A stretch of 64,000 nucleotides of DNA, taken from NCBI GenBank assembly GCA_044892525.1, contig CM097885.1, positions 310,001-374,000 of the forward strand, in the 5' to 3' direction. Below are positions 1 to 64,000 of the stretch, piece by piece (the stretch's first letter is position 1; the number at the start of each line of letters is the position of its first letter). The translations under genes were made by a program, and so were the position numbers. The notes under the pieces were generated by a model. It worked only from the letters and a program-made list of their open reading frames with translations, searched no databases and was not told the origin of the DNA. This stretch comes from Schmidtea polychroa. Taxonomy: Eukaryota.

Positions 1-1725
1 TCGCATCTAATAACTGGTAAAGGCATATTTCCTTATGATATTGCTACGTCAATGGATGTTTTACAGTCAATAACAGAATTACCATCGATTTGGGAGGGAG
101 TTAGTCAAGAAGATTATATACATGCAAATCAAATCTGGCGACAATATAACTGTGAGACACTGCTAGATTACATGCTAGTATATCTCAAGTTGGATGTTTT
201 TGTGTTGGCCGATGTTTTTGAAGCTTTCAGAGAAAAAACATTTGACGAAGATGGACTTGAGGCTTTATCGTTTGTTTCCATACCCGGATTAAGTTGGGCA
301 TCAGCTATTAAACAGTTACCTGAACCGGTAGAACTTATTCAAGATCCAGAGCTTTACCGTTTATTTGAAGCTGGTATTCGTGGTGGAATGACATTTATCA
401 ACAAACATCATGTTGAAGCTGATGAATCAACACAAATGTCATACCTAGATGTTAATAATTTATATGGATGGGCGCTGTCGCAAAAACTTCCTATTGGTGA
501 ATTTAGATGGATAAATGATCAGACTGAAATGAATGGTATTGTTGAAAGATGTGCAAATGGGGATGAGTTTGATGGAGATCGTGGATATGTTCTAGAGGTT
601 GACATCGTCATTCCTGATAGTATACAAGATAAGCTAGATGATTTACCTATAGCTCCTGAGCTTTGTTATCCACCTGGTAGTAGAGTTGAAAAGCTGTTGT
701 TAACTCATGAGCCTAAGAAAAACTATGTAGTTAATGGTAGAGTTTTGACAGAGTGGTTGAGTTACGGCGCAAAATTCACAAAAGTTAATCGTGCTGTAGA
801 ATTCAAGCAAGTAGCTATTTTCAAACGCTATATTGATTACAATACTCAAATGAGAGCAGCTAGTACAGATTCATTTCAGCGAGATTATTATAAGTTAAAG
901 AACAACAGTTTATATGGTAAAACCGTGGAAAACCTTAAGAAACGTATAAATTTGAGATTATGCAGCAAAAGCAAAAGATTGATAACTTATTGTAGTAATC
1001 CTATGTTTCGTCGTAGCATCAAGATTGCGGATGATCTCATTGCTGTTATACTTGATAAGGAAATGGTGTGTTTAGATAGACCAATGTATATTGGACAAAC
1101 CGTACTTGATTTATCTAAACTTCGCATGTACCAGTTTCAATATAAAGAACTACAGAGTTATAGAGAAGAATTCAATTGTCAAATTAATATCGTAGCCGGT
1201 GACACAGATTCCTTCTTTTTAGAGTGTAAAAATGTTGATTTACGCTTACAACTGTATCCAAAAATGATTGCCGATGGGCTCCTAGATACTTCAAATTATC
1301 CGGTGACTGATCCATTGTTCTCAGATAAAATTTGTTCGGTAATCGGGAAATTCAAGGATGAGAATAAAGGAAATCAATATAAAGAATGGGTGTTTCTTCG
1401 ACCCAAGTGCTACTCACTCCAAGGAGATAAAAACACTCTAAAAGCCAAAGGAATAAGTCTTACAAATTCTAATATCACCCATGAAGCCTATAAAAAAGTG
1501 TATACTGATGGTGGAACAGTGAGCATCGAACAAAAGAGAATAGGAAGTGTTAATCATCAGTTGTATACTTTCATTACTGAAAAACGAGCTCTCCAATGTT
1601 TGGATGAAAAAAGGTATTGGTTCAATTCTAATGAAAGCTATGCCTACGGTCACTATAAGATTCGTCAAATGCATATCGCAACTGCTCCGTCTACAAATGA
1701 ATGCAAATCGAAACAAGAACTTTAA
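1..1725 (+). CDS. polB: Polinton/Maverick protein-primed family B DNA polymerase, C-terminal part (5' end outside window)
   Basis: Motifs KGIFPY, GIRGG, YLDVNNLYG, KLKNNSLYGK, AGDTDS, GKFKDE, LRPKCYS, AYGHY; frame is open from the window edge. Clearly diverged from the other two pPolB families in the window. Confidence 0.93.
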   Translation, partial: SHLITGKGIFPYDIATSMDVLQSITELPSIWEGVSQEDYIHANQIWRQYNCETLLDYMLVYLKLDVFVLADVFEAFREKTFDEDGLEALSFVSIPGLSWASAIKQLPEPVELIQDPELYRLFEAGIRGGMTFINKHHVEADESTQMSYLDVNNLYGWALSQKLPIGEFRWINDQTEMNGIVERCANGDEFDGDRGYVLEVDIVIPDSIQDKLDDLPIAPELCYPPGSRVEKLLLTHEPKKNYVVNGRVLTEWLSYGAKFTKVNRAVEFKQVAIFKRYIDYNTQMRAASTDSFQRDYYKLKNNSLYGKTVENLKKRINLRLCSKSKRLITYCSNPMFRRSIKIADDLIAVILDKEMVCLDRPMYIGQTVLDLSKLRMYQFQYKELQSYREEFNCQINIVAGDTDSFFLECKNVDLRLQLYPKMIADGLLDTSNYPVTDPLFSDKICSVIGKFKDENKGNQYKEWVFLRPKCYSLQGDKNTLKAKGISLTNSNITHEAYKKVYTDGGTVSIEQKRIGSVNHQLYTFITEKRALQCLDEKRYWFNSNESYAYGHYKIRQMHIATAPSTNECKSKQEL

Positions 1726-1869
1726 CAATTAAATTTATGTGAATAATAAAATATATATTGTGAATTATTTGACTTCGTTAATTAAAATATGTTTTATCAT
1801 TTAATAATTCATTTGTCCAATTAATTTAGATAATTAGTTTTAAGTAAGAATTATTATTTATCATGAAAA

Positions 1870-2240
1870 ACTTTGCTTTGTTTTGAAAAATTAATGCCCA
1901 TTTTATTTAAATTAACACAGCTTTATTTTATGATAATTACCAATTAAAATTTTATTCAAATTGAAAAATTACTAATTAAAATTTTATTCAAATTGAAATA
2001 TTATTGTTATAATTTACGCTCTTGTTAGAATATAATGTAAAATTAAAAAATAAATAAATAAAATAAATAATAATTAAATAACGTTGGCAATTAAAATAAA
2101 GTATTAATAAACAAATTAATTAATTAAATGTAATAAATTAAAAATTAACTAAAATAAGTAATTAAAGTATAACATCATAAAATAATTAACTAATAAAATT
2201 AAAGAGAAAAAAAAAATAGAAGTAATTAAATAAAATTAAA

Positions 2241-2273
<33 letters not shown>

Positions 2274-2510
2274 TAAAAAGCGTAAGTAATTAAAATAAAA
2301 TATTAATAAACTAATAAATTAATTAAATGTAATAAATTAAAAATTAACTAAAGTAAGTAATTAAAATATAACATCATAAAATAATTAATTAATAAAATTA
2401 AAAAGAAGTAATTAAATAAAATGTTAATTTAAAAAATAAATGATTCGATTGGTCTATATTTGATCTTGATATTCCATGACCTTGAAAGTGAGTTGGAGTC
2501 CTTACTATTC
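1870..2510. repeat. AT-rich dispersed repeat; diverged inverted copy at about 55700-56290
   Basis: 2440-2510 (ggtctatatttgatcttgatattccatgaccttgaaagtgagttggagtcc) matches the reverse complement of about 55705-55765, and the adjacent AT-rich blocks also match. Boundaries approximate. Confidence 0.6.
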
Positions 2511-3131
2511 ACTTCTCATAAAGTTCTTTCCGATAAATTCACTGTGCTACGACCGGGATATTCCAAAACTGTACAGCGATTTGAACCAATTTTATTTACA
2601 GTTTCATATCCGGGTATAACGTCTGGTACATTTGAGTTCAAAGATAATTTATACATTTCGAAATTGGATGAATTACAGACATATTTAAAACAAAGTGGTT
2701 TATTTAAATCATTGGAAATATCAGACAGATTCAAATTCAGTTTGAATCCCGAATTTACTGAAATTACTTTTGATGCAAATCTAATAAAAACATTAGGATT
2801 ATCAAAAGCAACATATGCTCAAGATGATCAAGGTACCCTAGCTCCGAAAATAATTAAACTTCACCAACAAATGTTCATCTATAGTAATATTGTTGATCCT
2901 GTTTTTGTTGGCGATTCTTTGGTCCCACTCCTGAAATCTGTTTGGATTGAAAAATATGAACATGATGAAGTAGTCAATATAAATATCGATAATCCCATGT
3001 ATTTACCTGTGTCAACCTCATGTATAAACAATATAGAAATAAATATACGTGATGATTCTGGTAAATTAATCGCATTTCCAAAAGATTCAAAAACTCATTT
3101 AACATTACATTTTCGTAAAGTAGATGGCTAA
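2460..3131 (+). pseudogene. Polinton minor capsid (penton-like) protein, 5'-truncated
   Basis: C-terminus (QMFIYSNIVDPVFVGDSLVPLLKSV...NIEINIRDDSGKLI...HLTLHFRK) is nearly identical to ORF 46159-47226. The N-terminal FYxxLPSN motif is missing and replaced by the repeat; the called start is not the real start. Confidence 0.85.
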
Positions 3132-3481
3132 TTCGGATATTATAAGTATGTATAGTGGTAGCCAATCTGGCGGTGAATTACCATATTTTATTGGTAAACA
3201 GTACGGATCAGGATGGTTGAGAACAATTGGTAGATTTGCACTTCCTATTCTTAAACGTATTGGTAGTTTTGGTATGAAAACTGCTAAAGATGTTATTATG
3301 AATGAACAGAAAATATTACCATCTCTAAAATCAAATGCTTTAGCAAAATTAGGGAAAGTTTTACCCGGGGTTGCAGAAAGAAAAACCTCCAGCTCCAGCT
3401 CATGCTCCAAAACGTAAAAGACATGGAATATCACGTATAAACAAACGAATGAAAGGACATGGAACTATATTTGCAAAATGA
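3124..3481 (+). pseudogene. Polinton small basic core/membrane-active protein (PW/pVI-like), frameshifted
   Basis: Near-identical to 45804-46166 up to VLPGVA. A short deletion near 3375 shifts the frame, and the ancestral stop overlaps the capsid ATG (ATGA, 3478-3481). Confidence 0.8.
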
Positions 3482-4591
3482 TTTGTGATAAATCTGAATT
3501 ATGTACATTTGATAGACCGTCGCCCCAGGCTGTAATAGAATTTGGGGCGTTTGAGGAAGTTTTTCCAATGAATTCAATTACCGATAGTAGAAATGATATA
3601 GAGTTTTATATTAATGGTTCGCAAACTGAATATTTAGATTTGAACGATACTTTATTGACTGTTCAGATCAAGGTTATAGATAAAGATAAAAAAGCTTTGG
3701 GTGATGCTGCTGATGCAATACCGAACAATTTCATGTTTCATACTCTTTTTAAAGATGCTGTGTTGGGATTAATTAATATCAAGATTGAAGGTGGTAATAA
3801 TACATTCATTCACAAGGCTTTGATAGAAACTATTTTAAATTACAATTCCGATACTAAAAATACATGTCTTACTCCAATGGGATATGCTGCAACCGACGAT
3901 GAAAGAAAAAAGTGGATTAAAGGCTCAAAAACATTCACCGTGCGTTCATCGTTACAACTCGATTTTATGGATCAACCGAAATATTTGCTTCCAGGAGTTA
4001 ATGTCCACATTCGATTGAAAAGATCCGATTCTGCACTAACTCTTACTAGTGCTACAGGTGTACCAATATGTCAATTAGTTGATGCAAAATTATTGGTGAG
4101 AAGAGTACGAGTAGACCCCTCAATATTAGCAAGTCATCAATTGGGTCTTAATTCAAAACATGCAATTTATCCATTAAAAACAAAGGAAATTGTACAATTT
4201 GCTATTGCTAAAGGTGCTTCATCATTCTATAAAGAACAAATATTTGGTGACAGAAGAATGCCTAATTTTATTCTGATAACATTTCAAAGTGAAGCACAAT
4301 ATAATGGATCATATACTGCGTCCAGCTCAATTTTCAAAAACTTTAATGTTACTTCATTGACTTTGTCGAAAAATACTGATTATAGAGAAACATATATTCA
4401 AGATTTCGAGAATGACAATTTCTGTGCGACATATATGCAGAGTATTGTTAGAAATCTGGGTTATTTAGATAAAAATTTGAATTGCGGAATAACTCTAGAA
4501 GATTTTAAAAGCAAATACCCATTTTTCACATTTGTTTTAGCCCCTGATTTTGATTTAAATCAAAGTCAATTACCTCAAAATGGAAATTTAC
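3478..4591 (+). pseudogene. Polinton major capsid protein (double jelly-roll), truncated by a Polinton terminus
   Basis: Highly similar to the intact 407-aa ORF 44584-45807. Homology stops at GGA AAT TTA C, exactly where AGTAGGTAGTTAG begins (4592). Confidence 0.9.
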
Positions 4592-4929
4592 AGTAGGTAG
4601 TTAGTGGCTTACGGGAACAATAGGGGGGGGGTAAAAAATGTTGCAAACTTTTGATTGCATAACTTTTTCCGTAGACATTTTTTGATTACATAATTGTTGC
4701 CGTAATGCCCAATGTTTTCTGGGATTTTAAATACAAAATTTTCTTTTTCAATAAACAAGCCAAGGATAAATATTATTTGGATGGGTCTCCTTGGTCCTGA
4801 GAATTTCAATAGAAAAAGGTAGTCTTCAATAAAAAAGCATGGATTTTTCACACTATAGTGAGGGGATCTTCTTGGTCATGAGAATTTCAATAGAAAAGAT
4901 GGTTTACATTAAAAAACGCATAGTAAATT

Positions 4930-5600
4930 TTTAAAATAAAGCAAATTATGGGTCTAAAATTTAAAAATAAAGTAAATGATGGGTCTAAAAATTTAAGTAA
5001 ATCAAGGTTCAGATTTATTTTTGAAATAAAGTAAATTATTGTCTAAATAAGTAAATTATGGGCTAAGATTTTTCAATTAAAGTAAATAATGGTTCTAAAA
5101 AATTAAATTACAGTAAATTATGGTCCAAATTTTTAAATTAAAGTAAATTTAGGTTCTTAAAAATTAAATTAAAGTAAATTATGGTCAAAATTTTTGAATT
5201 ACAGTCCAAAAATTTAAATTAAAGTAAATAATGGTCCTAAAAAATTAAATTAAAGTAAATAATGGTCCAAATATTTTAAATTACAGTAAATAATGGTTCT
5301 AAAAATTAAATTACAGTAAATAATGGTCAAAAATTTTGAATTACAGTAAATTATGGCTCAAATTTTTCAATTACAGTAAATTATGGTTCTAAAAATTAAA
5401 TTAAAGTAAATTATGGTCCAAATTTTAAAATTAAAGTAAATTTAGGTTCTAAAAATTAAATTAAAGTTAATTAAGGTCCAAATTTTAAAATTAAATAATC
5501 AATGGTAAAAAAAATTTAAATTAAAGTTAAATAAGTAAATTAAAGTAATAATTTTTAAATAAGTAAATTAAAGTAATGTAATAAGTAAATTAAAGTAAGA
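4930..5600. repeat. Subterminal degenerate ~30-bp tandem array (AAATTAAAGTAAATTATGGTCC-like) of family B
   Basis: Visible periodic units; the same array recurs at about 10880-11380, 15580-16030, 37130-37400, 52630-52820 and 58270-58520. Confidence 0.8.
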
Positions 5601-5823
5601 TTTTTAAATTTATTAACAAAAATAGAAGGTGTTTGAGAATTGAAATTTTTTAATGGAAATTTTAATGAATTATTTTTTAAGTAATTTTTAATAGAAATTT
5701 TTATGAATAATTTTCAATGGTAATTTTTAATGGAAATTTTTATGAATAATTTTTTAAGATAATTTTTAATGGAAATTTTAATAGAATAATTTTTAAGATA
5801 ATTTTTAATGAAAATTTTTATGA

Positions 5824-5918
<95 letters not shown>

Positions 5919-6105
5919 TAATATTAATAATATATCAACCAAATACTATACAACACATAAAAAATTAACTAAACAATTAAAAATAACTAGACACATAACA
6001 AAACATATAAACATTAACTAAACACATAAAAATGAACTAGACACATAACAAACATAAAAATTTACCAAATAACAAATGTAAAGATATAAAATTTATTCAA
6101 TAAAA

Positions 6106-9100
6106 TTAGTCCTCATCGGACAAAATAACGTCATCGATATCGATGTCATCTTCTCCAAAATCTTCATTTAATTCTTCCTCATCTTCTCCATCATTTTCTC
6201 CAACATTTTCTGAAACATTTTCTGCAACAATTTCTCCAACATTTTCTCCAATATTTAATTCACTTAATCTTACATGCCCATATGCAAGACTAGTATTTTT
6301 CCCCACCCAAACCCTTTTGCCATCTTTGTTAGTTAGTGCTATTTTTGTGTTTTTAATTGTAAAAATTTGATGATTTTTGCTTGTTATTTTAGTCTGAGGA
6401 ACCGAAAAAATCTGGTTAGTGTTATAACAATCCAGGTATGACTGATGTTTTATGTCACTACCTTTCAATGTTACACCTTTAGCCTTTTTTGTTTCCTCAT
6501 CACCCAACAAGCTATAACATTTAGGTCTAAGAAAAACCCACTCCTTATATTTAAGACCTTTATTCTCGTCTTTGAACTTTCCAATGACTGAATCAAGGTT
6601 CTTACTATATAAGGAATGACAACTATTGTAATTGGAAGTATCCAATAAATTATCTCGAATCATTGCAGGTAAAAGAACCTCAAGTTTACAGTTAATGACT
6701 TCGAGGAAAAAGGAATCCGTATCACCCGCAACGATATTAATTTTACAATTAAACTCATTGCGAAATGATTCCAGATCCTTATATTGCAATTCATACATTC
6801 TAAGTTTAGATAGATCAAGTACAGATTGACCAATGTAACTCGGTCTATCTAAACATATAGAATCTGAATTCAATAGTGCTGCGATTAAATTATCTGCTAT
6901 TTTAATAGATTTTTTAAAAGTCGGTTTTGACGAATATTTAACTAATTTACCGGCAGTTGTACAAAGACGAAGATTCATTCTTCTCTTTAAATTTTCAACT
7001 GTTTTGCCGTCTAAACTGTTATTTAGCAATTTATAATAATTTTTATCTAAGTTATTTATGCTTTTTGATCTTAATTCGGTATTTGTATCTATATATTTTT
7101 TAAAAATTGGTGATTGCTTAAATCTTACACCCCTATTTACACGTGTTACTTTAACAGCAAGTTCCAAATATAATTTTAATAATCTCCAATGAATAACATA
7201 ATTAGATTTTGGAAGATGAGTTAATAATAATTTTTCAACCTTAGACCCAGCAGGTTTCATTTTTTCAGCAGCAACAGGGAAATCATCCAACTTCTCATTA
7301 AGCTCAGAAGGAATTACAAGATCAACTTCAAGAGTGTATCCATAAGACAAAGATTCAAGATCTAAATTCCTACATTCATCCATTATTTTATCAAATCCAT
7401 CAAGAACCCAACAAAATTCGCCACAAGGTAATGATTGACTTAAAGCCCAGCCATAAAGATTATTAATATCTATATATAGTAACTCGGTGTTCTCGTCGGT
7501 TTTTACGTAATGCTTATTCACAAAAGTAAGACCGCCTCTTATTCCACCCTCATAAAAGCTAAACATTTCGTTTTCAGTTATGAGCTCAATTGGTTAATTT
7601 AAAGACATTAATGCAGAAGACCAAGACATACCTGGAATTCCGAAATAATTCAATGGTTCCAATCTATTGTGAGCAATGGATTTCAACCGAAACTGATGAA
7701 AGAAATCAGCCAAAAGAAAACAATCAAGTTTTAGGTAGATCATCATATAATCTAATAAAGTTACGCAATTAGTTTCTACCCAAATCTCCTGAGCTTTTTC
7801 ATACTCAAGCTCAGTGACACCCTCCCAGATTGGTGGTAATTCATAAGTAGTTTGGAGAATATCTAAAGAAGTGGCGAAATTATAAGGGAAGATTCCTTTT
7901 TCAGAAACTATAGTACCAGAAAAAGCAGAATTAGTAAAAGGCAAAGAATTCAAAGTTTTGACTGCTTTAGCCAAAGAATCATTGACAAATTGATACGAAT
8001 CAATGTATCTTAGGCTAATTTTACCTAAATGAGCAATCAAAGATATAAATTTTTCCGTAGTTCCTATTTATGTTACATGTGCTACAAGCTGCACCCAAGT
8101 ATTTCCCAGTAAAATGATCGTGATCTCTAACAGGATCGACGATACATTTCAAACAAAGGTAACAAACAGATGCACTAAGAAATTGATGTTGTTCAATTTT
8201 CGTTAATTTAATCATAGGTTTCCTACCCATTTTATAATAAAAAAGAAGAACCTTATTTAATGCTATATCCTCTATAGCACTTAAAAAACTCTCGACGCAA
8301 TCTAAACCTATGAACTGTTGATAAGATTTAGATCCATCAAAGTTATTTACTAGTAAAAGACCAGCAGATATTGGCATGTGTCGCTGAAAATGATCATTAT
8401 CAGAAGGTAAAATAGCCTCAAAATCGGCATAAACTACAAAAGGAGGAGTTACTGTTTTCGACCAGTCAGTAAACTGTAAGAATTTATTTTGAGGGAAAGT
8501 ATAAAGAGTTGTTCCTAATTGATTACGTTTGCATAATATTTCATGTTTTTCTAGTGCGTTTCTATTATTAAACCCATTCAAACACCGATGGCACCATAAT
8601 GAACGTATGCGTGTAGGACAAGTAGTGTTGATACCACAATTCAATAACCTATTTAAATTGCTTATAGCAACGTAATGGAAATTGTTTCCTTTATTTAATA
8701 GTAGTAAATTAATTACAGTTCCATTTAAAACTTTGGAACGATGTATAATGTCTAAATGTGGATGTTTTAAAACGTAATTATCTGTTAATTGTTTGCTATT
8801 GTCATAAGAAAAAACGTTAATTATTAAGCCGGGATTTTTGGCCTCAAAATTTCTAATGTCTTTTAATTTCATGGGTAAATCTAACGGATTATATATTAAG
8901 TCGGATAAATTATAACTGGATGTCCTATTTCTATATTGTCTAACAACCTCATCATATTTTAAAATAGCTAAAATGCTATATAAAAAACATGAATCATCGG
9001 TGTTTTTTATATTAATTAAACAATATTTATTTTTTAGATAAGTAGGTAGTTCAATGAAACTCCTACCACTTAATCTACTTAACCTACTTATCTTTGTTAT

Positions 9101-10376
9101 GGTGAAGTGAATTTCTGTTATTTTTTTTATGAGCCAGCTACTTCCTAACTCTGTGATATTACTTATTTTCTCGTTTAGTTCCCTAATGCCTTCGTCAAAA
9201 AATGAGGCAGTTAAAGGTTTTGCGTAATTGGAGATATTATTAACCTTTATTTCCCCGTCTTTTTCAAATTCGATTGTTATTCCGAATTGAATTTTGACGG
9301 AGCCTAATTCGTTAATAATATCTCGTAATTTTATAATTAATTGTTCAGGAAATATTATTTCCTTTATATTTAAGTCGCTAGTATTTAAACTTAATATTTG
9401 ATGGGTACCCCTTAGATCTTTTTGTATTATGGGAACATTACCCCCTATTTGTATTATATTTAATCCATCCCAAGAATCAAAGGAATTAAATAATCCGACC
9501 TGGGATTCAACAAAAGGCAATCCGACCTGGGATTCAACAAAAGACAATCCGTCCTGGGATTCAACAACCAATCCATCATTGGATTCAACAAAAGACAATC
9601 CAGCCTGGGATTCAACCTCTAATCCGACCTGGGATTCAAAAGAAGAAGTATCTAATTTAATTTTTTTATTTGTATTATTTTTTTCTATAGTTGAGGGTCT
9701 TTTAAAAACACTATCTTTTTTAAAATTAAACCTATCTAAATGATGTTTATGTTTATTATAAAAAACGCTATATGTTACAGGGTCACTAGTCTTACATACG
9801 GGACATATAAAATATGTTTTATTATAATATTTTTTCGTGTAATAATTCTCCATTATAGAATGGCAATTATTATTATGTTTTTTCGATGAACAATAATTTG
9901 GATAAAGTATACCTATAAAATAAAAATTTAATAAAAAAAATATATATATATAATTTAAATGAAATATTTTAATAAATGTTTACGCATAAATTTACAAATT
10001 TTATTTACTAAAAAAATAAAAATTTACTAAATTAAAAATATTAACATTTAATTAAATAAAAAATTATATTAAATTTCCTTTAAATTATATAAAAAAGTAA
10101 TCAATACTTACATTGTATATTTTCATTTCGATTTATTGACACATTGACATAATTTTTCTCTTTATTCGTATTATTTAAATTATTAATTAAATAAATCAAT
10201 AAATAAAAAATTATGTTTACTTTTTCTTTTCAAATTTCCTTTAATCTTCGATTTTAAATTGTCTTCATTAATATTATCTAAATTAATTATTAAATTAATT
10301 AATAAATAAATTAAAATTTACCAAATTCCTGAATTTTTCCTCGAACATTCATAACGTTTTCTATTAAAGAATTCAT
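6106..10376 (-). pseudogene. polB: Family B pPolB, spliced (predicted exons 10376-10322, 10277-10221, 10174-10112, 9912 onward), disrupted
   Basis: ORFs 8021-9853, 7594-8040 and 6106-7566 are consecutive pieces. There is an internal deletion/frameshift near 8050, a frameshift near 7590, and motif B reads NNSLDGK. Upstream mini-exons join in frame. Confidence 0.88.
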
Positions 10377-10879
10377 TTTTAAAGGTTAACTATTTGTTAA
10401 ATGTGACTAATAATTGATTATTGTTTATAGATTATTATTGTTTATAGATTATTATTGTTTATAGGAACAAATTCTAACCAATCAAAATCAAGGAAGGGTA
10501 GGGAAAAATATATTACGTTGCGGTATTTTAAAATTAAAATTTATTTTAAAAACACATTTTGACGCTAAAGTCGAGTTATGTAACAAAGACATAATAAACT
10601 TATTATTTACTACAAATATTTCACCTATCAAATACCTAACTAGAGATGATATATATTGATTGTTCATAAAAGCAAACTTAATCATAAATTTCTGTATATT
10701 ATTTTGTAAATTATTTCTGTAAATTAAATTTTGTATGTTATTTCTGTAAATTATCAAGTAAATTTAAAGTTCTTGATAAGGTTAACTGGTTTCTTAGCTT
10801 ATGTTTTTTTTTAAAAAGTTCATCAATGTGTTAATATTCCTAGAAAATTATTGAAAAAAAAATATTTAGTCAAATGCAC

Positions 10880-11720
10880 TACAAAGTCTAAAATTTTAAA
10901 TTAAAGTAAATTAAAGATAAATAAGCAAATTAAGGTCTAAAATTTTCAATTAAGCAATTTAAGGTCTAAAATTTTCAAATAAGTAAATTATGGTCTAAAA
11001 TTTTACATGAAATTAAGGTCTAAAATTTTCAATTAAGTTCTAAAATAAAGTCTAAAATTTCAATAAAGTAAATTATGGTATATATTTTTAAACTTAAGTA
11101 AATTAAAGATAAATAAGCAAATTAAGGTCTAAAATTTCAATTAAGTAAATTATGGTCTAAAATTTTCAATTAAAGTAAATTAAGGTCCAAATTTGAATTA
11201 AAGTAATTTAAGGTTCAAAATTTAAAATTAAAGTAAATTAAGGTTCTAAAAAATTATATTAAAGTAAATTAAGGTCCAAATTTTTAAATTAAGTAATCAA
11301 TGGTCAAATATTTTAAATAAGTAAATTAAAGTAATAATTTTTAAATAAGTAATGTAATAAGCAAATTAAAGTAAGATTTTAAATTTATTAACAAAAAGGT
11401 GTTTGAGAATTGAAATTTTTTAATGAAATTTTTATGGAATAATTTTTAAGATAATTTTTAATTAAAATTTTTATGAAATATTTTTCAATGAAAATTTTTA
11501 ATGAAAATTTTTATGAAATATTTTTCAATGAAAATTTTAAATGAAAACTTTTATGAAATATTTTTCAATGACAATTTTAGAAAAAATTTTTTGAAATAAT
11601 TTTAGATTGAAATTATGTAAATTAAGGGATACATTTTTAAATTAAAGTAATCAATGGTCTATATTTTAAACTTCTATATTCGGTAAACAAGGACTAAATT
11701 AAGTAAATAAAGGGTTAAAT
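10880..11720. repeat. Family B subterminal-type tandem array, internal copy
   Basis: Repeated aagtaaattaaggtctaaaatttt units, followed by the same ttttaatgaaattttt units as at 5640-5820. Confidence 0.7.
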
Positions 11721-12099
11721 TAAAGAAAATTATGACTAAGTTAATTAGATTTAAAGAATAATTACCTTTTCATTTAACACTACAGTGTTAATTTTTACCA
11801 TTTTAGAATAATATTTTTTATCAAAGTTCTTATCTTGATTTATTTAATTTTAATTGAATGTAATGACAAAATAGAGCGTGTTGTCTTCAATTTTAATGAA
11901 TTAATTTGAAAGATTATTTAGATAAATATTTGTGTTTAAGGTATTCCTTAGTAATATTTTTTTTAGAGTTGATGGTTTTTGTGAATTTTTATCATTTTCA
12001 TGAATTTCATGTGGATAGAATGAATATTTAAAAATTTTAAGTTAGTTCTAAGATAAATTTAATTAATTTCTTGATAATTGGATGCATTTTTATTGATTG

Positions 12100-15000
12100 G
12101 TTTTTTAATTTTAAATAAGTAAATGTTTATATTTTTAATTTAGTAAATATTTATTTTTTAGTAAATAAAATTTGTAAAATAATAATAATTTGCAAATTTT
12201 TGCGTAAACATTTATTAAAATCTTTCATTTAAATTATATATTTTTATTAAATTTTTATTTTATAGGTATACTTTATCCAAATTATTGTTCATCGAAAGAA
12301 CATGATAATATTTGCCATTCTATAATGGAGAATTATTACCTGAAAAAATATTATAATAAAACTTATTTTATATGTCCCGTATGTAAGACTAGTGACCCTG
12401 TAACATATAGCGTTTTTTATAATAAACATAAAAATCATTTAGATAGGTTTAATTTTAAAAAAGATAGTGTTTTTAAAAGACCCTCAACTATAGAAAAAAA
12501 TAATACAAATAAAAAAATTAAATTAGATACTTCTTCTTTTGAATCCCAGGTCGGATTGTCTTTTGTTGAATCCAATGATGGATTGGTTGTTGAATCCCAG
12601 GACGGATTGTCTTTTGTTGAATCCCAGGTCGGATTGCCTTTTGTTGAATCCAATGATGGATTGGTTGTTGAATCCCAGGTCGGATTGCCTTTTGTTGAAT
12701 CCCAGGTCGGATTGGTTGTTGAATCCAATGATAGATTATTCACTTCCTTTGATTCTTGGGATGGATTAAATATAATACAAATAGGTGGAAATGTACCGAC
12801 AGTACAAAGAGATTTAAGAGGTACCCATCAAATATTAAGCTTAAATACAGCGACTTAAATATAAAAGAAGTAATATTTCCTGAACAACTAATAATAAAAT
12901 AACGAGATATTATTAACGAATAAGGCTCCGTCAAAATTCAATTCGGAATAACAATCGAATTTGAAAAAGACGGGGAAATAAAGGTTAATAATATCTCAAA
13001 TTATGCAAAGCCTTTAACTGCATCATTTTTTGATGAAGGCATTAAAGAATTAAATGAGAAAATTACTAATATTACTGAGTTAGGAAGCAGTTGGAATATA
13101 AAAAATATTACTGAAATACATTTCACCATAACAAAAATAAGTAGGTTAAGTAGATTAAGTGGTAGGAGTTTCATTGAAACACCTACTTATCTAAAAAATA
13201 AATATCGTTTAATTAATATAAAAAACACTGATGATTCATGTTTTTTATATAGCATTTTAGCTATTTTAAAATAGGATGAAGTTGGTAGTTATGCTAGAGA
13301 TAGAACATCGAGTTATAATTTATCTGACTTAGTATACGACCCGTTAGAATTACCTCTGAAATTAAAAGACATTAGGAAATTTGAATCTAAAAATTCGGGT
13401 GTAATAATTAATGTTTTTTCATATGATAATAGCAAACAATTAACTGATAATTATGTATTAAAACATCCACATTTAGATATTATACATCGTTCTAAAGTTT
13501 TAAATGGAACTGTAATTAATTTACTACTTTTAAATAAAGGAAACAATTTCCATTACGTTGCTATAAGTAATTTAAATAGGTTACTGAATTGTGGTATCAA
13601 CACTAGTTGTCCTACACGCATACGTTCATTATGGTGCCATCGGTGTTTGAATGGGTTTAGGTATAAACACGGACTGGAAAAACATGAAATATTATGTAAA
13701 CGTAATCAATTAGGAACAACTCTTTACACTTTCCCTCAAAATAAATTATTGCAGTTTACTGACTGGTCGAAAACAGTAACTCCTCCTTTTATAGTTTATG
13801 TCGATTTTGAGGCTATTTTACCTTCTGATAATGTTCATTTCCAACGACACATGCCAATATCTGCTGGTCTTTTACTTGTAAATAACTTTGATGGATCTAA
13901 ATCTTATCAACAGTTCATAGGTTTAGATTGCGTCGAGAGTTTTTTAAGTGCTATAGAGGATATAGCATTAAATAAGGTTCTTCCTTTTTATTATAAAATG
14001 GGTAGCAAACCTATGATGAAATTAACAAAAATTGAACAACGTCAATTTGTTAGTGCATCTGTTTGTTACCTTTGTTTGAAATGTATCGTCGATCCTGTTA
14101 GAGATCACGATCATTTTACTGGGAAATACTTGGGTGCAGCTTGTAGCACATGTAACATAAATAGGAAAATAAATAAAATTTTGCCTATCGTATTTCACAA
14201 CTTGAAGAGATACGATATGCACCATATTCTTAAATACGGATTAAATAAATTTAAAAATTGGACTTTAGGTTGCATCCCAATAACGACTGAAAAATTTATT
14301 TCTTTGATTGCGCATTTAGGCAAAAGAATTGATTCTTATCAATTCATTGATTCTTATCAATTTGTTAATGATTCTTTAGCTAAAGCAGTCAAAACTTTGA
14401 ATTCTTTGCTTTTTACTAATTCTGTTTTTTCTGGCACTATAGTTTCTGAAAAAGGAATCTTCCCTTATAATTTCGCTACATCTTTAGATATTCTCCAAAC
14501 TACTTATGAATTACCACCAATCTGGGAGGGTGTTACTGAGCTTTAGTATGAAAAAGCTCAGGAGATTTGGGTAGAAACTAATTGCGTAACTTTATTAGAT
14601 TATATGATGATCTACTTAAAACTTGATTGTTTTCTTTTGGCTGATTTCTTTCATCAGTTTCGGTTGAAATCTATTGCTCACAATAGATTAGAACCATTGA
14701 ATTATTTCGGAATTCCAGTATGTCTTGGTCTTCTGCATTAATGTCTTTAAATGAACCATTTGAGCTCATAACTGAAAACGAAATGTTTAGATTTTATGAG
14801 GGTGGAATAAGAGGCGGTATTACTTTTGTGAATTAGCATTACGTAAAAACCGATGAGAACACCGAGTTACTTTATATAGATATTAATAATCTTTATGGTT
14901 GGGCTTTAAGTCAATCATTACCTTGTGGTGAATTTAGTTGGGTTCTTGATGGATTTGATTTAATAATGGATGAAAGTAGGAATTTAAATCTTGATTCGTT

Positions 15001-16245
15001 GTCTTATGGATACACTCTTGAAGTTGATCTTGTAATTTCTTCTGAGCTAAATGAGAAGTTGGATGATTTCCCTGAAGCTGCTGAAAAAATGGGCATGTAA
15101 GATTAAGTGAATTAAATATTGGAGAAAATGTTGGAGAAATTGTTGGAGATGAATTTGATGAAAATGTTGGAGAAGATGAGGAAGAACTTATTGAAGATGT
15201 TGGAGAAGATTTTGGAGAAGATGATATCGATATCGATGACGCTATTTTGTCTGATGAGGACTAATTTTATTAAATAAAAGTTTATATATATACATTTGTT
15301 ATTTGTTTGGTAAATTTTAATGTTTTTTATGTGTCTAGTTAATGTTTATATGTTTTTTTATGTGTTTAGTTAATTTTTTATGTGTTGTATAGTATTTGGT
15401 TGATATATTATTATTATTATTTTTATTATTATTATTATTTTTATTATTATTTCATAAACATTTCCATTAAAAATTACCATTGAAAAATATTTCATTAAAA
15501 TTTCTATTAAAAATTATTCATAAAAAATTATTTCATAAAAACTTTCATTAAAAAATTTCAATTGTTAATAAATTTAAAAATCTTACTTTAATTTACTTAT
15601 TTAACTTTATTTTTTACCATTGATTACTTAATTTTAAAATTTGGACCTTAATTAACTTTAATTTAATTTTTTAGAACCTTAATTTAGTTATTTGTGCCCA
15701 TTCATTACTTTAATTTAAAATTTTGGACCTTGATTTACTTTATTTTAATTTTTTAGAACCAATATTTACATTAATTTAAAAATTTGAACCCTAATTTACT
15801 TAGTTGAGCCCTTAATTAACTTTAATTTTAAATTTTGAACCATTATTTACTTTAATTTAAAAATTTGAACCTCAATTTAGATTTTTGAGCCCATTGATAA
15901 CTTTAATTCAAAAATCTTAGCCCATAATTTACTTTAATTCAAAAAAAATCTGAACCTTGATTTACTTAAATTTAATTTTTTAGACCCATCATTTACTTTA
16001 TTTTTAAATTTTAGACCCATAATTTGCTTTATTTTAAAAATATACTATGCGTTTTTAATGTAAACCACCTTTTCTATTGAAATTCTGAGGACCAAGGAGA
16101 CCCCCTCACTATAGTCTGAAAAATACATTGGAGCGTATGGCAACAATTATGTAATCAAACAAGGTCTACGGAAAAAATTATGCAATCAAAAGTTTGCAAC
16201 ATTTTTACCCCCCCCATTGCTCCCGCGGGCCCCTAACTACCTACT
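12100..16245 (+). mobile_element. Polinton family B arm ending in terminus ...CTAACTACCTACT
   Basis: pPolB pseudogene, subterminal array, then the reverse complement of the family B terminus ending at 16245. Inner boundary approximate. Confidence 0.85.
12266..15264 (+). pseudogene. polB: Family B pPolB pseudogene with large internal deletion
   Basis: Starts at acceptor tttatag|GT ATA CTT TAT; has multiple stops and frameshifts, and the polymerase core is deleted at the junction GAAAAAATG|GGCATGTAAG near 15090. Confidence 0.9.
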
Positions 16246-16568
16246 TGCGCGAACTAAAATTAAGAATGTTGCAATTGCCTTTGTCGATATGAAAAAGGCC
16301 TTCGATTCTGTTAATCATGATAGTATCTTGAGAGCAGCGAAACAAGCGGGTTATCCCGAATTGCTATAAAGGTATGTTAAAGAGAGCTATAGTAATGCTA
16401 CAACAACTGTCGATGGCATTGGGGGAACTTTAAACAAAGGAGTGAAACAGGGTAACCCGCTTTCACCCGCTCTGTTCAACAATATCATTGATCTCGCCAT
16501 CCAGAAAGTATATGAAACTGTTATTGGCTACAAGTTGAGAGGAATAACCTATCCCATTTTGGCGTACG
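16246..16568 (+). pseudogene. R2-like non-LTR reverse transcriptase fragment
   Basis: Translates to AFVDMKKAFDSVNH...GVKQGNPLSPALFN...ILAY; inverted duplicate of 36596-36918. Confidence 0.85.
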
Positions 16569-16928
16569 ACGTAATGGCATCTTCCTTTGCACTTAAATGT
16601 CAAATATTCCACACATTTCCAATAAGTTTTTTCGTTATGTTGCCTATCTTTTTGATAAAGAAAACTATTATATAAAAGTTGATTAACACCTTTTTGACTT
16701 TTAATAAATTTAATCTCCATTTTTATAATTGGAATCAATATTTAGCTAATTTAATAATTTAACTATGAAGAAATGAAAGGAAACGGAAACAATTTAAAGG
16801 GACTTTTTATTAATTTTTCGATATTTTGTTTTCGATATTTTTGTTTTCGAAATTTTGTCTATTCGATATTTTATTTTCGGTGTTTTTGTTTTAGTTTTTT
16901 TAATTTTCGGTATTTTGTCCGGGATTCC
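16569..16928 (-). mobile_element. Mutator-like (MULE) transposon end with N-terminal FLYWCH domain
   Basis: MEIKFIKSQKGVNQLLYNSFLYQKD...TYWKCVEY...CKGRC is a FLYWCH-type zinc finger. Upstream is a repeat-rich end (ttcgatattttg units, 16815-16920) finishing in GGGATTCC, typical of MULE TIRs. Confidence 0.65.
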
Positions 16929-19900
16929 CGTTATATATTTCTATTTCATTTGTAAGTTGCCCTTCACATTCAAAGTATGTTTTGCAATTATGATATAGGT
17001 CCTTAAACATATTAAGTGTATCATTATTAATGCCTAGTTCTGTTAGTGTTTGCCATATACGTTGATGCGGCACACTTCCGAATGCATCAGCGAGGTCTAA
17101 CCAGATTATGTTAATGTCGCCATTATTGCGAATTGCTCTCTCTTTAATAAGTGTAAGTACAGTGTTATGCTCAGCGCAGCCATCAGGTATGCCTATAGCC
17201 TTTTGGTTTATACTAATCAGGCCTTCAGTTCTTATCCATTCAAGTAGTCTTATATTAATTATGGCCGAAAAAATCCTATAAGCTATGTCAAGTATTGCAA
17301 GGGGGCGCCAGGAGGAGACTTCAAAGCTGGAGTTTTCTTTGTGGGGCTAAATGATCAATTTAGTCTTAAAATCTTTCCATCTAGTAGGAGTTTTAATATT
17401 TCTAAGAATGTTATTATAGAGGGAACATAAAAAAGATAGTTCAGGGTCAGATTATTAATATTATCCTTAATCTCACTAATTGTTATTATTTTATTAGTAA
17501 TTTGTTCGGGTTCTTTGGTTGAGTTGTTGTATTGTGGGTTTTCAATATTTATTAAGGGTTTTTTAAAGCTATCTATTATTTTTTCACTCGATGGTGGAAT
17601 AATTTGGACAATGTTATTAAGTATTTTATTCAGAGTTATTTTAGGTTTCTTATTATAATTGTATCTTATTTGGTAGGTCAGTTCATTTTGTTTTGTTTTG
17701 TTGTTGATATTATGTATACTTAAGGGTTTGTCATATTTGTTAGGAAAAATAGAGGCATGTATTTTAGATATCTCATTTAGACCTATTTCAGGGGTTATGT
17801 CATTGTTATTTAATTGTATATTGAGGTTGTTAAAAAATTCTTATATTTATTAATATTGTCGTTGGGTAGTCTTTCAGTTATCGTTTTAATAATAATTTCT
17901 CTTAATTGTGTTCTAATTAGGTTAATGTTAGGTGAAGAGATTATGCTATTGTTCTTATTAAGGCAAAGTGCGAAGTGACAGATATAAAAACCTGAGTCGT
18001 TTATAGAGCACGTGGGGTATTGTTGTTCTGTAGCTGTTATAGTTATAGGTGATATTATATTTTGCATACTAAGTATCGTGTTTAATATATCCTTAACTAT
18101 TGTTTCATGTTTATTAATGCTGTGTCCGCAGGTAGGGTCTATAAGGGTAGCTAGTTTCCTAGATTTATATAAGTAAAATAGTGCCCAAGCATGGCCTGTT
18201 AAGTTAAGTGGGAAGATGATTTCATTCCATTCAGGGTATTTATGAAATGGAAATGATTCAAAAAATGTTTTAAAGTTTTTCTTTATTAAGGATATACCTA
18301 TGAAATTATCGATAATTATAGTGGAGTGGAGTTTGGTAAAGGCGTGTAGGTATAGTTTAAAAGTATGCTGATTTAGTCAATCTAATCCTATGTCGGCATT
18401 AACCAGTGGTATATCATCTGGTCTTGTCTTGTCGTCTTTTTCTATTGGCGTGACACCTTTATGTTTATTAAAATGGTCAAGTTTGGTGTGTGTTTCTATT
18501 GTTGCTCCGCAGTAGCATGTGATTTGGTTAGTATTACATATTTTGTTTTTGTGCTTTGTGCTAATATGTTTATCAATCTCGTCTTGTGTGGATCTTACTG
18601 TAAGTTTATTTATGCATGGTTTCCTAAGTGATTTATTATTGCAGTTTATGGTACCTTCCTCATTTATTGTTAAGGTATGTTCCTTAAGCTTAATGTTAAT
18701 CATTTCTCTAGATAAAGGTACCGCTAAGTCTTTATGAGTTTCATTAATGTGTTCAGTGATAGTGTTCAATAAAAAGTTACATTTAATGTTTGTGTTACGT
18801 TGTGAACATAAAACGCATTGGAAGGTGTCATATTTGTTGATTTCGGTTGTGTGTACTTCTAATCTATTTTGTTAGTTGGTCTTCGAATTTAGTTGCACCT
18901 ATCTTACCTTTACAATTGGGGTAGTAACATATTAGGTAACCATCACCTCTTAGTTTAAAAATTGGTTCCCTTAGTGTGCGTAGAGCAAATTTATTGGGTT
19001 TTAGGACTGGGGTGTTTATTTTTTCAATTTCGTTTGATTCTAGTATTGGTTGGAGATCAGTTTTATTTATAATGGGGCTAGCATTAGTACACGTAGTGTT
19101 GATGTCATCTTTTGGGGTGGGGATTAATATGTTATTATGTGTTATTGTGGTTGTTTTTCCTAGTACATCAAGTTTATTTACGATTTTAAAAGCTTCGAAT
19201 GTTTGGGTATTCATGTATGATGGTTTAGTGTCATGGATATTAGAGTCGTTACTTGAAGTGTTCGATTGTGTGGGTGTGTTTTCAAAAAGATCTATACTCG
19301 AGTCTATTTGTGGGTGAATATTGCTCTTACTGTAGATCATAGGGCTGGGGTTTACAGAGTTCGTAAGCGGGCTATATGATATAGTTTCAGTCGTTGTTTG
19401 TGGTAGCATTTTAGTATTTATATTTCCATCAGAAAGTTCAGAGGATTCAGAGTCAGAGATTTGGATATCGTCAATGTCTGGCACCACAGTATTCGTTGGG
19501 TGTTCAGTTACGTCGTCATTAATTATATCAGATAGTATAGGAGATTCAGAGTCAGAAGTGTTTTGATTAATTATGTTAGTTTTAGAGTTATCATTAAGGT
19601 CGAGTTCATTATTTGCATCAGGAAGTATGTCAGATTCAGAGTCAGAGGGGTTACTGCAGTCAAGGTCTACATTACGGCTATGAAGGATATCTTTGTCAAT
19701 ATCAGGAGTTTCACGAATGTCAAGATTAGTAATATTAATTTCAGGGTCAGATTCATCGTTTTTATCACTGTCAGAGGGTATACCAGGTATTTGGTTGGAA
19801 AACTTATAGCAGGCAGTATCTTTATTCACGTCATCTTGATCATCAATGTCAATTAGGTTTGTAGTTAGGTCATTTGGGGCTGCAATTTTCCCTAACTGGT

Positions 19901-20090
19901 TCAAGGGTATTTTATTAATATGGTCATATGTCCATGGAAGATTCAGAAAAATGTGGCCTTTTGGATGTATTTATGTTGCGTTTTGGTAATATATTTTTTG
20001 AGATAGTGCTTATTTGGGTTGAGATTTGAGAGCTTAGGTTTAGTGGTCACAGTTGTAGTTGATTTATTTTTGTAGATGAGGTGAGTGGGT
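16929..20090 (-). mobile_element. NeSL/R5-like non-LTR retrotransposon, copy 1 (ORF1 zinc fingers, Ulp1-like domain, start of RT), truncated and disrupted
   Basis: ORFs 18864-19904, 18377-18769 and 17810-18067 are collinear with copy 2. RT motifs SSWRPLAILD, QKAIGIPDGCAEH and IWLDLADAFGSVPH lie at 17050-17330. Confidence 0.85.
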
Positions 20091-20094
20091 ATTT

Positions 20095-20913
20095 CTATTT
20101 AGGGGTATTTCTATTTAAATAGTCATATTTAAACAAACTAATTATTTTTAAAAAAATGGAATCGCCATTTTGTTTAATGAAATTTAATAAATCGTTTTTT
20201 AAATTATTTCGAAATATATTTTTTATTTCTGGTTGGTATTTTTCTTGATTAATTTTTATAATTTCATCTATCCTATCTATTAAAAAATAATCATAATTTT
20301 CAATTTGTTTGGGGTCTAGGTCATAGATCTCTTTATTATTCAAAACATTGTTATTGTTATTTTTATTATAATTACTGATAATGATATCTTCACTACACTT
20401 ATTATAATCGCAATTCTGATCATAATTACCGTTATTTATCTTTTTCGAGGAAGGGCATATTGTTGTATATTTTTTTTCATAGTATCGAATCGGGTTAACT
20501 TTGTTTTTAATGGCTTTTTCGTCATTTAATCTTTCATTAATCGGGTTCCGAGAGGGGCATTCCGTCTCATTGTCGGTGTGGTGTTTTGGTTTACCGTAAT
20601 CAGGAGTCGGTTTCTTTTTATCAGTAATATATCTGCAAATACCATTATTTATTTTCTTAAAATCATTAAATAATTGGTTATCGAATGGGGCTCTGATTTT
20701 TTCAAATCTTTCGCAGATAGTCCTGATATTCCGATCTCCATTCGAATTGTTGATCTCATAATTAGATCCAAATAAAAAGCCAGTTTTCTGCCCAGTGCTA
20801 TGAATGTTATCTAGAAGTGATTCTTCTAAGCACTGGGAAACGGCGGGAGCATTAGTACAAAATTCAAGTTTTTTAAATTGCATAAAAACTTTCATTGAAC
20901 TCTGAGGAGGCAT
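20095..20913 (-). CDS. Hypothetical Asn/Lys-rich ORF, probably repeat-derived
   Basis: 272-aa open frame with no recognisable motif; its 5' part (20815-20850) recurs at about 23455-23490 and 23550-23590. Confidence 0.3.
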   Translation of the reverse strand: MPPQSSMKVFMQFKKLEFCTNAPAVSQCLEESLLDNIHSTGQKTGFLFGSNYEINNSNGDRNIRTICERFEKIRAPFDNQLFNDFKKINNGICRYITDKKKPTPDYGKPKHHTDNETECPSRNPINERLNDEKAIKNKVNPIRYYEKKYTTICPSSKKINNGNYDQNCDYNKCSEDIIISNYNKNNNNNVLNNKEIYDLDPKQIENYDYFLIDRIDEIIKINQEKYQPEIKNIFRNNLKNDLLNFIKQNGDSIFLKIISLFKYDYLNRNTPK

Positions 20914-20954
20914 TCCAAACAGATCGGGACAGATTTCGTAGTTATAATAATTGT

Positions 20955-23900
20955 TAGGAGAGGCAGTTAAGGCTTCTGTCTGAATAGTTTATATGCAATT
21001 ATGAGCACTAAAACTTTTCGTTTAAATCTATCCTTAATAGGATAGAGTTTATAATAAATAGGGTTTATGAAAGAATGGTCAACGTCATCGGTTACAGAGT
21101 TTCTTTGTAAAGAAGCCTCTATGATATCATGAGAGTAATTATGGCTTACTGAGTCTAAGGAGATGTGAGAGTTAGTTGTTTCGACGATAGAAGTATCGTT
21201 TAATGGAGAAGGTTTGAAGGATATGGGATTTATCATAGAGTCATTATCCATATTAGAGTGTGAAAGGTGGTTAGAGTATTTTTTTGAGATGTTGGACTCA
21301 TCTTTAATGGGAGTTGAAGTAATATTTGGGAGATAGAGATTATCAAGATAAGTATTTGATGAGGCACTGCTCGATAGTTGGACATCATCGCAGTCTTCAT
21401 CATCAAGATCACAGGTATTAGTTTTATTGGTAGGATGGTTTAAGTAAAAAGGAGTATTATTATCCATAGTGTCCGACGAAGCTTTAAGGACTGGAGTGAT
21501 AGGAGTTGTAGCTGGATTCCTTCTCCTGGTAGTATTCCTCACTATATCTGCGTATGTTTTTGATGTAGCTTCTTTTGCATTCATTCTGTTTATTTCGTCT
21601 AAGTACCTAGGATATAGATAAATATTGGAACTGGGGCATAATTTATTCATAATCCGAAGGCTTCAATGGTTATACGTCAGATGCCTCCTGGCTTCTCTGA
21701 TAAAGTTCTCTTTTTCTCCTTGGAATTGCCACCCATTTATCAAAATTTTATTTAATAAAAGCCTGCTCCTAAGAGACAGGTTAGTCCTTTTAACGGGACG
21801 AGTTTCGGCGCAATGCCAGAAGCTTCCGCATTCATTGTTTTAAATCATCTGTCATCCAAGCCTTGTACTGGTTTAGGGATCAAGGCTGATTTCTTTTCAT
21901 CGTATAGTTCAGCGTCCATTTTATTGATTTTGTTCAGGATCAGTAGTAGGTATCGGCGTTATCATTTTTTTATTGTTGGATTTATGTTATGGGCTCTAAA
22001 AAAGGGTTAAAGATTCGGAGTAAGAAGACTCCATATTTGGTAGCGGTACAATATAATTGTAATAAGGATTGGACGGATTAGGGAAAGGAGGTTTAAAGGA
22101 ATAGGTGGTTATAATAAATATTTTAACAACTAAAAAGATATTTATCAGTTAGGCGGAGCCCTTACAAGGACTCCTACATTGACCCACTGATAATACACTT
22201 ATTTGCGATCACCTTCCTCTTCCTAGCGTCTCTTGGTTTAATTTTGGCTAATATTTCGGAGATGCATTTTTTTTGCATGTTCCACAAAAGCAGGTATGCA
22301 TTCAAGAATAATTTGAGCAGTTAAAGTATTAGGATATTCGCAGTTAAAATTGAGGATTCCATCCGTAAGTGCGTTAATATTGGCCTTAAGTTCAGAGAGA
22401 ATTACGGTTTTAGTCTCTTCAGGTAGATTAAGATCTGGCTTTTTTAATTCAAATAATATCCTGAGGTTGGTATTGACTTCGTCTTTGATATCCAGTGTTA
22501 TAGAAAGGTTTAGGATACTATTGCATATTCTTTCCACGAGTTTATCAGCGTCCAATTCGCAGTGAAAATCGGAATGTGGGACGTTTACAGCTTTCTCACT
22601 AGTCGGGTCTCCATTTTGAGTTTGTTCAGGATCGATTTTATCAGCGTCCATCTCGCAGTGAAGGTCGGAATGTGTGGGGTTTATAGATTCTTCACTAGTC
22701 GGATTTTCATTTTGATTTTCTTCATGATCAGTATTACCTAGAACTGTTATCGGTGGTTGTGCATAATTATAGGCGAAGTTCGGAAGTTTTTTGTAATTAT
22801 TGGCGTGTTTACGAGGAGCAAATGTGGATTTTCTAAGGGATCTTTCTTTAAATTTTAAAATTAGAAAAAAGTCTTTGATGATATATAGGTTAGTAGGAAT
22901 GTTTTTTATAATTTTATGGATATCTATAAAAAAAACTTTTACTTAAGTTGTAGAGTTGACAATGGTTAGTAGGTTTGTAAAGTTTGGTATTATTAGGAAA
23001 AGGAGAAGGTATGGGTTCGCTAGAAGGGTTAGCGCTTTGACATTTTCTGGGAGTCGGCCGAAGGCCGATGAGCTGTGATTGGATATTTCGGTTTCAGGGC
23101 TTAAATTTGCTGTTTAGTGTTGGTTTAAGTAAAAAGGAGTATTATTATCCATAGTGTCCGACGAAGCTTTAAGGACTGGAGTGATAGGAGTTGTAGCTGG
23201 ACTCCTTCTCCTGGTAGTATTCCTCACTATATCTGCGTATGTTTTTGATGTAGCTTCTTTTGCATTCATTCTGTTTATTTCGTCTAAGTACCTAATGATA
23301 TAGATAAATATTGGAACTGGGGCATAATTTATTCATAATCCGAAGGCTTCAATGGTTATACGTCAGCTGCCTCCTGGCTTCTCTGATAAAGTTCTCTTTT
23401 TCGCCTTGGAATTGCCACCCATTTCTGCGCAGTGCTAGGAATCTTATATGGGAGTGATTCTCCTAAGCACTGGTAAACGGCGGGAGTTATATTGTAACGA
23501 TTGTTTTTGGAATCTTGCATGTAATATTTTTATGGAAAAGAGGTGCTAGGAAGTGATTCTCCTAAGCGCTGGGAAACGGCGGGAGTAATCTGGTAATAAA
23601 TTGAGTTTCTGAATAACATTAAAGAAATATTTTCACGGTAAAAAAGGGGACCTCCATCCGGCATTGGATCATCCTCCTGCAGCAGAAATTTCTTTTTCAT
23701 TTTCCTTAACTTTTAATTTTTCTATTTCTTTAACCTTTTTATAGAAAACTTTATTATCCTTTTCTATATTTGAAAGTTTTACATTATTAAAAGCGAAAAT
23801 ATCATTATTACTGCAATTTTGATTATTAATTACCGTTATTTTAGCTTTCGGATAATTTTGAAATAATAAATATGGCATTTTCATGCTTTTCCTTGTCATC

Positions 23901-26069
23901 GGGCGAGATTTTTTTCCAATCGGCCAGTGTGATTCCATCAAGTCCTGGAGCAGTGTTTTGGAGTTGTGAGAAGATTTATTATTTAGGATCTTCGTTATCT
24001 CCTCTTTAGGTTTTGTTTTATATTTGAATCTTTTAATACAAAGCAGTTCATTTTTAGCCCTGGTTTTTTTATGGACAATGTCTGCTGGTTTTTTAATTTT
24101 CTATTTTTTCCATTTCATTAAGGGCTGTTTCACGGTCCATATTGTCGTTATTTAAATTAGTTATTAAACCTTTAATAAGTGGGAGGTATTTTTTAATATT
24201 ATCGTCAGGTATTTTGTAGGTAAAATAGTTTTCCTCAACAGTTCTGATATTTTTTTGCATAATAGTAATTTTAGGAATGGTTAGTTTAGTATTCTTTATC
24301 AGGCATTGGATGAGGTGGCACACAAAAAAGGCAACTGGGATATTCATATTTTGTGAGTGTAATTGCGAGTGGTGAAACGATTTTTTGCAGATCAAGAATG
24401 GTATTCAGTATGCTATTAGCGAGAGATAAGTGTATGGAGTGGCTAGCGTCAAGTAAAGGATCTATTATAACAGCTAATTGTCTCCGCTTATCAAGATAAA
24501 AGAAAAACCAGTTGTCTTTGCCATTTGACATTGGCATAATAATTTCGTTCCACTCTGCGAAGTCTTTGAAGGGGAAGGAGGAGAAGAAGGTTTTGTAATT
24601 ATGCTGGATTAGAAAGTTATCAACATAAGGGTCAACAAAGATGGTAGATTTTTTCATGGCGAAAGAGTAAACGAATGCCTTTATTGTGTGCTGGGACCAT
24701 CAAGCTGATTCCTCATACACGTTATATGTGAATAAGCAATCATTTGGTATTTCTCTACTATAGTTAAAATCAAAACCATTTAGACATTCTTCATCTGATG
24801 AAGTTTGTTTCCCTTCCTTTGTGTTTCAAGGTTATCTGCAATCACCTCCTGGGTGTTTAATACATTATTCATAATATTATAGTCATAATAATATTGTTAG
24901 TATTTGGTGGTATTGGGTGGCGTTGAGCTATATGATTGATAATGCCATCTATTGGGACCCAGCTCCTACATGCACAGTATATATCGGCATTTTTATCAAT
25001 AATTCTATTTCTATGTTTTTTTGACATGTGCTCCCATACACATGCCAATGGAGTGTCCCAATTCCACGTCGTAAAGCATTTTTTGTAGTTCTTATTGTGG
25101 CTATTACATGTGAGGTGATTATTTTTGTCGATTTTAATAAATATCATTTTGAGGGTATCTTTATCATTTTGTATTTCATGCACATATTGTTCGACATGTC
25201 TGTAAATGTCTTTGTGCTTAACCGGATATATTACATAGCGTTCGTCATCACCTTTGCATTGGCCGCAGTCTATGATGGAGTGTTCTGTGATAATTATGTT
25301 GTGTCTTTCAAGTGCGTGCTTATCCAATTTTTCCCTATTGTAAATGGAAATCGCTCCACAAAAAGGTGTGCGTAAGTGGTGTCTGCATCTACATTTCCCT
25401 CTGGAGTTGAAGTAGTAGAGGTTAGGATCTTGCATGTATAGTGATTTCAGACTAGGTGGTATTAATGTTTGGGTTGGTTTTGGGATTTCGCTTGTCTCCA
25501 TGGATATTTTTATTCCAACAAGGGATTTAGGTTTATTACAACTACAACATTTAGAGTTGGTAGCATTATTTTTATTTTTAGCGTTATCTGCTCCATTATC
25601 AAATGCATTAATTACGGGTAAGTTGTCTATCAGAGCGATGGCGTTTTTGGGATCATTAGAGAATAAGGATGAGTTGGACTGAAGGTTTTCGTTAAGGATA
25701 GATTTTTCGTTTAAAGGGGAGAGTTTATAAGAAATAGGGTTTATGAAAGAATGCTCAACGTCATCGGTTACAGAGTTTCTTTGTATAGAAGCCTCTATGA
25801 TATCATGAGAGTAGTTATGGCTTACTGAGTCTATGGAGATGTGAGAGTTAGTTGTTTCGACGATAGAAGTATCGTTTAATGGAGAAGGTTTGAAGGATAT
25901 GGGATTTTTTTCCATTCATTCTGTTTATCTGGTCGAGTTGCCTAAAATAAAGGTAAATATTGGAGCTATTAAAGATAATTTTATCATAGTCTGGAGGCTT
26001 CAATAGTACAGCGTTTTTTGCCTCCTGGCTTTTGTGATAAACCTCTCTTCTTCTCCATTGAGAACCCAC
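20955..26069 (-). mobile_element. Scrambled fragments of a further NeSL/R5-like family (low-complexity ORF1, Cys/His fingers, Ulp1-like domain)
   Basis: Cys/His clusters in 24869-25915. ORF 24286-24657 (FPFKDFAEWNEIIMP...WFFFYLDK...IIDP...YPSC) is homologous to the domain in the other copies. Local duplications at 21445-21745/23125-23420 and 21060-21230/25720-25910. Confidence 0.7.
22238..22651 (-). CDS. Hypothetical helical ORF within the retroelement mosaic
   Basis: 137-aa open frame with an internal ~80-bp tandem duplication at its 5' end; no family recognised. Confidence 0.3.
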   Translation of the reverse strand: MDADKIDPEQTQNGDPTSEKAVNVPHSDFHCELDADKLVERICNSILNLSITLDIKDEVNTNLRILFELKKPDLNLPEETKTVILSELKANINALTDGILNFNCEYPNTLTAQIILECIPAFVEHAKKMHLRNISQN

Positions 26070-26374
26070 CGAAAAAAGAAAAAATCAAATTTTATTTTAT
26101 GCAATTAACGGGGCACATTGCCAAGAAGGGAGATGTTATCTGTAGCTTTTAGTTCAATAGACTGGATGTTAGAGTGTAATACTCCTACATCAAAACTTGG
26201 TTTTTCCTGAAAACTTCAGTCCGGTTTGGAGTCTGGGATCCATTCTGAAGCTCCTGGCATTGGCTCATTCACATTTACAGGTAAGCATCATTGAGCAGAG
26301 TAGGGATAATCATGGCTAATCACAGACTTGATCAGCCATGGCTCGTATAGATGCATCTGGCATTCATTCATTCA

Positions 26375-29300
26375 CGTTAGTTTATTAGGAGAGGCAGTTA
26401 AGGCTTCTGTCTGATTAGTTTATATGCAATTATGAACACTAAAAATTAATTTAATAGATCGGAGTAAGAAGACTCCATTTGTGATTTTTGTAGCGATCAA
26501 ATATTATAAATTATATTATATTAAGGATTGAAAGGATGGGTCCAAGGAAGAGGAGGTTTTTAAAGAATAGGTGGTCTGGTGAGTATATGGTTATTGTTGC
26601 TATCCCAGGATCCTAGAGTACCGATTACTAGGGCTGAGATAGTAGTTTTAGTTTTATAGTATTTTTCAATATCTATGGCCAGGTACGTGTATTTAATATA
26701 GTTATTCTTAACTGCATTTTTAAAATTTTCTTTTTGTTCATACGGGACTTTTATATAGAGTAGATGAATGTTTTTATTTTATTAGAAGATATGGTTTAAG
26801 AGTTGAATTTACTCCATGAGATGAAATTTCGATATCTATGTGAAAGTTAAAATAAGAGAGACATTCGCAGACCGCTTCGAGGACACGGGAGTGTTTATTT
26901 CTGCGCGCATTAATTTTCGCAGGGCAATGGTTGAATATGTGGGCCTGTGTTTCGGGGTCTGAGTTGCATTGCCTACAGAGGATAGATTTTCTACTTTTAA
27001 GTCGATGAGGTGTGAAATTTCAGCAGGTTGTTGCGAGCCCTAACAAGGAAGAAGTATTGGGCGTCGCTAAGTATATCAGATTTGAGGAGGAAGTCAGCAA
27101 TGCTGCTATCAGTGATGGATTTGGCAATATAACCCTGATATGTTAGGATCGTCCATTTTTCTGCGTGTATAAAGCCGATGATGCAGTGCAGTTCAGAGGA
27201 GATGTCCTTCATGTTATGTTCATTAAATAATTAATTTCAAGTTGGTATTGGTCTTCCATAAGCACGATTTTTGCGTGTATGCCATATTTCCTACGAAGCA
27301 GATCGAAAGATTTTTTGAATTTCGAAAAGATAGAATGAGTTGGAAAGGCTTTAGAGATGTTACCATTAATCCAGGACATTACCTTGGCCACGTGCTAAAG
27401 CAAGTTCTGAGAGGATAAGATTACGAAAGGCTTTGTATGATATATTCGACTATTGCAGCGGTAAGTCCGAGTCCGCCCATTTTTATAGAGGCGTATAGGA
27501 AGTTATTGTTAAATTGCAAGAGTTTATCCCCCAAAGAGGTTTTTATCATTTTTCTTATCTTATCGTCAAAACCTTTTTGGAGGACACAGTCTTTTATGAT
27601 GGTATCTTTAAGAGTATCTAGTATATTATGGAGAATTTCACAATTACGGAAGAGAAAGATCAATCGGGAATGTATGAATATTTGAAGGCATTAATCTTCT
27701 GAGATGGGTGAAGATGTGAGTTTAGGATTTTTTCGGTATCGTTAATAGCGAATTCAAGTCTTTCATCAATATTGTGTCTTTTCTTATAAGCAAAGTCTAC
27801 TCCTAGATATCATCTACTTTTGGAATGGTCTCATTATATAGTTTAATTGGTTGGTGGTTATTACTGTCATTTAAGTGGAAATAACCAGATTTCGAGGGTT
27901 TAAATTTTAGATTGGCTAGTGAGGCAAGACGGATAGTTTCAAGGAGAGCAGAGGTGATTGATAGGTAAGAGTCTGAGATCAATACGATGTCATCCGCGTA
28001 TGCTAGGATACCAATATTCATATCACCAAATATGAAGGGGTGAGAGATTAGGATATTTTTATTAATATAGTCGATAGAGAGGCAGAAAAAAGTCATGGAG
28101 AGTGGACATCCTTGTTTCACTCCTTTTAGGATGGGAATTGAGGGCGATTTTTCTCCTTCGCAGTCGAAGATTGTTTATCAGCCCAATGGTGTTAGGGTGT
28201 AACCCTATTGTAGAAAGAGTATGCCAGATGAGGTCGTGTGGTAGAGAGCCGAAGGCATCAGTGATATCCAGCCAGACAATATGAAGGTCAGATTTGTTTC
28301 GTATGGAGGCATCCTTAATGAGTTGAAGGATAAGATTATGTTCAGCGCATCCATCGGGGGTGCCGATTGCTTTCTGATTATGAAGTTATTAAGAAGTGAA
28401 GTATTCATGATGGAGATCGGTCTCCATGAGCTGGCCTCGTGGCTTATCTCATTCTTACCGGCTTTGAGGATGAGTTTTGTCCTGAAGGTTTTCCAAGTAG
28501 ATGGGCAGAGGGAGTTCCTTTGGATGTTATTACATATAGAGAGAAGAAGTTCGAAATCTGGTGATATCTTTTTCCAATTGGCAAGTGTGATAAGATCTAA
28601 GCCTGGAGCGGTATTGTCAAGATTGGAGAAAATGTATTTGATCTCATCAGTATCAAATGGAGTAGGGGAGTAATTTTCTGGGAAGGAGCAAAGGAGGTTA
28701 ATAGAAAGCGGATTTGAGGTGACTAATTCCCCTGCAAACAGTTTGAGAATATTGGTCATAGTGGGTTTTTGAAAATTACATTCGTTTTTCAAGATCTTAG
28801 ATATCTCCTCCTTTGGGTTAAATTTGTATCTGTTCCTTTTAATAACTAATAATTCGTTGTCTAGTTTTTTTCTCTTATGAATGATGTCAGCCGGTTTTTT
28901 ATTATTGTATTTTAAGGCATTAATATTAACACGAGAAAAACTTTTTCGAGAAAGACTGTGGTAAAAAGAATGATATTTAAACAAAGAAAATTCTTTGTAT
29001 AAAATCGATAATTTATTCAGGTTAATAAAGTTAGAAATATTTATAATGATAATATTAACTAACTCACTAAAAAATCCATTAAAAGGGACTTCTGTAGAGT
29101 TTTTAAAATCCATAATTATTTTTTTAATAATATATTTAATTTTATTTTTAATAAATTTATCGTATTTATTATTATTTTGGTTATTGTAATAATTATTTGT
29201 GTTTTCATTTAAATTATCATTATCAAAAGTATATTTGCCAGTAGATTTATTATTTAAATTATAATTACTTAATTCACAATTATCGTTATAAGTAGATTTA

Positions 29301-30000
29301 TAATTGTTATTAATCAGGTCAGAGTTTTTATCATTTAGGTTATAATTACCATAACTTAATTCGCAGTTTTTAATATTTAAATTATAATTACTGTTATTTA
29401 ATTTACAATTAGAATTATTTAATTTATAATCATTATAGAAATTTTGATCATTTAAATTAAAAATCATTAAATTATTATTTAGGATTATTATTTATTTTTA
29501 TTATTTAGGATGTGAATCCTACGAGCAGGGCAAAAGGCTTTCCACGAGGTAGTAAATAAGTCATTGGATGTTGCGTCTGGAGTCTTTGCTCCGCTGTAAG
29601 AAGGTCTGGCAGGATGGCATATGAATCTCATTGGCATTTGGTGTCATAAGTCTTGTCGGTTTAGGTTTAGAAAAGCTTCTTCCTTGTCTGTCTGAAGGAG
29701 CAGTAGCAGATTTATGGAGTCCGGTTTCATTAGTTCTAGAAAGGAGATTAGAGTGTGTTAAATATAGGTTTTTCTCATGGTTATCTCCCGGATTGGAGCT
29801 TCTTCCATCTATAATCGTATCATTGATCTTGGAATCATCGGCCGATTTATCAAAATTTTATTTAAGTAAAGCCTGCCTCCGAAGAGACAGGTTGGTCCTT
29901 TTTACGGGACGAGTTTCGGCCAGCGGCCAAAGCTAAACAACCGAATTTTTTTATAGTTTCCCGTCCAAGCCTTGTACTGGTTTAGGGATCAAGGCTGATT
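26375..30000 (-). mobile_element. Degenerate NeSL/R5-like retrotransposon (RT and restriction-like endonuclease region, 3' UTR)
   Basis: Pieces encode APGLDLIT, SSWRPISI, KQGCPLSMTFFCL, LAYADD, GGLGL, CRQC...ETQAHIFNHC and KVPY. The 3' UTR ends near an AATAAA at about 26380-26385 on the minus strand. Confidence 0.8.
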
Positions 30001-30009
30001 TCCTCCTGA

Positions 30010-30360
30010 TTTCGTAGGTTTCTTTTTCGTAGGTTTCTTTTTCATAGGTTTTTTTTTCGTAATTATTAAGTTTATTAGGCATTTCTTTTTTGTAGGTTTC
30101 TTTTTCATAGGTTTCTTATTCGTAGGTTTCTTATTCGTAGGTTTCTTATTCGTAGGTTGCTTATTCTTAGGTTTCTTTATCGTAGGTTTCTCTATCGTAG
30201 GTTTCTTATTCGTAAGTTTCTTTCTTAGGTAGTTTCTTTTTCGTAATTATTAGGTTTATTAGGCATTTCTTTTTTGTAGGTTTCTTTTTCATAGGTTTCT
30301 TATTCGTAGGTTTCTTATTTGTAGGTTTCTTATTTGTAGGTTTCTTTATCGTAGGTTTTT
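30010..30360. repeat. 15-bp minisatellite (TTCTTATTCGTAGGT)n; reads KKPTN repeats on the minus strand
   Basis: About 20 degenerate units visible, with a higher-order duplication. Confidence 0.85.
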
Positions 30361-30900
30361 TTTCCATACAATAAAAGTTCTCAACACAAACACAGTAAGA
30401 CAAGCCAATAAAAAGTGGCAATAAGTAAAATATCATCACAAACTAATAAAAAGTGGTAAAAAAGTAAAATGTTATCACGATACTCATAAATCAAAACAGG
30501 CCATCACAAGGCTTTAAAAAGTTCGTACGATAAATATATAAAGGATCACAGCAGACGCCAACATACGATCATAATAAACAAGAGAAGATCACAATCTCCA
30601 AAAAAGAAGGCCTCAACACGGCTCATAGAAGCCAATTAAGTCATTACAAGGCTATCAGAGGGAAAAGGTCCAATGAACGCTATCATCAAATTTTTATCAT
30701 TATGTGAAAGGATTCCAAAATATTAAATGAAAACCAAGTTATTATAGTATAGATATATTATAGTACATTATAGTATAGATAAAGCATTCAATGTATAAAT
30801 ATATTCTAATTTACATATTAAATATTAGGGCAGTATTAAAACCTTATGGTGTAATATGGTACAGTATAAATACATTACAGAATAAGTATAGTAAATAATA

Positions 30901-33204
30901 TTAGTTATCAATTAATGTGTTTAAAATGTGGTCCATATAGATATTGTAGCTCGCTGTGATCGCTGTTATAATGCATTTCCTAGCTAATATGTTAATTTCC
31001 CTATCAGTCAATCCTATATCTCTTAAGGGTTTATCATTGTTGATATCCCAGGTTCCTAAAGTTCCTACAACAAGTGCATATAGTGTAGTTTTATTTGCGG
31101 TGCCAGTTTCAATAGCCAAATTTCTATATTTCTCAAAATTGTTATCTCTAGCGTTATTAAAATTTTCTATTGTGTCATATGGTACCTTAATGTCAAGTAG
31201 GTGTATTTTTTTGTTTCTATTTGAGGTTATAATTAAGTCAGGTCTTAGTGTAGTTATTGTTCCTGGTGGTGCTCTTTCTGTGTCGACTTTAAAGTTTTTG
31301 GAAGTTAGATATTTATGCGTTATTTCTAATACTCTATTGTGCTTATTTCTCCTAGCATTTTGTGTTTTGGTGCAGTGGTTGAAAATATGTGCCTGCGTTT
31401 CCCAGTCTTTGCTGCATAATCTGCAGAGTATGTTTTGGTTCTCTTTGTGCCTATTTATTGTATAATTAAGACTGAGCATGTTATTGCTTGCTTTAATTAT
31501 GAAGTAATATTGATTGTCGGTAAGAACAGTTGATTTTATTGGGTATGCAGATAAGTTATTGTTTCCTATTGTTTTTGATATGTGTCCCTGGTTGATCATG
31601 TCATACCATTTTTCAGCATACCATCTACTTGTTATATTATGTAATGTTGAGGATGTGTCTTCTATGTTATTCTTATCTATATAATTAATCTCGTTGTTGT
31701 ATTTTATTTCTAGGTTAAAAAAGCCTTTAATAAGTATTATTTTGCATTGAATATTGAATTTTTCGCGGATTCTCTTACATGATTCCCTACAAGATTTACC
31801 ACTTATGTCCCCCTTACAGTCTGCATTAAGCCAGTCGAGGGCATTATTAATGTTGATTTCCTTATTAAATGACCTGATTTTGACTATCTCTATAAGTTCA
31901 CTTAATAGAAAATTTTTCATCTTAATGTCGTCAGAGTTAAATATTCTAATAAATTGAGTGATACTTTGGATTAGGTATTCATCAATGGATGGTGTGATAC
32001 CTAATCCTCCTAAAGAGCAGTTCGCATAAATAAAGTTATTATTAAGATTTTGGTGTATGTCCTTTAGTTCATTTTTAATTATTCGTTTAATTTTTTGGTC
32101 ATAGCCTAGTTGTTTTTCTCTATTTTGTACTATTTTATTCCTATTGCAGTCTAGTATCATATGATTGATTGTGCATGTTCGCAAAGGAAAACTAAATCGG
32201 GAGTGTATAAAAGTTTTATATGCATGTGGTTTCTGTGTTGGATGTAGGTCAGAGGTAAAGATCATATTTGCGTCTTCTAGTGCCTTAGATAAAATGTCGT
32301 CAATGCTGTGTTTTCTTTTTTCACCAAAACATACGCCTAGGTATCTATAAATTTTATCGCTATCTATAATCGGGATCTTTTCATCGTATATTGTTATTGG
32401 GATATCAGAATGATTTTTTTGTAGTTGGAAATATCCGCATTGGTTTGGTCTGAATTTTAGCTTAGATCTATCGGTTAATTTGATTATATGTTCTAGTATC
32501 ATCTTAATGTTATCCCTGGAGTCTGATATTAGAACAATATCATCAGCATACGCCAATATGCTGACATTATATTCACTAATTATTAAAGGGAATTTATTTA
32601 ATATATCCTTAAGTATGAAATCTATTGCCAGACAAAAAAGTGTCATGGACATTGGGCATCCTTGCTTAACTCCGTTATGTATTTCTATTTCGCTAGTGAG
32701 CTGCCCTTCACAGTCATATAGTGTTTTACAGTTGTTATATAGGTCTTTAAATACGTTTAATGTGTTGTTGTTAATACCTAGATCTATCAATGTTTGCCAA
32801 ATTAGTTTATGTGGGATGCTTCCAAAGGCGTCCGCTAAGTCAAGCCATATGATGTTAATATCTTTATTATTGCGAATTGCTCTTTCTTTTACTAGTGTGA
32901 GGGTTATATTATGTTCAGAACAACCGTCAGGTATACCTATTGCTTTTTGGTTGATACTGATGAGGCCCCTTAATTTTACCCATTCAAGAAGTCTATTGTT
33001 TATTATAGCTGAAAAGATTCTATAGGATGTATCTAAGATAGCAAGAGGTCTCCATGAAGATATATCATAGCTTAATTTCTCTTTATATGGTTTAATTATT
33101 AGTTTGGTTTTAAAAAATTTCCAATTATCTGGAGTTTTTATGTTACGGATTAAGTTATTGAAAAGGGCGCATAAGAATGTGAGGTCAGGGTCATTTATTC
33201 GCAA
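30901..33204 (-). CDS. Reverse transcriptase, CCHC knuckle and restriction-like endonuclease (C-terminal part of ORF2)
   Basis: WRPLAIL, WLDLADAFGSIPH, GVKQGCPMS, LAYADD, YRYLG, GGLGI, CRLC...ETQAHIFNHC, RNKHN, LRPDL, LDIKVPYD. Confidence 0.95.
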   Translation of the reverse strand: MRINDPDLTFLCALFNNLIRNIKTPDNWKFFKTKLIIKPYKEKLSYDISSWRPLAILDTSYRIFSAIINNRLLEWVKLRGLISINQKAIGIPDGCSEHNITLTLVKERAIRNNKDINIIWLDLADAFGSIPHKLIWQTLIDLGINNNTLNVFKDLYNNCKTLYDCEGQLTSEIEIHNGVKQGCPMSMTLFCLAIDFILKDILNKFPLIISEYNVSILAYADDIVLISDSRDNIKMILEHIIKLTDRSKLKFRPNQCGYFQLQKNHSDIPITIYDEKIPIIDSDKIYRYLGVCFGEKRKHSIDDILSKALEDANMIFTSDLHPTQKPHAYKTFIHSRFSFPLRTCTINHMILDCNRNKIVQNREKQLGYDQKIKRIIKNELKDIHQNLNNNFIYANCSLGGLGITPSIDEYLIQSITQFIRIFNSDDIKMKNFLLSELIEIVKIRSFNKEININNALDWLNADCKGDISGKSCRESCKRIREKFNIQCKIILIKGFFNLEIKYNNEINYIDKNNIEDTSSTLHNITSRWYAEKWYDMINQGHISKTIGNNNLSAYPIKSTVLTDNQYYFIIKASNNMLSLNYTINRHKENQNILCRLCSKDWETQAHIFNHCTKTQNARRNKHNRVLEITHKYLTSKNFKVDTERAPPGTITTLRPDLIITSNRNKKIHLLDIKVPYDTIENFNNARDNNFEKYRNLAIETGTANKTTLYALVVGTLGTWDINNDKPLRDIGLTDREINILARKCIITAITASYNIYMDHILNTLIDN

Positions 33205-34178
33205 GTCTCTGTAGGTTATTTTGTCGGTGCCTGGTGCTGAATTTAGGTTTAATTTCTTAATATTATTATTAATTTCATTGATTGTTATTATCTTATTAGT
33301 TAGTTGTTCTATGTCATTGTTATTTTCAATAAGTGGTAAATCTTCAATAATAATTAAATTTTTTTTAAAATTGTTAGTAATTTTTTCGCTAGCTGGTGGT
33401 TGTACTTGGGTAACATTATTAAATATTTTATTAATAGTTATTTTAGGCTTTTCAATATAGTTATTTCTTATTTCATATACAAAATCAGCTTTTTTAATTT
33501 TTTTTCTTATATTAATAATAAAATTAGGTTTAGGGTATTTGTTTGGAAAAAGAGCATTATGTATCTTAGATATCTCATTTAATCCTAGTGTTGGGGTAAT
33601 ATCATTGTTATCTATTTGTATGGTGAGATTAGTGAGGAAATTTCTATATTTATTAATGTTGTCATCAAGTAGTCTGTCAATTAATATTTTACTAATAATT
33701 TCTCTTAATTGTGATCTTATTTGGTTTATCGTTGGTATGGTAAAAATTTCTCTATTGTTATTTAGACAGAGTGCAAAATGGCAAATATAGAAACTGGACT
33801 CTTGTATGCTGCAAGTTGGGTATTGTAGTTCAGTTATTGTTATAGATGTTGGAGATATTATATTTTGTAAGTTTAGGATTGTACTTAATATGCTATCGGC
33901 AATTAATTTGTGTTTAAGAGTGCTGTGTCCACACGTCGGATCTATCAGAGTAGCTATTTTTTTTATTTTGTTGAGGTAAAAAAGTGACCATGTGCTATCC
34001 TCAATTTTAATGGGAAAGAAAATTTCGTTCCATTCAGGGTATTGGTGGAAAGGGAATGTTTCAAAAAAGGTTTTAAATTTTTTTTAATAAGAGCAATGCC
34101 TATGAAGCTATCTATTATAATGGTTGTATATTTTTTGACAAAAACAAGTAGGTACAGTTTAATTGTATGTTGATTTAG

Positions 34179-36023
34179 TCAATCTAAATTTAGGTCAGAG
34201 TTTACTAGTGGTATGTCATCAGGAATTATATTGTTATCTTTCTCTACTGGTATGACACCTATGTGCTTATTGAAATGGTCTAGTTTGGTGTGTGTTTCTA
34301 TTGTCATGACGCAGTAACACGTAATTTGGTTGGTATTGCATATTTTGGTTTTGTGCTTTGTTTTAATATGTTTGTCAATCTCATCTTGCGTTGATCTGTT
34401 GGTAAGTTTGTTTATACATGGTTTTCTTAGTGTTTTATTGTTGCAGTTTATGGTACCTTCTTCATTTATTGTCAAGGTATGTTCTTTAAGCTTAATGTTA
34501 TTCATTTCTCTAGATAAAGGTACCACTAAGTCTTTACGGGTTTGGTTTATGTGTTCGTTAATAGTATTCAGTAAAAAGTTACATTTAATATTTGTATTTC
34601 GTTGTGAGCATAAAACGCAGTGGAAGGTGTCATACTTGTTTATTTCAGTTGTGTGTACTTCTAGTCTATGTTTTAATTGGTCTTCTAATCTAGTTGCGCC
34701 TATCTTACCTTTACAGTTAGGGTAAAAACATGTTAGATAGCCATCGCTTCTTAATTTAAAAATTGGTTCTCTTAGTGTGCGTAATGTTACTTTATTGGGC
34801 TTTAGAACTGGGGTGTTTATTTTTTCAGTTTCGTTTGTTTCTAGTATTGGTTGGAGATCAGTTTTATTTATAATGGGGGTAGCATTAGTACACGTAGTGT
34901 TGATGTCATCTTTTGGGGTGGGGATTATTATGTTATTATGTGTTATTGTGGTTGTTTTTCCTACTATATCTAGGTTATTTACGATTTTAAAAGCTTCGTA
35001 TGTTTGCGTATTCATGTATGAGGGTTTAGTGTCATAGATATTAGTATTGTTACTTATTATGCTTATTTGCGTGTTTGTAAGTGTGTTTTCAAAAAGATCT
35101 ATACTTGAGTCTATTTGTGCTTGAATATTTGTTTTATTAGAGCTAGGGTTGATTGTGTTCACAAGTGGGCTATATGAGATAGTTTCAGTTGTTGTTTGTA
35201 AAAAAGGTTCAGAGGCTATAGAGGGTTCAGAGTCAGAGATTTGGATATCATCAATATCCGGCTCAGCAGTTTTCGTTGAGGATTCAGTTTTGTCACAAAT
35301 TATTTCATTAGGTGGTATAGTAGGTTCCGCGTTGGAAGTAATTTGGTGATTTATGGCAGTATTCGGGTTATCATAATGGACAAGATCGTCAGGTACTATA
35401 TCAGAATCAGAGTCGGATGGGTTATTGCAATCAAGATCTACTTTATGATTAAGGTATGAATCAGGATTACCATTAAGGTCAAGATCAACATTAACTATTT
35501 CAGTATCGGACTCGTCGGTGTTATTGCTAATAGAAGGTAAGCCAGATAATTCATTAGAAAAGTTATAGCATATAAGGTCTTCATTCACATCATCATGATC
35601 ATCTAAGTCAATTAGGTTAGTTGTTTGGTCATTTAGCGCAATGATATTCCCTAGCTGGTTCAAGGGTCTTTTATTAATATGGTCATATGTCGATGGGATA
35701 GATTCAGAAAAATGTGGTCTTCTGGAAGTATTTACATTGTATTTAGGTATGATTTTTTTGGAGATAGTGCTTATTTCGGATAGTTGGGTTGGGATTTGAG
35801 AGCTTAGTTTAAGGTTCGGTGTAGGATTATTGGTCGTAGTTGGTCTATTCTGATAGAGAAGGTGTGGAGCGTTATCTAAGTTGGTTTTGTTATGAAGTGC
35901 TTCGTATCTATTTTTTAGTTTCGGATTTGTTGTTACATTAAAAAAGGGTTTAGTAGTGCTCGGTTTATCTTTTGGTTTGGGGTTGTTATCAATATACACT
36001 TTTATATATTGGTTTGTCATCAT
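34179..36023 (-). CDS. Retrotransposon ORF1: low-complexity region followed by C2H2-like zinc fingers, ending in the conserved TGA
   Basis: CFYPNC...HRLEVH, CVLC...EH, CNNK...PC...HIKTKH, CYC...HFNKH; homologous to copies 1 and 3. True start uncertain. Confidence 0.8.
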   Translation of the reverse strand: MMTNQYIKVYIDNNPKPKDKPSTTKPFFNVTTNPKLKNRYEALHNKTNLDNAPHLLYQNRPTTTNNPTPNLKLSSQIPTQLSEISTISKKIIPKYNVNTSRRPHFSESIPSTYDHINKRPLNQLGNIIALNDQTTNLIDLDDHDDVNEDLICYNFSNELSGLPSISNNTDESDTEIVNVDLDLNGNPDSYLNHKVDLDCNNPSDSDSDIVPDDLVHYDNPNTAINHQITSNAEPTIPPNEIICDKTESSTKTAEPDIDDIQISDSEPSIASEPFLQTTTETISYSPLVNTINPSSNKTNIQAQIDSSIDLFENTLTNTQISIISNNTNIYDTKPSYMNTQTYEAFKIVNNLDIVGKTTTITHNNIIIPTPKDDINTTCTNATPIINKTDLQPILETNETEKINTPVLKPNKVTLRTLREPIFKLRSDGYLTCFYPNCKGKIGATRLEDQLKHRLEVHTTEINKYDTFHCVLCSQRNTNIKCNFLLNTINEHINQTRKDLVVPLSREMNNIKLKEHTLTINEEGTINCNNKTLRKPCINKLTNRSTQDEIDKHIKTKHKTKICNTNQITCYCVMTIETHTKLDHFNKHIGVIPVEKDNNIIPDDIPLVNSDLNLD

Positions 36024-36349
36024 TTGATACTAAATTTGATATGGTGGATTGGTTAGTGCGAGCTAAAAACATTTTTCTCGGTTTTGGTATTGGTTTTGTG
36101 GCGGGCGTCTGTTGGTGTGGGGATTCTATCAGCGTGGTTGTATTAGGGGGTTGTGGTAAATCGGTATTTGGTTGTGGCGTTATCGGTTTGTTTAACGGTT
36201 TGTTCCACTTTACTAACTGTGCCTTCACGGCTTCGTGCTAGGCCAGTGAGCTAATCCTCTCATCCCTGCATTCTTCAATTCTTTTAAACCAATCACGTTT
36301 CGCAAATAGTATCATCACCGACTGGGATGGTACACACAGCCCCCCCCCC

Positions 36350-36918
36350 ATTGTTTACTCTTAATAAATGATGAATATATGTCGTCAGCTGACATTGCAG
36401 GGAACTCTTCCCCATCAGCACTTACCGTTTTCTTAGTGACCATCCTTTTTTTCTGCTTATTGTCCGATCGTGCTATAATGGAGGCACTCTTACTTGAATT
36501 TACACAAAGACCATTTGAGGCCAGTTCATTTAAAATTGTTGTAAGCAGTAGTGCTAAACCCGCTTTGGTTTCACTTACTATAACTAAGTCATCGGCGTAC
36601 GCCAAAATGGGATAGGTTATTCCTCTCAACTTGTAGCCAATAACAGTTTCATATACTTTCTGGATGGCGAGATCAATGATATTGTTGAACAGAGCGGGTG
36701 AAAGCGGGTTACCCTGTTTCACTCCTTTGTTTAAAGTTCCCCCAATGCCATCGACAGTTGTTGTAGCATTACTATAGCTCTCTTTAACATACCTTTATAG
36801 CAATTCGGGATAACCCGCTTGTTTCGCTGCTCTCAAGATACTATCATGATTAACAGAATCGAAGGCCTTTTTCATATCGACAAAGGCAATTGCAACATTC
36901 TTAATTTTAGTTCGCACA
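36350..36918 (-). pseudogene. R2-like non-LTR reverse transcriptase fragment
   Basis: AFVDMKKAFDSV, GVKQGNPLSP, LAYADDL, GLCVNSSKS; one in-frame stop. Cut at 36918 by the family B Polinton terminus. Confidence 0.88.
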
Positions 36919-37405
36919 AGTAGGTAGTTAGGGGCCCGCGGAAGCAATGGAGGGGGGGTAAAAATGTTGCAAACTTTTGATTGCATAATTTTTTCCGTAG
37001 ACCTTTTTTGATTACATAATTGTTGCCATACGCTCCAATGTATTTTTCAGACTATAGTGAGGGGGTCTCCTTGGTCCTCAGAATTTCAATAGAAAAGGTG
37101 GTTTACATTAAAAACGCATAGTATATTTTTAAAATAAAGCAAATTATGGGTCTAAAATTTAAAAATAAAGTAAATGATGGGTCTAAAAAATTAAATTTAA
37201 GTAAATCAAGGTTCAGATTTTTTTTGAATTAAAGTAAATTATGGGCTAAGATTTTTGAATTAAAGTTATCAATGGGCTCAAAAATCTAAATTAAGGTTCA
37301 AATTTTTAAATTAAAGTAAAAAATGGTTCAAAATTTAAAATTAAAGTTAATTAAGGGCTCAACTAAGTAAATTAGGGTTCAAATTTTTAAATTAATGTAA
37401 ATATT

Positions 37406-38007
37406 AGTAGGGTATTGTGTGGACCCGGGAACAAAGGCATATGACGTCATCGATGACGTCACAAAGACATATTACGTCATACCCCCACCCCCGGGGGTTT
37501 TTTTTTTAAATTTTTTTAAAAAAAATTTTTTTTTTAAATTTTTTTTTAAAATTTTTTTTTAAATTTATATTACGTTGCGGTATTTTAAAAATTTATATTA
37601 CGTTGCGGTATTTTAAAATATATATTACGTTGCGGTATTTTAAAATTTATATTACGTTGCGGTATTTTAAAATTTATTATATTTTAATTATTAAATATAT
37701 TACGTTGCGGTATTTTAAAAACTTATTGATAAAAGTTTAATAAAATAAAATTATTATTACACACACACAATATAGTCTACCCGACAAAATAGTCTGTTCC
37801 CCTATGGTCATACACACACACAATGTATAAAAATATTATTAGTGTCCACACACGCAACAAGTTAGTGTTCTCATTGATATATTATTAATCTATATACTCC
37901 GAGTCTATCCGACAAAATATTCTGTCCCCCTATGGGTACTGCTCACAAGGGTACTGGTCACGCTCAACAACTCGCAAGGGTATTAATAAACAATGTAATA
38001 AAACATA

Positions 38008-38101
<94 letters not shown>

Positions 38102-38110
38102 ATTATTATT
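37406..38110 (+). repeat. Left terminal inverted repeat of family A
   Basis: Reverse complement of 51842-52624 with scattered differences; the inner end runs into a (TAT)n tract, so that boundary is approximate. Confidence 0.93.
37442..37461. promoter_or_regulatory. 20-bp palindrome of two CRE/ATF sites (TGACGTCA-TCGA-TGACGTCA)
   Basis: Exact consensus twice; mirrored at 52569-52588. Function inferred. Confidence 0.55.
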
Positions 38111-38341
38111 ATGGGTACTGCTCACAAAGGTCACAAATGTACTGCTAAAAAATATTCAAGACATTAACAAAGAAATTATACTTTAAATATACACTAAAAT
38201 TTATTAACACACTGGGTAAAGGTAACTAACAAAACTTTAACATATTATTATTATTACAATGTATAAAAATTGTTCACAAAGTTACTGTTAAAAATAATCA
38301 AGACAATAAAATCAATACATTTATTAAATAATTTAAACACA

Positions 38342-41300
38342 TCATCGAAAATAATCATGTCCAAAATAATTATCATCTGCTGGATCATGGAAATCATCTG
38401 TATCATGGAAATCATCTGTATCATCTGCTGAGATAGCTTCCGTTGAATCTATAAATATATCGGTGTCACCGCCCCTATAATGGCCATATGCCAAACTTTG
38501 ATTTTTATCCACCCAATTTCGTTTATCATCTCTACACGTCAAGGCTCTTTTATTATTTTTAATACTAAAAAGTTGGTGATTTTTTGACGTTATTCTAAAC
38601 TGAGGGACTGTGTATATTTTATCATTTAAATAACAATCTAGATACGACTGATGTGTTAGTCCAGTATCTTTCATACTTATCCCCTTAGCCTTCATACTTT
38701 CCTCATCACCCATCAAACTGTAACATTTAGGTCTCAAGAACACCCAATCTTTATATAATTACCCTTTATTCTCGTCTTTGAATTTGCCAATGACAGAATC
38801 AAGGTTCCTACTATATAAAGGATGATTTGGGTCATAATTCGAAGTATCTAATAATTGATCTCTAATCATCGCAGGTAAAAGATGTCAAGACTACAATGTT
38901 TAATTTCCAAGAAGAAGGAATCTGTGTCTCCAGCAACGATATTAATTTCGCAGTTGAATTCGTCGCGATATTTTTGCAACTTTTCATACTGCAGCTGGTA
39001 CATCCTGAGTTTGGATAAATCAAGTACGGTTTGACCAATGTAACTAGGTCTATTCAAACACACTATGTCCTTCCTCAATAAAACCGAAATCAAGTCATCA
39101 TCGATTTTCGTGGATTTACGAAAAGTCGGTTTCGAACAGAATGTTAATAATCTCTGTGAAGAATTACACAGACGTAAATTAATACGTTTTTTAAGATTTT
39201 CAACAGTCTTGCCGTAAAGACTGTTGTTTAATAATTTATAAAAATTTTTATCGAGTTTATTTGTCGACGCTGCTCGTAACGCCGTATTTGTGTTAATATA
39301 ATTTTTGAAAATTTTATCTTGTTTAAATTTAATAGCTCTATGTGTTTTTGATATTTTAACACCTAATTTAATAAATATTTGTAGAAGCCTCCAATGAAGA
39401 ACGTAGTTCCTCTTGGGGCTATGTGTAAGCAACAGCTTCTCTATTTTCGAACCCGGTACACACTTCTTTTCAGCGGCAACGGGAAGATCGTCCAGTTTGT
39501 CGTGAATTGACGTCGGTATTTCTAAATCCACTTCTATGGTATAACCATAATCAAGCAGATCTAAATCTACCGTTGTGCATTCAACAATTATATTATTTAA
39601 TAAATTATCATCAGTAACCCATTCAAAGTCACTGCAAGGTAATGGTTGACTTAAAGCCCAACCGTATAAATTATTTATATCTATGTAAAGCAAAGCGGTA
39701 TCCGGGTCTGTTTTTACATAATGTTTATTTACAAAAGTTAGTCCGCCACGGATACCGCCCTCGAAAAGTTTATACATCTCCATATCGGTGAGGAGCTCAA
39801 TTGGAAAGTTTAAAGTTAATAAGGCTGAATTCCAAGACATACCTGGAATCCCTAAGAAATTTAATGGCTCTAGTCGGTTATGAGCAATGAACTTAGCTCT
39901 AAATTGCTGGAAAAAATCGGCTAAAAGGAAAACATCAAGTTTTAAATAAACCATCATGTAATCGAAAAGTGAAGTACATGAAGTTTCAACCCAAATTCGC
40001 TGAGCTGTCTCATATTCAGCAGGAGTCACATCTTTCCAAATAGGTGGTAACTGATGAGTGTTATGTAAAACCTCTAATGAAGTTGCGACATCATAAGGAA
40101 AAATTCCCTTTGCAGTTATTATTGTACCCTGAAATTCTGATTCGGTCAAGGGTAAAGATGATAAAGTTTTGACAGCATTATTTAAAGACTCGCTGAGAAA
40201 TTGATAAGAGTCTATAAATTTAACAGTTAATGAGTCAATCTTAGCAAAAAGACTAAGGAATTTCTCGCTGGTTAAAGGAATACAACTAATATTCCATGAA
40301 TGATATTTTGAAAGGCCAAATTTCAAGATATGATGCAGATCATAACCCTTTAAATTATGAAATACTACAGGAAGGGTATGTCTAATTTGCCTCGACAGAT
40401 TACAAGTTGTACAAGCGGCACCAAGATATAGACCGGTAAAATGATCATGGTTCCTAACTGGACTAACTAAAGGCTTATTGCACAAATAACATGATGTGCT
40501 GTTTTCAAACATTAATTGTTGCTCATCTGTAATTATCATTTTCTTTTGATAATTTTTATAATAATAAGGAGTTACAATATATTTCCCTATCATTTCAATT
40601 TCAGTAAGAAATTGATCGACACAATCTAAACCGGTGAACGACTTATAAATTTTTACGCCTGTGAAATTATTAATAAAAAGCATACCGGCAGAAATAGGCA
40701 GATGACGTTGAAAGTAGCGAGTGTCTTTAGGTAAGATAGCCTCAAAGTCAGCGTAAATAACAAAGGGAGGAGTAACTGTTTTACTCCAATCAGTAAATTC
40801 TAAATATTTATTTTTAGGCAATGTGTACAAGGTAGTACCAAGCTGATTTTTATCGCAAAGACCCTTATGTCTATTAAAAGTGTCATCATTCCTAAAACCG
40901 TTTAAACATCTAGGGCACCACTGACTACAAATCCTAACAGGAGTGATTGAACTATTCCTACAATTAAGAAATCTATTTAGGTCTGTGATTCCAAGATAAT
41001 GATAATTATCATTCTTTTCGATTAATAATAAATTGATAGGTATGGCTCCTACTATCTTACTCCTATATATTATATCAATAAAGGGATGTTTCATAACTGC
41101 ATCTTCATCGGAAATGTCAATCAAAGCCTTTTCGTTATAAGTAAGAACATTAATACTATAACCCGGATTTTGTTGTTCAAATTTACTTATATTTGATAGT
41201 TTCATCGGCATATCATTAGGATCAAATTTAATTTCAGAAAGATTGTAGGAATTAGGGCGATTTCTATATTGCCTATTTATACAGTCATATTTAATAATTG

Positions 41301-42116
41301 ACAAGAAACTATACAAAAAGCAGAAGTGGTCATTATTAACTACATTAATGAGACAGCTTAAGTTTCTTAAAGATTTTGGGGTTTCAATAAAACTTCTACC
41401 ACTTAATCGACTTATTTCAGCAAATTTAGTAAGAACAAAGCTTATGTATTCTATTTTATTGATAGTCCAATTACTACCTTTCTCATTAATTTTAATTATT
41501 TTTTCATTTAAACGAGCAATACCTTCGTCAATGAATGTATCGCTCCAAACTCGGGCGGAATTCGAGATTACAAAAGATTGTAACTCATCATCTTTTATAA
41601 ATTCCACCTTTAGACAAAATTGAATTTTACATGATTTTAATTTATTTACATATAAATTTAATTTATTTATTAAAATTTCTGGTACAGAGACCGTTTTTAA
41701 ATCTAAAGACGAAACGTCCATTTTTAATATAATATGATTATTATTTAAATCACTGGTGACATCTACGACACCATAACCTATTTGATTAGTATTATTATTA
41801 ATACGATTATTATAATAAATATTACTACTACTACTATTATTATTATTATTATTATTATCAATTTCCTCATCACTTATGTTGATTATTTCATCATCATCAC
41901 TTATTGTGATTACATCAATAACTTTAGATTTTTTACTTGGTATTGAATTTATTTTTTCATTATTTTTTCTTTTATTCATATTAATTAGATTATTTATTTG
42001 TTCATTTAATTTATTTACTTGGTCTTTTAGAATATTTATTTCGTTTATATCATTATTATTATTATTGGTGCTGTTAGTATTATTGTTGGTGATATTATTA
42101 TTATTATTATTGTTGA

Positions 42117-42153
<37 letters not shown>

Positions 42154-42158
42154 GTTGA

Positions 42159-42195
<37 letters not shown>

Positions 42196-42239
42196 GTTGT
42201 TGATATTATTATTATTATTGTTGTTGATATTATTGTTGA

Positions 42240-42285
<46 letters not shown>

Positions 42286-43446
42286 GTTAACAAACGATTC
42301 ATATAAGCTATAGAAAAGAGACTTCTTAGAAGGTTTAAATTGTTGGAGATGGAGTCTATGCTTACTATAAAATTCCTTATACGTTATAACTTCAATAACC
42401 TCACATTTAGGGCATAGGATGTAGGTGACACCGTTATATTTATGACTATAATATCTTTCCATTATATCATTGCAGTCATTATGATATTGACTATTACAAA
42501 AGTTTTGGTATTTCAAACCTATGAAAATATTTTTATCATAAAATGTTTAAAAAATAATAAGATAATAATCATTTTTAAAGTTTAAGATATTTTTCGTAAG
42601 ATATTATTCAAAATTATCTTTTAAATAGTATCTTATAAAAAATATTATTCAAAATTATCTTTTAAATAGTATCTTATAAAAAATATTATAAAATATATAT
42701 ATATAATTTAATTCGTTTTCATAAATAATTTAATTCATTTTCATAAATAAATAAATAAGTAAATCTTCTTTTCATGAATAAATCTTCTTTTCAAAATCAT
42801 CATAAATAAATAAGTAAATCTTCTTTTCATAAATCATCATAAATAAATAAATAAATAATTCTTTTTCTAAAATAGTTTTTATTTTCATAAATAATATATA
42901 AAAGTTATTAATTATAATGTTCAAAATCATCATAAATAAATAGGTAAATCTTCTTTTCATAAATTATCATAAATAAATAAGTAAATCTTCTTTTCATAAA
43001 TTATCATAAATAAATAAGTAAATCTTCTTTTTCTAAAATAGTTTTTATTTTCATAAATAATATATAAAAGTTATTAATTATAATGTTCAAAATCATCATA
43101 AATAAATAGGTAAATCTTCTTTTCATGAATTATCATAAATAAATAAATAAGTAAATCTTCTTTTCATAAATTATCATAAATAAATAAGTAAATCTTCTTT
43201 TCATAAATTATCATAAATAAATAAATAAGTAAATCTTCTTTTCATAAATTATCATAAATAAATAAATAAGTAAATCTTCTTTTCATAAATTATCATAAAT
43301 AAATAAGTAAATCTTCTTTTGATGAATAAATCTTCTTTTCATAAATCTTCCTTTCAAAATCATCATAAATAAATCTTCTTTTGAAATATCTTCTTTTCAT
43401 GAAAAAATCTTCTTTTCATAAGTTTCTTCTTTTAATTATTATTATA

Positions 43447-43479
<33 letters not shown>

Positions 43480-43806
43480 ATATTTTAAAAAACTTAAAAA
43501 TTTATAACAATAAATAAATACTTACATTTTCGTCCTTTCGAAAGAAATTTTCCAGCATCAGCAGCAGCAGAAGTATTTATTACATTTCCATCTAAAAGCA
43601 TAATAAAAATAATAATGATAATAAGAGTAAACTATTACCATTTATTCTATTCATGTCTACAGCTTGTCCGTCGATATTCATTTTAATTTGTTGATTAGTA
43701 CCTAATAATCATATTAAAAATAATAAAATAATAAAATAATAAATTTACCATTAATTCCTCCAACGATCTTTCCGTCAACTCTTTGAATATTGTTGTTGTT
43801 GTTCAT
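38342..43806 (-). pseudogene. polB: Family A pPolB (group 2 type with endonuclease VII/HNH insert), spliced: exons 43806-43749, 43701-43639, 43591-43526, 42518-38342; one frameshift and one nonsense codon near the 3' end
   Basis: Domains: Cys/His fingers, poly-Asn, OTU-like INxxNxDxxCF...HY, C2H2 finger, ExoI YADFE, CYLC...HDH...CTTCN, YIDINNLYG, NNSLYGK, AGDTDS. Lesions: 1-nt deletion near 38882 and TAA at 38759-38761, compared with the other copies. Confidence 0.93.
42720..43420. repeat. ~32-36-bp tandem repeat (AATAAATAAGTAAATCTTCTTTTCATAAATTATCAT) inside predicted pPolB intron 3
   Basis: More than ten visible units. Confidence 0.85.
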
Positions 43807-44171
43807 GTTGCTAATAGATTTTTAAAAGTGATGAAAAAATGAAAGTGTAGACTATATAAGAGAGATATTACAGGTTTTATTAACCGACCAATGAAAATAG
43901 AGATAGGATAGGAAAAGATACTACATGTTTGTTTATACAAACCATGACGAAATAATGACCTTTACATGTCTTTATTACTCAGTGCTTTGTTACTTTGCAT
44001 TGTGCATGCACTGAACATGTAATAGTATTACATAATATTTTTAAACATAAAATTTTAAACATAAAATAATAAAATAATAAAATAATAAAACAAATAATAA
44101 TATTTAACAAATAATAATAATAATATTTAACAAATAATTAAAATAGTCAACAAATAAAAATCATACATTTA

Positions 44172-44583
44172 TTAACCATCAAATTTTTTATACAACAACC
44201 ATGCCAAACAGTGTTGACCACATGTTTGAGTCAATGGATTTTGAAACATAGTTTTATTATATACAATAGGTTTCCCAATTGTTTGAAGTTTTGATATCAA
44301 CAAAGCAGGATAATAGAAACCCATAGGATCGAATACGAATATATTACTAGGTTTCACATATATAGCTATCCAATGTTCTCCACCAAGATGAGACGAATGA
44401 GTATTGATAATTATGGCTTGATTATTGCTCAAATAAGGAATTTTATCAAGAGGAAAAACTCCTACAAATTCATTTTCTAATATTTGTTTTCCAATTCGAT
44501 TAACCTGAACAGAACTACTTTAATAAAATTAAACAGTATCAAAAAACTTACTCCATGACAACTTTTTGTGTTTCTGTATACAT
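44172..44583 (-). CDS. Adenain-like cysteine maturation protease, spliced (intron 44551-44515); start at 44583 or 44556
   Basis: FVGVFPLD, IINT...GEHWIA (His), FDPMG (Asp), Q...TCGQHC (Cys). A GTAAGT donor and TAG acceptor link ATG GA|T TCT in frame. Confidence 0.9.
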
Positions 44584-45807
44584 TTATACTAGCACGGTTC
44601 TATTTGCAGTAATTTGAACTTCATTTTCAAATACTCCATATATTATAACATGTACCGGTTCAGTAATAGCTTTTGCAAACTTAATATCCAGTCGTAAATT
44701 CCCGTTTTGTGGTAGTTGACTCTGATATAAATCAAAATCAGGGGCTAAAACAAATGTAAAAAATGGATATTTGCTTTTAAATTCTTCTAGAGTTATTCCA
44801 CAATTCAAGTTTTTATCTAAGTAACCCAGATTTCTAACAATACTCTGCATATATGTCGCACAGTAATTATCGCTTTCGAAATCTTGAGTATATGTTTCTC
44901 TATAATCAGTATTTTTCGACAAAGTCAATGAAGTAACACCAAAATTTTTGAAAATTGAGCTGGAAGCAGTATAAGATCCATTATATTGTGTTTCACTTTG
45001 AAATGTTACCAGAATAAAATTAGGCATTCTTCTGTCACCAAATATTTGTTCTTTATAGAATGATGAAGCACCTTTAGCAATAGAAAATTGTACAATTTCC
45101 TTTGTTTTTAAAGGATAAATTGCATGTTTTGAATTAAGACCCAATTGATGACCAGCTAATACTGACGGGTCTACTCGAACTCTTCTCACCAATAATTTTG
45201 CATCAACTAATTGGCATATTGGTGCACCAGTTGCACTAGTAAGAGATAATGCAGAATCAGACCTTTTCAATCTAATTTGTACATTAACTCCTGGTAGCAA
45301 ATATTTCGGTTGATCCATAAAATCGAGTTGTAATGATGAGCACATAGTGAATGATTTTGAGCCTTTAACCCACTTTTTTCTTTCATCATCTGTTGCTGCA
45401 TAATCCATAGGTGTAAGACAGGTATTTTTAGTATCAGAATTGTAATTTAAAATAGTTTCTATCAAAGCCTTGTGAATGAATGTATTATTTCCGCCCTCAA
45501 TCTTAATATTATTAAATCCCAAGACTGCATCTTTAAACAGAGTATGAAACTTGAAATTGTTCGGTATTACATCTGCATTGGCATCCAAAACTTTTCTATC
45601 TTTATCTACAACCTTGATCTGAACAGTCACTAAATTATCATTCAAATCTAAATATTCAGTTTGCGAACCATTAATATAAAACTCGATATCATTTCTACTA
45701 TCAGTAATTGAATTCATAGGAAAAACTTCCTCAAAGGCCCCAAATTCGATTACAGCTTGAGGCGATGGTCTATCAAATATACATAATTCAGATTTACCAC
45801 AAATCAT
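44584..45807 (-). CDS. Major capsid protein (double jelly-roll, hexon-like)
   Basis: KSELCIF start, IEFYI...EYLDLND, QPKYLLPGV, GNLRLDIKFA...ENEVQITANR end; intact 407 aa at the canonical position between the PW-like gene and the protease. Confidence 0.9.
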   Translation of the reverse strand: MICGKSELCIFDRPSPQAVIEFGAFEEVFPMNSITDSRNDIEFYINGSQTEYLDLNDNLVTVQIKVVDKDRKVLDANADVIPNNFKFHTLFKDAVLGFNNIKIEGGNNTFIHKALIETILNYNSDTKNTCLTPMDYAATDDERKKWVKGSKSFTMCSSLQLDFMDQPKYLLPGVNVQIRLKRSDSALSLTSATGAPICQLVDAKLLVRRVRVDPSVLAGHQLGLNSKHAIYPLKTKEIVQFSIAKGASSFYKEQIFGDRRMPNFILVTFQSETQYNGSYTASSSIFKNFGVTSLTLSKNTDYRETYTQDFESDNYCATYMQSIVRNLGYLDKNLNCGITLEEFKSKYPFFTFVLAPDFDLYQSQLPQNGNLRLDIKFAKAITEPVHVIIYGVFENEVQITANRTVLV

Positions 45808-46166
45808 TTTGCAAATATAGTTCCATGTCCTTTCATTCGTTTGTTTATACGCGATATTCCATGTCCTTTACGTTTTGGAGCTGGGGCTGGGGGCGTATCT
45901 TTTTGAAACATACCAGCAACTCCAGGTAGAACCTTCCCTAACTCAGCTAAAGCATTTGTTTTTATGGATGGTAATATTTTCTGTTCATTCATAATAACAT
46001 CTTTTGCAGTTTTCATGCCAAAACTACCAATACGTTTAAGAATAGGAAGTGCAAATCTCCCTATTGTTTTTAACCAGCCTGATCCGTATTGTTTACCAAT
46101 AAAATATGGTAATTCACCGCCAGATTGGCTATCACTATACATACTAATAATATCGGAATTAGCCAT
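45804..46166 (-). CDS. Small basic core/membrane-active protein (PW/pVI-like)
   Basis: QSGG and QYGSG putative cleavage sites, then an amphipathic WLKTIGRFALPILKRIG helix and a basic tail ending in TIF. Confidence 0.78.
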   Translation of the reverse strand: MANSDIISMYSDSQSGGELPYFIGKQYGSGWLKTIGRFALPILKRIGSFGMKTAKDVIMNEQKILPSIKTNALAELGKVLPGVAGMFQKDTPPAPAPKRKGHGISRINKRMKGHGTIFAK

Positions 46167-47171
46167 CTACTTTACGAAAATGTAGTGTCAAATGAGTTTT
46201 TGAATCTTTTGGGAAGTTTATAAGTTTTCCACTATCGTCACGAATATTTATTTCTATATTGTTTATACATGAGCTTGCTATTGGTAAATACATGGGATTA
46301 TCGATATTTATATTGACAACTTCATCATGTTCATATTTTCCAATCCATACCGATTTCAAAAGAGGAACACTGGAATCACCAACAATTATAGGCTCAATAA
46401 TATTAGTATATATGAACATTTGTTGATGATGTTCAAGTATTCTTGGTTTACGTATACCAGTCGATTTTTCCCGATATTGCTGCTTCTCTAATCCAAGTGT
46501 ATTTGTCAAATTTTTATCAAATGTAACTTCGCAAATATCATCATTCAAACTGAAGGTAAACATCAAATCTTTCACAATGTCCAAACTTTTAAATATGTGT
46601 GAACAATTGTACTTTAAATATTTAAGTAACACATCAAGTTTATCAATATATAATTCGTCAGCAAAGGTGAATGATTCTTCAACTTCATTATTATACGACA
46701 CTGATATTTTGATTTCTTCTCTCATTACACTGTTTGCTTCAAATAGATTAAAGCGTAATAAATATTCTGTTTCCATAACTTCATTTTTCAACTTATTGCA
46801 ACCCAATCGTTTGGCATCTTCAATATATTCGAATGTTATTGTAAATGGTTTAAAATCACAACTGATATTTAATCCATCCTTGTAAAACATAGAGCAGTGC
46901 TGATCTAATAGTTGATTTGGAATATGATATGTTTTATCATAATTACTGATAATAAAGATACCGCTACATGTTTTCATAGCATTCCTTTTGAAATCAATCT
47001 TACATTGACTATAAAATGGGAATGTATTGTACACGAATGTAAAATCTTGCAGTGCAACTTCCCAGTCCCCATTTAAAGAAATCGGATTCTGGAGATTGAC
47101 CATGAATTTACTGGCTTGATTATCTGGATGAATAAGCGGGCAACTATTGCTTGGTAAAATAGTATAAAAAT

Positions 47172-48292
<1,121 letters not shown>

Positions 48293-48353
48293 TACAACAA
48301 GAAGATTTAATATTAAATTTAATGTCTGGTAATGAAGGATTAGCACCCATTGT

Positions 48354-48848
48354 TTATGATCGACTTCCTATTATTCCACCTAATAATGATATTGCTAAAG
48401 GTATCAATGCACCGATAAATCCCCCTTGTTGTTTATATATAATTTTTCTCATTTGTTGACGATTTTTATTATTTACTAATGATAGCAAAGGTTTCCTATG
48501 TTTACTCAATAATTGCTTTTTAGATTTACTGATTTTAATCTTACCTTTGACTACTTTAAGTATAATATCGAGTAAATCATCGACAACATAATTTGGAAAA
48601 GATTGCAAAATACTGTTTCTTTTCATACTGGGTGCCTTTAACAATGTATTGAAAAACGGGAAACTCCGATGATTTTTAACAACTTTTACTTTCTTAGTGG
48701 TTTTACTTTTAGTTTTAGGTTTAGGATTTTTCGAAAATAGATTCATTGCAGGAAAATTTTCTGTAATAAGTTCTTTAGATGGCGTATAACTAGTTGTTGG
48801 TGGAACTTTTGGTTGTTTTTTACTCGATATCCTTGTTTTTGAAAACAT
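48354..48848 (-). CDS. Basic core protein with adenovirus pX-like C-terminus
   Basis: Lys-rich; ends QQGGFIGALIPLAISLLGGIIG, resembling the GG-cleaved hydrophobic tail of adenoviral pX. Confidence 0.75.
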   Translation of the reverse strand: MFSKTRISSKKQPKVPPTTSYTPSKELITENFPAMNLFSKNPKPKTKSKTTKKVKVVKNHRSFPFFNTLLKAPSMKRNSILQSFPNYVVDDLLDIILKVVKGKIKISKSKKQLLSKHRKPLLSLVNNKNRQQMRKIIYKQQGGFIGALIPLAISLLGGIIGSRS

Positions 48849-48861
48849 GATTTATGTGTTT

Positions 48862-49500
48862 TCAAATTTGTTTTAAACTTTGTTTATATACCATGGCGCC
48901 TTTTGGGTTGAAAATATCTGTTTTTACCCGTATATCATCAGGACATTGTTGTGTGAAATCGAGAAATATATACCCATGAGGTATTTTCGTAGCATCTTGA
49001 AATGCACTGATAAGAAAATTACGGTTATTAGGGTATGCTTGTCGTCCAAGAAAATCGATGACAGTTGCATCTCTAGGATTCTTGAAAATAACTAGATATT
49101 GTACATTTAAATTACGTGTTCGATGTGCACCACCTTGATGAAATAGATTTTGTGTTATGAAAATAACTGTTACACCAACATGTCTGCAGATTTTTGTGAA
49201 TAAATTATTAAAATCCTTTTCTTTATTGGCTTCTTGATACAAATCATCGATAATGATGACATCATCTTTTTTCAAACGACTTGACCAGTTTTTATCAAAA
49301 CCCTTTACTATTTTCATGTTTTTCAATTGACAGAAACTTGATTGAGTCAATCCATGTTCTTCATCGGCGCCCCTATGCCAATAAATATTGTTGAATTTTG
49401 TTTTGAACAAATTAGATTTTAGTAATTTACAAACAAATAATGTTTTTCCACTACCACTCGGACCAACGATTTGGTATACTGCATCATTTCGTAATTCCAT
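48862..49500 (-). CDS. A32/FtsK-like DNA packaging ATPase
   Basis: Walker A GPSGSGKT, Walker B IIIDD, RH.....IFITQNLF, FKNPRD. Confidence 0.95.
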   Translation of the reverse strand: MELRNDAVYQIVGPSGSGKTLFVCKLLKSNLFKTKFNNIYWHRGADEEHGLTQSSFCQLKNMKIVKGFDKNWSSRLKKDDVIIIDDLYQEANKEKDFNNLFTKICRHVGVTVIFITQNLFHQGGAHRTRNLNVQYLVIFKNPRDATVIDFLGRQAYPNNRNFLISAFQDATKIPHGYIFLDFTQQCPDDIRVKTDIFNPKGAMVYKQSLKQI

Positions 49501-49604
49501 TTTTTAAATTTAAACTATATAATTATTGTTTATATTGATAATTTAAATGAACTCCTTTTTAAAATAACTATATATAACAGAGTTTTTATAATTATTTCAT
49601 TAAA

Positions 49605-50069
49605 ATGCTTTCAAATATAAATTACAGGGCAAAAGCTGATGTATCAAAAATGGTATTTCCAATGGGGAAACCACAACAACTTATCAATAGAAGTAAAAAA
49701 TATCCAATAATATATTTCAAAACTGGTAAATGTAGAATTATGGGGTGTAAGGAAATAATCAAAGCTAGTGAATATAATGTTTATGATTTAGAAATACAAT
49801 CGATAACCGTAACTTCCGATATAGGTTTTTCTTGTAATTTAAATAATTTGGCTAAATTAATACCATGCTTTTACGAACCAGAATTATTTCCAGCTTTGAG
49901 ATATATAAAATATAACCCTATGTGTGTAAATATATTCGCTAGCGGTAAGATAGTAATTCTTGGAATAAAAAATATTGATTACAAATGTATAGTTGATAAT
50001 ATCATATCTGAAATTAAATCAATAATTGAAGGAAAAGAATTTTTAGATTTTTTATTATCACTTAATTAA
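49605..50069 (+). CDS. TBP: TATA-binding protein homologue carried by the Polinton
   Basis: Second repeat IQSITVTSDIGFSCNL...YEPELFPALRY...VNIFASGKIVILG matches the TBP signature; the first repeat is shortened but keeps LSNI and YFKTGKCRIMGCK. Intact, intronless, inside the TIRs. Confidence 0.9.
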   Translation: MLSNINYRAKADVSKMVFPMGKPQQLINRSKKYPIIYFKTGKCRIMGCKEIIKASEYNVYDLEIQSITVTSDIGFSCNLNNLAKLIPCFYEPELFPALRYIKYNPMCVNIFASGKIVILGIKNIDYKCIVDNIISEIKSIIEGKEFLDFLLSLN

Positions 50070-50190
50070 TTATTTATCATTGCAAATTCAATGCAATTAA
50101 AATGCATGATTCTGATTGGTCAAAATCTAATTGGCTGATGATTATTTATAACAAAATGTTTTCGGTTTAGTTGTCATTTATTCAACAAAA

Positions 50191-50600
50191 ATGTACAACA
50201 TACAAAGTTCCGCAATCACCTCAATGAAAGAGCATGCAAATTATGGTAATTTCAAATTTTTATTATTACATTAATATATATAATTTTTAGAGATGAATAT
50301 CAATCAATTATCCTGCAAAGATTATGCTTCTATTATCCAGAATTAAATGAAATTCTACAAGATAGAGATCCAGCTATCATTCCGGATTTGGTATACAACC
50401 AAACTCGAATCTGGATATTCGATATAATAAACACCTTTCTATGGGATATCAAGATAGGAAGGGGGATGAAAGAAATGAAAGCAGAGGCTCCTTGCATTTT
50501 CGGATGTAGCTGTTGCAATTTCCGTTATCAACAATATGTTGAATGGTGTTTGGTGAAGACTCTGAGAAATCATCACTCGAGTCAGATTGTATCAAAATAA
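50191..50600 (+). CDS. Orphan Cys-rich small protein, probably two exons (50191-50245, 50293-50600)
   Basis: ATG exon ends TAT G|gtaatt. The frame of ORF 50388-50600 is open back to 50293, and CCAAT/TATA-like boxes lie upstream. Needs the second AG of TAGAG as acceptor. Confidence 0.5.
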
Positions 50601-50895
50601 ATTTTTTTTTTTTTTTTTTTTTTTATGTTGAATTGTTTTGTTTTTGTAAATCGAAATAATAGAAATAGAAATAATAATAATAGAAATAATATAAGTAATA
50701 ATAGAAATATTAGAAATAATAATAATAAAAAACAATATTTATAATAAAAACATTAATGCAACATTAATGCAAATGACATGCAATTTAAACAAAGACATGT
50801 AATTTAAACAAAGACATACATCAATCTGATTGGTTGATAAACAATAGTCATAGGTATAAAAACCCTGTACCATTTCATTTTAATCATTATTTACG

Positions 50896-51315
50896 ATGAC
50901 AAAGAAAATTTCAAGCACTGAAAAGCCAAAAGTTGTTCCAGAACTTGTACAACCTGTTCAAATGTTCCACAACTATAAAATGTATTTTTTAAAAGAAGAA
51001 ATCAATATAAAATTGGTGTCACCGATCAAGCTAATTCCAACTAAATTTCAATTCTTATCCGGCACGCTTTCAATGTTAGATGTTAAATCTATTGATGAGG
51101 TTTTCAAACGGTTGAATACGAATCTATCTTGTAATCAACATGCCTGGTTCAACAACAGATATGCAAGATTTTATGATTCATTTGATGAAATCGGTTTCAA
51201 AGAAAACGAAAATTGGTATATAACAATTGCAATCCAAGGATATAAAGTTGATAATAATGATGTGTATTCTCCAATTTGGAAAATTATGTCTGCTAGACTT
51301 TCACAACTATTTTAA
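50896..51315 (+). CDS. Hypothetical 139-aa protein, possible OB-fold ssDNA-binding protein
   Basis: Clean ORF with CCAAT (ATTGG) and TATAAAA upstream and AATAAA downstream; beta-rich aromatic C-terminus WYITIAIQGYKV...SPIWKIMSARL. Fold is a guess. Confidence 0.6.
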   Translation: MTKKISSTEKPKVVPELVQPVQMFHNYKMYFLKEEINIKLVSPIKLIPTKFQFLSGTLSMLDVKSIDEVFKRLNTNLSCNQHAWFNNRYARFYDSFDEIGFKENENWYITIAIQGYKVDNNDVYSPIWKIMSARLSQLF

Positions 51316-51448
51316 TGTTATATTTAATAAATGTATTAGTCATATTTGTTTTTTCTCTTTATTAATTGCAACATTAATGCAAATGACATGCAAATTTAAC
51401 AAAGAAAATCTATAAACAAACTTATAATATAGTTTTAAAGTGTTATTA

Positions 51449-51783
51449 ATGACTACAGAAAAAGGTTAACATGATTAATTAAATACCGAATTATTTATTA
51501 TTTAGAATTATTAATCAACTTTTTGTTGGAAAAGTTAGCAGAAATAGCTGGTGTAAAAATTGAGGATATATTATATATTACAAATGCCTTAAATATCGGC
51601 TGGGTAGCTGAGAGTCAAGATTCAGGATTTGACAATCATGAAGAAACTCAAGAAATTGATGACGAAATCTATGAACCTATAGAGAAACCTAAAGATAATA
51701 TTACGAATGATTGTATTGATCATGTCGTTGAAAATATAATGAAATGTGGAGATGACGATTGCGAATGTGTTAATAAATTTTAA
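51449..51783 (+). CDS. Orphan acidic protein, two exons (51449-51464, 51506-51783)
   Basis: ATG ACT ACA GAA AAA G|gttaac...atttag|AA TTA TTA joins in frame to ORF 51523-51783, which has no ATG start of its own. Confidence 0.6.
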
Positions 51784-51838
51784 AATTGAATTATTTTCAT
51801 TTAAATATACTATTAAAACCATGATTTGTGATAGAAAT

Positions 51839-52624
<786 letters not shown>

Positions 52625-53118
52625 AATATTGGTTCTAAAAAATTAAAATAAAGTAAATCAAGGTCCAAAATTTTAAATTAAAGTAATGAATGGGCACAAA
52701 TAACTAAATTAAGGTTCTAAAAAATTAAATTAAAGTTAATTAAGGTCCAAATTTTAAAATTAAGTAATCAATGGTAAAAAATAAAGTTAAATAAGTAAAT
52801 TAAAGTAAGATTTTTAAATTTATTAACAATTGAAATGAAATATTTTATGAAATAATTTTTTATGAATAATTTTTAATAGAAATTTTAATGAAATATTTTT
52901 CAATGGTAATTTTTAATGAAAATGTTTATGAACTAATAATAAAAATAATAATAATAATATATCAACCAAATACTATACAACACATAAAAAATTAACTAAA
53001 CACATAAAAATAACTAGACACATAAAAAAACATATAAACATTAACTAGACACATAAAAAACATTAAAATTTACCAAACAAATAACAAATGTATATATATA
53101 AACTTTTATTTAATAAAA

Positions 53119-55590
53119 TTAGTCCTCATCAGACAAAATAACGTCATCGATATCGATATCATCTTCTCCAAAATCTTCTCCAACATCTTCAATAAGTTCT
53201 TCCTCATCTTCTCCAACATTTTCATCAAATTCATCTCCAACAATTTCTCCAACATTTTCTCCAATATTTAATTCACTTAATCTTACATGCCCATTTTTTC
53301 AGCAGCTTCAGGGAAATCATCCAACTTCTCATTTAGCTCAGAAGAAATTACAAGATCAACTTCAAGAGTGTATCCATAAGACAAAGAATCAAGATTTAAA
53401 TTCCTACTTTCATCCATTATTAAATCAAATCCATCAAGAACCCAACTAAATTCACCACAAGATAATGATTGACTTAAAGCCCAACCATAAAGATTATTAA
53501 TATCTATATAAAGTAACTCGGTGTTCTCATCGGTTTTTACGTAATGCTAATTCACAAAAGTAATACCGCCTCTTATTCCACCCTCATAAAAGCTAAACAT
53601 TTCGTTTTCAGTTATGAGCTCAAATGGTTCATTTAAAGACATTAATGCAGAAGACCAAGACATACTGGAATTCCGAAATAATTCAATGGTTCTAATCTAT
53701 TGTGAGCAATAGATTTCAACCGAAACTGATGAAAGAAATCAGCCAAAAGAAAACAATCAAGTTTTAAGTAGATCATCATATAATCTAATAAAGTTAGGCA
53801 ATTAGTTTCTACCCAAATCTCCTGAGCTTTTTCATACTAAAGCTCAGTAACACCCTCCCAGATTGGTGGTAATTCATAAGTAGTTTGGAAAATATCTAAA
53901 GATGTAGCGAAATTATAAGGGAAGATTCCTTTTTCAGAAACTATAGTGCCAGAAAAAACAGAATTAGTAAAAAGCAAAGAATTCAAAGTTTTGACTGCTT
54001 TAGCTAAAGAATCATTAACAAATTGATAAGAATCAATGAATTGATAAGAATCAATTCTTTTGCCTAAATGCGCAATCAAAGAAATAAATTTTTCAGTCGT
54101 TATTGGGATGCAACCTAAAGTCCAATTTTTAAATTTATTTAATCCGTATTTAAGAATATGGTGCATATCGTATCTCTTCAAGTTGTGAAATACGATAGGC
54201 AAAATTTTATTTATTTTCCTATTTATGTTACATGTGCTACAAGCTGCACCCAAGTATTTCCCAGTAAAATGATCGTGATCTCTAACAGGATCGACGATAC
54301 ATTTCAAACAAAGGTAACAAACAGATGCACTAACAAATTGACGTTGTTCAATTTTTGTTAATTTCATCATAGGTTTGCTACCCATTTTATAATAAAAAGG
54401 AAGAACCTTATTTAATGCTATATCCTCTATAGCACTTAAAAAACTCTCGACGCAATCTAAACCTATGAACTGTTGATAAGATTTAGATCCATCAAAGTTA
54501 TTTACAAGTAAAAGACCAGCAGATATTGGCATGTGTCGTTGGAAATGAACATTATCAGAAGGTAAAATAGCCTCAAAATCGGCATAAACTATAAAAGGAG
54601 GAGTTACTGTTTTCGACCAGTCAGTAAACTGCAATAATTTATTTTGAGGGAAAGTGTAAAGAGTTGTTCCTAATTGATTACGTTTACATAATATTTCATG
54701 TTTTTCCAGTCCGTGTTTATACCTAAACCCATTCAAACACCGATGGCACCATAATGAACGTATGCGTGTAGGACAACTAGTGTTGATACCACAATTCAGT
54801 AACCTATTTAAATTACTTATAGCAACGTAATGGAAATTGTTTCCTTTATTTAAAAGTAGTAAATTAATTACAGTTCTATTTAAAACTTTAGAACGATGTA
54901 TAATATCTAAATGTGGATGTTTTAATACATAATTATCAGTTAATTGTTTGCTATTATCATATGAAAAAACATTAATTATTACACCCGAATTTTTAGATTC
55001 AAATTTCCTAATGTCTTTTAATTTCAGAGGTAATTCTAACGGGTCGTATACTAAGTCAGATAAATTATAACTCGATGTCCTATTTCTAGCATAACTACTA
55101 ACTTCATCATATTTTAAAATAGCTAAAATGCTATATAAAAACATGAATCATCAGTGTTTTTTATATTAATTAAACAATATTTATTTTTTAGATAAGTAGG
55201 TGTTTCAATGAAACTCCTACCACTTAATCTACTTAACCTACTTACTTTTGTTATGGTGAAATGTATTTCAGTAATATTTTTTATAATCCAATTGCTTCCT
55301 AACTCTGTAATGTTAGTTATTTTCTCATTTAGTTCTTTAATGCCTTCATCAAAAAATGATGCAGTTAAAGGCTTTGCATAATTTGAGATATTATTAACCT
55401 TTATTTCCCCGTCTTTTTCAAATTCGATTGTTATTCCGAATTGAATTTTGACGGAGCCTTATTGTTGTTCAGGAAATATTACTTCTTTTATATTTAAGTC
55501 GCTGTATTTAAGCTTAATATTTGATGGGTACCTCTTAAATCTCTTTGTACTGTTGGTACATTTCCACCTATTTGTATTATATTTAATCCA
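53119..55590 (-). pseudogene. polB: Family B pPolB pseudogene (inverted duplicate of about 12765-15264)
   Basis: Shares the IDSYQF duplication, the CTT TAG stop and the core deletion with the 12266-15264 copy. Confidence 0.9.
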
Positions 55591-55950
55591 AGAATTAAAA
55601 AATAAACACATTGCAGAAACAGAATTTATTTAAAGTCAAACCCTGACTCCTCCAACAGATTCAAGTCTAAATAAAATTCAATCAAAAGCAATAACACTGG
55701 TAAGTAGGACTCCAACCCACTTTCATGGTCAAGAAATATGTCCAGATCAAATATAGGTCAATTGAATTATTTATTTTTAAATAAACATTTTATTTATTTA
55801 CTTCTTTTTAATTTTTTCTTTTTAATTATATTAATTAATTATTTTATTTTGTTTTTTTTTAATTACTTACTTTAGTTAATTTTTAATTTATTACATTAAT
55901 TAATTTCTTAGTTTATTAATATTTTATTTTATTTACTTACGCTATTTAAA

Positions 55951-56077
<127 letters not shown>

Positions 56078-56659
56078 TATTTTATTTATTTCTTTATTTT
56101 TTCTTAAATTTTACATTTACATTATATTCTAAAAAGAGAGTTAATTATAACAATAATATTTCAATTTGTATAAAATTTTAATTAGTAATTATTCAATTTG
56201 AATAAAATATTTATTAGAAATTATTTAATTTATTATAAAATAAAACGCTGTGTTAATTTTAAATAAACTGGATATTAATTTTTTGTAAAAAAAATAAATA
56301 AAATAGTCTAAAAGGTTAAATTATGGTCTAAAATTTAAAATTTAAAAATTGAAAATTGAAAATTAAAAACTAAACTAATCAAACTAAATCAAACGCTATA
56401 ACCTTAATTCAAGAATTCACTAAAGTAGATCAGAAGATATTAATTATCAAAATGTAACAAAGACTCTGAAATTCATCAATTTCATCTAATGACCTGGTGA
56501 TATTCAATACCATTCTCAAGAATGCTAAAGTCGGGAATTCTTTGAATTTAACAAATAAATAAAAAATTAAATAAAAAATTATTGTTGATTATAGTTTATC
56601 ATTAATTATTTTTTTGTTAGGGGTTGTAAAGAAAATACTTTGACAACACAAGATTTTTA

Positions 56660-58520
56660 AATTTATTAAGAAAAAGTTGGAATAATAGTCTGTAATTGAG
56701 AATTGAAATTTTTTAATGAAAATCTCTAATAGAAATGTTTTAAGATAATTTTTAATGAAAATTTTAATGGAATAATTTTCAAAGATAATTTTCAACGAAA
56801 ATTTTAATTGATTAATTTTTTAAGTAAATTTTTTTAATGAAATTTTTTTTATAGATTAATAATAATAATATTATTATTTCAACCAAATACTATACAACAC
56901 ATAAAAATAACTAGACACATAACAAAACATATATATATTTACTAAACACATAAAAATTAACTAGACACATAAAAAACATAAAAATTACCAAACAAATAAA
57001 AAGAACAAATGTAAAGATATAAACTTTTATTTAATAAAATCAGTCTTCATCAATATCAATATCATCTTTTCCAACATCTTCTCCAACATTTAATTGATTT
57101 AATATTACATACCCATATGACAAACTAGTATTTTTCCCCACCCAAACCCTTTTGTCATCTTTGTTAGTTAGTTATTTAATAAAATCAGTCCTCATCAGAC
57201 AAAATAACGTCATCGATATCGATATCATATTCTCCAAAATCTTCTCCAACATCTTCAATAAATTCTTCCTCATCTTCTCCAACATTTTCATCAAATTCAT
57301 CTCCAACAATTTCTCCAACATTTTCTCCAACAATTTCTCCAACATTTTCTCCAATATTTAATTCAATTAATCTTACATGCCTATATGCGAGACTAGTATT
57401 TTTCCCCACCCAATCAAAGAAATAAATTTTTAAACCGTGATTGGGATGCAACCTAAAGTCCAATTTTTAAATTTGTTTAAACCATATTTAAGAATATGGT
57501 GCATATCGTATCTCTTCAAGTTGTGAAATACGATAGGCAAAATTTTATTTATTTTCCTATTTATGGCGCATGTGCTACAAGCTGCACCCAAGTATTTCCC
57601 AGTAAAATGATCGTGATCTCTAACAGGATCGACGATCCATTTCAAACAAAGGTAACAAACAGATGCACTAACAAATTGACGTTGTTCAATTTTTGTTAAT
57701 TTCATCATAAGTTTGCTACCCATTTTATAATAAAAAGGAAGAACCTTATTTAATGCTATATCCTCTATAGCACTTAAAAAACTCTCGACGCAATCTAAAC
57801 CTATGAATTGTTGATAAGATTTAGATCCATCAAAGTTATTTACAAGTAAAAGACCAGAAGATATTGGCATGTGTCGTTTGAAATAATAGCCTCAAAATCG
57901 GCATCAGCTACAAAAGGAGGAGTTATGGTTTTCGACCAGTCAGTAAACTGTAATAATTTATTTTGAGGGAATGTGTAAAGAGTTGTTCCTAACTGATTTT
58001 TTATGTGTTTAGTTAATGTTTATATGTTTTGTTATGTGTCTAGTTATTTTTATGTGTTTAGTTAATTTTTATGTGTTGTATAGTATTTGGTTGAAATAAT
58101 AATATTATTATTAATCTATAAAAAAAATTTCATTAAAAAAATTTCCTTAAAAAATTAATCCACTAAAATTTTCGTTGAAAATTATCTTAAAAAATTTTTA
58201 TTAAAGATTTTCATTAAAAAATTTCAATTCTTAATTACTGACTATTATTCCAACTTTTTGTTAATAAATTTAAAAATCTTACTTTAATTTACTTATTACT
58301 TTAATTAAAAAATTTGAAACTTAATTTACTTATTTCAGCCCATTGATTACCAAATATATCTATTAATTTACTTTAATTCAAAAATCTTAGCCCATAATTT
58401 ACTATATTTCAATTTTTAGACCCTTAATTTACTGTAATTCAATTTTTGAACCATCATTTACTTTAATTTTAAATTTAAGAACCATAATTTACTTTAGTTT
58501 AAAAATTTGAACCTTAATTA
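56660..58520. pseudogene. Scrambled family B Polinton remnants (pPolB pieces between inverted subterminal sequences)
   Basis: ORF 57430-57870 is the Exo/HNH region and 57185-57410 is the acidic tail; about 56660-56960 and 58000-58280 are inverted copies of each other. Confidence 0.8.
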
Positions 58521-59939
58521 ACTAATAAAAGTTAAATTATCATTTTCAATTAATATTTTACAAACATAAAATTACAATATTTGAAATTCTAAATATCTCT
58601 ATTAACATGTTTGCAATTAATTTTAAAAATACAAAAATTTTACAAAATTTTCAAATTGAATATTAAATATTTTTTTAATTTGCATTTGATAATGTTTATT
58701 CTTAATAAGATTTTCCCATGAGAAAATTCATATTTGTTTAAATGCAAAACTTTAAATTTAATTCTATAAAAAAAATTATTTTTCAAGACGTCTAAAAGCT
58801 CTAGGACAAGAAGAAAATACAGTTTAGAAAGGTAGTGAGTGAATTTCCTAATGAATTACAGAAGGGTATAGGACAAAGTTCCAGTTCTCCATTCTCAATT
58901 TATCATCAATCAGCGGCAACATTGACAAAGTTTATCTTAAACAAGCTGCAAATTTATATATAAAATTACATAAAAATTGTTGATAAATTGTTAAAGTTTT
59001 AATAATATATTTCGAATAATAAAAATTTCCCTTGATAAAATTCTGAATATGAAATAAATATTAAAAATTATATTAAAATTTAAAACTGTAAAAATTTTAA
59101 ATTTTATTTATAAATTTCATTTTTAAATTGTTTTATTAATCAATTTATTAGAAAATAATCTTAATGAAGCATTTTAAGTATTATTTTAGTTTTAACTAAT
59201 TTTTCTAAATTTTATTTAAATTTATTTTTGTAGTCGTTTATGATATGGAGGCCTTTAAGCAGTTAGTCTTAGTTAACGTAGCTCTCTTCGCTGGTAATAA
59301 TACAAATTACCTTTTACCTTGACTGCATTGATGGAGGTGCTACTCGTCCATTTGTATGCCGAATGTCCTTTACCGTCAAACTTCCTCTGGCTTCGTCATA
59401 ATCGTTCTTATTGGTCTAACAATGTACCGCACTACGTCGATCCCTCTTAAAAGGTTTCTGAATTTCAACATTTTGCTCTTATCATAGCCCATTTTTGACT
59501 ACTTTGGTGACAACATCAGAGTGCCTTCTTTTATTTTTTACCTTTTTAGGATCTGACCTTCACAGTGGATACATAAAGATTTTCAGCAAAAGCCTCAGCG
59601 ATATGTAATTTCATTTATTTCCATTTTCAGAGTAGATTAGACTAGTAATTTCATGTAATTCTGAACACTTCTCATGCTTTCTTTCTTTATTTTCAATTTC
59701 TAGTTTAATATTTACATCCATCATTTTTATTTTTATTCTGATATAATTTTAAAAATTCAAAAAACTTTAATAACAAATATAATAATAAATCTATAATTAA
59801 TAATGATGAAAAAATTAATACATTGAACTATAATTTAAATCAAATCGAAAAGGAATTCTCTGATTTTAAATTAAAATTTGATAATAATTTAATTAATTTT
59901 AAATACAAAATTGGAAATTTGTTTAAACTACCTTTGTTT

Positions 59940-62900
59940 AAACTACTCCCATTGACCTCACCAACGATATACCGACAACCACTGCCACTCAACAAAACCA
60001 AACTCCCACCAACAATACTACTACAGTTCCACCCCACACTGCTAAAACAAAAATATCCAATAATACTTTTCGGAGAGAACTAAGAGAACTCTCTAAACAC
60101 TTTTGGACCATGTTCCACAAAGACCCCTCCTACATAGATACTATAAAAGAATATAATAGTAAGATATACAGCAACAACAGCAACCAACCACACCCAATTA
60201 ATGCTTCTGATTCCCACAACAATATAACGGAAGCAAACCCACCTGCACCGGCCAACAACAACCTTTCTACATCCACCACTAACAATACCACTAGCGTCCC
60301 ACAACCTCATTCCATCCCCTTCCCTACCACACCCACAGAAACTCAATTTTCCCCATTCAATGATAGTCAATCAAAGACAATACAATCAACAATTAAACCG
60401 CCCACCTACACTACTACATTAAATACATGCAATAATAATACCGAAACCCCAATACACTCATCCCCAAAAAAGGATACAAATATCTCCTACAATAAAAGTG
60501 ATAAGCATCTTATACAAGAAATCCACAGAATAATCAACTGCAACAATCAAGAAACCTCCAAAAAACATGAAACAACCACAAAAAACCTGCAACAAAGCAT
60601 AATACAACAACAACATGAACAAGCTAATACACACAAAACATTAACGCTCCTAATCACACAAATGACAAAATTGCAACAACAAATACTCACACACAATACA
60701 GCAGCATCGTCCCAGCTCCCTCACGACATTGATGATGAACACCTAACTCTCACACCCAGGGATGATGACCTAAACATACCTCCACAATTCCATCAACCCG
60801 AACCCTCAGACAATGAATCAAATGAATCCCAATCGTCCGATGACAATGACGGATATATCACAGAAATAGAACGACAAGTCCATGTGAATAACAAAGTCGA
60901 CATCGATGAGACCCCAACTCAACAAACACCATCACAATATGAACAAAATAACACAACCCAACAAGAACAAACAATAAAAAGAACAACATCTTCCCGCGGC
61001 TCCCTTTTTTCACCAATGGAAAACATAACTCCAGTGGACCTCAACGACCCCTTTAACACGTATCATGCACTAGATGTCCTCAACATAAAAGACTTTGCAA
61101 TCGTTAAAGACATAATGAAAACGCCACCAGCACTTTATACACAAACCTCTGAATCATCCACCAATACACCCAATCCACTATATAACCTGCTCAACACCAA
61201 CGAACAACCAGTTACACAAAACCTCACTACGATCGACTCCCCATTCACTCTCAAAAAACAGGCACTATTCAACAACATGAACACATGAAAAGCATGCACG
61301 ACCGAATTATCAAAGACACAGACACATTTGAATGCCTAATGTGCCAAAGACAAAGGAAAAAAGGACAGAACCAAACCAAATTCCTTCTCACAAATATTGA
61401 AGAACACTGGCTTGATTATCATCCCGAAAAACAAATCCCTGGTACTAGAGAACAATATAACGACAAAAGGAGAATCCTCACACTAGAGCTCAACGAAGAG
61501 GGAACACTATTATGCACATACATATGCAAGAAAAACCCCTGTGATATACATCTGACTGTGAAGACCACCGCCACGGACATACTCAAACACATCTCTACAA
61601 AACACAAGAGTAAAGTATTTGACCAGACCACAAACATCAAATGCCACTGCGGTGAAACAATAAGCTTTGATAATATGAAACAACACCACCAATCACACAT
61701 GGGAATACTTGAACCCACTGAAATAAACATTGAGCCCCCCCCCCCACAAACATTCCAGTAACCTCCAAAGACATAGACTCTGACTGACTAAACCAGCACC
61801 AGATCTTCGCATACATGCTAACACATGCAACTACTGAAAACACTATATACATAGATAGCTTTATAGGTCTTGCATGCATTGAAAAACACTACCAAACCTT
61901 TTTTTCTGCCTTCCCATTTCATAAATATCCTGGATGGATAGACCTAATTTGGCCCATGAACATAGAAAAGAACCTCTGGATACTCTTCTACATTAATAAA
62001 CAACGCAACCTTTCTACAATTATTGACCCCACTTGCCAAATTAGCACCATGAAACATTACAACACAGCAACAACAATACTCAACATACTGACCAACCTAC
62101 AAAACATAATAACCACAAATGAATTCACCTTACAAGAACTAACATATCCCAGATGCAATGAAACAAAGCAATCAGGATACTACATATGCCACTTTGCCAA
62201 ATGCCTAGCCTCCAACAGATGCATCACACTCCCCAACATACAAAAGATACGCACAGACCTTAACAAAATAACAAACCTAATAATATATAGAAGGAAAGCA
62301 ACTGATGATGTGACCAGATATACCGCATTCATTGATGACATAATTACTCAGCTTGACACTAATACTATTGATGTTGATGAGAGCTTCCAAGAAATAGCCA
62401 AGATACATGAAGCTATATACCCTAACAAATACAAAAATAAAACAATACCAGCAAATATCCTCAACACAAAAGGCAATAAGCGCTTAGTATTCGAATTACG
62501 ACTAGACTTTGATAGAAGACCAAAAGCAACAATCGAAAAAATACTCACCAAAAATGAAAACACAACGACCACACCGACAGACGATGACATCTACAAAAAC
62601 TTCCAAACCACAACAAAACACATAACTAAATATAGTACACCAGATACACAACCCTCATATATTGACCTTATATCAGATAAACCCATAACAGACACAGAAC
62701 TCAACGAATCCATACTCAAACTTGACAGCACATCAGCCCCTGGTAGTGACAAAATCACATACAAAGAATGGAAAAAGATAGACCCAAAAAACAAATTTAG
62801 ACTTGCACTTTTTAACAACATACTACGCAATGGACATAGCCCCAAAACCTGGAAAACCTTTAAAACGAAACTCATCCTTAAACCAGGCAAAGAGCAATCA

Positions 62901-64000
62901 CCGCACGAAGTATCATCCTGGAGACCACTTGCAATACAGGACTCAGCCTATCGCACCTTTGCCTCTATCATGAATGATAGACTTCTCTCATGGATTCAGA
63001 TAGGACACTTGCTGAGCACTAACCAGAAAGCGGTGGGTACTCCGGATGGATGCGCTGAACATAACACAGTTATCAGTCTCGCCAAGGAATGTGCAGTGAG
63101 AAATGGGAAGGATATTAATATCATCTGGCTGGACCTTGCAGATGCCTTTGGTAGCCTTCCGCATGACCTTATTTGGCATACCCTGTCGAGACTGAAACTG
63201 AAGGCAAAAACAATCAACCTTATTAAAGAAATGTATACTGACTGCTACTCAATATACGAATGCGAGGACCGACGATCAAGGGAGATACGGATAAACAATG
63301 TAGTCAAGCAAGGCTGCCCAATGTCTATGACTTTGTTCAGCCTCTCCATTGATTATATCCTCCAGAAAATCCTCAATCAACACCCACTTATTATAGATGG
63401 ACACAATATAAGCATAATGGCATATGCAGATGACATTGTCATGATCTCCAACACACGGCAAGAAATAGGCAACATGTTACGAACTATAGTAGAACTCGCT
63501 GACATATCACACCTTAAATTCAGACCCTCTAAGTGCGGCTACTTCCAATTACAACGAAACCACAAAGAGATACCCCTAACTATATACAATGAAAAAATAC
63601 CCATCATTGATCATGACAACATATATAAATACCTAGGAGTTGACTTCGGCCAGAAAGGCAAACATGACATTGACAACACACTCATAAAAGCGATTGATGA
63701 CACAACAAAAATAATAACCTCTGACCTACACCCAGCACAAAAACTTCAAGCATACAAGACCTTCATACACTCTAGACTAATATTTCCCTTCAGAAATTGC
63801 ACAATTAACAACATGATTCTTGACAGCAATAGAAACAAAGTAGTACAAAATAGGCCCAAACAATTAGGTTATGACCAAAAAATAAAGAGAATATTAAAAG
63901 ACACACTAGATGATATACACCAGAACATTAATAACAACTTCTTTTATGCACATTGTAAACTAGGAGGTCTTGGCATAGTGCCAAGTATAGATGAATACAT
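59940..64000 (+). mobile_element. NeSL/R5-like non-LTR retrotransposon, copy 3 (third family), running off the window
   Basis: A/C-rich coding strand; ORF1 pieces 60110-61288 and 61285-61761 with zinc fingers, then TGA at 61785-61787 and ORF2. 5' boundary approximate. Confidence 0.88.
61788..64000 (+). CDS. ORF2: Ulp1-like domain and reverse transcriptase, apparently open to the window end
   Basis: SAPGSDKI, SSWRPLAI, IWLDLADAFGSLPH, VKQGCPMS, MAYADD, YKYLG, GGLGI. The first and last codons are in the same frame and the ORF track lists no terminated plus-strand ORF here. Confidence 0.88.

Follow-up and report, generated by a model that had tools for sequence, protein, structure and literature searches.

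In all adenoviruses studied, the pTP and Ad-pol mRNAs do not differ in their first three 5' exons, and the start codon of the adenoviral IVa2 gene is divided by an intron, according to the available part of one report (PMC11304566). Among Polinton-like elements, the Alpha-class PolB of Polintons and adintoviruses is described, in the accessible portion of the source, as an OTU + PF03175 protein (PMC8502044). The core genes of Mavericks are described as intronless in excerpts of two further sources, one dealing with vertebrates (PMC8097293) and the other with nematodes (bioRxiv 10.1101/2022.07.12.499685). Our literature search did not turn up any account of a Polinton polymerase with a mini-exon leader.

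Here, we analyzed a window of 64,000 nucleotides from the Schmidtea polychroa genome (contig CM097885.1), with the polymerase genes and their elements designated families A to D. Judged from its sequence, the family B polymerase gene probably begins upstream, in three very short exons separated by introns of host type, and we infer that these exons are spliced onto the main polymerase exon. The layout given in the original prediction (three mini-exons with their coordinates and splice motifs) agreed exactly with our reading of the minus strand (Table 1). All three leader introns are of phase 1, and the GT at 9912-9911 finishes the split codon in frame with a 610-codon ORF (8021-9853). The first in-frame ATG of the main exon is located at 9853. 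The exons had been called stop-free, and a scripted join of the window-copy leader to the main exon was translated without any stop. The GC content of the mini-exons was 0.27, 0.18 and 0.21 and their purine content 0.60-0.72, whereas the introns had GC contents of 0.05, 0.07 and 0.08 and purine contents of 0.43-0.45, which fits real exons and introns. The final bases of exons 1 and 2 are G and A, respectively.

Table 1. Positions in the window of the putative family B polymerase leader, its promoter motifs and associated features
Feature	Position	Strand	Remarks
Inverted CCAAT box (ATTGG), in a promoter block common to family C	10478-10482	-	Family C block at L043, about 7540-7615
Three TATAAA boxes, 17-nt direct repeat	10424-10463	-	Last box 10429-10424, 53 nt upstream of ATG
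ATG, leader start	10376	-	Minus-strand reading
Mini-exon 1, 55 nt, phase 1 at end	10322-10376	-	Length identical in 30/30 copies
Intron 1, 44 nt, GTAAAT..TTTAG	10278-10321	-	56 nt in 24/30 copies
Mini-exon 2, 57 nt, both ends phase 1	10221-10277	-	GC 0.18, purine 0.72
Intron 2, 46 nt, GTAAAC..TTTAA in window copy	10175-10220	-	..TTTAG in 29/29 others
Mini-exon 3, 63 nt, final base T	10112-10174	-	T + main-exon GT = first zinc-knuckle Cys
Intron 3, 199 nt, GTAAGT..TATAG	9913-10111	-	196-204 nt across copies
First part of main polymerase exon, with the zinc-knuckle module, ESQVGL-type coding repeats and a conserved N-terminal domain	8021-9912	-	
Rest of window-copy polymerase, two more frames (7594-8040 and 6106-7566)	6106-8040	-	
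Head-to-head partner copy of family B polymerase	12241-15549	+	Inverted repeats I2, I7, I9, I11, I17
Family A leader	Exons 43806-43749, 43701-43639, 43591-43526; main exon from 42518	-	

To place this gene in its context, the elements carrying the family A and family B polymerases should be distinguished. The family A polymerase (38866-42518) matched PF03175 with an E-value of 1.2e-27 (97.3 bits; cut-off 25.8). Its neighbors include an adenain-type protease (Peptidase_C5 at 44175-44504; 28.1 bits, cut-off 21.3), an A32-type ATPase (Pox_A32 at 48862-49500; 33.7 bits, cut-off 22.8) and an rve integrase (47750-48346; E 2e-7), whose 31.6 bits fall just below the cut-off of 32.6, and a chromodomain match lies in the ORF adjoining rve (47193-47684). 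On the basis of these matches, family A (window positions 38.8-50 kb) sits in a recognizable Polinton. An ORF with a TATA-binding-protein domain (49605-50069, plus strand; PF00352, E 8e-15) adjoins the ATPase and integrase of this element on the opposite strand. In addition, the protease gene may itself be spliced, as a TTCAG acceptor precedes 44175-44504 and a GTAAGT is located about 48 nt upstream (44505-44583, minus strand); an in-frame joint with that GTAAGT donor was not found.

Family B had also been called a Polinton family. This designation is justified for its polymerase, which is 61% identical to that of family A over 974 residues, but not for the other Polinton genes, as judged from one complete unit. 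The window fragment 7594-8040 matched PF03175 (DNA_pol_B_2) with an E-value of 3.3e-5, its 23.4 bits being under the cut-off of 25.8, and an intact family B copy gave no PF03175 match at E≤0.1. The complete unit (C3:49902000-49935999) is a palindrome of 15.7 kb, whose two arms, each of 7351 bp, share 99.6% identity and enclose a spacer of 1060 bp. Besides two polymerases it contains no ORF of at least 120 aa, and integrase, capsid, ATPase and protease genes were thus absent among ORFs of that size, a search that intron-split genes could escape. A Pfam search with the ORFs flanking family B copies gave nothing, and at the palindrome ends, where the arms run out within a different repeat, neither a clean terminus nor a target duplication was seen. 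Family B, as represented by this one complete unit, is a polymerase-only palindrome and not a complete Polinton. The pair found in the window (6092-10500 and 12241-15549) is a decayed version of this palindrome, the partner copy having kept the 3' part of intron 3 with its acceptor and lost the mini-exons.

Several other features of these elements were observed. The two arms of the family B palindrome resemble each other more closely (99.6%) than do copies from different loci (96-98%). Polymerase genes of family B, and also those of family C (L043 and window positions 1-1725), are typically arranged head-to-head, and those of families A and D are apparently single. A weak Endonuclease_7 (HNH-like) match was located inside the polymerase, upstream of PF03175 (E 5e-4 and 3e-3), at 13647-14546 of the window (plus strand) and at residues 579-614 of L035, and was present in the precomputed matches of the outside homologue P0001 as well. 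Tandem arrays of ∼30-31-nt repeats (AAATTAAAGTAAATTATGGTC-like) occur beside polymerase genes of several families (4912-5530, 11040-11360, 37110-37410 and 52610-52800), and such arrays account for a large share of the spacer located upstream of the family B leader. Two reverse-transcriptase ORFs were also found (30901-33204, minus strand, and 61815-63998, plus strand), one of them with a Ulp1-type protease domain (PF02902). Overall, the window is crowded with mobile elements, and no host gene was recognized in it.

A leader of the same kind can be read in two other families. In family A, an ATG at 43806 opens exons of 58, 63 and 66 nt, which are followed by introns of 47, 47 and 1007 nt. In family D, which was found with an outside homologue as query and whose structure was worked out on locus L044, there are four mini-exons (49, 63, 63 and 87 nt), followed by introns of 47, 44, 53 and 1107 nt. 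All of these introns are of phase 1. The statement that exon number, size class and phase are alike in families A and B was therefore borne out (58/63/66 nt and 55/57/63 nt, respectively). In families A and D, exon GC content was 0.29-0.39 compared with 0.06-0.17 for introns, and every leader exon but the last ends in G. The last mini-exon of families A, B and D ends in T right before the GT donor, and the main exon opens with GT. The family A leader was found in at least 40 copies with 99-100% identity, suggesting recent activity of an element that needs this gene, and the family D leader in at least 40 copies with 98% identity.

The family A and family B leader peptides had likewise been noted to be dissimilar, and this was supported by a z score of 0.59, with 133 out of 500 shuffles scoring equally high. 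The other two pairs among families A, B and D had z scores of 0.75 and 0.06 (111 and 225 of 500 shuffles as high), and the only features common to the three peptides were the MN start and the final Cys. A blastn search of the window with the leaders at low stringency returned AT-rich noise only. Thus, nothing in the leader other than its open frame and splice sites looks constrained. On the other hand, the idea that the two families had arrived at this layout independently was not supported. The last intron has the same position and phase in families A, B and D (T|GT, in the same Cys codon), and each of the three begins its leader with MN and has a TATA box 49-53 nt upstream of the ATG. A common ancestor would be the simpler reading of these shared features, and the mini-exon layout is likelier to be a lineage trait of the three families, inherited rather than invented independently.

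The layout is not universal, as family C and the outside homologues lack the leader. Family C, found at locus L043 just upstream of the window, contains a promoter block near-identical to that of family B but not the three mini-exons. Its start codon is apparently split by a 47 nt intron (A|TG), and several more short introns of GT-AG type, apparently four or five at the least, follow in its N-terminal part (L043 7600-9130; window 1-1725). One additional locus (L045) was uninformative, having other repeats upstream.

The position of the last joint is best understood from the N-terminus of the protein. An alignment of N-terminal sequences revealed a motif, C-x6-7-C-x4-H-x3-5-C, which is conserved not only in families A, C and D but also in two outside homologues, P0029 and P0007. 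The main exon of families A, B and D starts exactly one residue past the first Cys of this motif, whereas in family C, P0029 and P0007 this Cys is contiguous with the rest, and P0029 and P0007 begin with M-x-C directly at the zinc knuckle. Since the T|GT joint yields the first Cys, splicing would rebuild a conserved residue. The 19 codons from the acceptor to the ATG at 9853 encode the remaining conserved Cys/His positions of the zinc knuckle, an argument for a translation start upstream of 9853. In each of the three intact copies, the frame is open across about 19-24 codons upstream of the acceptor, with no ATG among them. The part upstream of the ATG at 9853, which encodes the first half of the motif, thus lacks a start codon, and an upstream exon would be needed. 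Protein-database searches with the family B N-terminus found no leader-bearing protein (one search matched P0001 and P0002 only), and a search with the family A N-terminus likewise found no protein with a leader. In an exhaustive search with 3028 hits, P0029 and P0093 were the only proteins among the best 150 whose best-matching stretch reaches the zinc knuckle, and neither of them has a leader.

If an upstream exon is needed, it should be asked which one serves the acceptor at 9913. Promoter motifs, which were read by eye, bear on this question. In family A, ATTGG at 43882-43878 is followed by TATATAG 52 nt upstream of the ATG, and in family D, TATATAAG is located 49 nt upstream of its ATG; the corresponding motifs of family B are listed in Table 1. 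No ATG occurs between the last TATA box and the leader ATG in families A, B and D. We consider it unlikely that the acceptor is real but joined to a different partner, such as another first exon in cis, an earlier exon reached by skipping, or a host spliced leader supplied by trans-splicing, a process that occurs in some animal phyla. Alternative GTAA/YAG chains with the same exons 2 and 3 do exist, with ATGs 694-787 nt upstream of the acceptor, and all exons are of phase 1, so that any skip would leave the frame intact. One such first exon could be an ATG-started open frame of 56 codons (10516-10685, minus strand) that ends at a GTAATA donor. However, this frame is located upstream of the CCAAT and TATA boxes and is closed in family C. 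Moreover, among the mini-exons only the last ends in the T needed for the conserved Cys, which speaks against such partners, and a spliced leader ending in ..AUG would presumably be out of frame with GT ATA. The three mini-exons listed in Table 1 are thus preferred as the partners of this acceptor.

In AT-rich DNA, apparent exons may also arise by chance, and the chance level of such a chain was therefore measured. Chains were required to start with ATG, to be stop-free and to keep phase, with GTAA donors, YAG acceptors, exons of at least 30 nt and a fixed end acceptor. An intact copy contained 30 GTAA/YAG chains within the 800 nt upstream of its acceptor, and 11 of these had three exons. A three-exon chain was found in 3 out of 300 dinucleotide shuffles of this region, and a leader of at least 170 nt in 2 out of 300; when any GT..AG pair was permitted, 238 of the 300 shuffles contained a chain. 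As a natural control, a comparable chain was found at 90 of 1500 other YAG sites in the window (6%), and at 4 of 136 in the AT-rich subset (GC<0.22). Taken alone, the family B pattern is modestly beyond chance and should be considered suggestive rather than compelling, and the main weight for the leader would lie in the comparative evidence from the other families.

The natural control leaves some room for the explanation that the chain is fortuitous, and that the mRNA starts nearer the gene and is translated from the ATG at 9853. The Met at this position is conserved across families, the homologue P0004 begins there, and the leader peptides are not conserved, all of which would agree with such a start. 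We nevertheless regard it as improbable. The 19 codons before this ATG hold zinc-knuckle Cys/His residues in families A, B and D that align with family C, P0029 and P0007; the equal phase and the T|GT end recur in three families with unrelated leader sequences; and the TATA box is located upstream of mini-exon 1 and not of 9853. The spliced leader therefore continues to be the preferred reading.

The integrity of the leader was further analyzed across family B copies. The 801 nt around it are present in at least 40 places of the 781 Mb assembly with 96-98% identity, and the window copy was aligned with 29 other genomic copies. The TAA at the acceptor of intron 2 had been attributed to decay. 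Position 10175 is A in the window copy only and G in all 29 others, which therefore have AG at 10176-10175; the TAA is thus a private decay, and intron 2 of the family ends in TTTAG. GT and AG ends are intact at all three introns in 29 out of 30 copies, the window copy with AA at acceptor 2 being the exception, and the joined reading frame is restored and open in all 30. Exon lengths are exactly 55, 57 and 63 nt in every copy, and length variation is confined to introns: intron 1 has 44 or 56 nt and intron 3 has 196-204 nt, the latter with differences that are not multiples of three. Among the non-window copies, exon substitutions comprised two synonymous and two non-synonymous changes, which at 96-98% likeness give no signal of constraint. 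Selection on the leader architecture, for which the original prediction had argued, may be presumed, family B copies (96-98% alike) being too similar to tell.

The window copy is a decayed member of the family, with acceptor 2 mutated and the polymerase frameshifted into three broken frames (8021-9853, 7594-8040 and 6106-7566). Six further polymerase copies were available from fetched loci of 10 kb, half of which keep intact frames of 1305-1359 codons and half of which are frameshifted like the window copy. It is very improbable that the leader is a mere relic of a silent family, persisting only through the youth of its copies: the 96-98% identity implies little elapsed time, frameshifts affect the window copy and three of the six others, and family B units are without other Polinton genes, but the intact polymerase frames in the remaining three copies argue otherwise, and a relic leader would still have worked in the source element, so that this explanation touches present activity and not the gene model. 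Near the family B N-terminus, 27-nt coding tandem repeats (ESQVGL-type nonapeptides) were also observed in the window (9400-9650 and 12530-12740) and at loci L033, L035 and L036, and the variable number of these nonapeptides among copies leads to the different total frames of 1305-1359 codons.

Host introns were examined for comparison. Introns of actin genes (three loci with two distinct introns, a small sample) were 54 and 51 nt long, and both had the form GTAAAT...(T/A)ATAG. The short introns of the elements appear to be of the same kind as these two. No run recorded as RNA contained a 2.4 kb stretch of a typical family B copy.

On the basis of these results, the following expression route could be proposed. 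The protein-primed polymerase gene of family B, with its host-type spliceosomal introns, would be transcribed by RNA polymerase II from a start ∼25-30 nt downstream of the TATA box, which itself follows the inverted CCAAT box. In the predicted mRNA, the first AUG (10376) would open a frame running across the exons of 55, 57 and 63 nt, and removal of the three phase-1 GT-AG introns would join the last T of the leader to the GT at 9912-9911, giving the first Cys of the N-terminal zinc knuckle of the polymerase. The leader would thereby provide the start codon and a fast-evolving N-terminal extension of 58 residues, of which nothing but the open frame and splice sites would be retained. Speculatively, such 5'-proximal introns may also aid expression or export of the mRNA.

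If the start codon of the polymerase indeed depends on host splicing, these elements would be deeply adapted to expression in the host nucleus, and annotation based on ORFs would misplace the polymerase start. They would also be a natural case in which to ask if 5' introns are maintained for expression rather than for coding. More generally, gene models of endogenous virus-like elements in AT-rich genomes would need splice-aware prediction. A further and rather doubtful suggestion is that, in the lineage of families A, B and D, the 5' end was turned into a modular leader, entirely of phase 1, in which the introns themselves are selected and the sequence is free, and that this arrangement parallels the three-exon leader of adenovirus polymerase mRNAs and may go back to common roots with it. 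Introns selected in this way would license expression in the nucleus or nuclear export, or would protect the gene against the silencing of intronless foreign genes.

Compared with known systems, the elements analyzed here resemble Polintons/Mavericks and the Alpha PolB of adintoviruses in the PF03175 match of family A and in its protease, ATPase and integrase neighbors. They differ from the Mavericks described in vertebrates and nematodes in that the polymerase has three to four leader introns, and apparently more in family C. A different kind of resemblance is found in the E2B Ad-pol of adenoviruses, which is likewise a protein-primed family B polymerase from a related virus lineage; its mRNA, as far as the available part of the source describes it, is also made by splicing short 5' exons onto one large terminal coding exon. 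Within the same part of that source, the split start codon of IVa2 parallels the apparent A|TG of family C. In the described portion, however, the adenovirus leader is largely non-coding, whereas in the elements studied here the first mini-exon would hold the ATG and every leader exon would be coding, and the introns here are tiny and host-like (44-56 nt). No sign of a leader in common with a second gene was noticed here. In adenoviruses, a leader exon supplies the first codons. Thus, the adenovirus polymerase mRNA may be regarded as the nearest functional analogue of the mini-exon leader, with a resemblance that would be one of function only.

Follow-up and report, generated by a model that had tools for sequence, protein, structure and literature searches.

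Non-LTR retrotransposons with a restriction-like endonuclease (R2, NeSL and their relatives) are regarded as single-ORF elements and are now studied for gene insertion. The clades of the R2 group have been termed single-ORF (PMC3636483), and NeSL-1 from Caenorhabditis as well as Utopia-1_TSP are each described, in the account given in PMC4640811, as encoding one protein, which comprises N-terminal zinc fingers, an Ulp1-like cysteine protease, the reverse transcriptase (RT), a C-terminal zinc finger and the restriction-like endonuclease. The same account groups the planarian LIN families with R5 (96% bootstrap) and gives 28S rRNA or tRNA genes as their targets (Kojima and Jurka, PMC4640811). 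The elements of Schmidtea polychroa presented here possess the same set of domains, but unlike NeSL-1 and Utopia-1_TSP, as they are described there, their frame is split by a TGA where the protease domain has its first conserved residue. They are probably members of the planarian R5/LIN clade, for which we regard them as candidates; in one of their seven lineages (lineage E), the copies are found about 185 nt downstream from a tRNA-Lys(UUU) gene.

In-frame stops ahead of a polymerase are known from other systems. The type II readthrough context, as found in Sindbis, o'nyong-nyong and PSI viruses, reads UGA CUA, and the residues inserted at UGA readthrough are given as Arg, Cys or Trp (PMC13517186). 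The alphavirus nsP3/nsP4 junction and PSIV share with our elements both this context (in five of the seven lineages) and a polymerase in the readthrough product (PMC13517186); they differ by an extended downstream stem-loop, of which none is conserved here, and in that the stop here occupies a conserved Trp position within a folded domain. In murine leukaemia virus (gag-UAG-pol) and in the Candida element Tca2 (gag-UGA-pol), an in-frame stop likewise separates the structural or nucleic-acid-binding from the enzymatic part, an arrangement reported to yield a surplus of the first product (PMC2194720); both are, however, of the LTR type with downstream pseudoknots, whereas the present elements are non-LTR, target-primed and without a pseudoknot. 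Low amounts of RT from an RNA with an upstream ORF, as would apply here, are obtained in other elements by UAAUG coupling (SART1), reinitiation (L1), a 2A peptide (L1Tc) or a frameshift (HeT-A) (PMC5972666, PMC5009743), yet none of these mechanisms is the stop-codon readthrough proposed below, and the bypass of the stop in Zorro3 has been termed unclear (PMC3956500).

The preliminary description of the window (the whole stretch of 64,000 nucleotides that was analysed) had pointed to the same in-frame TGA in four divergent elements. At all four sites the codons are as quoted there and are followed in the same frame by LNQH or WSQH (Table 1), and the divergence was borne out by the amino acid identity of ORF2 to that of copy C, which amounts to 58-76% for copy A, 53% for copy D and 31-47% for copy B. 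Decay, or truncation at the window end, affects copies A, B and D; in copy A, the frames 18377..18871 and 17810..18376 abut and share one reading frame. Private to copy C is a frameshift of 1 nt, some 100 nt past the TGA in an A-run (between 34083 and 33960); 1,060 open codons follow it.

Table 1 In-frame TGA codons and element parts in the 64,000-nt window (position 1 is its first letter)
Feature	Position	Strand	Description	Method
TGA, copy A	18377..18379	-	context GAT TGA CTA AAT CAG CAT	
Copy A ORF1 remnant	18380..20043	-	residues 627-1165 of the full-length C-lineage ORF1; decayed	tblastn
Copy A ORF2 remnant	16927..18376	-	C48-like domain and first half of RT, residues 1-505; without 3' part	tblastn
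TGA, copy B	24700..24702	-	context GCT TGA TGG TCC CAG CAC	
Copy B ORF1 remnant	24703..25903	-	residues 341-765 of lineage B2 ORF1; frameshifts	tblastn
Copy B ORF2 remnant	23898..24699	-	residues 1-332; frameshifts; remainder absent	tblastn and translation
Separate B-like copy, 5'-truncated	26575..28912	-	RT to endonuclease, residues 214-1049; without junction	tblastn
TGA, copy C	34179..34181	-	context GAT TGA CTA AAT CAA CAT	
Copy C ORF1, 5'-truncated	34182..36210	-	starts near residue 493-564 of the ~1,200-codon full-length ORF1	
Copy C ORF2	30901..34178	-	C48-like domain, RT, CCHC finger, PD..D-x-K endonuclease	
Copy C 3' untranslated part with tandem repeats	29842..30900	-		blastn against L043 and L044
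TGA, copy D (locus L001)	61785..61787	+	context GAC TGA CTA AAC CAG CAC	
Copy D ORF1 remnant	60038..61784	+	frameshifts near 61270 and 61740	
Copy D ORF2	61788..64000	+	C48-like domain and RT; open as far as the window end	

The elements are NeSL/R5-type non-LTR retrotransposons (restriction-like endonuclease group), in which an N-terminal region is followed by zinc fingers, a Ulp1/C48-like domain, RT, a CCHC finger and the restriction-like endonuclease. The RT domain is recognised by Pfam RVT_1 (E 1.8e-28 in copy C, 5e-29 in copy D). At the C-terminus of copy C, the CCHC finger (C-x2-C-x9-H-x4-C) and, after it, the PD..D-x-K endonuclease (R-P-D ... D-I-K) can be made out by eye; Pfam zf-RVT reaches 22.3 bits, under its cut-off of 27.5. 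Upstream of RT, Peptidase_C48 matches copy D (E 7.1e-5), and a CE-clan fold is indicated by Foldseek (E 6.5e-6) and by VIA, with Z 15.7 for lineage C and 18.6 to SENP5 for lineage F. The catalytic His, Asp, Gln and Cys are all kept in lineages E, F and G, found elsewhere in the genome; in lineages A to D, to which all four window copies belong, the His is replaced by Thr, Leu, Ser or Asn and the Cys by Ser. ORF1 had been presented as a zinc-finger protein, which is true as far as C2H2-like motifs are present (by eye, and in copy C directly upstream of the stop; no Pfam zinc-finger family matched ORF1), but at about 1,200 codons the full-length C-lineage ORF1 is more than that. One full-length copy of this lineage consists of about 1,165 and about 1,100 codons with a single stop in between. 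A check of the 64-kb window for insertion targets returned no Rfam family.

The TGA is a constant feature of these elements in the genome. It occupies the junction codon in 35 of 35 loci examined (23 and a further 12), where it is preceded by the open ORF1 in its own frame, and its position was checked by eye in lineages E (6 loci), F (5 loci) and G (2 loci). A degenerate pattern of the LNQH type matched 70 times, with 55 TGA, no TGG and 15 other triplets (6 matches for the reversed pattern as control), and one of the WSQH type matched 137 times (control: 0 matches), the 100 listed matches comprising 98 TGA, one CGA, one TAA and no TGG. Relatives were looked for in several ways: a pattern scan of metagenomes for outgroup DNA gave 141 matches and 0 relatives, a word-indexed protein search gave 7 matches, and a profile search of proteins gave 12, of which P0018 alone spans the site. 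When P0018, a stop-free protein from another source, served as query, TGA was found in 140 of 140 genome matches, 138 of them having a single TGA as their sole stop, in searches that score the best candidates only. Recurrence of TGA at the junction is far beyond chance. The preliminary description had named a TGG in the family, or a stop drifting to TAA and TAG, as observations that would speak against its proposal; neither was observed. There is no TGG among the 170 listed pattern matches and 140 protein matches, and no drift of the stop, with one TAA among the listed WSQH-type matches and no TAG in either set. A built-in control is provided by the terminator of ORF2 itself, which differs between lineages (TAA, TAG or, for B3 and a single copy of B4, TGA) while the internal stop is fixed.

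The codon in question is a particular one. In an alignment of ten sequences from the seven lineages, all TGA fall into one column, in which P0018 has Trp, and the profile of this alignment finds Ulp1 (E 5.3e-13) and SENP5 (E 1.8e-10) with the stop column opposite the Trp of the WLND motif. The earlier suggestion that the UGA sits at this Trp of Ulp1/C48 proteases is thereby upheld, the stop column pairing with it in Ulp1, SENP5 and SENP2. Two other placements, one residue before the Trp (profile and MAFFT, lineages A to D only) and one residue after it (a single VIA range), were overturned once lineages E to G were included in the alignment. Structure models point to a C48 domain that probably spans the stop: the model of lineage F (mean pLDDT 80.7, the ten residues preceding the stop position scoring 85) superimposes with its residues 26-215 on Ulp1 431-621 (Z 18.3), starting about 15 residues before the stop; in the C-lineage model, pLDDT is below 50 for residues 1-46, so that the residues preceding the stop are of low confidence. 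By alignment, TGA replaces in every lineage found in the genome the codon of the conserved Trp with which the predicted C48 domain opens. As both His and Cys of this domain are replaced in lineages A to D, restoration of a catalytic Trp cannot explain the constraint there.

Both sides of the TGA are under constraint at the protein level. Synonymous differences between lineages are saturated on either side (pS 0.61-0.99), and the expectation that the TGA would stay fixed while synonymous neighbours vary thus held; pN between lineages is 0.05-0.33 in the 50 codons past the stop and 0.09-0.51 in the 40 codons preceding it, and in the junction region the identity of lineage F to lineages A to E is as low as 14-25%. 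The upstream frame is open to the locus edge (at least 499 codons) in 12 of the 23 loci and elsewhere, in the 12-locus set, for up to at least 831 codons, and ORF2 comprises 1,087-1,105 open codons in most young copies. As claimed before, no downstream ATG is conserved: the first Met of ORF2 appears at codon 10 (lineage D), 15 (B1), 55 (B2-B4), 148 (C) or 476 (A), the last of these falling within RT.

The immediate context had been described as the leaky UGA-CUA. In A, C, D, E and F the codon after the stop is CTA and in G it is CTC; B, the most abundant lineage, has UGA-UGG, which is a point against readthrough. The base after the stop is C in six of the seven lineages. Given that CTA makes up 10-34% of the Leu codons in these elements, a preference for it after the stop is suggestive, the statistics being weak with about five lineages of common ancestry. 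A conserved downstream stem, which the preliminary description had proposed to look for, turned out to be absent: the consensus fold of seven lineage sequences (-6 to +140 nt) contains 0 pairs, single folds of 123 nt give z from -0.70 to +1.74, and 150-nt windows on either side of the stop in 11 sequences give z from -3.92 to +1.59 with no common helix. Stimulatory RNA structure is dispensable at some known readthrough sites.

A single TGA at the codon of a conserved Trp suggests that the ribosome probably must sometimes read through it for RT to be made. Readthrough of the UGA, probably by tRNA-Trp, yielding much ORF1 protein and little of an ORF1-C48-RT-endonuclease fusion, is in our judgement the probable explanation, the readthrough itself, the inserted residue and the ratio of products being what we infer. 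Most ribosomes would halt at the UGA and release the ORF1 protein with its N-terminal region and zinc fingers; in a minority, a near-cognate tRNA would decode the UGA and translation would continue in frame into the ORF1-C48-RT-endonuclease protein. The near-cognate tRNA would most plausibly be tRNA-Trp, which would return the residue needed by the domain, and a single stop would then both set the product ratio and account for TGA alone being tolerated. More tentatively, decoding by tRNA-Trp could have a double role, rationing the RT-endonuclease fusion and at the same time restoring the residue; such a structure-free, "self-correcting" readthrough would make these the first readthrough-dependent non-LTR elements.

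Other explanations deserve consideration. ORF2 might be produced as a separate protein, by reinitiation after the UGA, by internal non-AUG initiation or from a start supplied by spliced-leader trans-splicing. Flatworms do use trans-splicing, which speaks for the last of these routes. Termination-reinitiation (SART1, L1) and 2A peptides are on record for other non-LTR elements (PMC5972666). We nevertheless hold a separate ORF2 to be unlikely: the first ATG is conserved in no position near the stop, lineage A having none for 475 codons, the homology to the C48 fold crosses the stop, which fills the column of a conserved residue, and the identity of the stop should drift as that of the ORF2 terminator does, but stays fixed. 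As to splicing, a conserved AG acceptor is not provided by the CAR codon (+7 to +9), for which several copies have CAA and lineage E has GAT.

Quite unlikely, in our view, is RNA editing, by which the A of the UGA would become inosine in some transcripts and the fusion be translated from the resulting UGG (Trp). Editing would account equally well for a stop at a Trp codon, for the absence of TAA and for the constraint on both flanks, and the amber/W site of hepatitis delta virus, likewise a stop at a Trp position whose conversion gives a longer protein, offers a precedent; that site, however, is a UAG inside a defined double-stranded RNA, whereas here the codon is UGA and no pairing is conserved. 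Depending on the lineage, the predicted pairing probability of the A in question takes values anywhere from 0.00 to 1.00, and the lack of any pair in the consensus fold tells against a substrate for editing. The A is preceded by G, the 5' neighbour that ADAR favours least. TAG would serve editing equally, yet it was never seen in the pattern scans or the P0018 matches. Contigs of four public runs (of unknown type) bridge the TGA of a D-lineage locus with no joint at it and no listed difference; such contigs lose rare variants and are silent on expression, splicing and editing.

A specialised decoding of UGA, be it SECIS-dependent insertion of selenocysteine or the action of a tRNA that this organism devotes to UGA, would fit the exclusive use of UGA, the sole stop codon employed in such recoding, but is very unlikely, since no SECIS or other Rfam family reached the gathering score in the window and 12 loci, bar a tRNA-Lys, and since each element contains 13-16 TGG codons next to its single TGA, and TGA terminates ORF2 in some lineages; the same codon counts rule out a general genetic code with TGA as Trp. 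That the TGA is a fixed defect of copies which make no RT and depend on rare stop-free masters acting in trans is extremely unlikely: non-autonomous retrotransposon families do exist, and a rare master could be missed by genome searches that score the best candidates only, but no TGG copy came to light in the matches counted above, most young copies keep the long open ORF2, and the strong constraint on its protein in every lineage would not be expected of dead cargo.

Our literature search, outside of which lay the original R5 and NeSL-1 papers and Repbase, returned no report of a non-LTR element, NeSL/R5 or other, that uses readthrough; the stop may possibly have been noticed before in Repbase entries. 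For annotation, the TGA poses a risk, as gene callers will split the elements at it or begin ORF2 at a false ATG, and the predicted proteins from the profile search appear to carry such split or false-ATG starts. Translational recoding in planarians has, to our knowledge, hardly been studied, and the junction offers a ready, structure-free readthrough cassette, which can be tested in planarians. If readthrough at the TGA holds true, these elements would represent a natural case of readthrough dosage control in target-primed retrotransposition and a clean model for a recoded stop that has to be UGA.

All four in-frame TGA sequences of the preliminary description were recovered at their positions and on their strands, each inside a related non-LTR retrotransposon copy (copies A-D in the table). 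Copy C is the best preserved: a 616-codon frame with several C2H2-like fingers immediately 5' of the stop runs into TGA and continues in the same frame as LNQH; a private 1-nt frameshift follows in an A-run about 100 nt past the TGA, beyond which the frame stays open for 1,060 codons. The open frame after the TGA of copy D runs for 737 codons, as far as the window end. ORF2, the frame 3' of the TGA, is 58-76% (A), 53% (D) and 31-47% (B) identical to that of copy C. In the window copies, Pfam detected RVT_1 (E 1.8e-28 and 5e-29) as well as Peptidase_C48 (E 7.1e-5); at the C-terminus, inspection by eye showed a CCHC finger together with the R-P-D ... D-I-K motif of an endonuclease. The NeSL clade has this domain architecture. 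In copy C, truncation has removed the 5' part of ORF1, the frame 5' of the TGA; full-length ORF1 of its lineage spans about 1,165-1,231 codons and has no Pfam domain. Tandem repeats of about 100 nt are present in the 3' untranslated parts.

Features in the window and, where an L-number is given, in other loci of the same genome
Feature	Coordinates	Strand	Remarks
Copy A	16927-20043	(-)	non-LTR retrotransposon copy with junction (TGA site)
Copy B	23898-25903	(-)	non-LTR retrotransposon copy with junction
Copy C	29842-36210	(-)	non-LTR retrotransposon copy with junction
Copy D	60038 to window end	(+)	non-LTR retrotransposon copy with junction
Fifth copy, B-like	26575-28912	(-)	5'-truncated, without junction
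Altered C48-like domains	16927-18376, 23898-24699, 30901-34178, 61788-64000		lineages A-D
C-lineage ORF1	34182-36210; L043 3-3497
3' tandem repeats	29842-30900; L043 7254-7672; L012 4959-5211
TGG 3' of TGA	24697-24699		lineage B
tRNA-Lys(UUU) gene	L049 22-94; L045 3534-3606; L048 3533-3605		lineage E
(CCCTAA)n repeats	L056 1-270		lineage G
Protein-primed DNA polymerase B	38866-42546	(-)	1,226-codon frame, DNA_pol_B_2 E 1.3e-27
Fragment, same group	53837-55147	(-)	slightly below Pfam cut-off
Fragment, same group	13275-14546	(+)	slightly below Pfam cut-off

The conserved in-frame TGA extends to at least seven lineages (A-G) and several hundred copies. In the 781 Mb assembly searched (four contigs of 93-272 Mb, the window lying on the largest), ORF2 of copy D returned 63 match rows in families of 95-97%, 56%, 53% and 45-46% identity, most matches having 1,087-1,105 open codons. 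The size and base composition of the assembly and its (CCCTAA)n repeats are consistent with a planarian. TGA precedes LNQH in 23 of the 23 loci that reach the junction, 12 of which have an upstream frame in phase and open as far as the locus edge at 499 codons; it is likewise present in 12 of 12 further loci of the 53% and 45% families, with up to at least 831 open codons upstream. Genome-wide pattern scans left the codon at the stop position free and used the reversed pattern as control. The LNQH-type scan gave 70 matches (TGA 55, TAA 2, TGT 1, TCA 1, other triplets 11, TGG 0; control 6), the WSQH-type scan 137, with TGA 98, CGA 1 and TAA 1 among the 100 matches listed (control 0).

Searching 1.84 billion representative proteins with a junction-region profile yielded 12 relatives. 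In P0018, a protein of 277 residues, zinc fingers run into the C48 domain without a stop; as query on the genome, it found a TGA within the match in all 140 cases, and in 138 a single TGA was the sole stop listed. Three further lineages are among these matches: E (TGA CTA, then LSDSAIETFF; 6 loci), F (TGA CTA, then LSQTAIEYYI; 5 loci) and G (TGA CTC, then LSQAAIEVYL; 2 loci). All three have an in-phase open ORF1 5' of the TGA, F being only 14-25% identical to A-E over a region of about 240 residues.

Synonymous differences between lineages are saturated (pS 0.61-0.99) around an internal stop that is fixed, as the preliminary description had anticipated. pN is low on either side (0.05-0.33 over the 50 codons immediately 3' of the stop, 0.09-0.51 over the 40 immediately 5' of it), and dN/dS in the closest pairs is 0.04-0.12 on both. 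Such protein-level constraint right after the stop indicates that the stretch directly 3' of it is translated. The terminator of ORF2, which varies among lineages (TAA, TAG, TGA) and even inside lineage B4, serves as a built-in control for the constant internal stop. Nor is there a conserved downstream ATG, in line with the earlier reading: the first Met of ORF2 falls at codon 10, 15, 55, 148 or 476.

Once E, F, G and P0018 were added to the alignment, one column held 10 of 10 stops, and the P0018 residue there is Trp; this superseded a placement one residue before the motif Trp, obtained with A-D alone. At E <=0.01, a profile of the ten-stop alignment matched 16 different PDB sequences, all Ulp1 or SENP proteases (Ulp1 E 5.3e-13 and SENP5 E 1.8e-10 at the top), and set the stop column with high posterior probability opposite the W of WLND, the motif opening these proteases, in Ulp1, SENP5 and SENP2, so that the proposed Trp position of the TGA stands. 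Models of lineages C (pLDDT 69; Foldseek E 6.5e-6; VIA Z 15.7) and F (pLDDT 80.7; Z 18.6 to SENP5, rmsd 2.5 over 175 residues; Z 18.3 to Ulp1) confirm an Ulp1/SENP-type fold at the level of prediction. Since the ten residues preceding the stop reach a pLDDT of 85 in the model of lineage F, and its structural alignment with Ulp1 starts about 15 residues ahead of the stop, the stop is placed by modelling inside the C48 domain rather than between domains; the C model has low confidence for the upstream stretch. In lineages A-D, including all four window copies, T, L, S or N replaces the catalytic His and Ser the catalytic Cys while strong protein-level constraint persists, and a function other than proteolysis is possible there; His, Asp, Gln and Cys are all kept in E, F and G (loci L049 and L051-L057 compared).

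Of the three stops, only UGA is separated from the Trp codon by a single wobble mismatch. Translational readthrough of UGA would explain both the stop at the Trp column and the exclusion of TAA and TAG; it is the most economical reading, and we consider it the best-supported mechanism and, on balance, a probable one. According to a review (PMC13517186), Arg, Cys or Trp is inserted when UGA is read through, and Sindbis, o'nyong-nyong and PSI viruses have UGA CUA, the type II context. The base after the stop is C in six of the seven lineages and the codon CTA in five, although CTA accounts for no more than 10-34% of the Leu codons that the elements use, which is suggestive of a preference, with few lineages behind it. 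The leaky UGA-CUA context put forward earlier applies to five lineages but not to B, which has UGA-UGG; in the window and in all B loci this Trp codon takes the place of the Leu seen elsewhere. A conserved stem downstream of the stop, also proposed, did not emerge, fold comparisons giving no stimulatory RNA structure conserved across lineages. Both this result and the UGA-UGG of lineage B weigh against readthrough.

Among the alternatives, A-to-I editing of UGA to UGG agrees with a stop at the Trp position, but it would permit TAG too, a conserved duplex around the site is absent, and the 5' neighbour G is unfavourable. Separate initiation of ORF2 or trans-splicing would leave the conserved residue column and the fixed stop identity unexplained. 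Were the TGA copies defective and mobilised by stop-free masters, protein-level constraint on ORF2 would be unexpected, and no TGG master appeared among the pattern-scan matches listed or the 140 P0018 matches. Selenocysteine insertion finds no SECIS in the window and the 12 loci searched, and a general TGA=Trp code is ruled out by 13-16 TGG codons versus one TGA per element.

Several observations concern the genomic surroundings. Lineage E copies form arrays with a spacing of about 7 kb (contig 4 near 76.7 Mb and small contigs), and the tRNA-Lys(UUU) gene about 185 nt upstream might mark the insertion target or supply the elements with a promoter. Telomere-type repeats adjoin a 5'-truncated lineage G copy. 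Among the matches listed, lineage B junctions cluster toward contig ends: on contig 1 they lie at 0.3-1.3 Mb and at 269-271 Mb, and on contig 2 at 189.0-189.6 Mb, where a spacing of 2.4-2.9 kb resembles that of truncated copies in tandem arrays. The distance of the window from a contig end is 0.31-0.37 Mb. The DNA_pol_B_2 frame and the two fragments look like Maverick/Polinton-like elements.

Retroviruses, LTR elements and alphaviruses already provide examples of stop-codon readthrough. Nematode NeSL and Utopia-1_TSP are described with an N-terminal Ulp1-like protease in one protein, and planarian LIN families are grouped with R5 (Kojima and Jurka, PMC4640811); the R2-group clades are termed single-ORF (PMC3636483). 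Known routes to ORF2 expression in non-LTR elements include termination-reinitiation and 2A peptides (PMC5972666) and frameshifting (PMC5009743), and the stop bypass of Zorro3 is termed unclear (PMC3956500). In the full-text literature searched, readthrough is reported neither for NeSL/R5 nor for any other non-LTR element; the R5 and NeSL-1 originals and Repbase lie outside that scope and may contain prior notice. Within the literature covered, the candidate readthrough in a target-primed non-LTR clade would be new, with no conserved RNA structure and at a stop that stands for a conserved Trp within a folded domain. Eight of the 12 outside relatives (P0003, P0010-P0012, P0014, P0016, P0017, P0020) are predicted proteins starting 15-40 residues past the stop column, the output expected of a gene caller were the stop present in their DNA as well. 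In the C lineage, the readthrough protein would reach about 2,300 residues.

Follow-up and report, generated by a model that had tools for sequence, protein, structure and literature searches.

A shortened TATA-binding protein in a Polinton clade whose morphogenesis genes are preceded by a strand-biased ATAAACA box

The TATA-binding protein (TBP) carries two pairs of phenylalanines that kink DNA, and the Glu-Pro-Glu-Leu stirrup of its C-terminal repeat contacts TFIIB. TBP-like factors are also found in large DNA viruses, examples being VITF-3 of poxviruses and the TBP-like genes of African swine fever virus (ASFV) and mimivirus. Polintons, or Mavericks, stand at the root of many lineages of eukaryotic DNA viruses, and to our knowledge their gene expression is essentially undescribed. 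In beta- and gammaherpesviruses, as portrayed in the parts of three reports drawn on here, a late TBP mimic (ORF24 of KSHV, BcRF1 of EBV, UL87 of HCMV) brings host Pol II to a late promoter box that is TA-rich and non-canonical (PMC7498053, PMC12529657, PMC12197705). Nucleocytoplasmic large DNA viruses are described, in the part of a further paper used here, as pairing TBP-fold promoter factors with short motifs at individual genes (PMC12917281). Finally, maps of the MELD viruses, which are polinton-like and have an adintovirus-like PolB, bear the label 'TBP' (Starrett et al. 2021; PMC8502044), and the legends, which concern datasets from non-animal eukaryotes, speak of genes 'similar to TATA binding proteins' and of 'homologs of host proteins'. 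As far as section 3.4 and the legends of that paper go, a Polinton TBP exists in print only as a figure-legend label, with no analysis of its architecture, conservation, selection or cis-elements; it may or may not be of one family with the protein described below.

We analysed a stretch of 64,000 nucleotides from Schmidtea polychroa (contig CM097885.1, positions 310,001 to 374,000, assembly GCA_044892525.1), referred to as the window. It contains an element of about 14.4 kb which, having a polymerase, an integrase, terminal inverted repeats, an A32 ATPase and an adenain-like protease, is a Polinton/Maverick. A preliminary description of this DNA had placed an intact ORF of 154 residues on the plus strand (49605-50069) inside the inverted repeats, head-to-head with the packaging ATPase across a spacer of 104 bp (49501-49604), and both statements were borne out by the repeats found at 37813-38112 and 51896-52239 and by the Pox_A32 match of the neighbouring gene. 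We refer to the product of this ORF as TBPL. The features of the element are as follows.

37813-38112: left terminal inverted repeat, 96-97% complementary to 51896-52239; it also contains a simple repeat, and ATAAACAA faces inward at 37986-37993 (plus strand)
38342-38713, minus strand: conserved ORF of 123 residues downstream of the polymerase, with tblastn relatives beside pPolB in L039, L040, L078, L082, L085, L087 and L106
38866-42462, minus strand: polymerase (pPolB; Pfam DNA_pol_B_2 PF03175, E 1.2e-27, 97.4 bits)
44175-44519, minus strand: fragment of an adenain-like cysteine protease (Pfam Peptidase_C5 PF00770, 27.9 bits against a cut-off of 21.3), its frame broken upstream in the six-frame reading
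44584-45807, minus strand: major capsid protein candidate, 407 residues, with relatives 53-58% identical in L039, L040 and L071 and 24-27% identical (tblastn) in L085, L087 and L107
45804-46166, minus strand: basic ORF of 120 residues between the penton-like and capsid genes, its position conserved in L039, L040, L060, L064, L069 and L071
46159-47226, minus strand: penton-like minor capsid protein candidate, an ORF of 355 residues with syntenic relatives
47750-48350, minus strand: retroviral-type integrase, interrupted by a simple repeat and a frame change (Pfam rve, 31.9 bits, just under the cut-off of 32.6)
48354-48848, minus strand: ORF of 164 residues with a hydrophobic C-terminus and syntenic relatives
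48862-49500, minus strand: A32/FtsK-type genome-packaging ATPase (Pfam Pox_A32 PF04665, 33.7 bits against a cut-off of 22.8)
49501-49604: divergent ATPase-TBPL spacer, 104 bp, with ATATAAACAA at 49526-49535 on the ATPase strand and a TATA-like box at 49569-49577 (plus strand)
49605-50069, plus strand: TBPL ORF, 154 residues, intact from ATG to TAA, with a complete C-terminal and a shortened N-terminal repeat
50190-50600, plus strand: remnant of a Cys-rich ORF of about 120 residues, intact in sister copies (L022:1948-2313), its frame broken in the window copy
50896-51315, plus strand: OB-fold protein of 139 residues (model pLDDT 88.8), its gene linked to TBPL in close relatives
51896-52239: right terminal inverted repeat, with an inward-facing ATAAACAA at 52015-52022 (minus strand)

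With protease, integrase and Cys-rich ORF all out of frame, the window copy is decaying. The two integrase ORFs (47750-48292 and 48123-48350) lie in different frames; an intact syntenic relative (L071:3468-4544) reached 56.9 bits against rve. For 46159-47226 we presume the name 'penton-like' from position, not from a family match. The major capsid candidate gave no sequence match in Pfam or in a PDB profile search, and the ESM Atlas cluster closest to it is named 'double jelly roll-like domain' (score 0.98), which we take as a lead only. Pfam and PHROG searches with the 123-residue ORF gave no match, and PHROG searches with seven element ORFs returned nothing except one weak match. The Cys-rich ORF was found only in the host genome's own subfamilies; considered as a cofactor of TBPL, it was dropped for want of a relative in the metagenome loci. 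For the 139-residue protein the best folds were ASFV CP312R (Z 7.2), the SSB of phage Enc34 (6.9) and T7 gp2.5 (6.8), and on this structural likeness it is probably a single-stranded-DNA-binding protein. A canonical AATAAA follows its gene at 51326-51331. Of four runs of Logan contigs, three of which are only guessed to be RNA, one (X4) held two contigs ending in a non-templated A-run that begins after 51342, 11 nt past AATAAA, which we record as a weak hint. Logan contigs also cover the TBPL ORF (e.g. X1 record 7, 49707-50051), a kind of coverage that cannot show transcription.

The Pfam TBP profile (PF00352) matched TBPL over residues 62-125 (E 8e-15, 54.9 bits against a cut-off of 22.9) and detected one repeat only. 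With E values up to 10, a phmmer search of the PDB returned 35 distinct sequences, of which 34 are named TBP or TFIID and the other bears a locus tag alone (ECU04_1440). The best match was 2z8u (9.5e-17), and by sequence TBPL scored highest against archaeal TBPs. Its identity to solved TBPs was 22-32%, and the repeat shared with the TBP database matches spans only about 65-85 residues. Residues Y90-E91-P92-E93-L94-F95-P96 align with the TBP stirrup (YEPEQFPG or YEPELFPG in solved TBPs), and in the phmmer alignments F95 and F111 fall on the stirrup and on the Phe of the IF.SGK strand. The YEPELFP stirrup and the two intercalating phenylalanines previously assigned to the C-terminal repeat are thus found in alignment with solved TBPs.

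Structure prediction extended this likeness to the whole core. Five AlphaFold models had mean pLDDT values of 94.1-96.5 each, with a pTM of 0.85 for the top model. Foldseek returned 44 matches in the PDB at E ≤ 0.001, all of those listed being TBP entries, with query-normalised TM scores of 0.59-0.72; non-TBP folds began at E 1.2e-2. VIA-align placed model residues 1-142 onto residues 164-337 of human TBP (Z 12.6, rmsd 2.4 Å, 142 residues), and 38 TBP entries lay at Z 10.4-12.6, the next fold at Z 6.2. The asymmetric, Polinton-encoded TBP fold that had been proposed was therefore recovered by superposition on TBP cores. The first strand begins at residue 2, so that there is no N-terminal extension, as had also been stated. 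The N-terminal repeat is indeed shortened, but the earlier view that it keeps only the F..GK strand did not hold: this half of the model has four strands (2-10, 25-28, 35-38 and 42-48), and residues 27-50 align with residues 100-123 of the C-terminal repeat (hhalign, E 3e-5), revealing an internal repeat. In this half H1 is absent and H2 is reduced to a remnant of four residues (54-57), so the strands of both halves are present and the full S1-H1-S2-S3-S4-S5-H2 two-repeat architecture is not. As modelled, TBPL is a minimal asymmetric TBP with a whole C-terminal repeat and an N-terminal repeat cut down to its beta-strands.

With cellular and archaeal TBPs and TBP-related factors (PF00352), TBPL thus has in common the whole-core fold, the pseudo-repeats and the complete C-terminal repeat with YEPELFP and both phenylalanines. 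It differs in being encoded by a mobile element and in having 154 residues, against about 180 for the TBP core. It also retains three of the four kinking Phe positions, F95 and F111 in the C-terminal and F38 in the N-terminal repeat; the fourth falls at Q24/Q25 in a global hhalign alignment of the halves that itself lacks significance (probability 0.18%, E 0.23). Polar residues that cellular TBPs have at the centre of the saddle are replaced, Asn by S66 and Thr by L119 and M46, and binding of TATA-type DNA is therefore not assured. New polar residues, N6 and R44, are added on strands that align with the DNA-facing strands of TBP.

We then asked how widely this gene is shared. Scanning the host genome (781 Mb) with PF00352 gave 2998 first-look TBP candidates, and all 150 that were scored lay above the cut-off. 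A TBPL relative was present in 20/20 fetched non-host-type loci (L011-L030), and in 17 of them an ATPase ORF of at least 90 residues divergently adjoined it. Three element subfamilies keep TBPL beside the ATPase at a protein identity of 54-60%, with between-subfamily dN/dS values of 0.20, 0.20 and 0.31 at dS 1.1-1.8, which is not neutral and marks purifying selection between lineages. In a set of 5.8 billion proteins, 97 matched TBPL at E ≤ 1e-3, and a profile search gave 60 representative clusters of relatives at E ≤ 1e-30. Of 116 confirmed metagenome stretches with TBPL we kept 80, which together with the IMG/VR locus L031 make 81 loci; 37 of them carry a hallmark Polinton gene and 28 an ATPase. 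ATPase identity in the metagenome relatives was 70-74% in the closest (L035-L046, L056 and L071), 60% in L069 and 31-41% in distant ones, and TBPL-bearing elements include polymerases 33-34% and a capsid 27% identical to those of the window element. Near the capsid end, not fixed beside the ATPase, lies the TBPL gene of L057, L060, L064 and L069. Across 46 family members E91, P92, E93 and F95 of the stirrup, F38, F111, R44 and N6 are invariant, and L94 is present in at least 90% of the sequences. In IMG/VR, L031 was the sole relative (33% identical over residues 41-124), and that database yielded no ATPase relative and no TBPL-less sister Polintons.

Within this large family of proteins of about 150 residues in Polinton contigs, TBPL is a selectively maintained member of the TBP fold and a core gene of a broad Polinton clade. 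The statement that it does not belong to the standard Polinton gene set is thus fair for the literature searched, but not within the TBPL clade. TBP-like ORFs flanked by Polinton genes, expected in this genome and its relatives, turned up in all three subfamilies and in metagenome loci. The gene is short and lacks introns, and several TBP paralogues of the host are intronless too (L004, L007), as one might expect of a neutral passenger or of a retrocopy recently derived from the host. TBPL is, however, only 25-26% identical to the two paralogues L004 and L007, it diverges among three subfamilies at dN/dS 0.20-0.31, and it occurs in distant metagenome Polintons; these data refute that origin, to which we give next to no chance. 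The earlier word 'captured', taken as a recent capture from the host, fails on the same identity and on the age of a family whose polymerases are about 33% identical. The canonical TBP locus of the host gave a tblastn match of only 41 residues to TBPL. The host's canonical TFIIB gene is split by introns, and a full-length TFIIB orthologue was found (P0240).

The spacer between the two divergent genes holds TATATA at 49516-49521 and TATATATAA at 49569-49577, as had been noted. They are not the conserved signal, and subfamily B does not retain the box at 49516-49521; the TBPL-side box does resemble the canonical TATA boxes upstream of the gene in relatives, such boxes (e.g. TATATAAGG, TATAAAAG) being present in the window, L041, L053, L056, L060, L065 and L069. 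The only block common to the spacers of subfamilies A, B and C was TTGTTTATAT, which reads ATATAAACAA on the ATPase strand.

An unbiased scan of all 8-mers in seven morphogenesis blocks put TATAAACA at the top (36 observed, 3.6 expected, 0 antisense) beside ATAAACAA (46 observed, 4.8 expected, 1 antisense). In nine blocks (51,937 nt), ATAAACA occurred 74 times in sense and never in antisense, against Markov expectations of 13.9 and 8.4; none of 200 simulations gave more than 27 sense or fewer than 2 antisense copies. The replication and TBPL parts (27,144 nt) had 8 sense and 3 antisense occurrences, and neither single-base variants of the box nor canonical TATAAAA/TATAAAT displayed a comparable skew. 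In the window, the motif search gave these boxes besides those of the inverted repeats.

49526-33, 48880-87, 48429-36, 48350-57, 47238-45, 46259-66, 45841-48 and 43929-36, minus strand: eight sense-strand ATAAACAA boxes of the morphogenesis block
50837-50844, plus strand: ATAAACAA box, 59 nt upstream of the 139-residue ORF's start codon
51412-51419, plus strand: further ATAAACAA box

Box placement is syntenic across elements, and the spacing to the following ORF start clusters at 32-57 nt and around 98-100 nt. Many boxes are embedded in coding sequence, often that of the preceding gene, and one abuts the integrase ATG. Where the box falls in the C-terminal part of the integrase, the amino acid ahead of Lys may be D, H, N or Y, yet its codon is always NAT, which points to a constraint at the DNA level. 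If the box acts in a TATA-like manner about 30 nt before the start site, leaders of only about 3-12 nt would result for many genes. In L107 and L111, the most distant TBPL loci examined (31-32% identity), the box was not enriched. What is new here is this strand-biased ATAAACA at syntenic places before morphogenesis genes. TBPL and the box are associated by co-occurrence within one clade, and TBPL would be the reader of the box. A one-directional box common to the capsid-module genes suggests, from its distribution in the sequence, that the element may bring its own switch for late expression.

A strand bias of this kind could also arise if ATAAACA acted in RNA, in reinitiation or processing of a polycistronic late transcript, with TBPL replacing host TBP at ordinary TATA promoters. 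Restriction of the box to the sense strand, its frequent location within coding sequence and the 4-8-nt overlaps of the packed late ORFs (45804-45807, 46159-46166), as in termination-reinitiation systems, would agree with this. A signal in RNA gives no reason to purge the reverse complement (0 observed, 8.4 expected, and a minimum of 2 in 200 simulated runs), and boxes are also present in the divergent spacer, ahead of the block's first gene, and in both inverted repeats; we consider this reading very unlikely.

The boxes in the two inverted repeats bear equally on the possibility that TBPL belongs to the replication or packaging machinery and binds DNA there in a sequence-specific or architectural role, for instance at the termini or at a packaging signal together with the ATPase, the box being read by, for example, host forkhead factors. 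The forkhead core is RTAAAYA; ATAAACA fits it, and a host factor could thus read the box. TBPL also adjoins the packaging ATPase in the three genomic subfamilies and in 28 of the 81 loci, the SSB-like gene is linked to TBPL in the close clade, and the helix-grip/TBP-like fold weakly matches rolling-circle Rep proteins (Z 6.2). However, a packaging signal or an origin does not explain the 74:0 strand bias, the placement before ORFs or the avoidance of the antisense motif; the position of TBPL relative to the ATPase varies, as in the four loci with the gene at the capsid end; and DNA binding alone does not need a TFIIB-contact stirrup that is invariant in 46 members. As for forkhead factors, the seven blocks had just 9 sense copies of their optimal core GTAAACA but 63 of ATAAACA, and enhancer-type sites do not need directionality. 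We regard this explanation as rather unlikely.

The same stirrup, kept while the partner surfaces of the N-terminal lobe are lost, gives TBPL the architecture that one would expect in a dominant-negative factor, and the preliminary description had raised the idea of a decoy or competitor that sequesters TFIIB or occupies host TATA boxes and so damps transcription of the host or of rival elements. We would put long odds against this, since it predicts neither a conserved, directional, module-specific box in the element nor the invariant new residues N6 and R44, and since a general shut-off of the host would be costly to an element with so many germline copies.

Still longer odds apply to a role of TBPL with a polymerase other than Pol II, be it Pol III via Brf or that of a co-infecting large DNA virus, as with virophage-like helper promoters. 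In its favour, short per-gene promoter motifs are typical of viruses using viral polymerases, archaeal TBPs gave the highest sequence scores, and TBP-like factors occur in nucleocytoplasmic large DNA viruses, both in the part of the literature used here (PMC12917281) and among the ESM Atlas neighbours of TBPL, one cluster of which has known members that are mostly Nucleocytoviricota, the others being commonest in Methanobacteriota or Uroviricota. Such large DNA viruses bring their own RNA polymerase, whereas neither the ORF list nor Pfam gave an RNA polymerase subunit within the Polinton. The element, moreover, has an integrase gene and has built up numerous copies in the germline, its 139-residue gene is followed by the canonical AATAAA, and the promoters of TBPL itself look like host TATA promoters.

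The reading that we favour, at a probability of roughly 55%, is that the element encodes, in TBPL, a factor that confers selectivity for a late promoter box, by analogy with the herpesviral vTBP; the earlier idea of element-specific (late) promoters fits the evidence. In such a scheme, a canonical TATA promoter, served by the host's TBP and Pol II, would drive transcription of TBPL, probably in the same early phase as that of the linked SSB-like gene. TBPL would then bind the non-canonical (T/C)ATAAACA(A), in sense, before the ATPase, integrase, penton-like, capsid and protease-side genes, and its retained C-terminal stirrup would recruit host TFIIB and Pol II. It would escape control by TFIID, TFIIA, NC2 and Mot1-type factors, because the N-terminal-lobe surfaces that they use are gone. 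The outcome would be element-specific, probably late expression of the morphogenesis module, analogous to that by the late-gene TBP mimic of beta- and gammaherpesviruses. The likeness to the herpesviral vTBPs is functional only and implies no common membership: both would work alike, but vTBPs are large, act in a six-protein complex (vPIC) and contact Pol II directly, whereas TBPL is a bare core of 154 residues with an orthodox TFIIB stirrup. In its fullest form the proposal is that of a Polinton clade with a two-tier, virus-like transcription programme, running from host TBP to a partner-stripped TBPL and on to host TFIIB and Pol II, independently of TFIID, at a one-orientation YATAAACA before every morphogenesis gene, even in coding sequence; this we put forward tentatively, at somewhat less than even odds.

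Judged by the 2998 first-look TBP candidates, Polintons are abundant in the host genome, and an element TBP together with a directional box gives a testable model in which the morphogenesis module is turned on independently of the genes for replication. As a natural 'minimal TBP' that has kept the DNA-facing sheet and the TFIIB stirrup and shed the helices of one lobe, TBPL may help to work out which surfaces of TBP initiation requires, and the invariant polar residues of its shortened half suggest how the TBP fold can be retuned away from TATA. If true, the two-tier programme would be the first promoter-specificity system described for Polintons and would involve the smallest natural TBP.

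The intact 154-codon ORF that encodes TBPL, the TBP-like protein, was found where the preliminary description had placed it, inside inverted repeats and head-to-head with a packaging ATPase across 104 bp. From the gene content between these repeats, the element is therefore a Polinton of ~14.4 kb.

37813-38112 and 51896-52239, terminal inverted repeats (TIRs), 96-97% complementary, enclosing TBPL and the ATPase
38866-42462, protein-primed B-family polymerase (PF03175, 97.4 bits)
44175-44519, adenain-like protease fragment (PF00770, 27.9 bits)
48862-49500, minus strand, packaging ATPase, 212 aa (poxvirus A32 family match, 33.7 bits; cut-off 22.8)
49605-50069, plus strand, TBPL, intact, 154 codons (ORF reading)
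50896-51315, plus strand, 139-aa ORF with an OB domain model (pLDDT 88.8)

The element also carries a 407-aa candidate capsid protein (closest ESM Atlas cluster 'double jelly roll-like', a lead only), a penton-like ORF within the inverted repeats, and an rve integrase that is interrupted in this copy. TBPL, a broken Cys-rich ORF and the 139-aa ORF occupy the strand opposite the morphogenesis block (the ATPase-to-capsid genes). The window copy is partly decayed, with protease, integrase and Cys-rich ORF all out of frame. Kapitonov and Jurka 2006 reportedly names no TBP. Long AAT/ATT-type simple repeats lie in the polymerase N-terminus (an in-frame poly-Asn tract; 41876-42313), the integrase (47801-47903) and the TIRs. 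The surroundings are a nest of mobile elements: adjoining the element are fragments of a second Polinton polymerase (53837-55144 and 57430-57870), a reverse-transcriptase ORF that continues beyond the window edge (61815-63998) and a 614-aa low-complexity ORF (34179-36023).

The Pfam TBP family matched TBPL residues 62-125 (E 8e-15), and phmmer against the PDB (E up to 10) returned 35 distinct sequences, 34 of them named TBP or TFIID and one bearing a locus tag only, with archaeal 2z8u as the best match (E 9.5e-17). An AlphaFold model from 46 family members reached a mean pLDDT of 96.5 and a pTM of 0.85, and Foldseek against the PDB gave 44 matches at E <= 0.001, with TBP entries throughout among the matches listed. 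VIA-align placed model residues 1-142 onto human TBP 164-337 (Z 12.6, rmsd 2.4 Å, 142 residues) and ranked 38 TBP entries at Z 10.4-12.6, the next fold scoring 6.2; the TBP fold suggested earlier is thus borne out. While the C-terminal half of the model is a textbook repeat (S1'-H1'-S2'-S3'-S4'-S5'-H2'), the N-terminal half comprises S1 (2-10), strands 25-28, 35-38 and 42-48 and a four-residue helix (54-57), and is thus a TBP repeat minus H1 and nearly all of H2. The preliminary description rightly called this repeat shortened but credited it with a single strand, whereas four are kept and residues 27-50 match C-terminal repeat residues 100-123 (hhalign, E 3e-5).

In TBP, four Phe kink the DNA and the C-terminal stirrup contacts TFIIB. 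Three Phe of this type (F38, F95 and F111) are invariant among the 46 TBPL family sequences; a global hhalign of the two halves puts the fourth position at Q24/Q25, in an alignment that falls short of significance (probability 0.18%, E 0.23). The stirrup E91-P92-E93-L94-F95 is invariant or nearly so in the same sequences, so that the C-terminal features noted earlier, stirrup and both Phe, hold across the family. At the saddle centre, which Asn and Thr occupy in TBPs, alignments give S66, L119 and M46, and polar N6 and R44, on the strands of the shortened half, are both invariant (46 sequences).

Scanning the 781-Mb genome with PF00352 yielded 2998 first-look candidates; all 150 that were scored exceeded the cut-off, and the top ten rows were five host-type loci with two repeats each. 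A TBPL relative was present in 20 of 20 other loci fetched from this genome (L011-L030), with three subfamilies: A (window-like, 96-98% identity, 154 aa), B (~59%, 156 aa) and C (~55-58%, 170 aa). In 17 of these 20 loci TBPL has a divergent neighbour in an ATPase ORF of 90 aa or more; the ORFs listed for L019, L023 and L028 include none such beside it. Between subfamilies dN/dS was 0.20 (A-B), 0.20 (A-C) and 0.31 (B-C), at dS 1.1-1.8; that TBPL is a neutral retrocopy is refuted, and we give it next to no probability. Ratios within subfamilies (0.34-0.85, from few differences) fit the decay to be expected once copies have inserted. In the ATPase-TBPL spacer of subfamily C, a (TA)n run adjoining the TBPL start varies from ~10 to ~100 nt between copies (L017:1897-2098 vs L016:1193-1305).

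With two intronless TBP paralogues of the host, TBPL shares 25-26% identity, and tblastn against the canonical host TBP locus gave a 41-residue match only. A recent capture from this host, one sense of the 'captured' TBP first proposed, is therefore excluded. The host genome itself holds several intronless two-repeat TBP paralogues (L004, L007) and, beside an intron-bearing canonical TFIIB, at least 12 clustered, intronless open frames of 301-310 aa that match the TFIIB repeat. The one examined (L118:5572-6477, minus strand; G000:C3 near 39.08 Mb) has a TFIIB zinc ribbon and a cyclin repeat, and further copies lie at C3 38.2-38.4 Mb and C1 23.8-24.2 Mb; judged from sequence, the host set of basal transcription factors looks expanded.

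Outside this genome, a collection of 5.8 billion proteins contained 97 TBPL relatives at E <= 1e-3, mostly 144-178 aa and 35-59% identical (ENA, Logan, JGI and MGnify), 13 of which JGI automatically names TBP. A profile search of 1.84 billion representatives gave 3375 matches at E <= 1e-3, the weaker of which will include ordinary TBPs, 759 at <= 1e-10 and 60 at <= 1e-30. Among JGI metagenome contigs, 116 TBPL-bearing stretches were confirmed and 80 kept, making 81 loci with L031 from IMG/VR. By tblastn with the window-element proteins, 50 of the 81 had another element gene, 37 a hallmark gene (ATPase, integrase, capsid, penton-like or polymerase) and 28 the ATPase, the remaining loci being mostly contigs of 1-3 kb; TBP-like ORFs beside Polinton genes thus occur here as in the genome. 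Close relatives (L039, L040, L071) are 72-74% identical in ATPase and 54-58% in capsid, and distant ones (L085, L087) 34% in polymerase, 27% in capsid and 35-37% in TBPL. The position of TBPL varies: it is divergent from the ATPase in the window element, directly upstream and co-directional in most metagenome elements, and beyond the capsid/protease end in L057, L060, L064 and L069.

Accessory genes at the TBPL-ATPase position vary as well, one metagenome element having a RING-finger (C3HC4) ORF there (L071:1710-2168). The distant L085 and L087 encode a parvovirus-type phospholipase A2-like domain (L085:3994-4395, L087:8996-9394; PF08398, 42.5-42.7 bits), possibly a factor for virion entry. 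Three divergent elements share, after their protease or capsid end, a conserved Cys/His-rich ORF of ~155 aa that matches nothing in Pfam (L069:5870-6352, L040:9591-10052, L087:6495-6956), and L040 has two tandem penton-like paralogues (5616-6671 and 6671-7684) against one in the window. L108, a 19.4-kb metagenome contig of a different virus-like type, carries a 37%-identical TBP-like gene and TATTAAACTAG six times on one strand only; it may be another TBP-plus-motif pairing.

Subfamilies A, B and C have a single block in common in their ATPase-TBPL spacers, TTGTTTATAT (ATATAAACAA on the ATPase strand), 33 nt upstream of the ATPase ATG. Both TA-rich strings described earlier are present in the spacer, but TATATA at 49516-49521 is not kept in subfamily B and so fails as a conserved signal. 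Boxes with the ATAAACA core (YATAAACA) recur in the window element.

164-aa ORF, one box at -39, sense strand
Integrase, two boxes upstream, sense strand
Penton-like gene, one box at -19, sense strand
120-aa ORF, one box at -100, sense strand
Capsid gene, one box at -41, sense strand
139-aa gene, one box at -59, sense strand
Each TIR, one box, inward-facing

In the window, TATAAACAA occurred 13 times against 4.3 +/- 1.9 expected, a count reached in 0 of 100 shuffles. An unbiased 8-mer scan of seven ATPase-to-capsid blocks (44,842 nt) ranked TATAAACA first (36 vs 3.6 expected, 0 antisense) and ATAAACAA second (46 vs 4.8, 1 antisense), followed by simple-repeat words. Across 51,937 nt in nine blocks, with subfamilies B and C represented, ATAAACA occurred 74 times in sense and 0 in antisense (Markov expectation 13.9 and 8.4); in 200 simulations, sense counts never exceeded 27 and antisense counts never fell below 2. 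The corresponding counts were 8 and 3 in those parts of the elements that carry the polymerase and TBPL (27,144 nt), and 15 and 24 over the remaining 49,574 nt of the window. Sense-to-antisense ratios in the seven blocks were 9:2 for GTAAACA, 9:16 for TATAAAA and 14:12 for TATAAAT. Action of the box at the RNA level is improbable, as the purging of its reverse complement argues against it. The base preceding ATAAACA (T 36, C 16, G 7, A 4 in 63 instances) argues against a poly(A) signal. Box placement is syntenic among elements, with distances to the next ORF start clustering at 32-57 nt and near 98-100 nt. Where a box overlaps the coding sequence of the integrase C-terminus, the amino acid ahead of Lys may be D, H, N or Y, yet NAT encodes it in every case, so that the DNA is what is constrained. 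In L107 and L111, the most distant loci, the box was not seen.

Upstream of TBPL itself ATAAACA is absent; canonical TATA boxes followed by G/C stand there in the window (49569-49577), L041, L053, L056, L060, L065 and L069, and a different block is common to the distant group (L085 and similar). The 139-aa gene is linked to TBPL in the close clade (L039:1788-2135, L032:1503-1838 and others), so that TBPL goes together with an accessory gene of replication and stays separate from the morphogenesis block. The best fold matches of the 139-aa protein, at middling scores, are viral or phage ssDNA-binding proteins (ASFV CP312R Z 7.2, Enc34 SSB 6.9, T7 gp2.5 6.8), and its model marks it as a candidate SSB of Polintons in protein-primed replication. 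It is unlikely that TBPL itself serves replication or packaging and that a host factor, for example a forkhead protein, reads the box.

Most likely, we infer, TBPL is the element's own promoter-selectivity factor. A host-type TATA promoter would drive its production, and its saddle is predicted to bind the YATAAACA box: the C-terminal half, which is intact, would sit on the TA-rich 5' portion, and the retuned N-terminal half, to which N6 and R44 belong, on the portion with the C:G pair. The conserved stirrup would then recruit TFIIB and Pol II; service to another polymerase is very unlikely, and a decoy role, raised in the preliminary description, is rather improbable. The N-lobe helices of TBP are surfaces used by TFIIA, TAF1, NC2 and Mot1, and their loss would remove these surfaces from TBPL. 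Boxes lie so close to the ATG codons that action at -30 would leave very short leaders, and one of them directly adjoins the ATG of the integrase; the site of action may therefore be nearer the start site than that of a TATA box.

Virus-encoded TBP-like factors are already known from herpesviruses and poxviruses, and TBPL is likewise encoded by a virus-like element. In the literature retrieved on polintons, Mavericks or adintoviruses with TATA-binding protein, TFIID or promoter motifs, the sole relevant item was Starrett et al. 2021 (PMC8502044), in which 'TBP' is a label in the figure legends to maps of MELD viruses and whose section 3.4, legends of Figures 5 and 6 and preprint legends give no further TBP analysis; in the relevant part of PMC10675990, the TBP belongs to a different element. 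Altogether, the initial observation is confirmed and its interpretation partly supported. In TBPL, a broad clade of Polintons carries a minimal TBP that is both conserved and selected. Its pairing with a candidate directional promoter box is first made here, and the mechanism that would join the two is put forward as a proposal.
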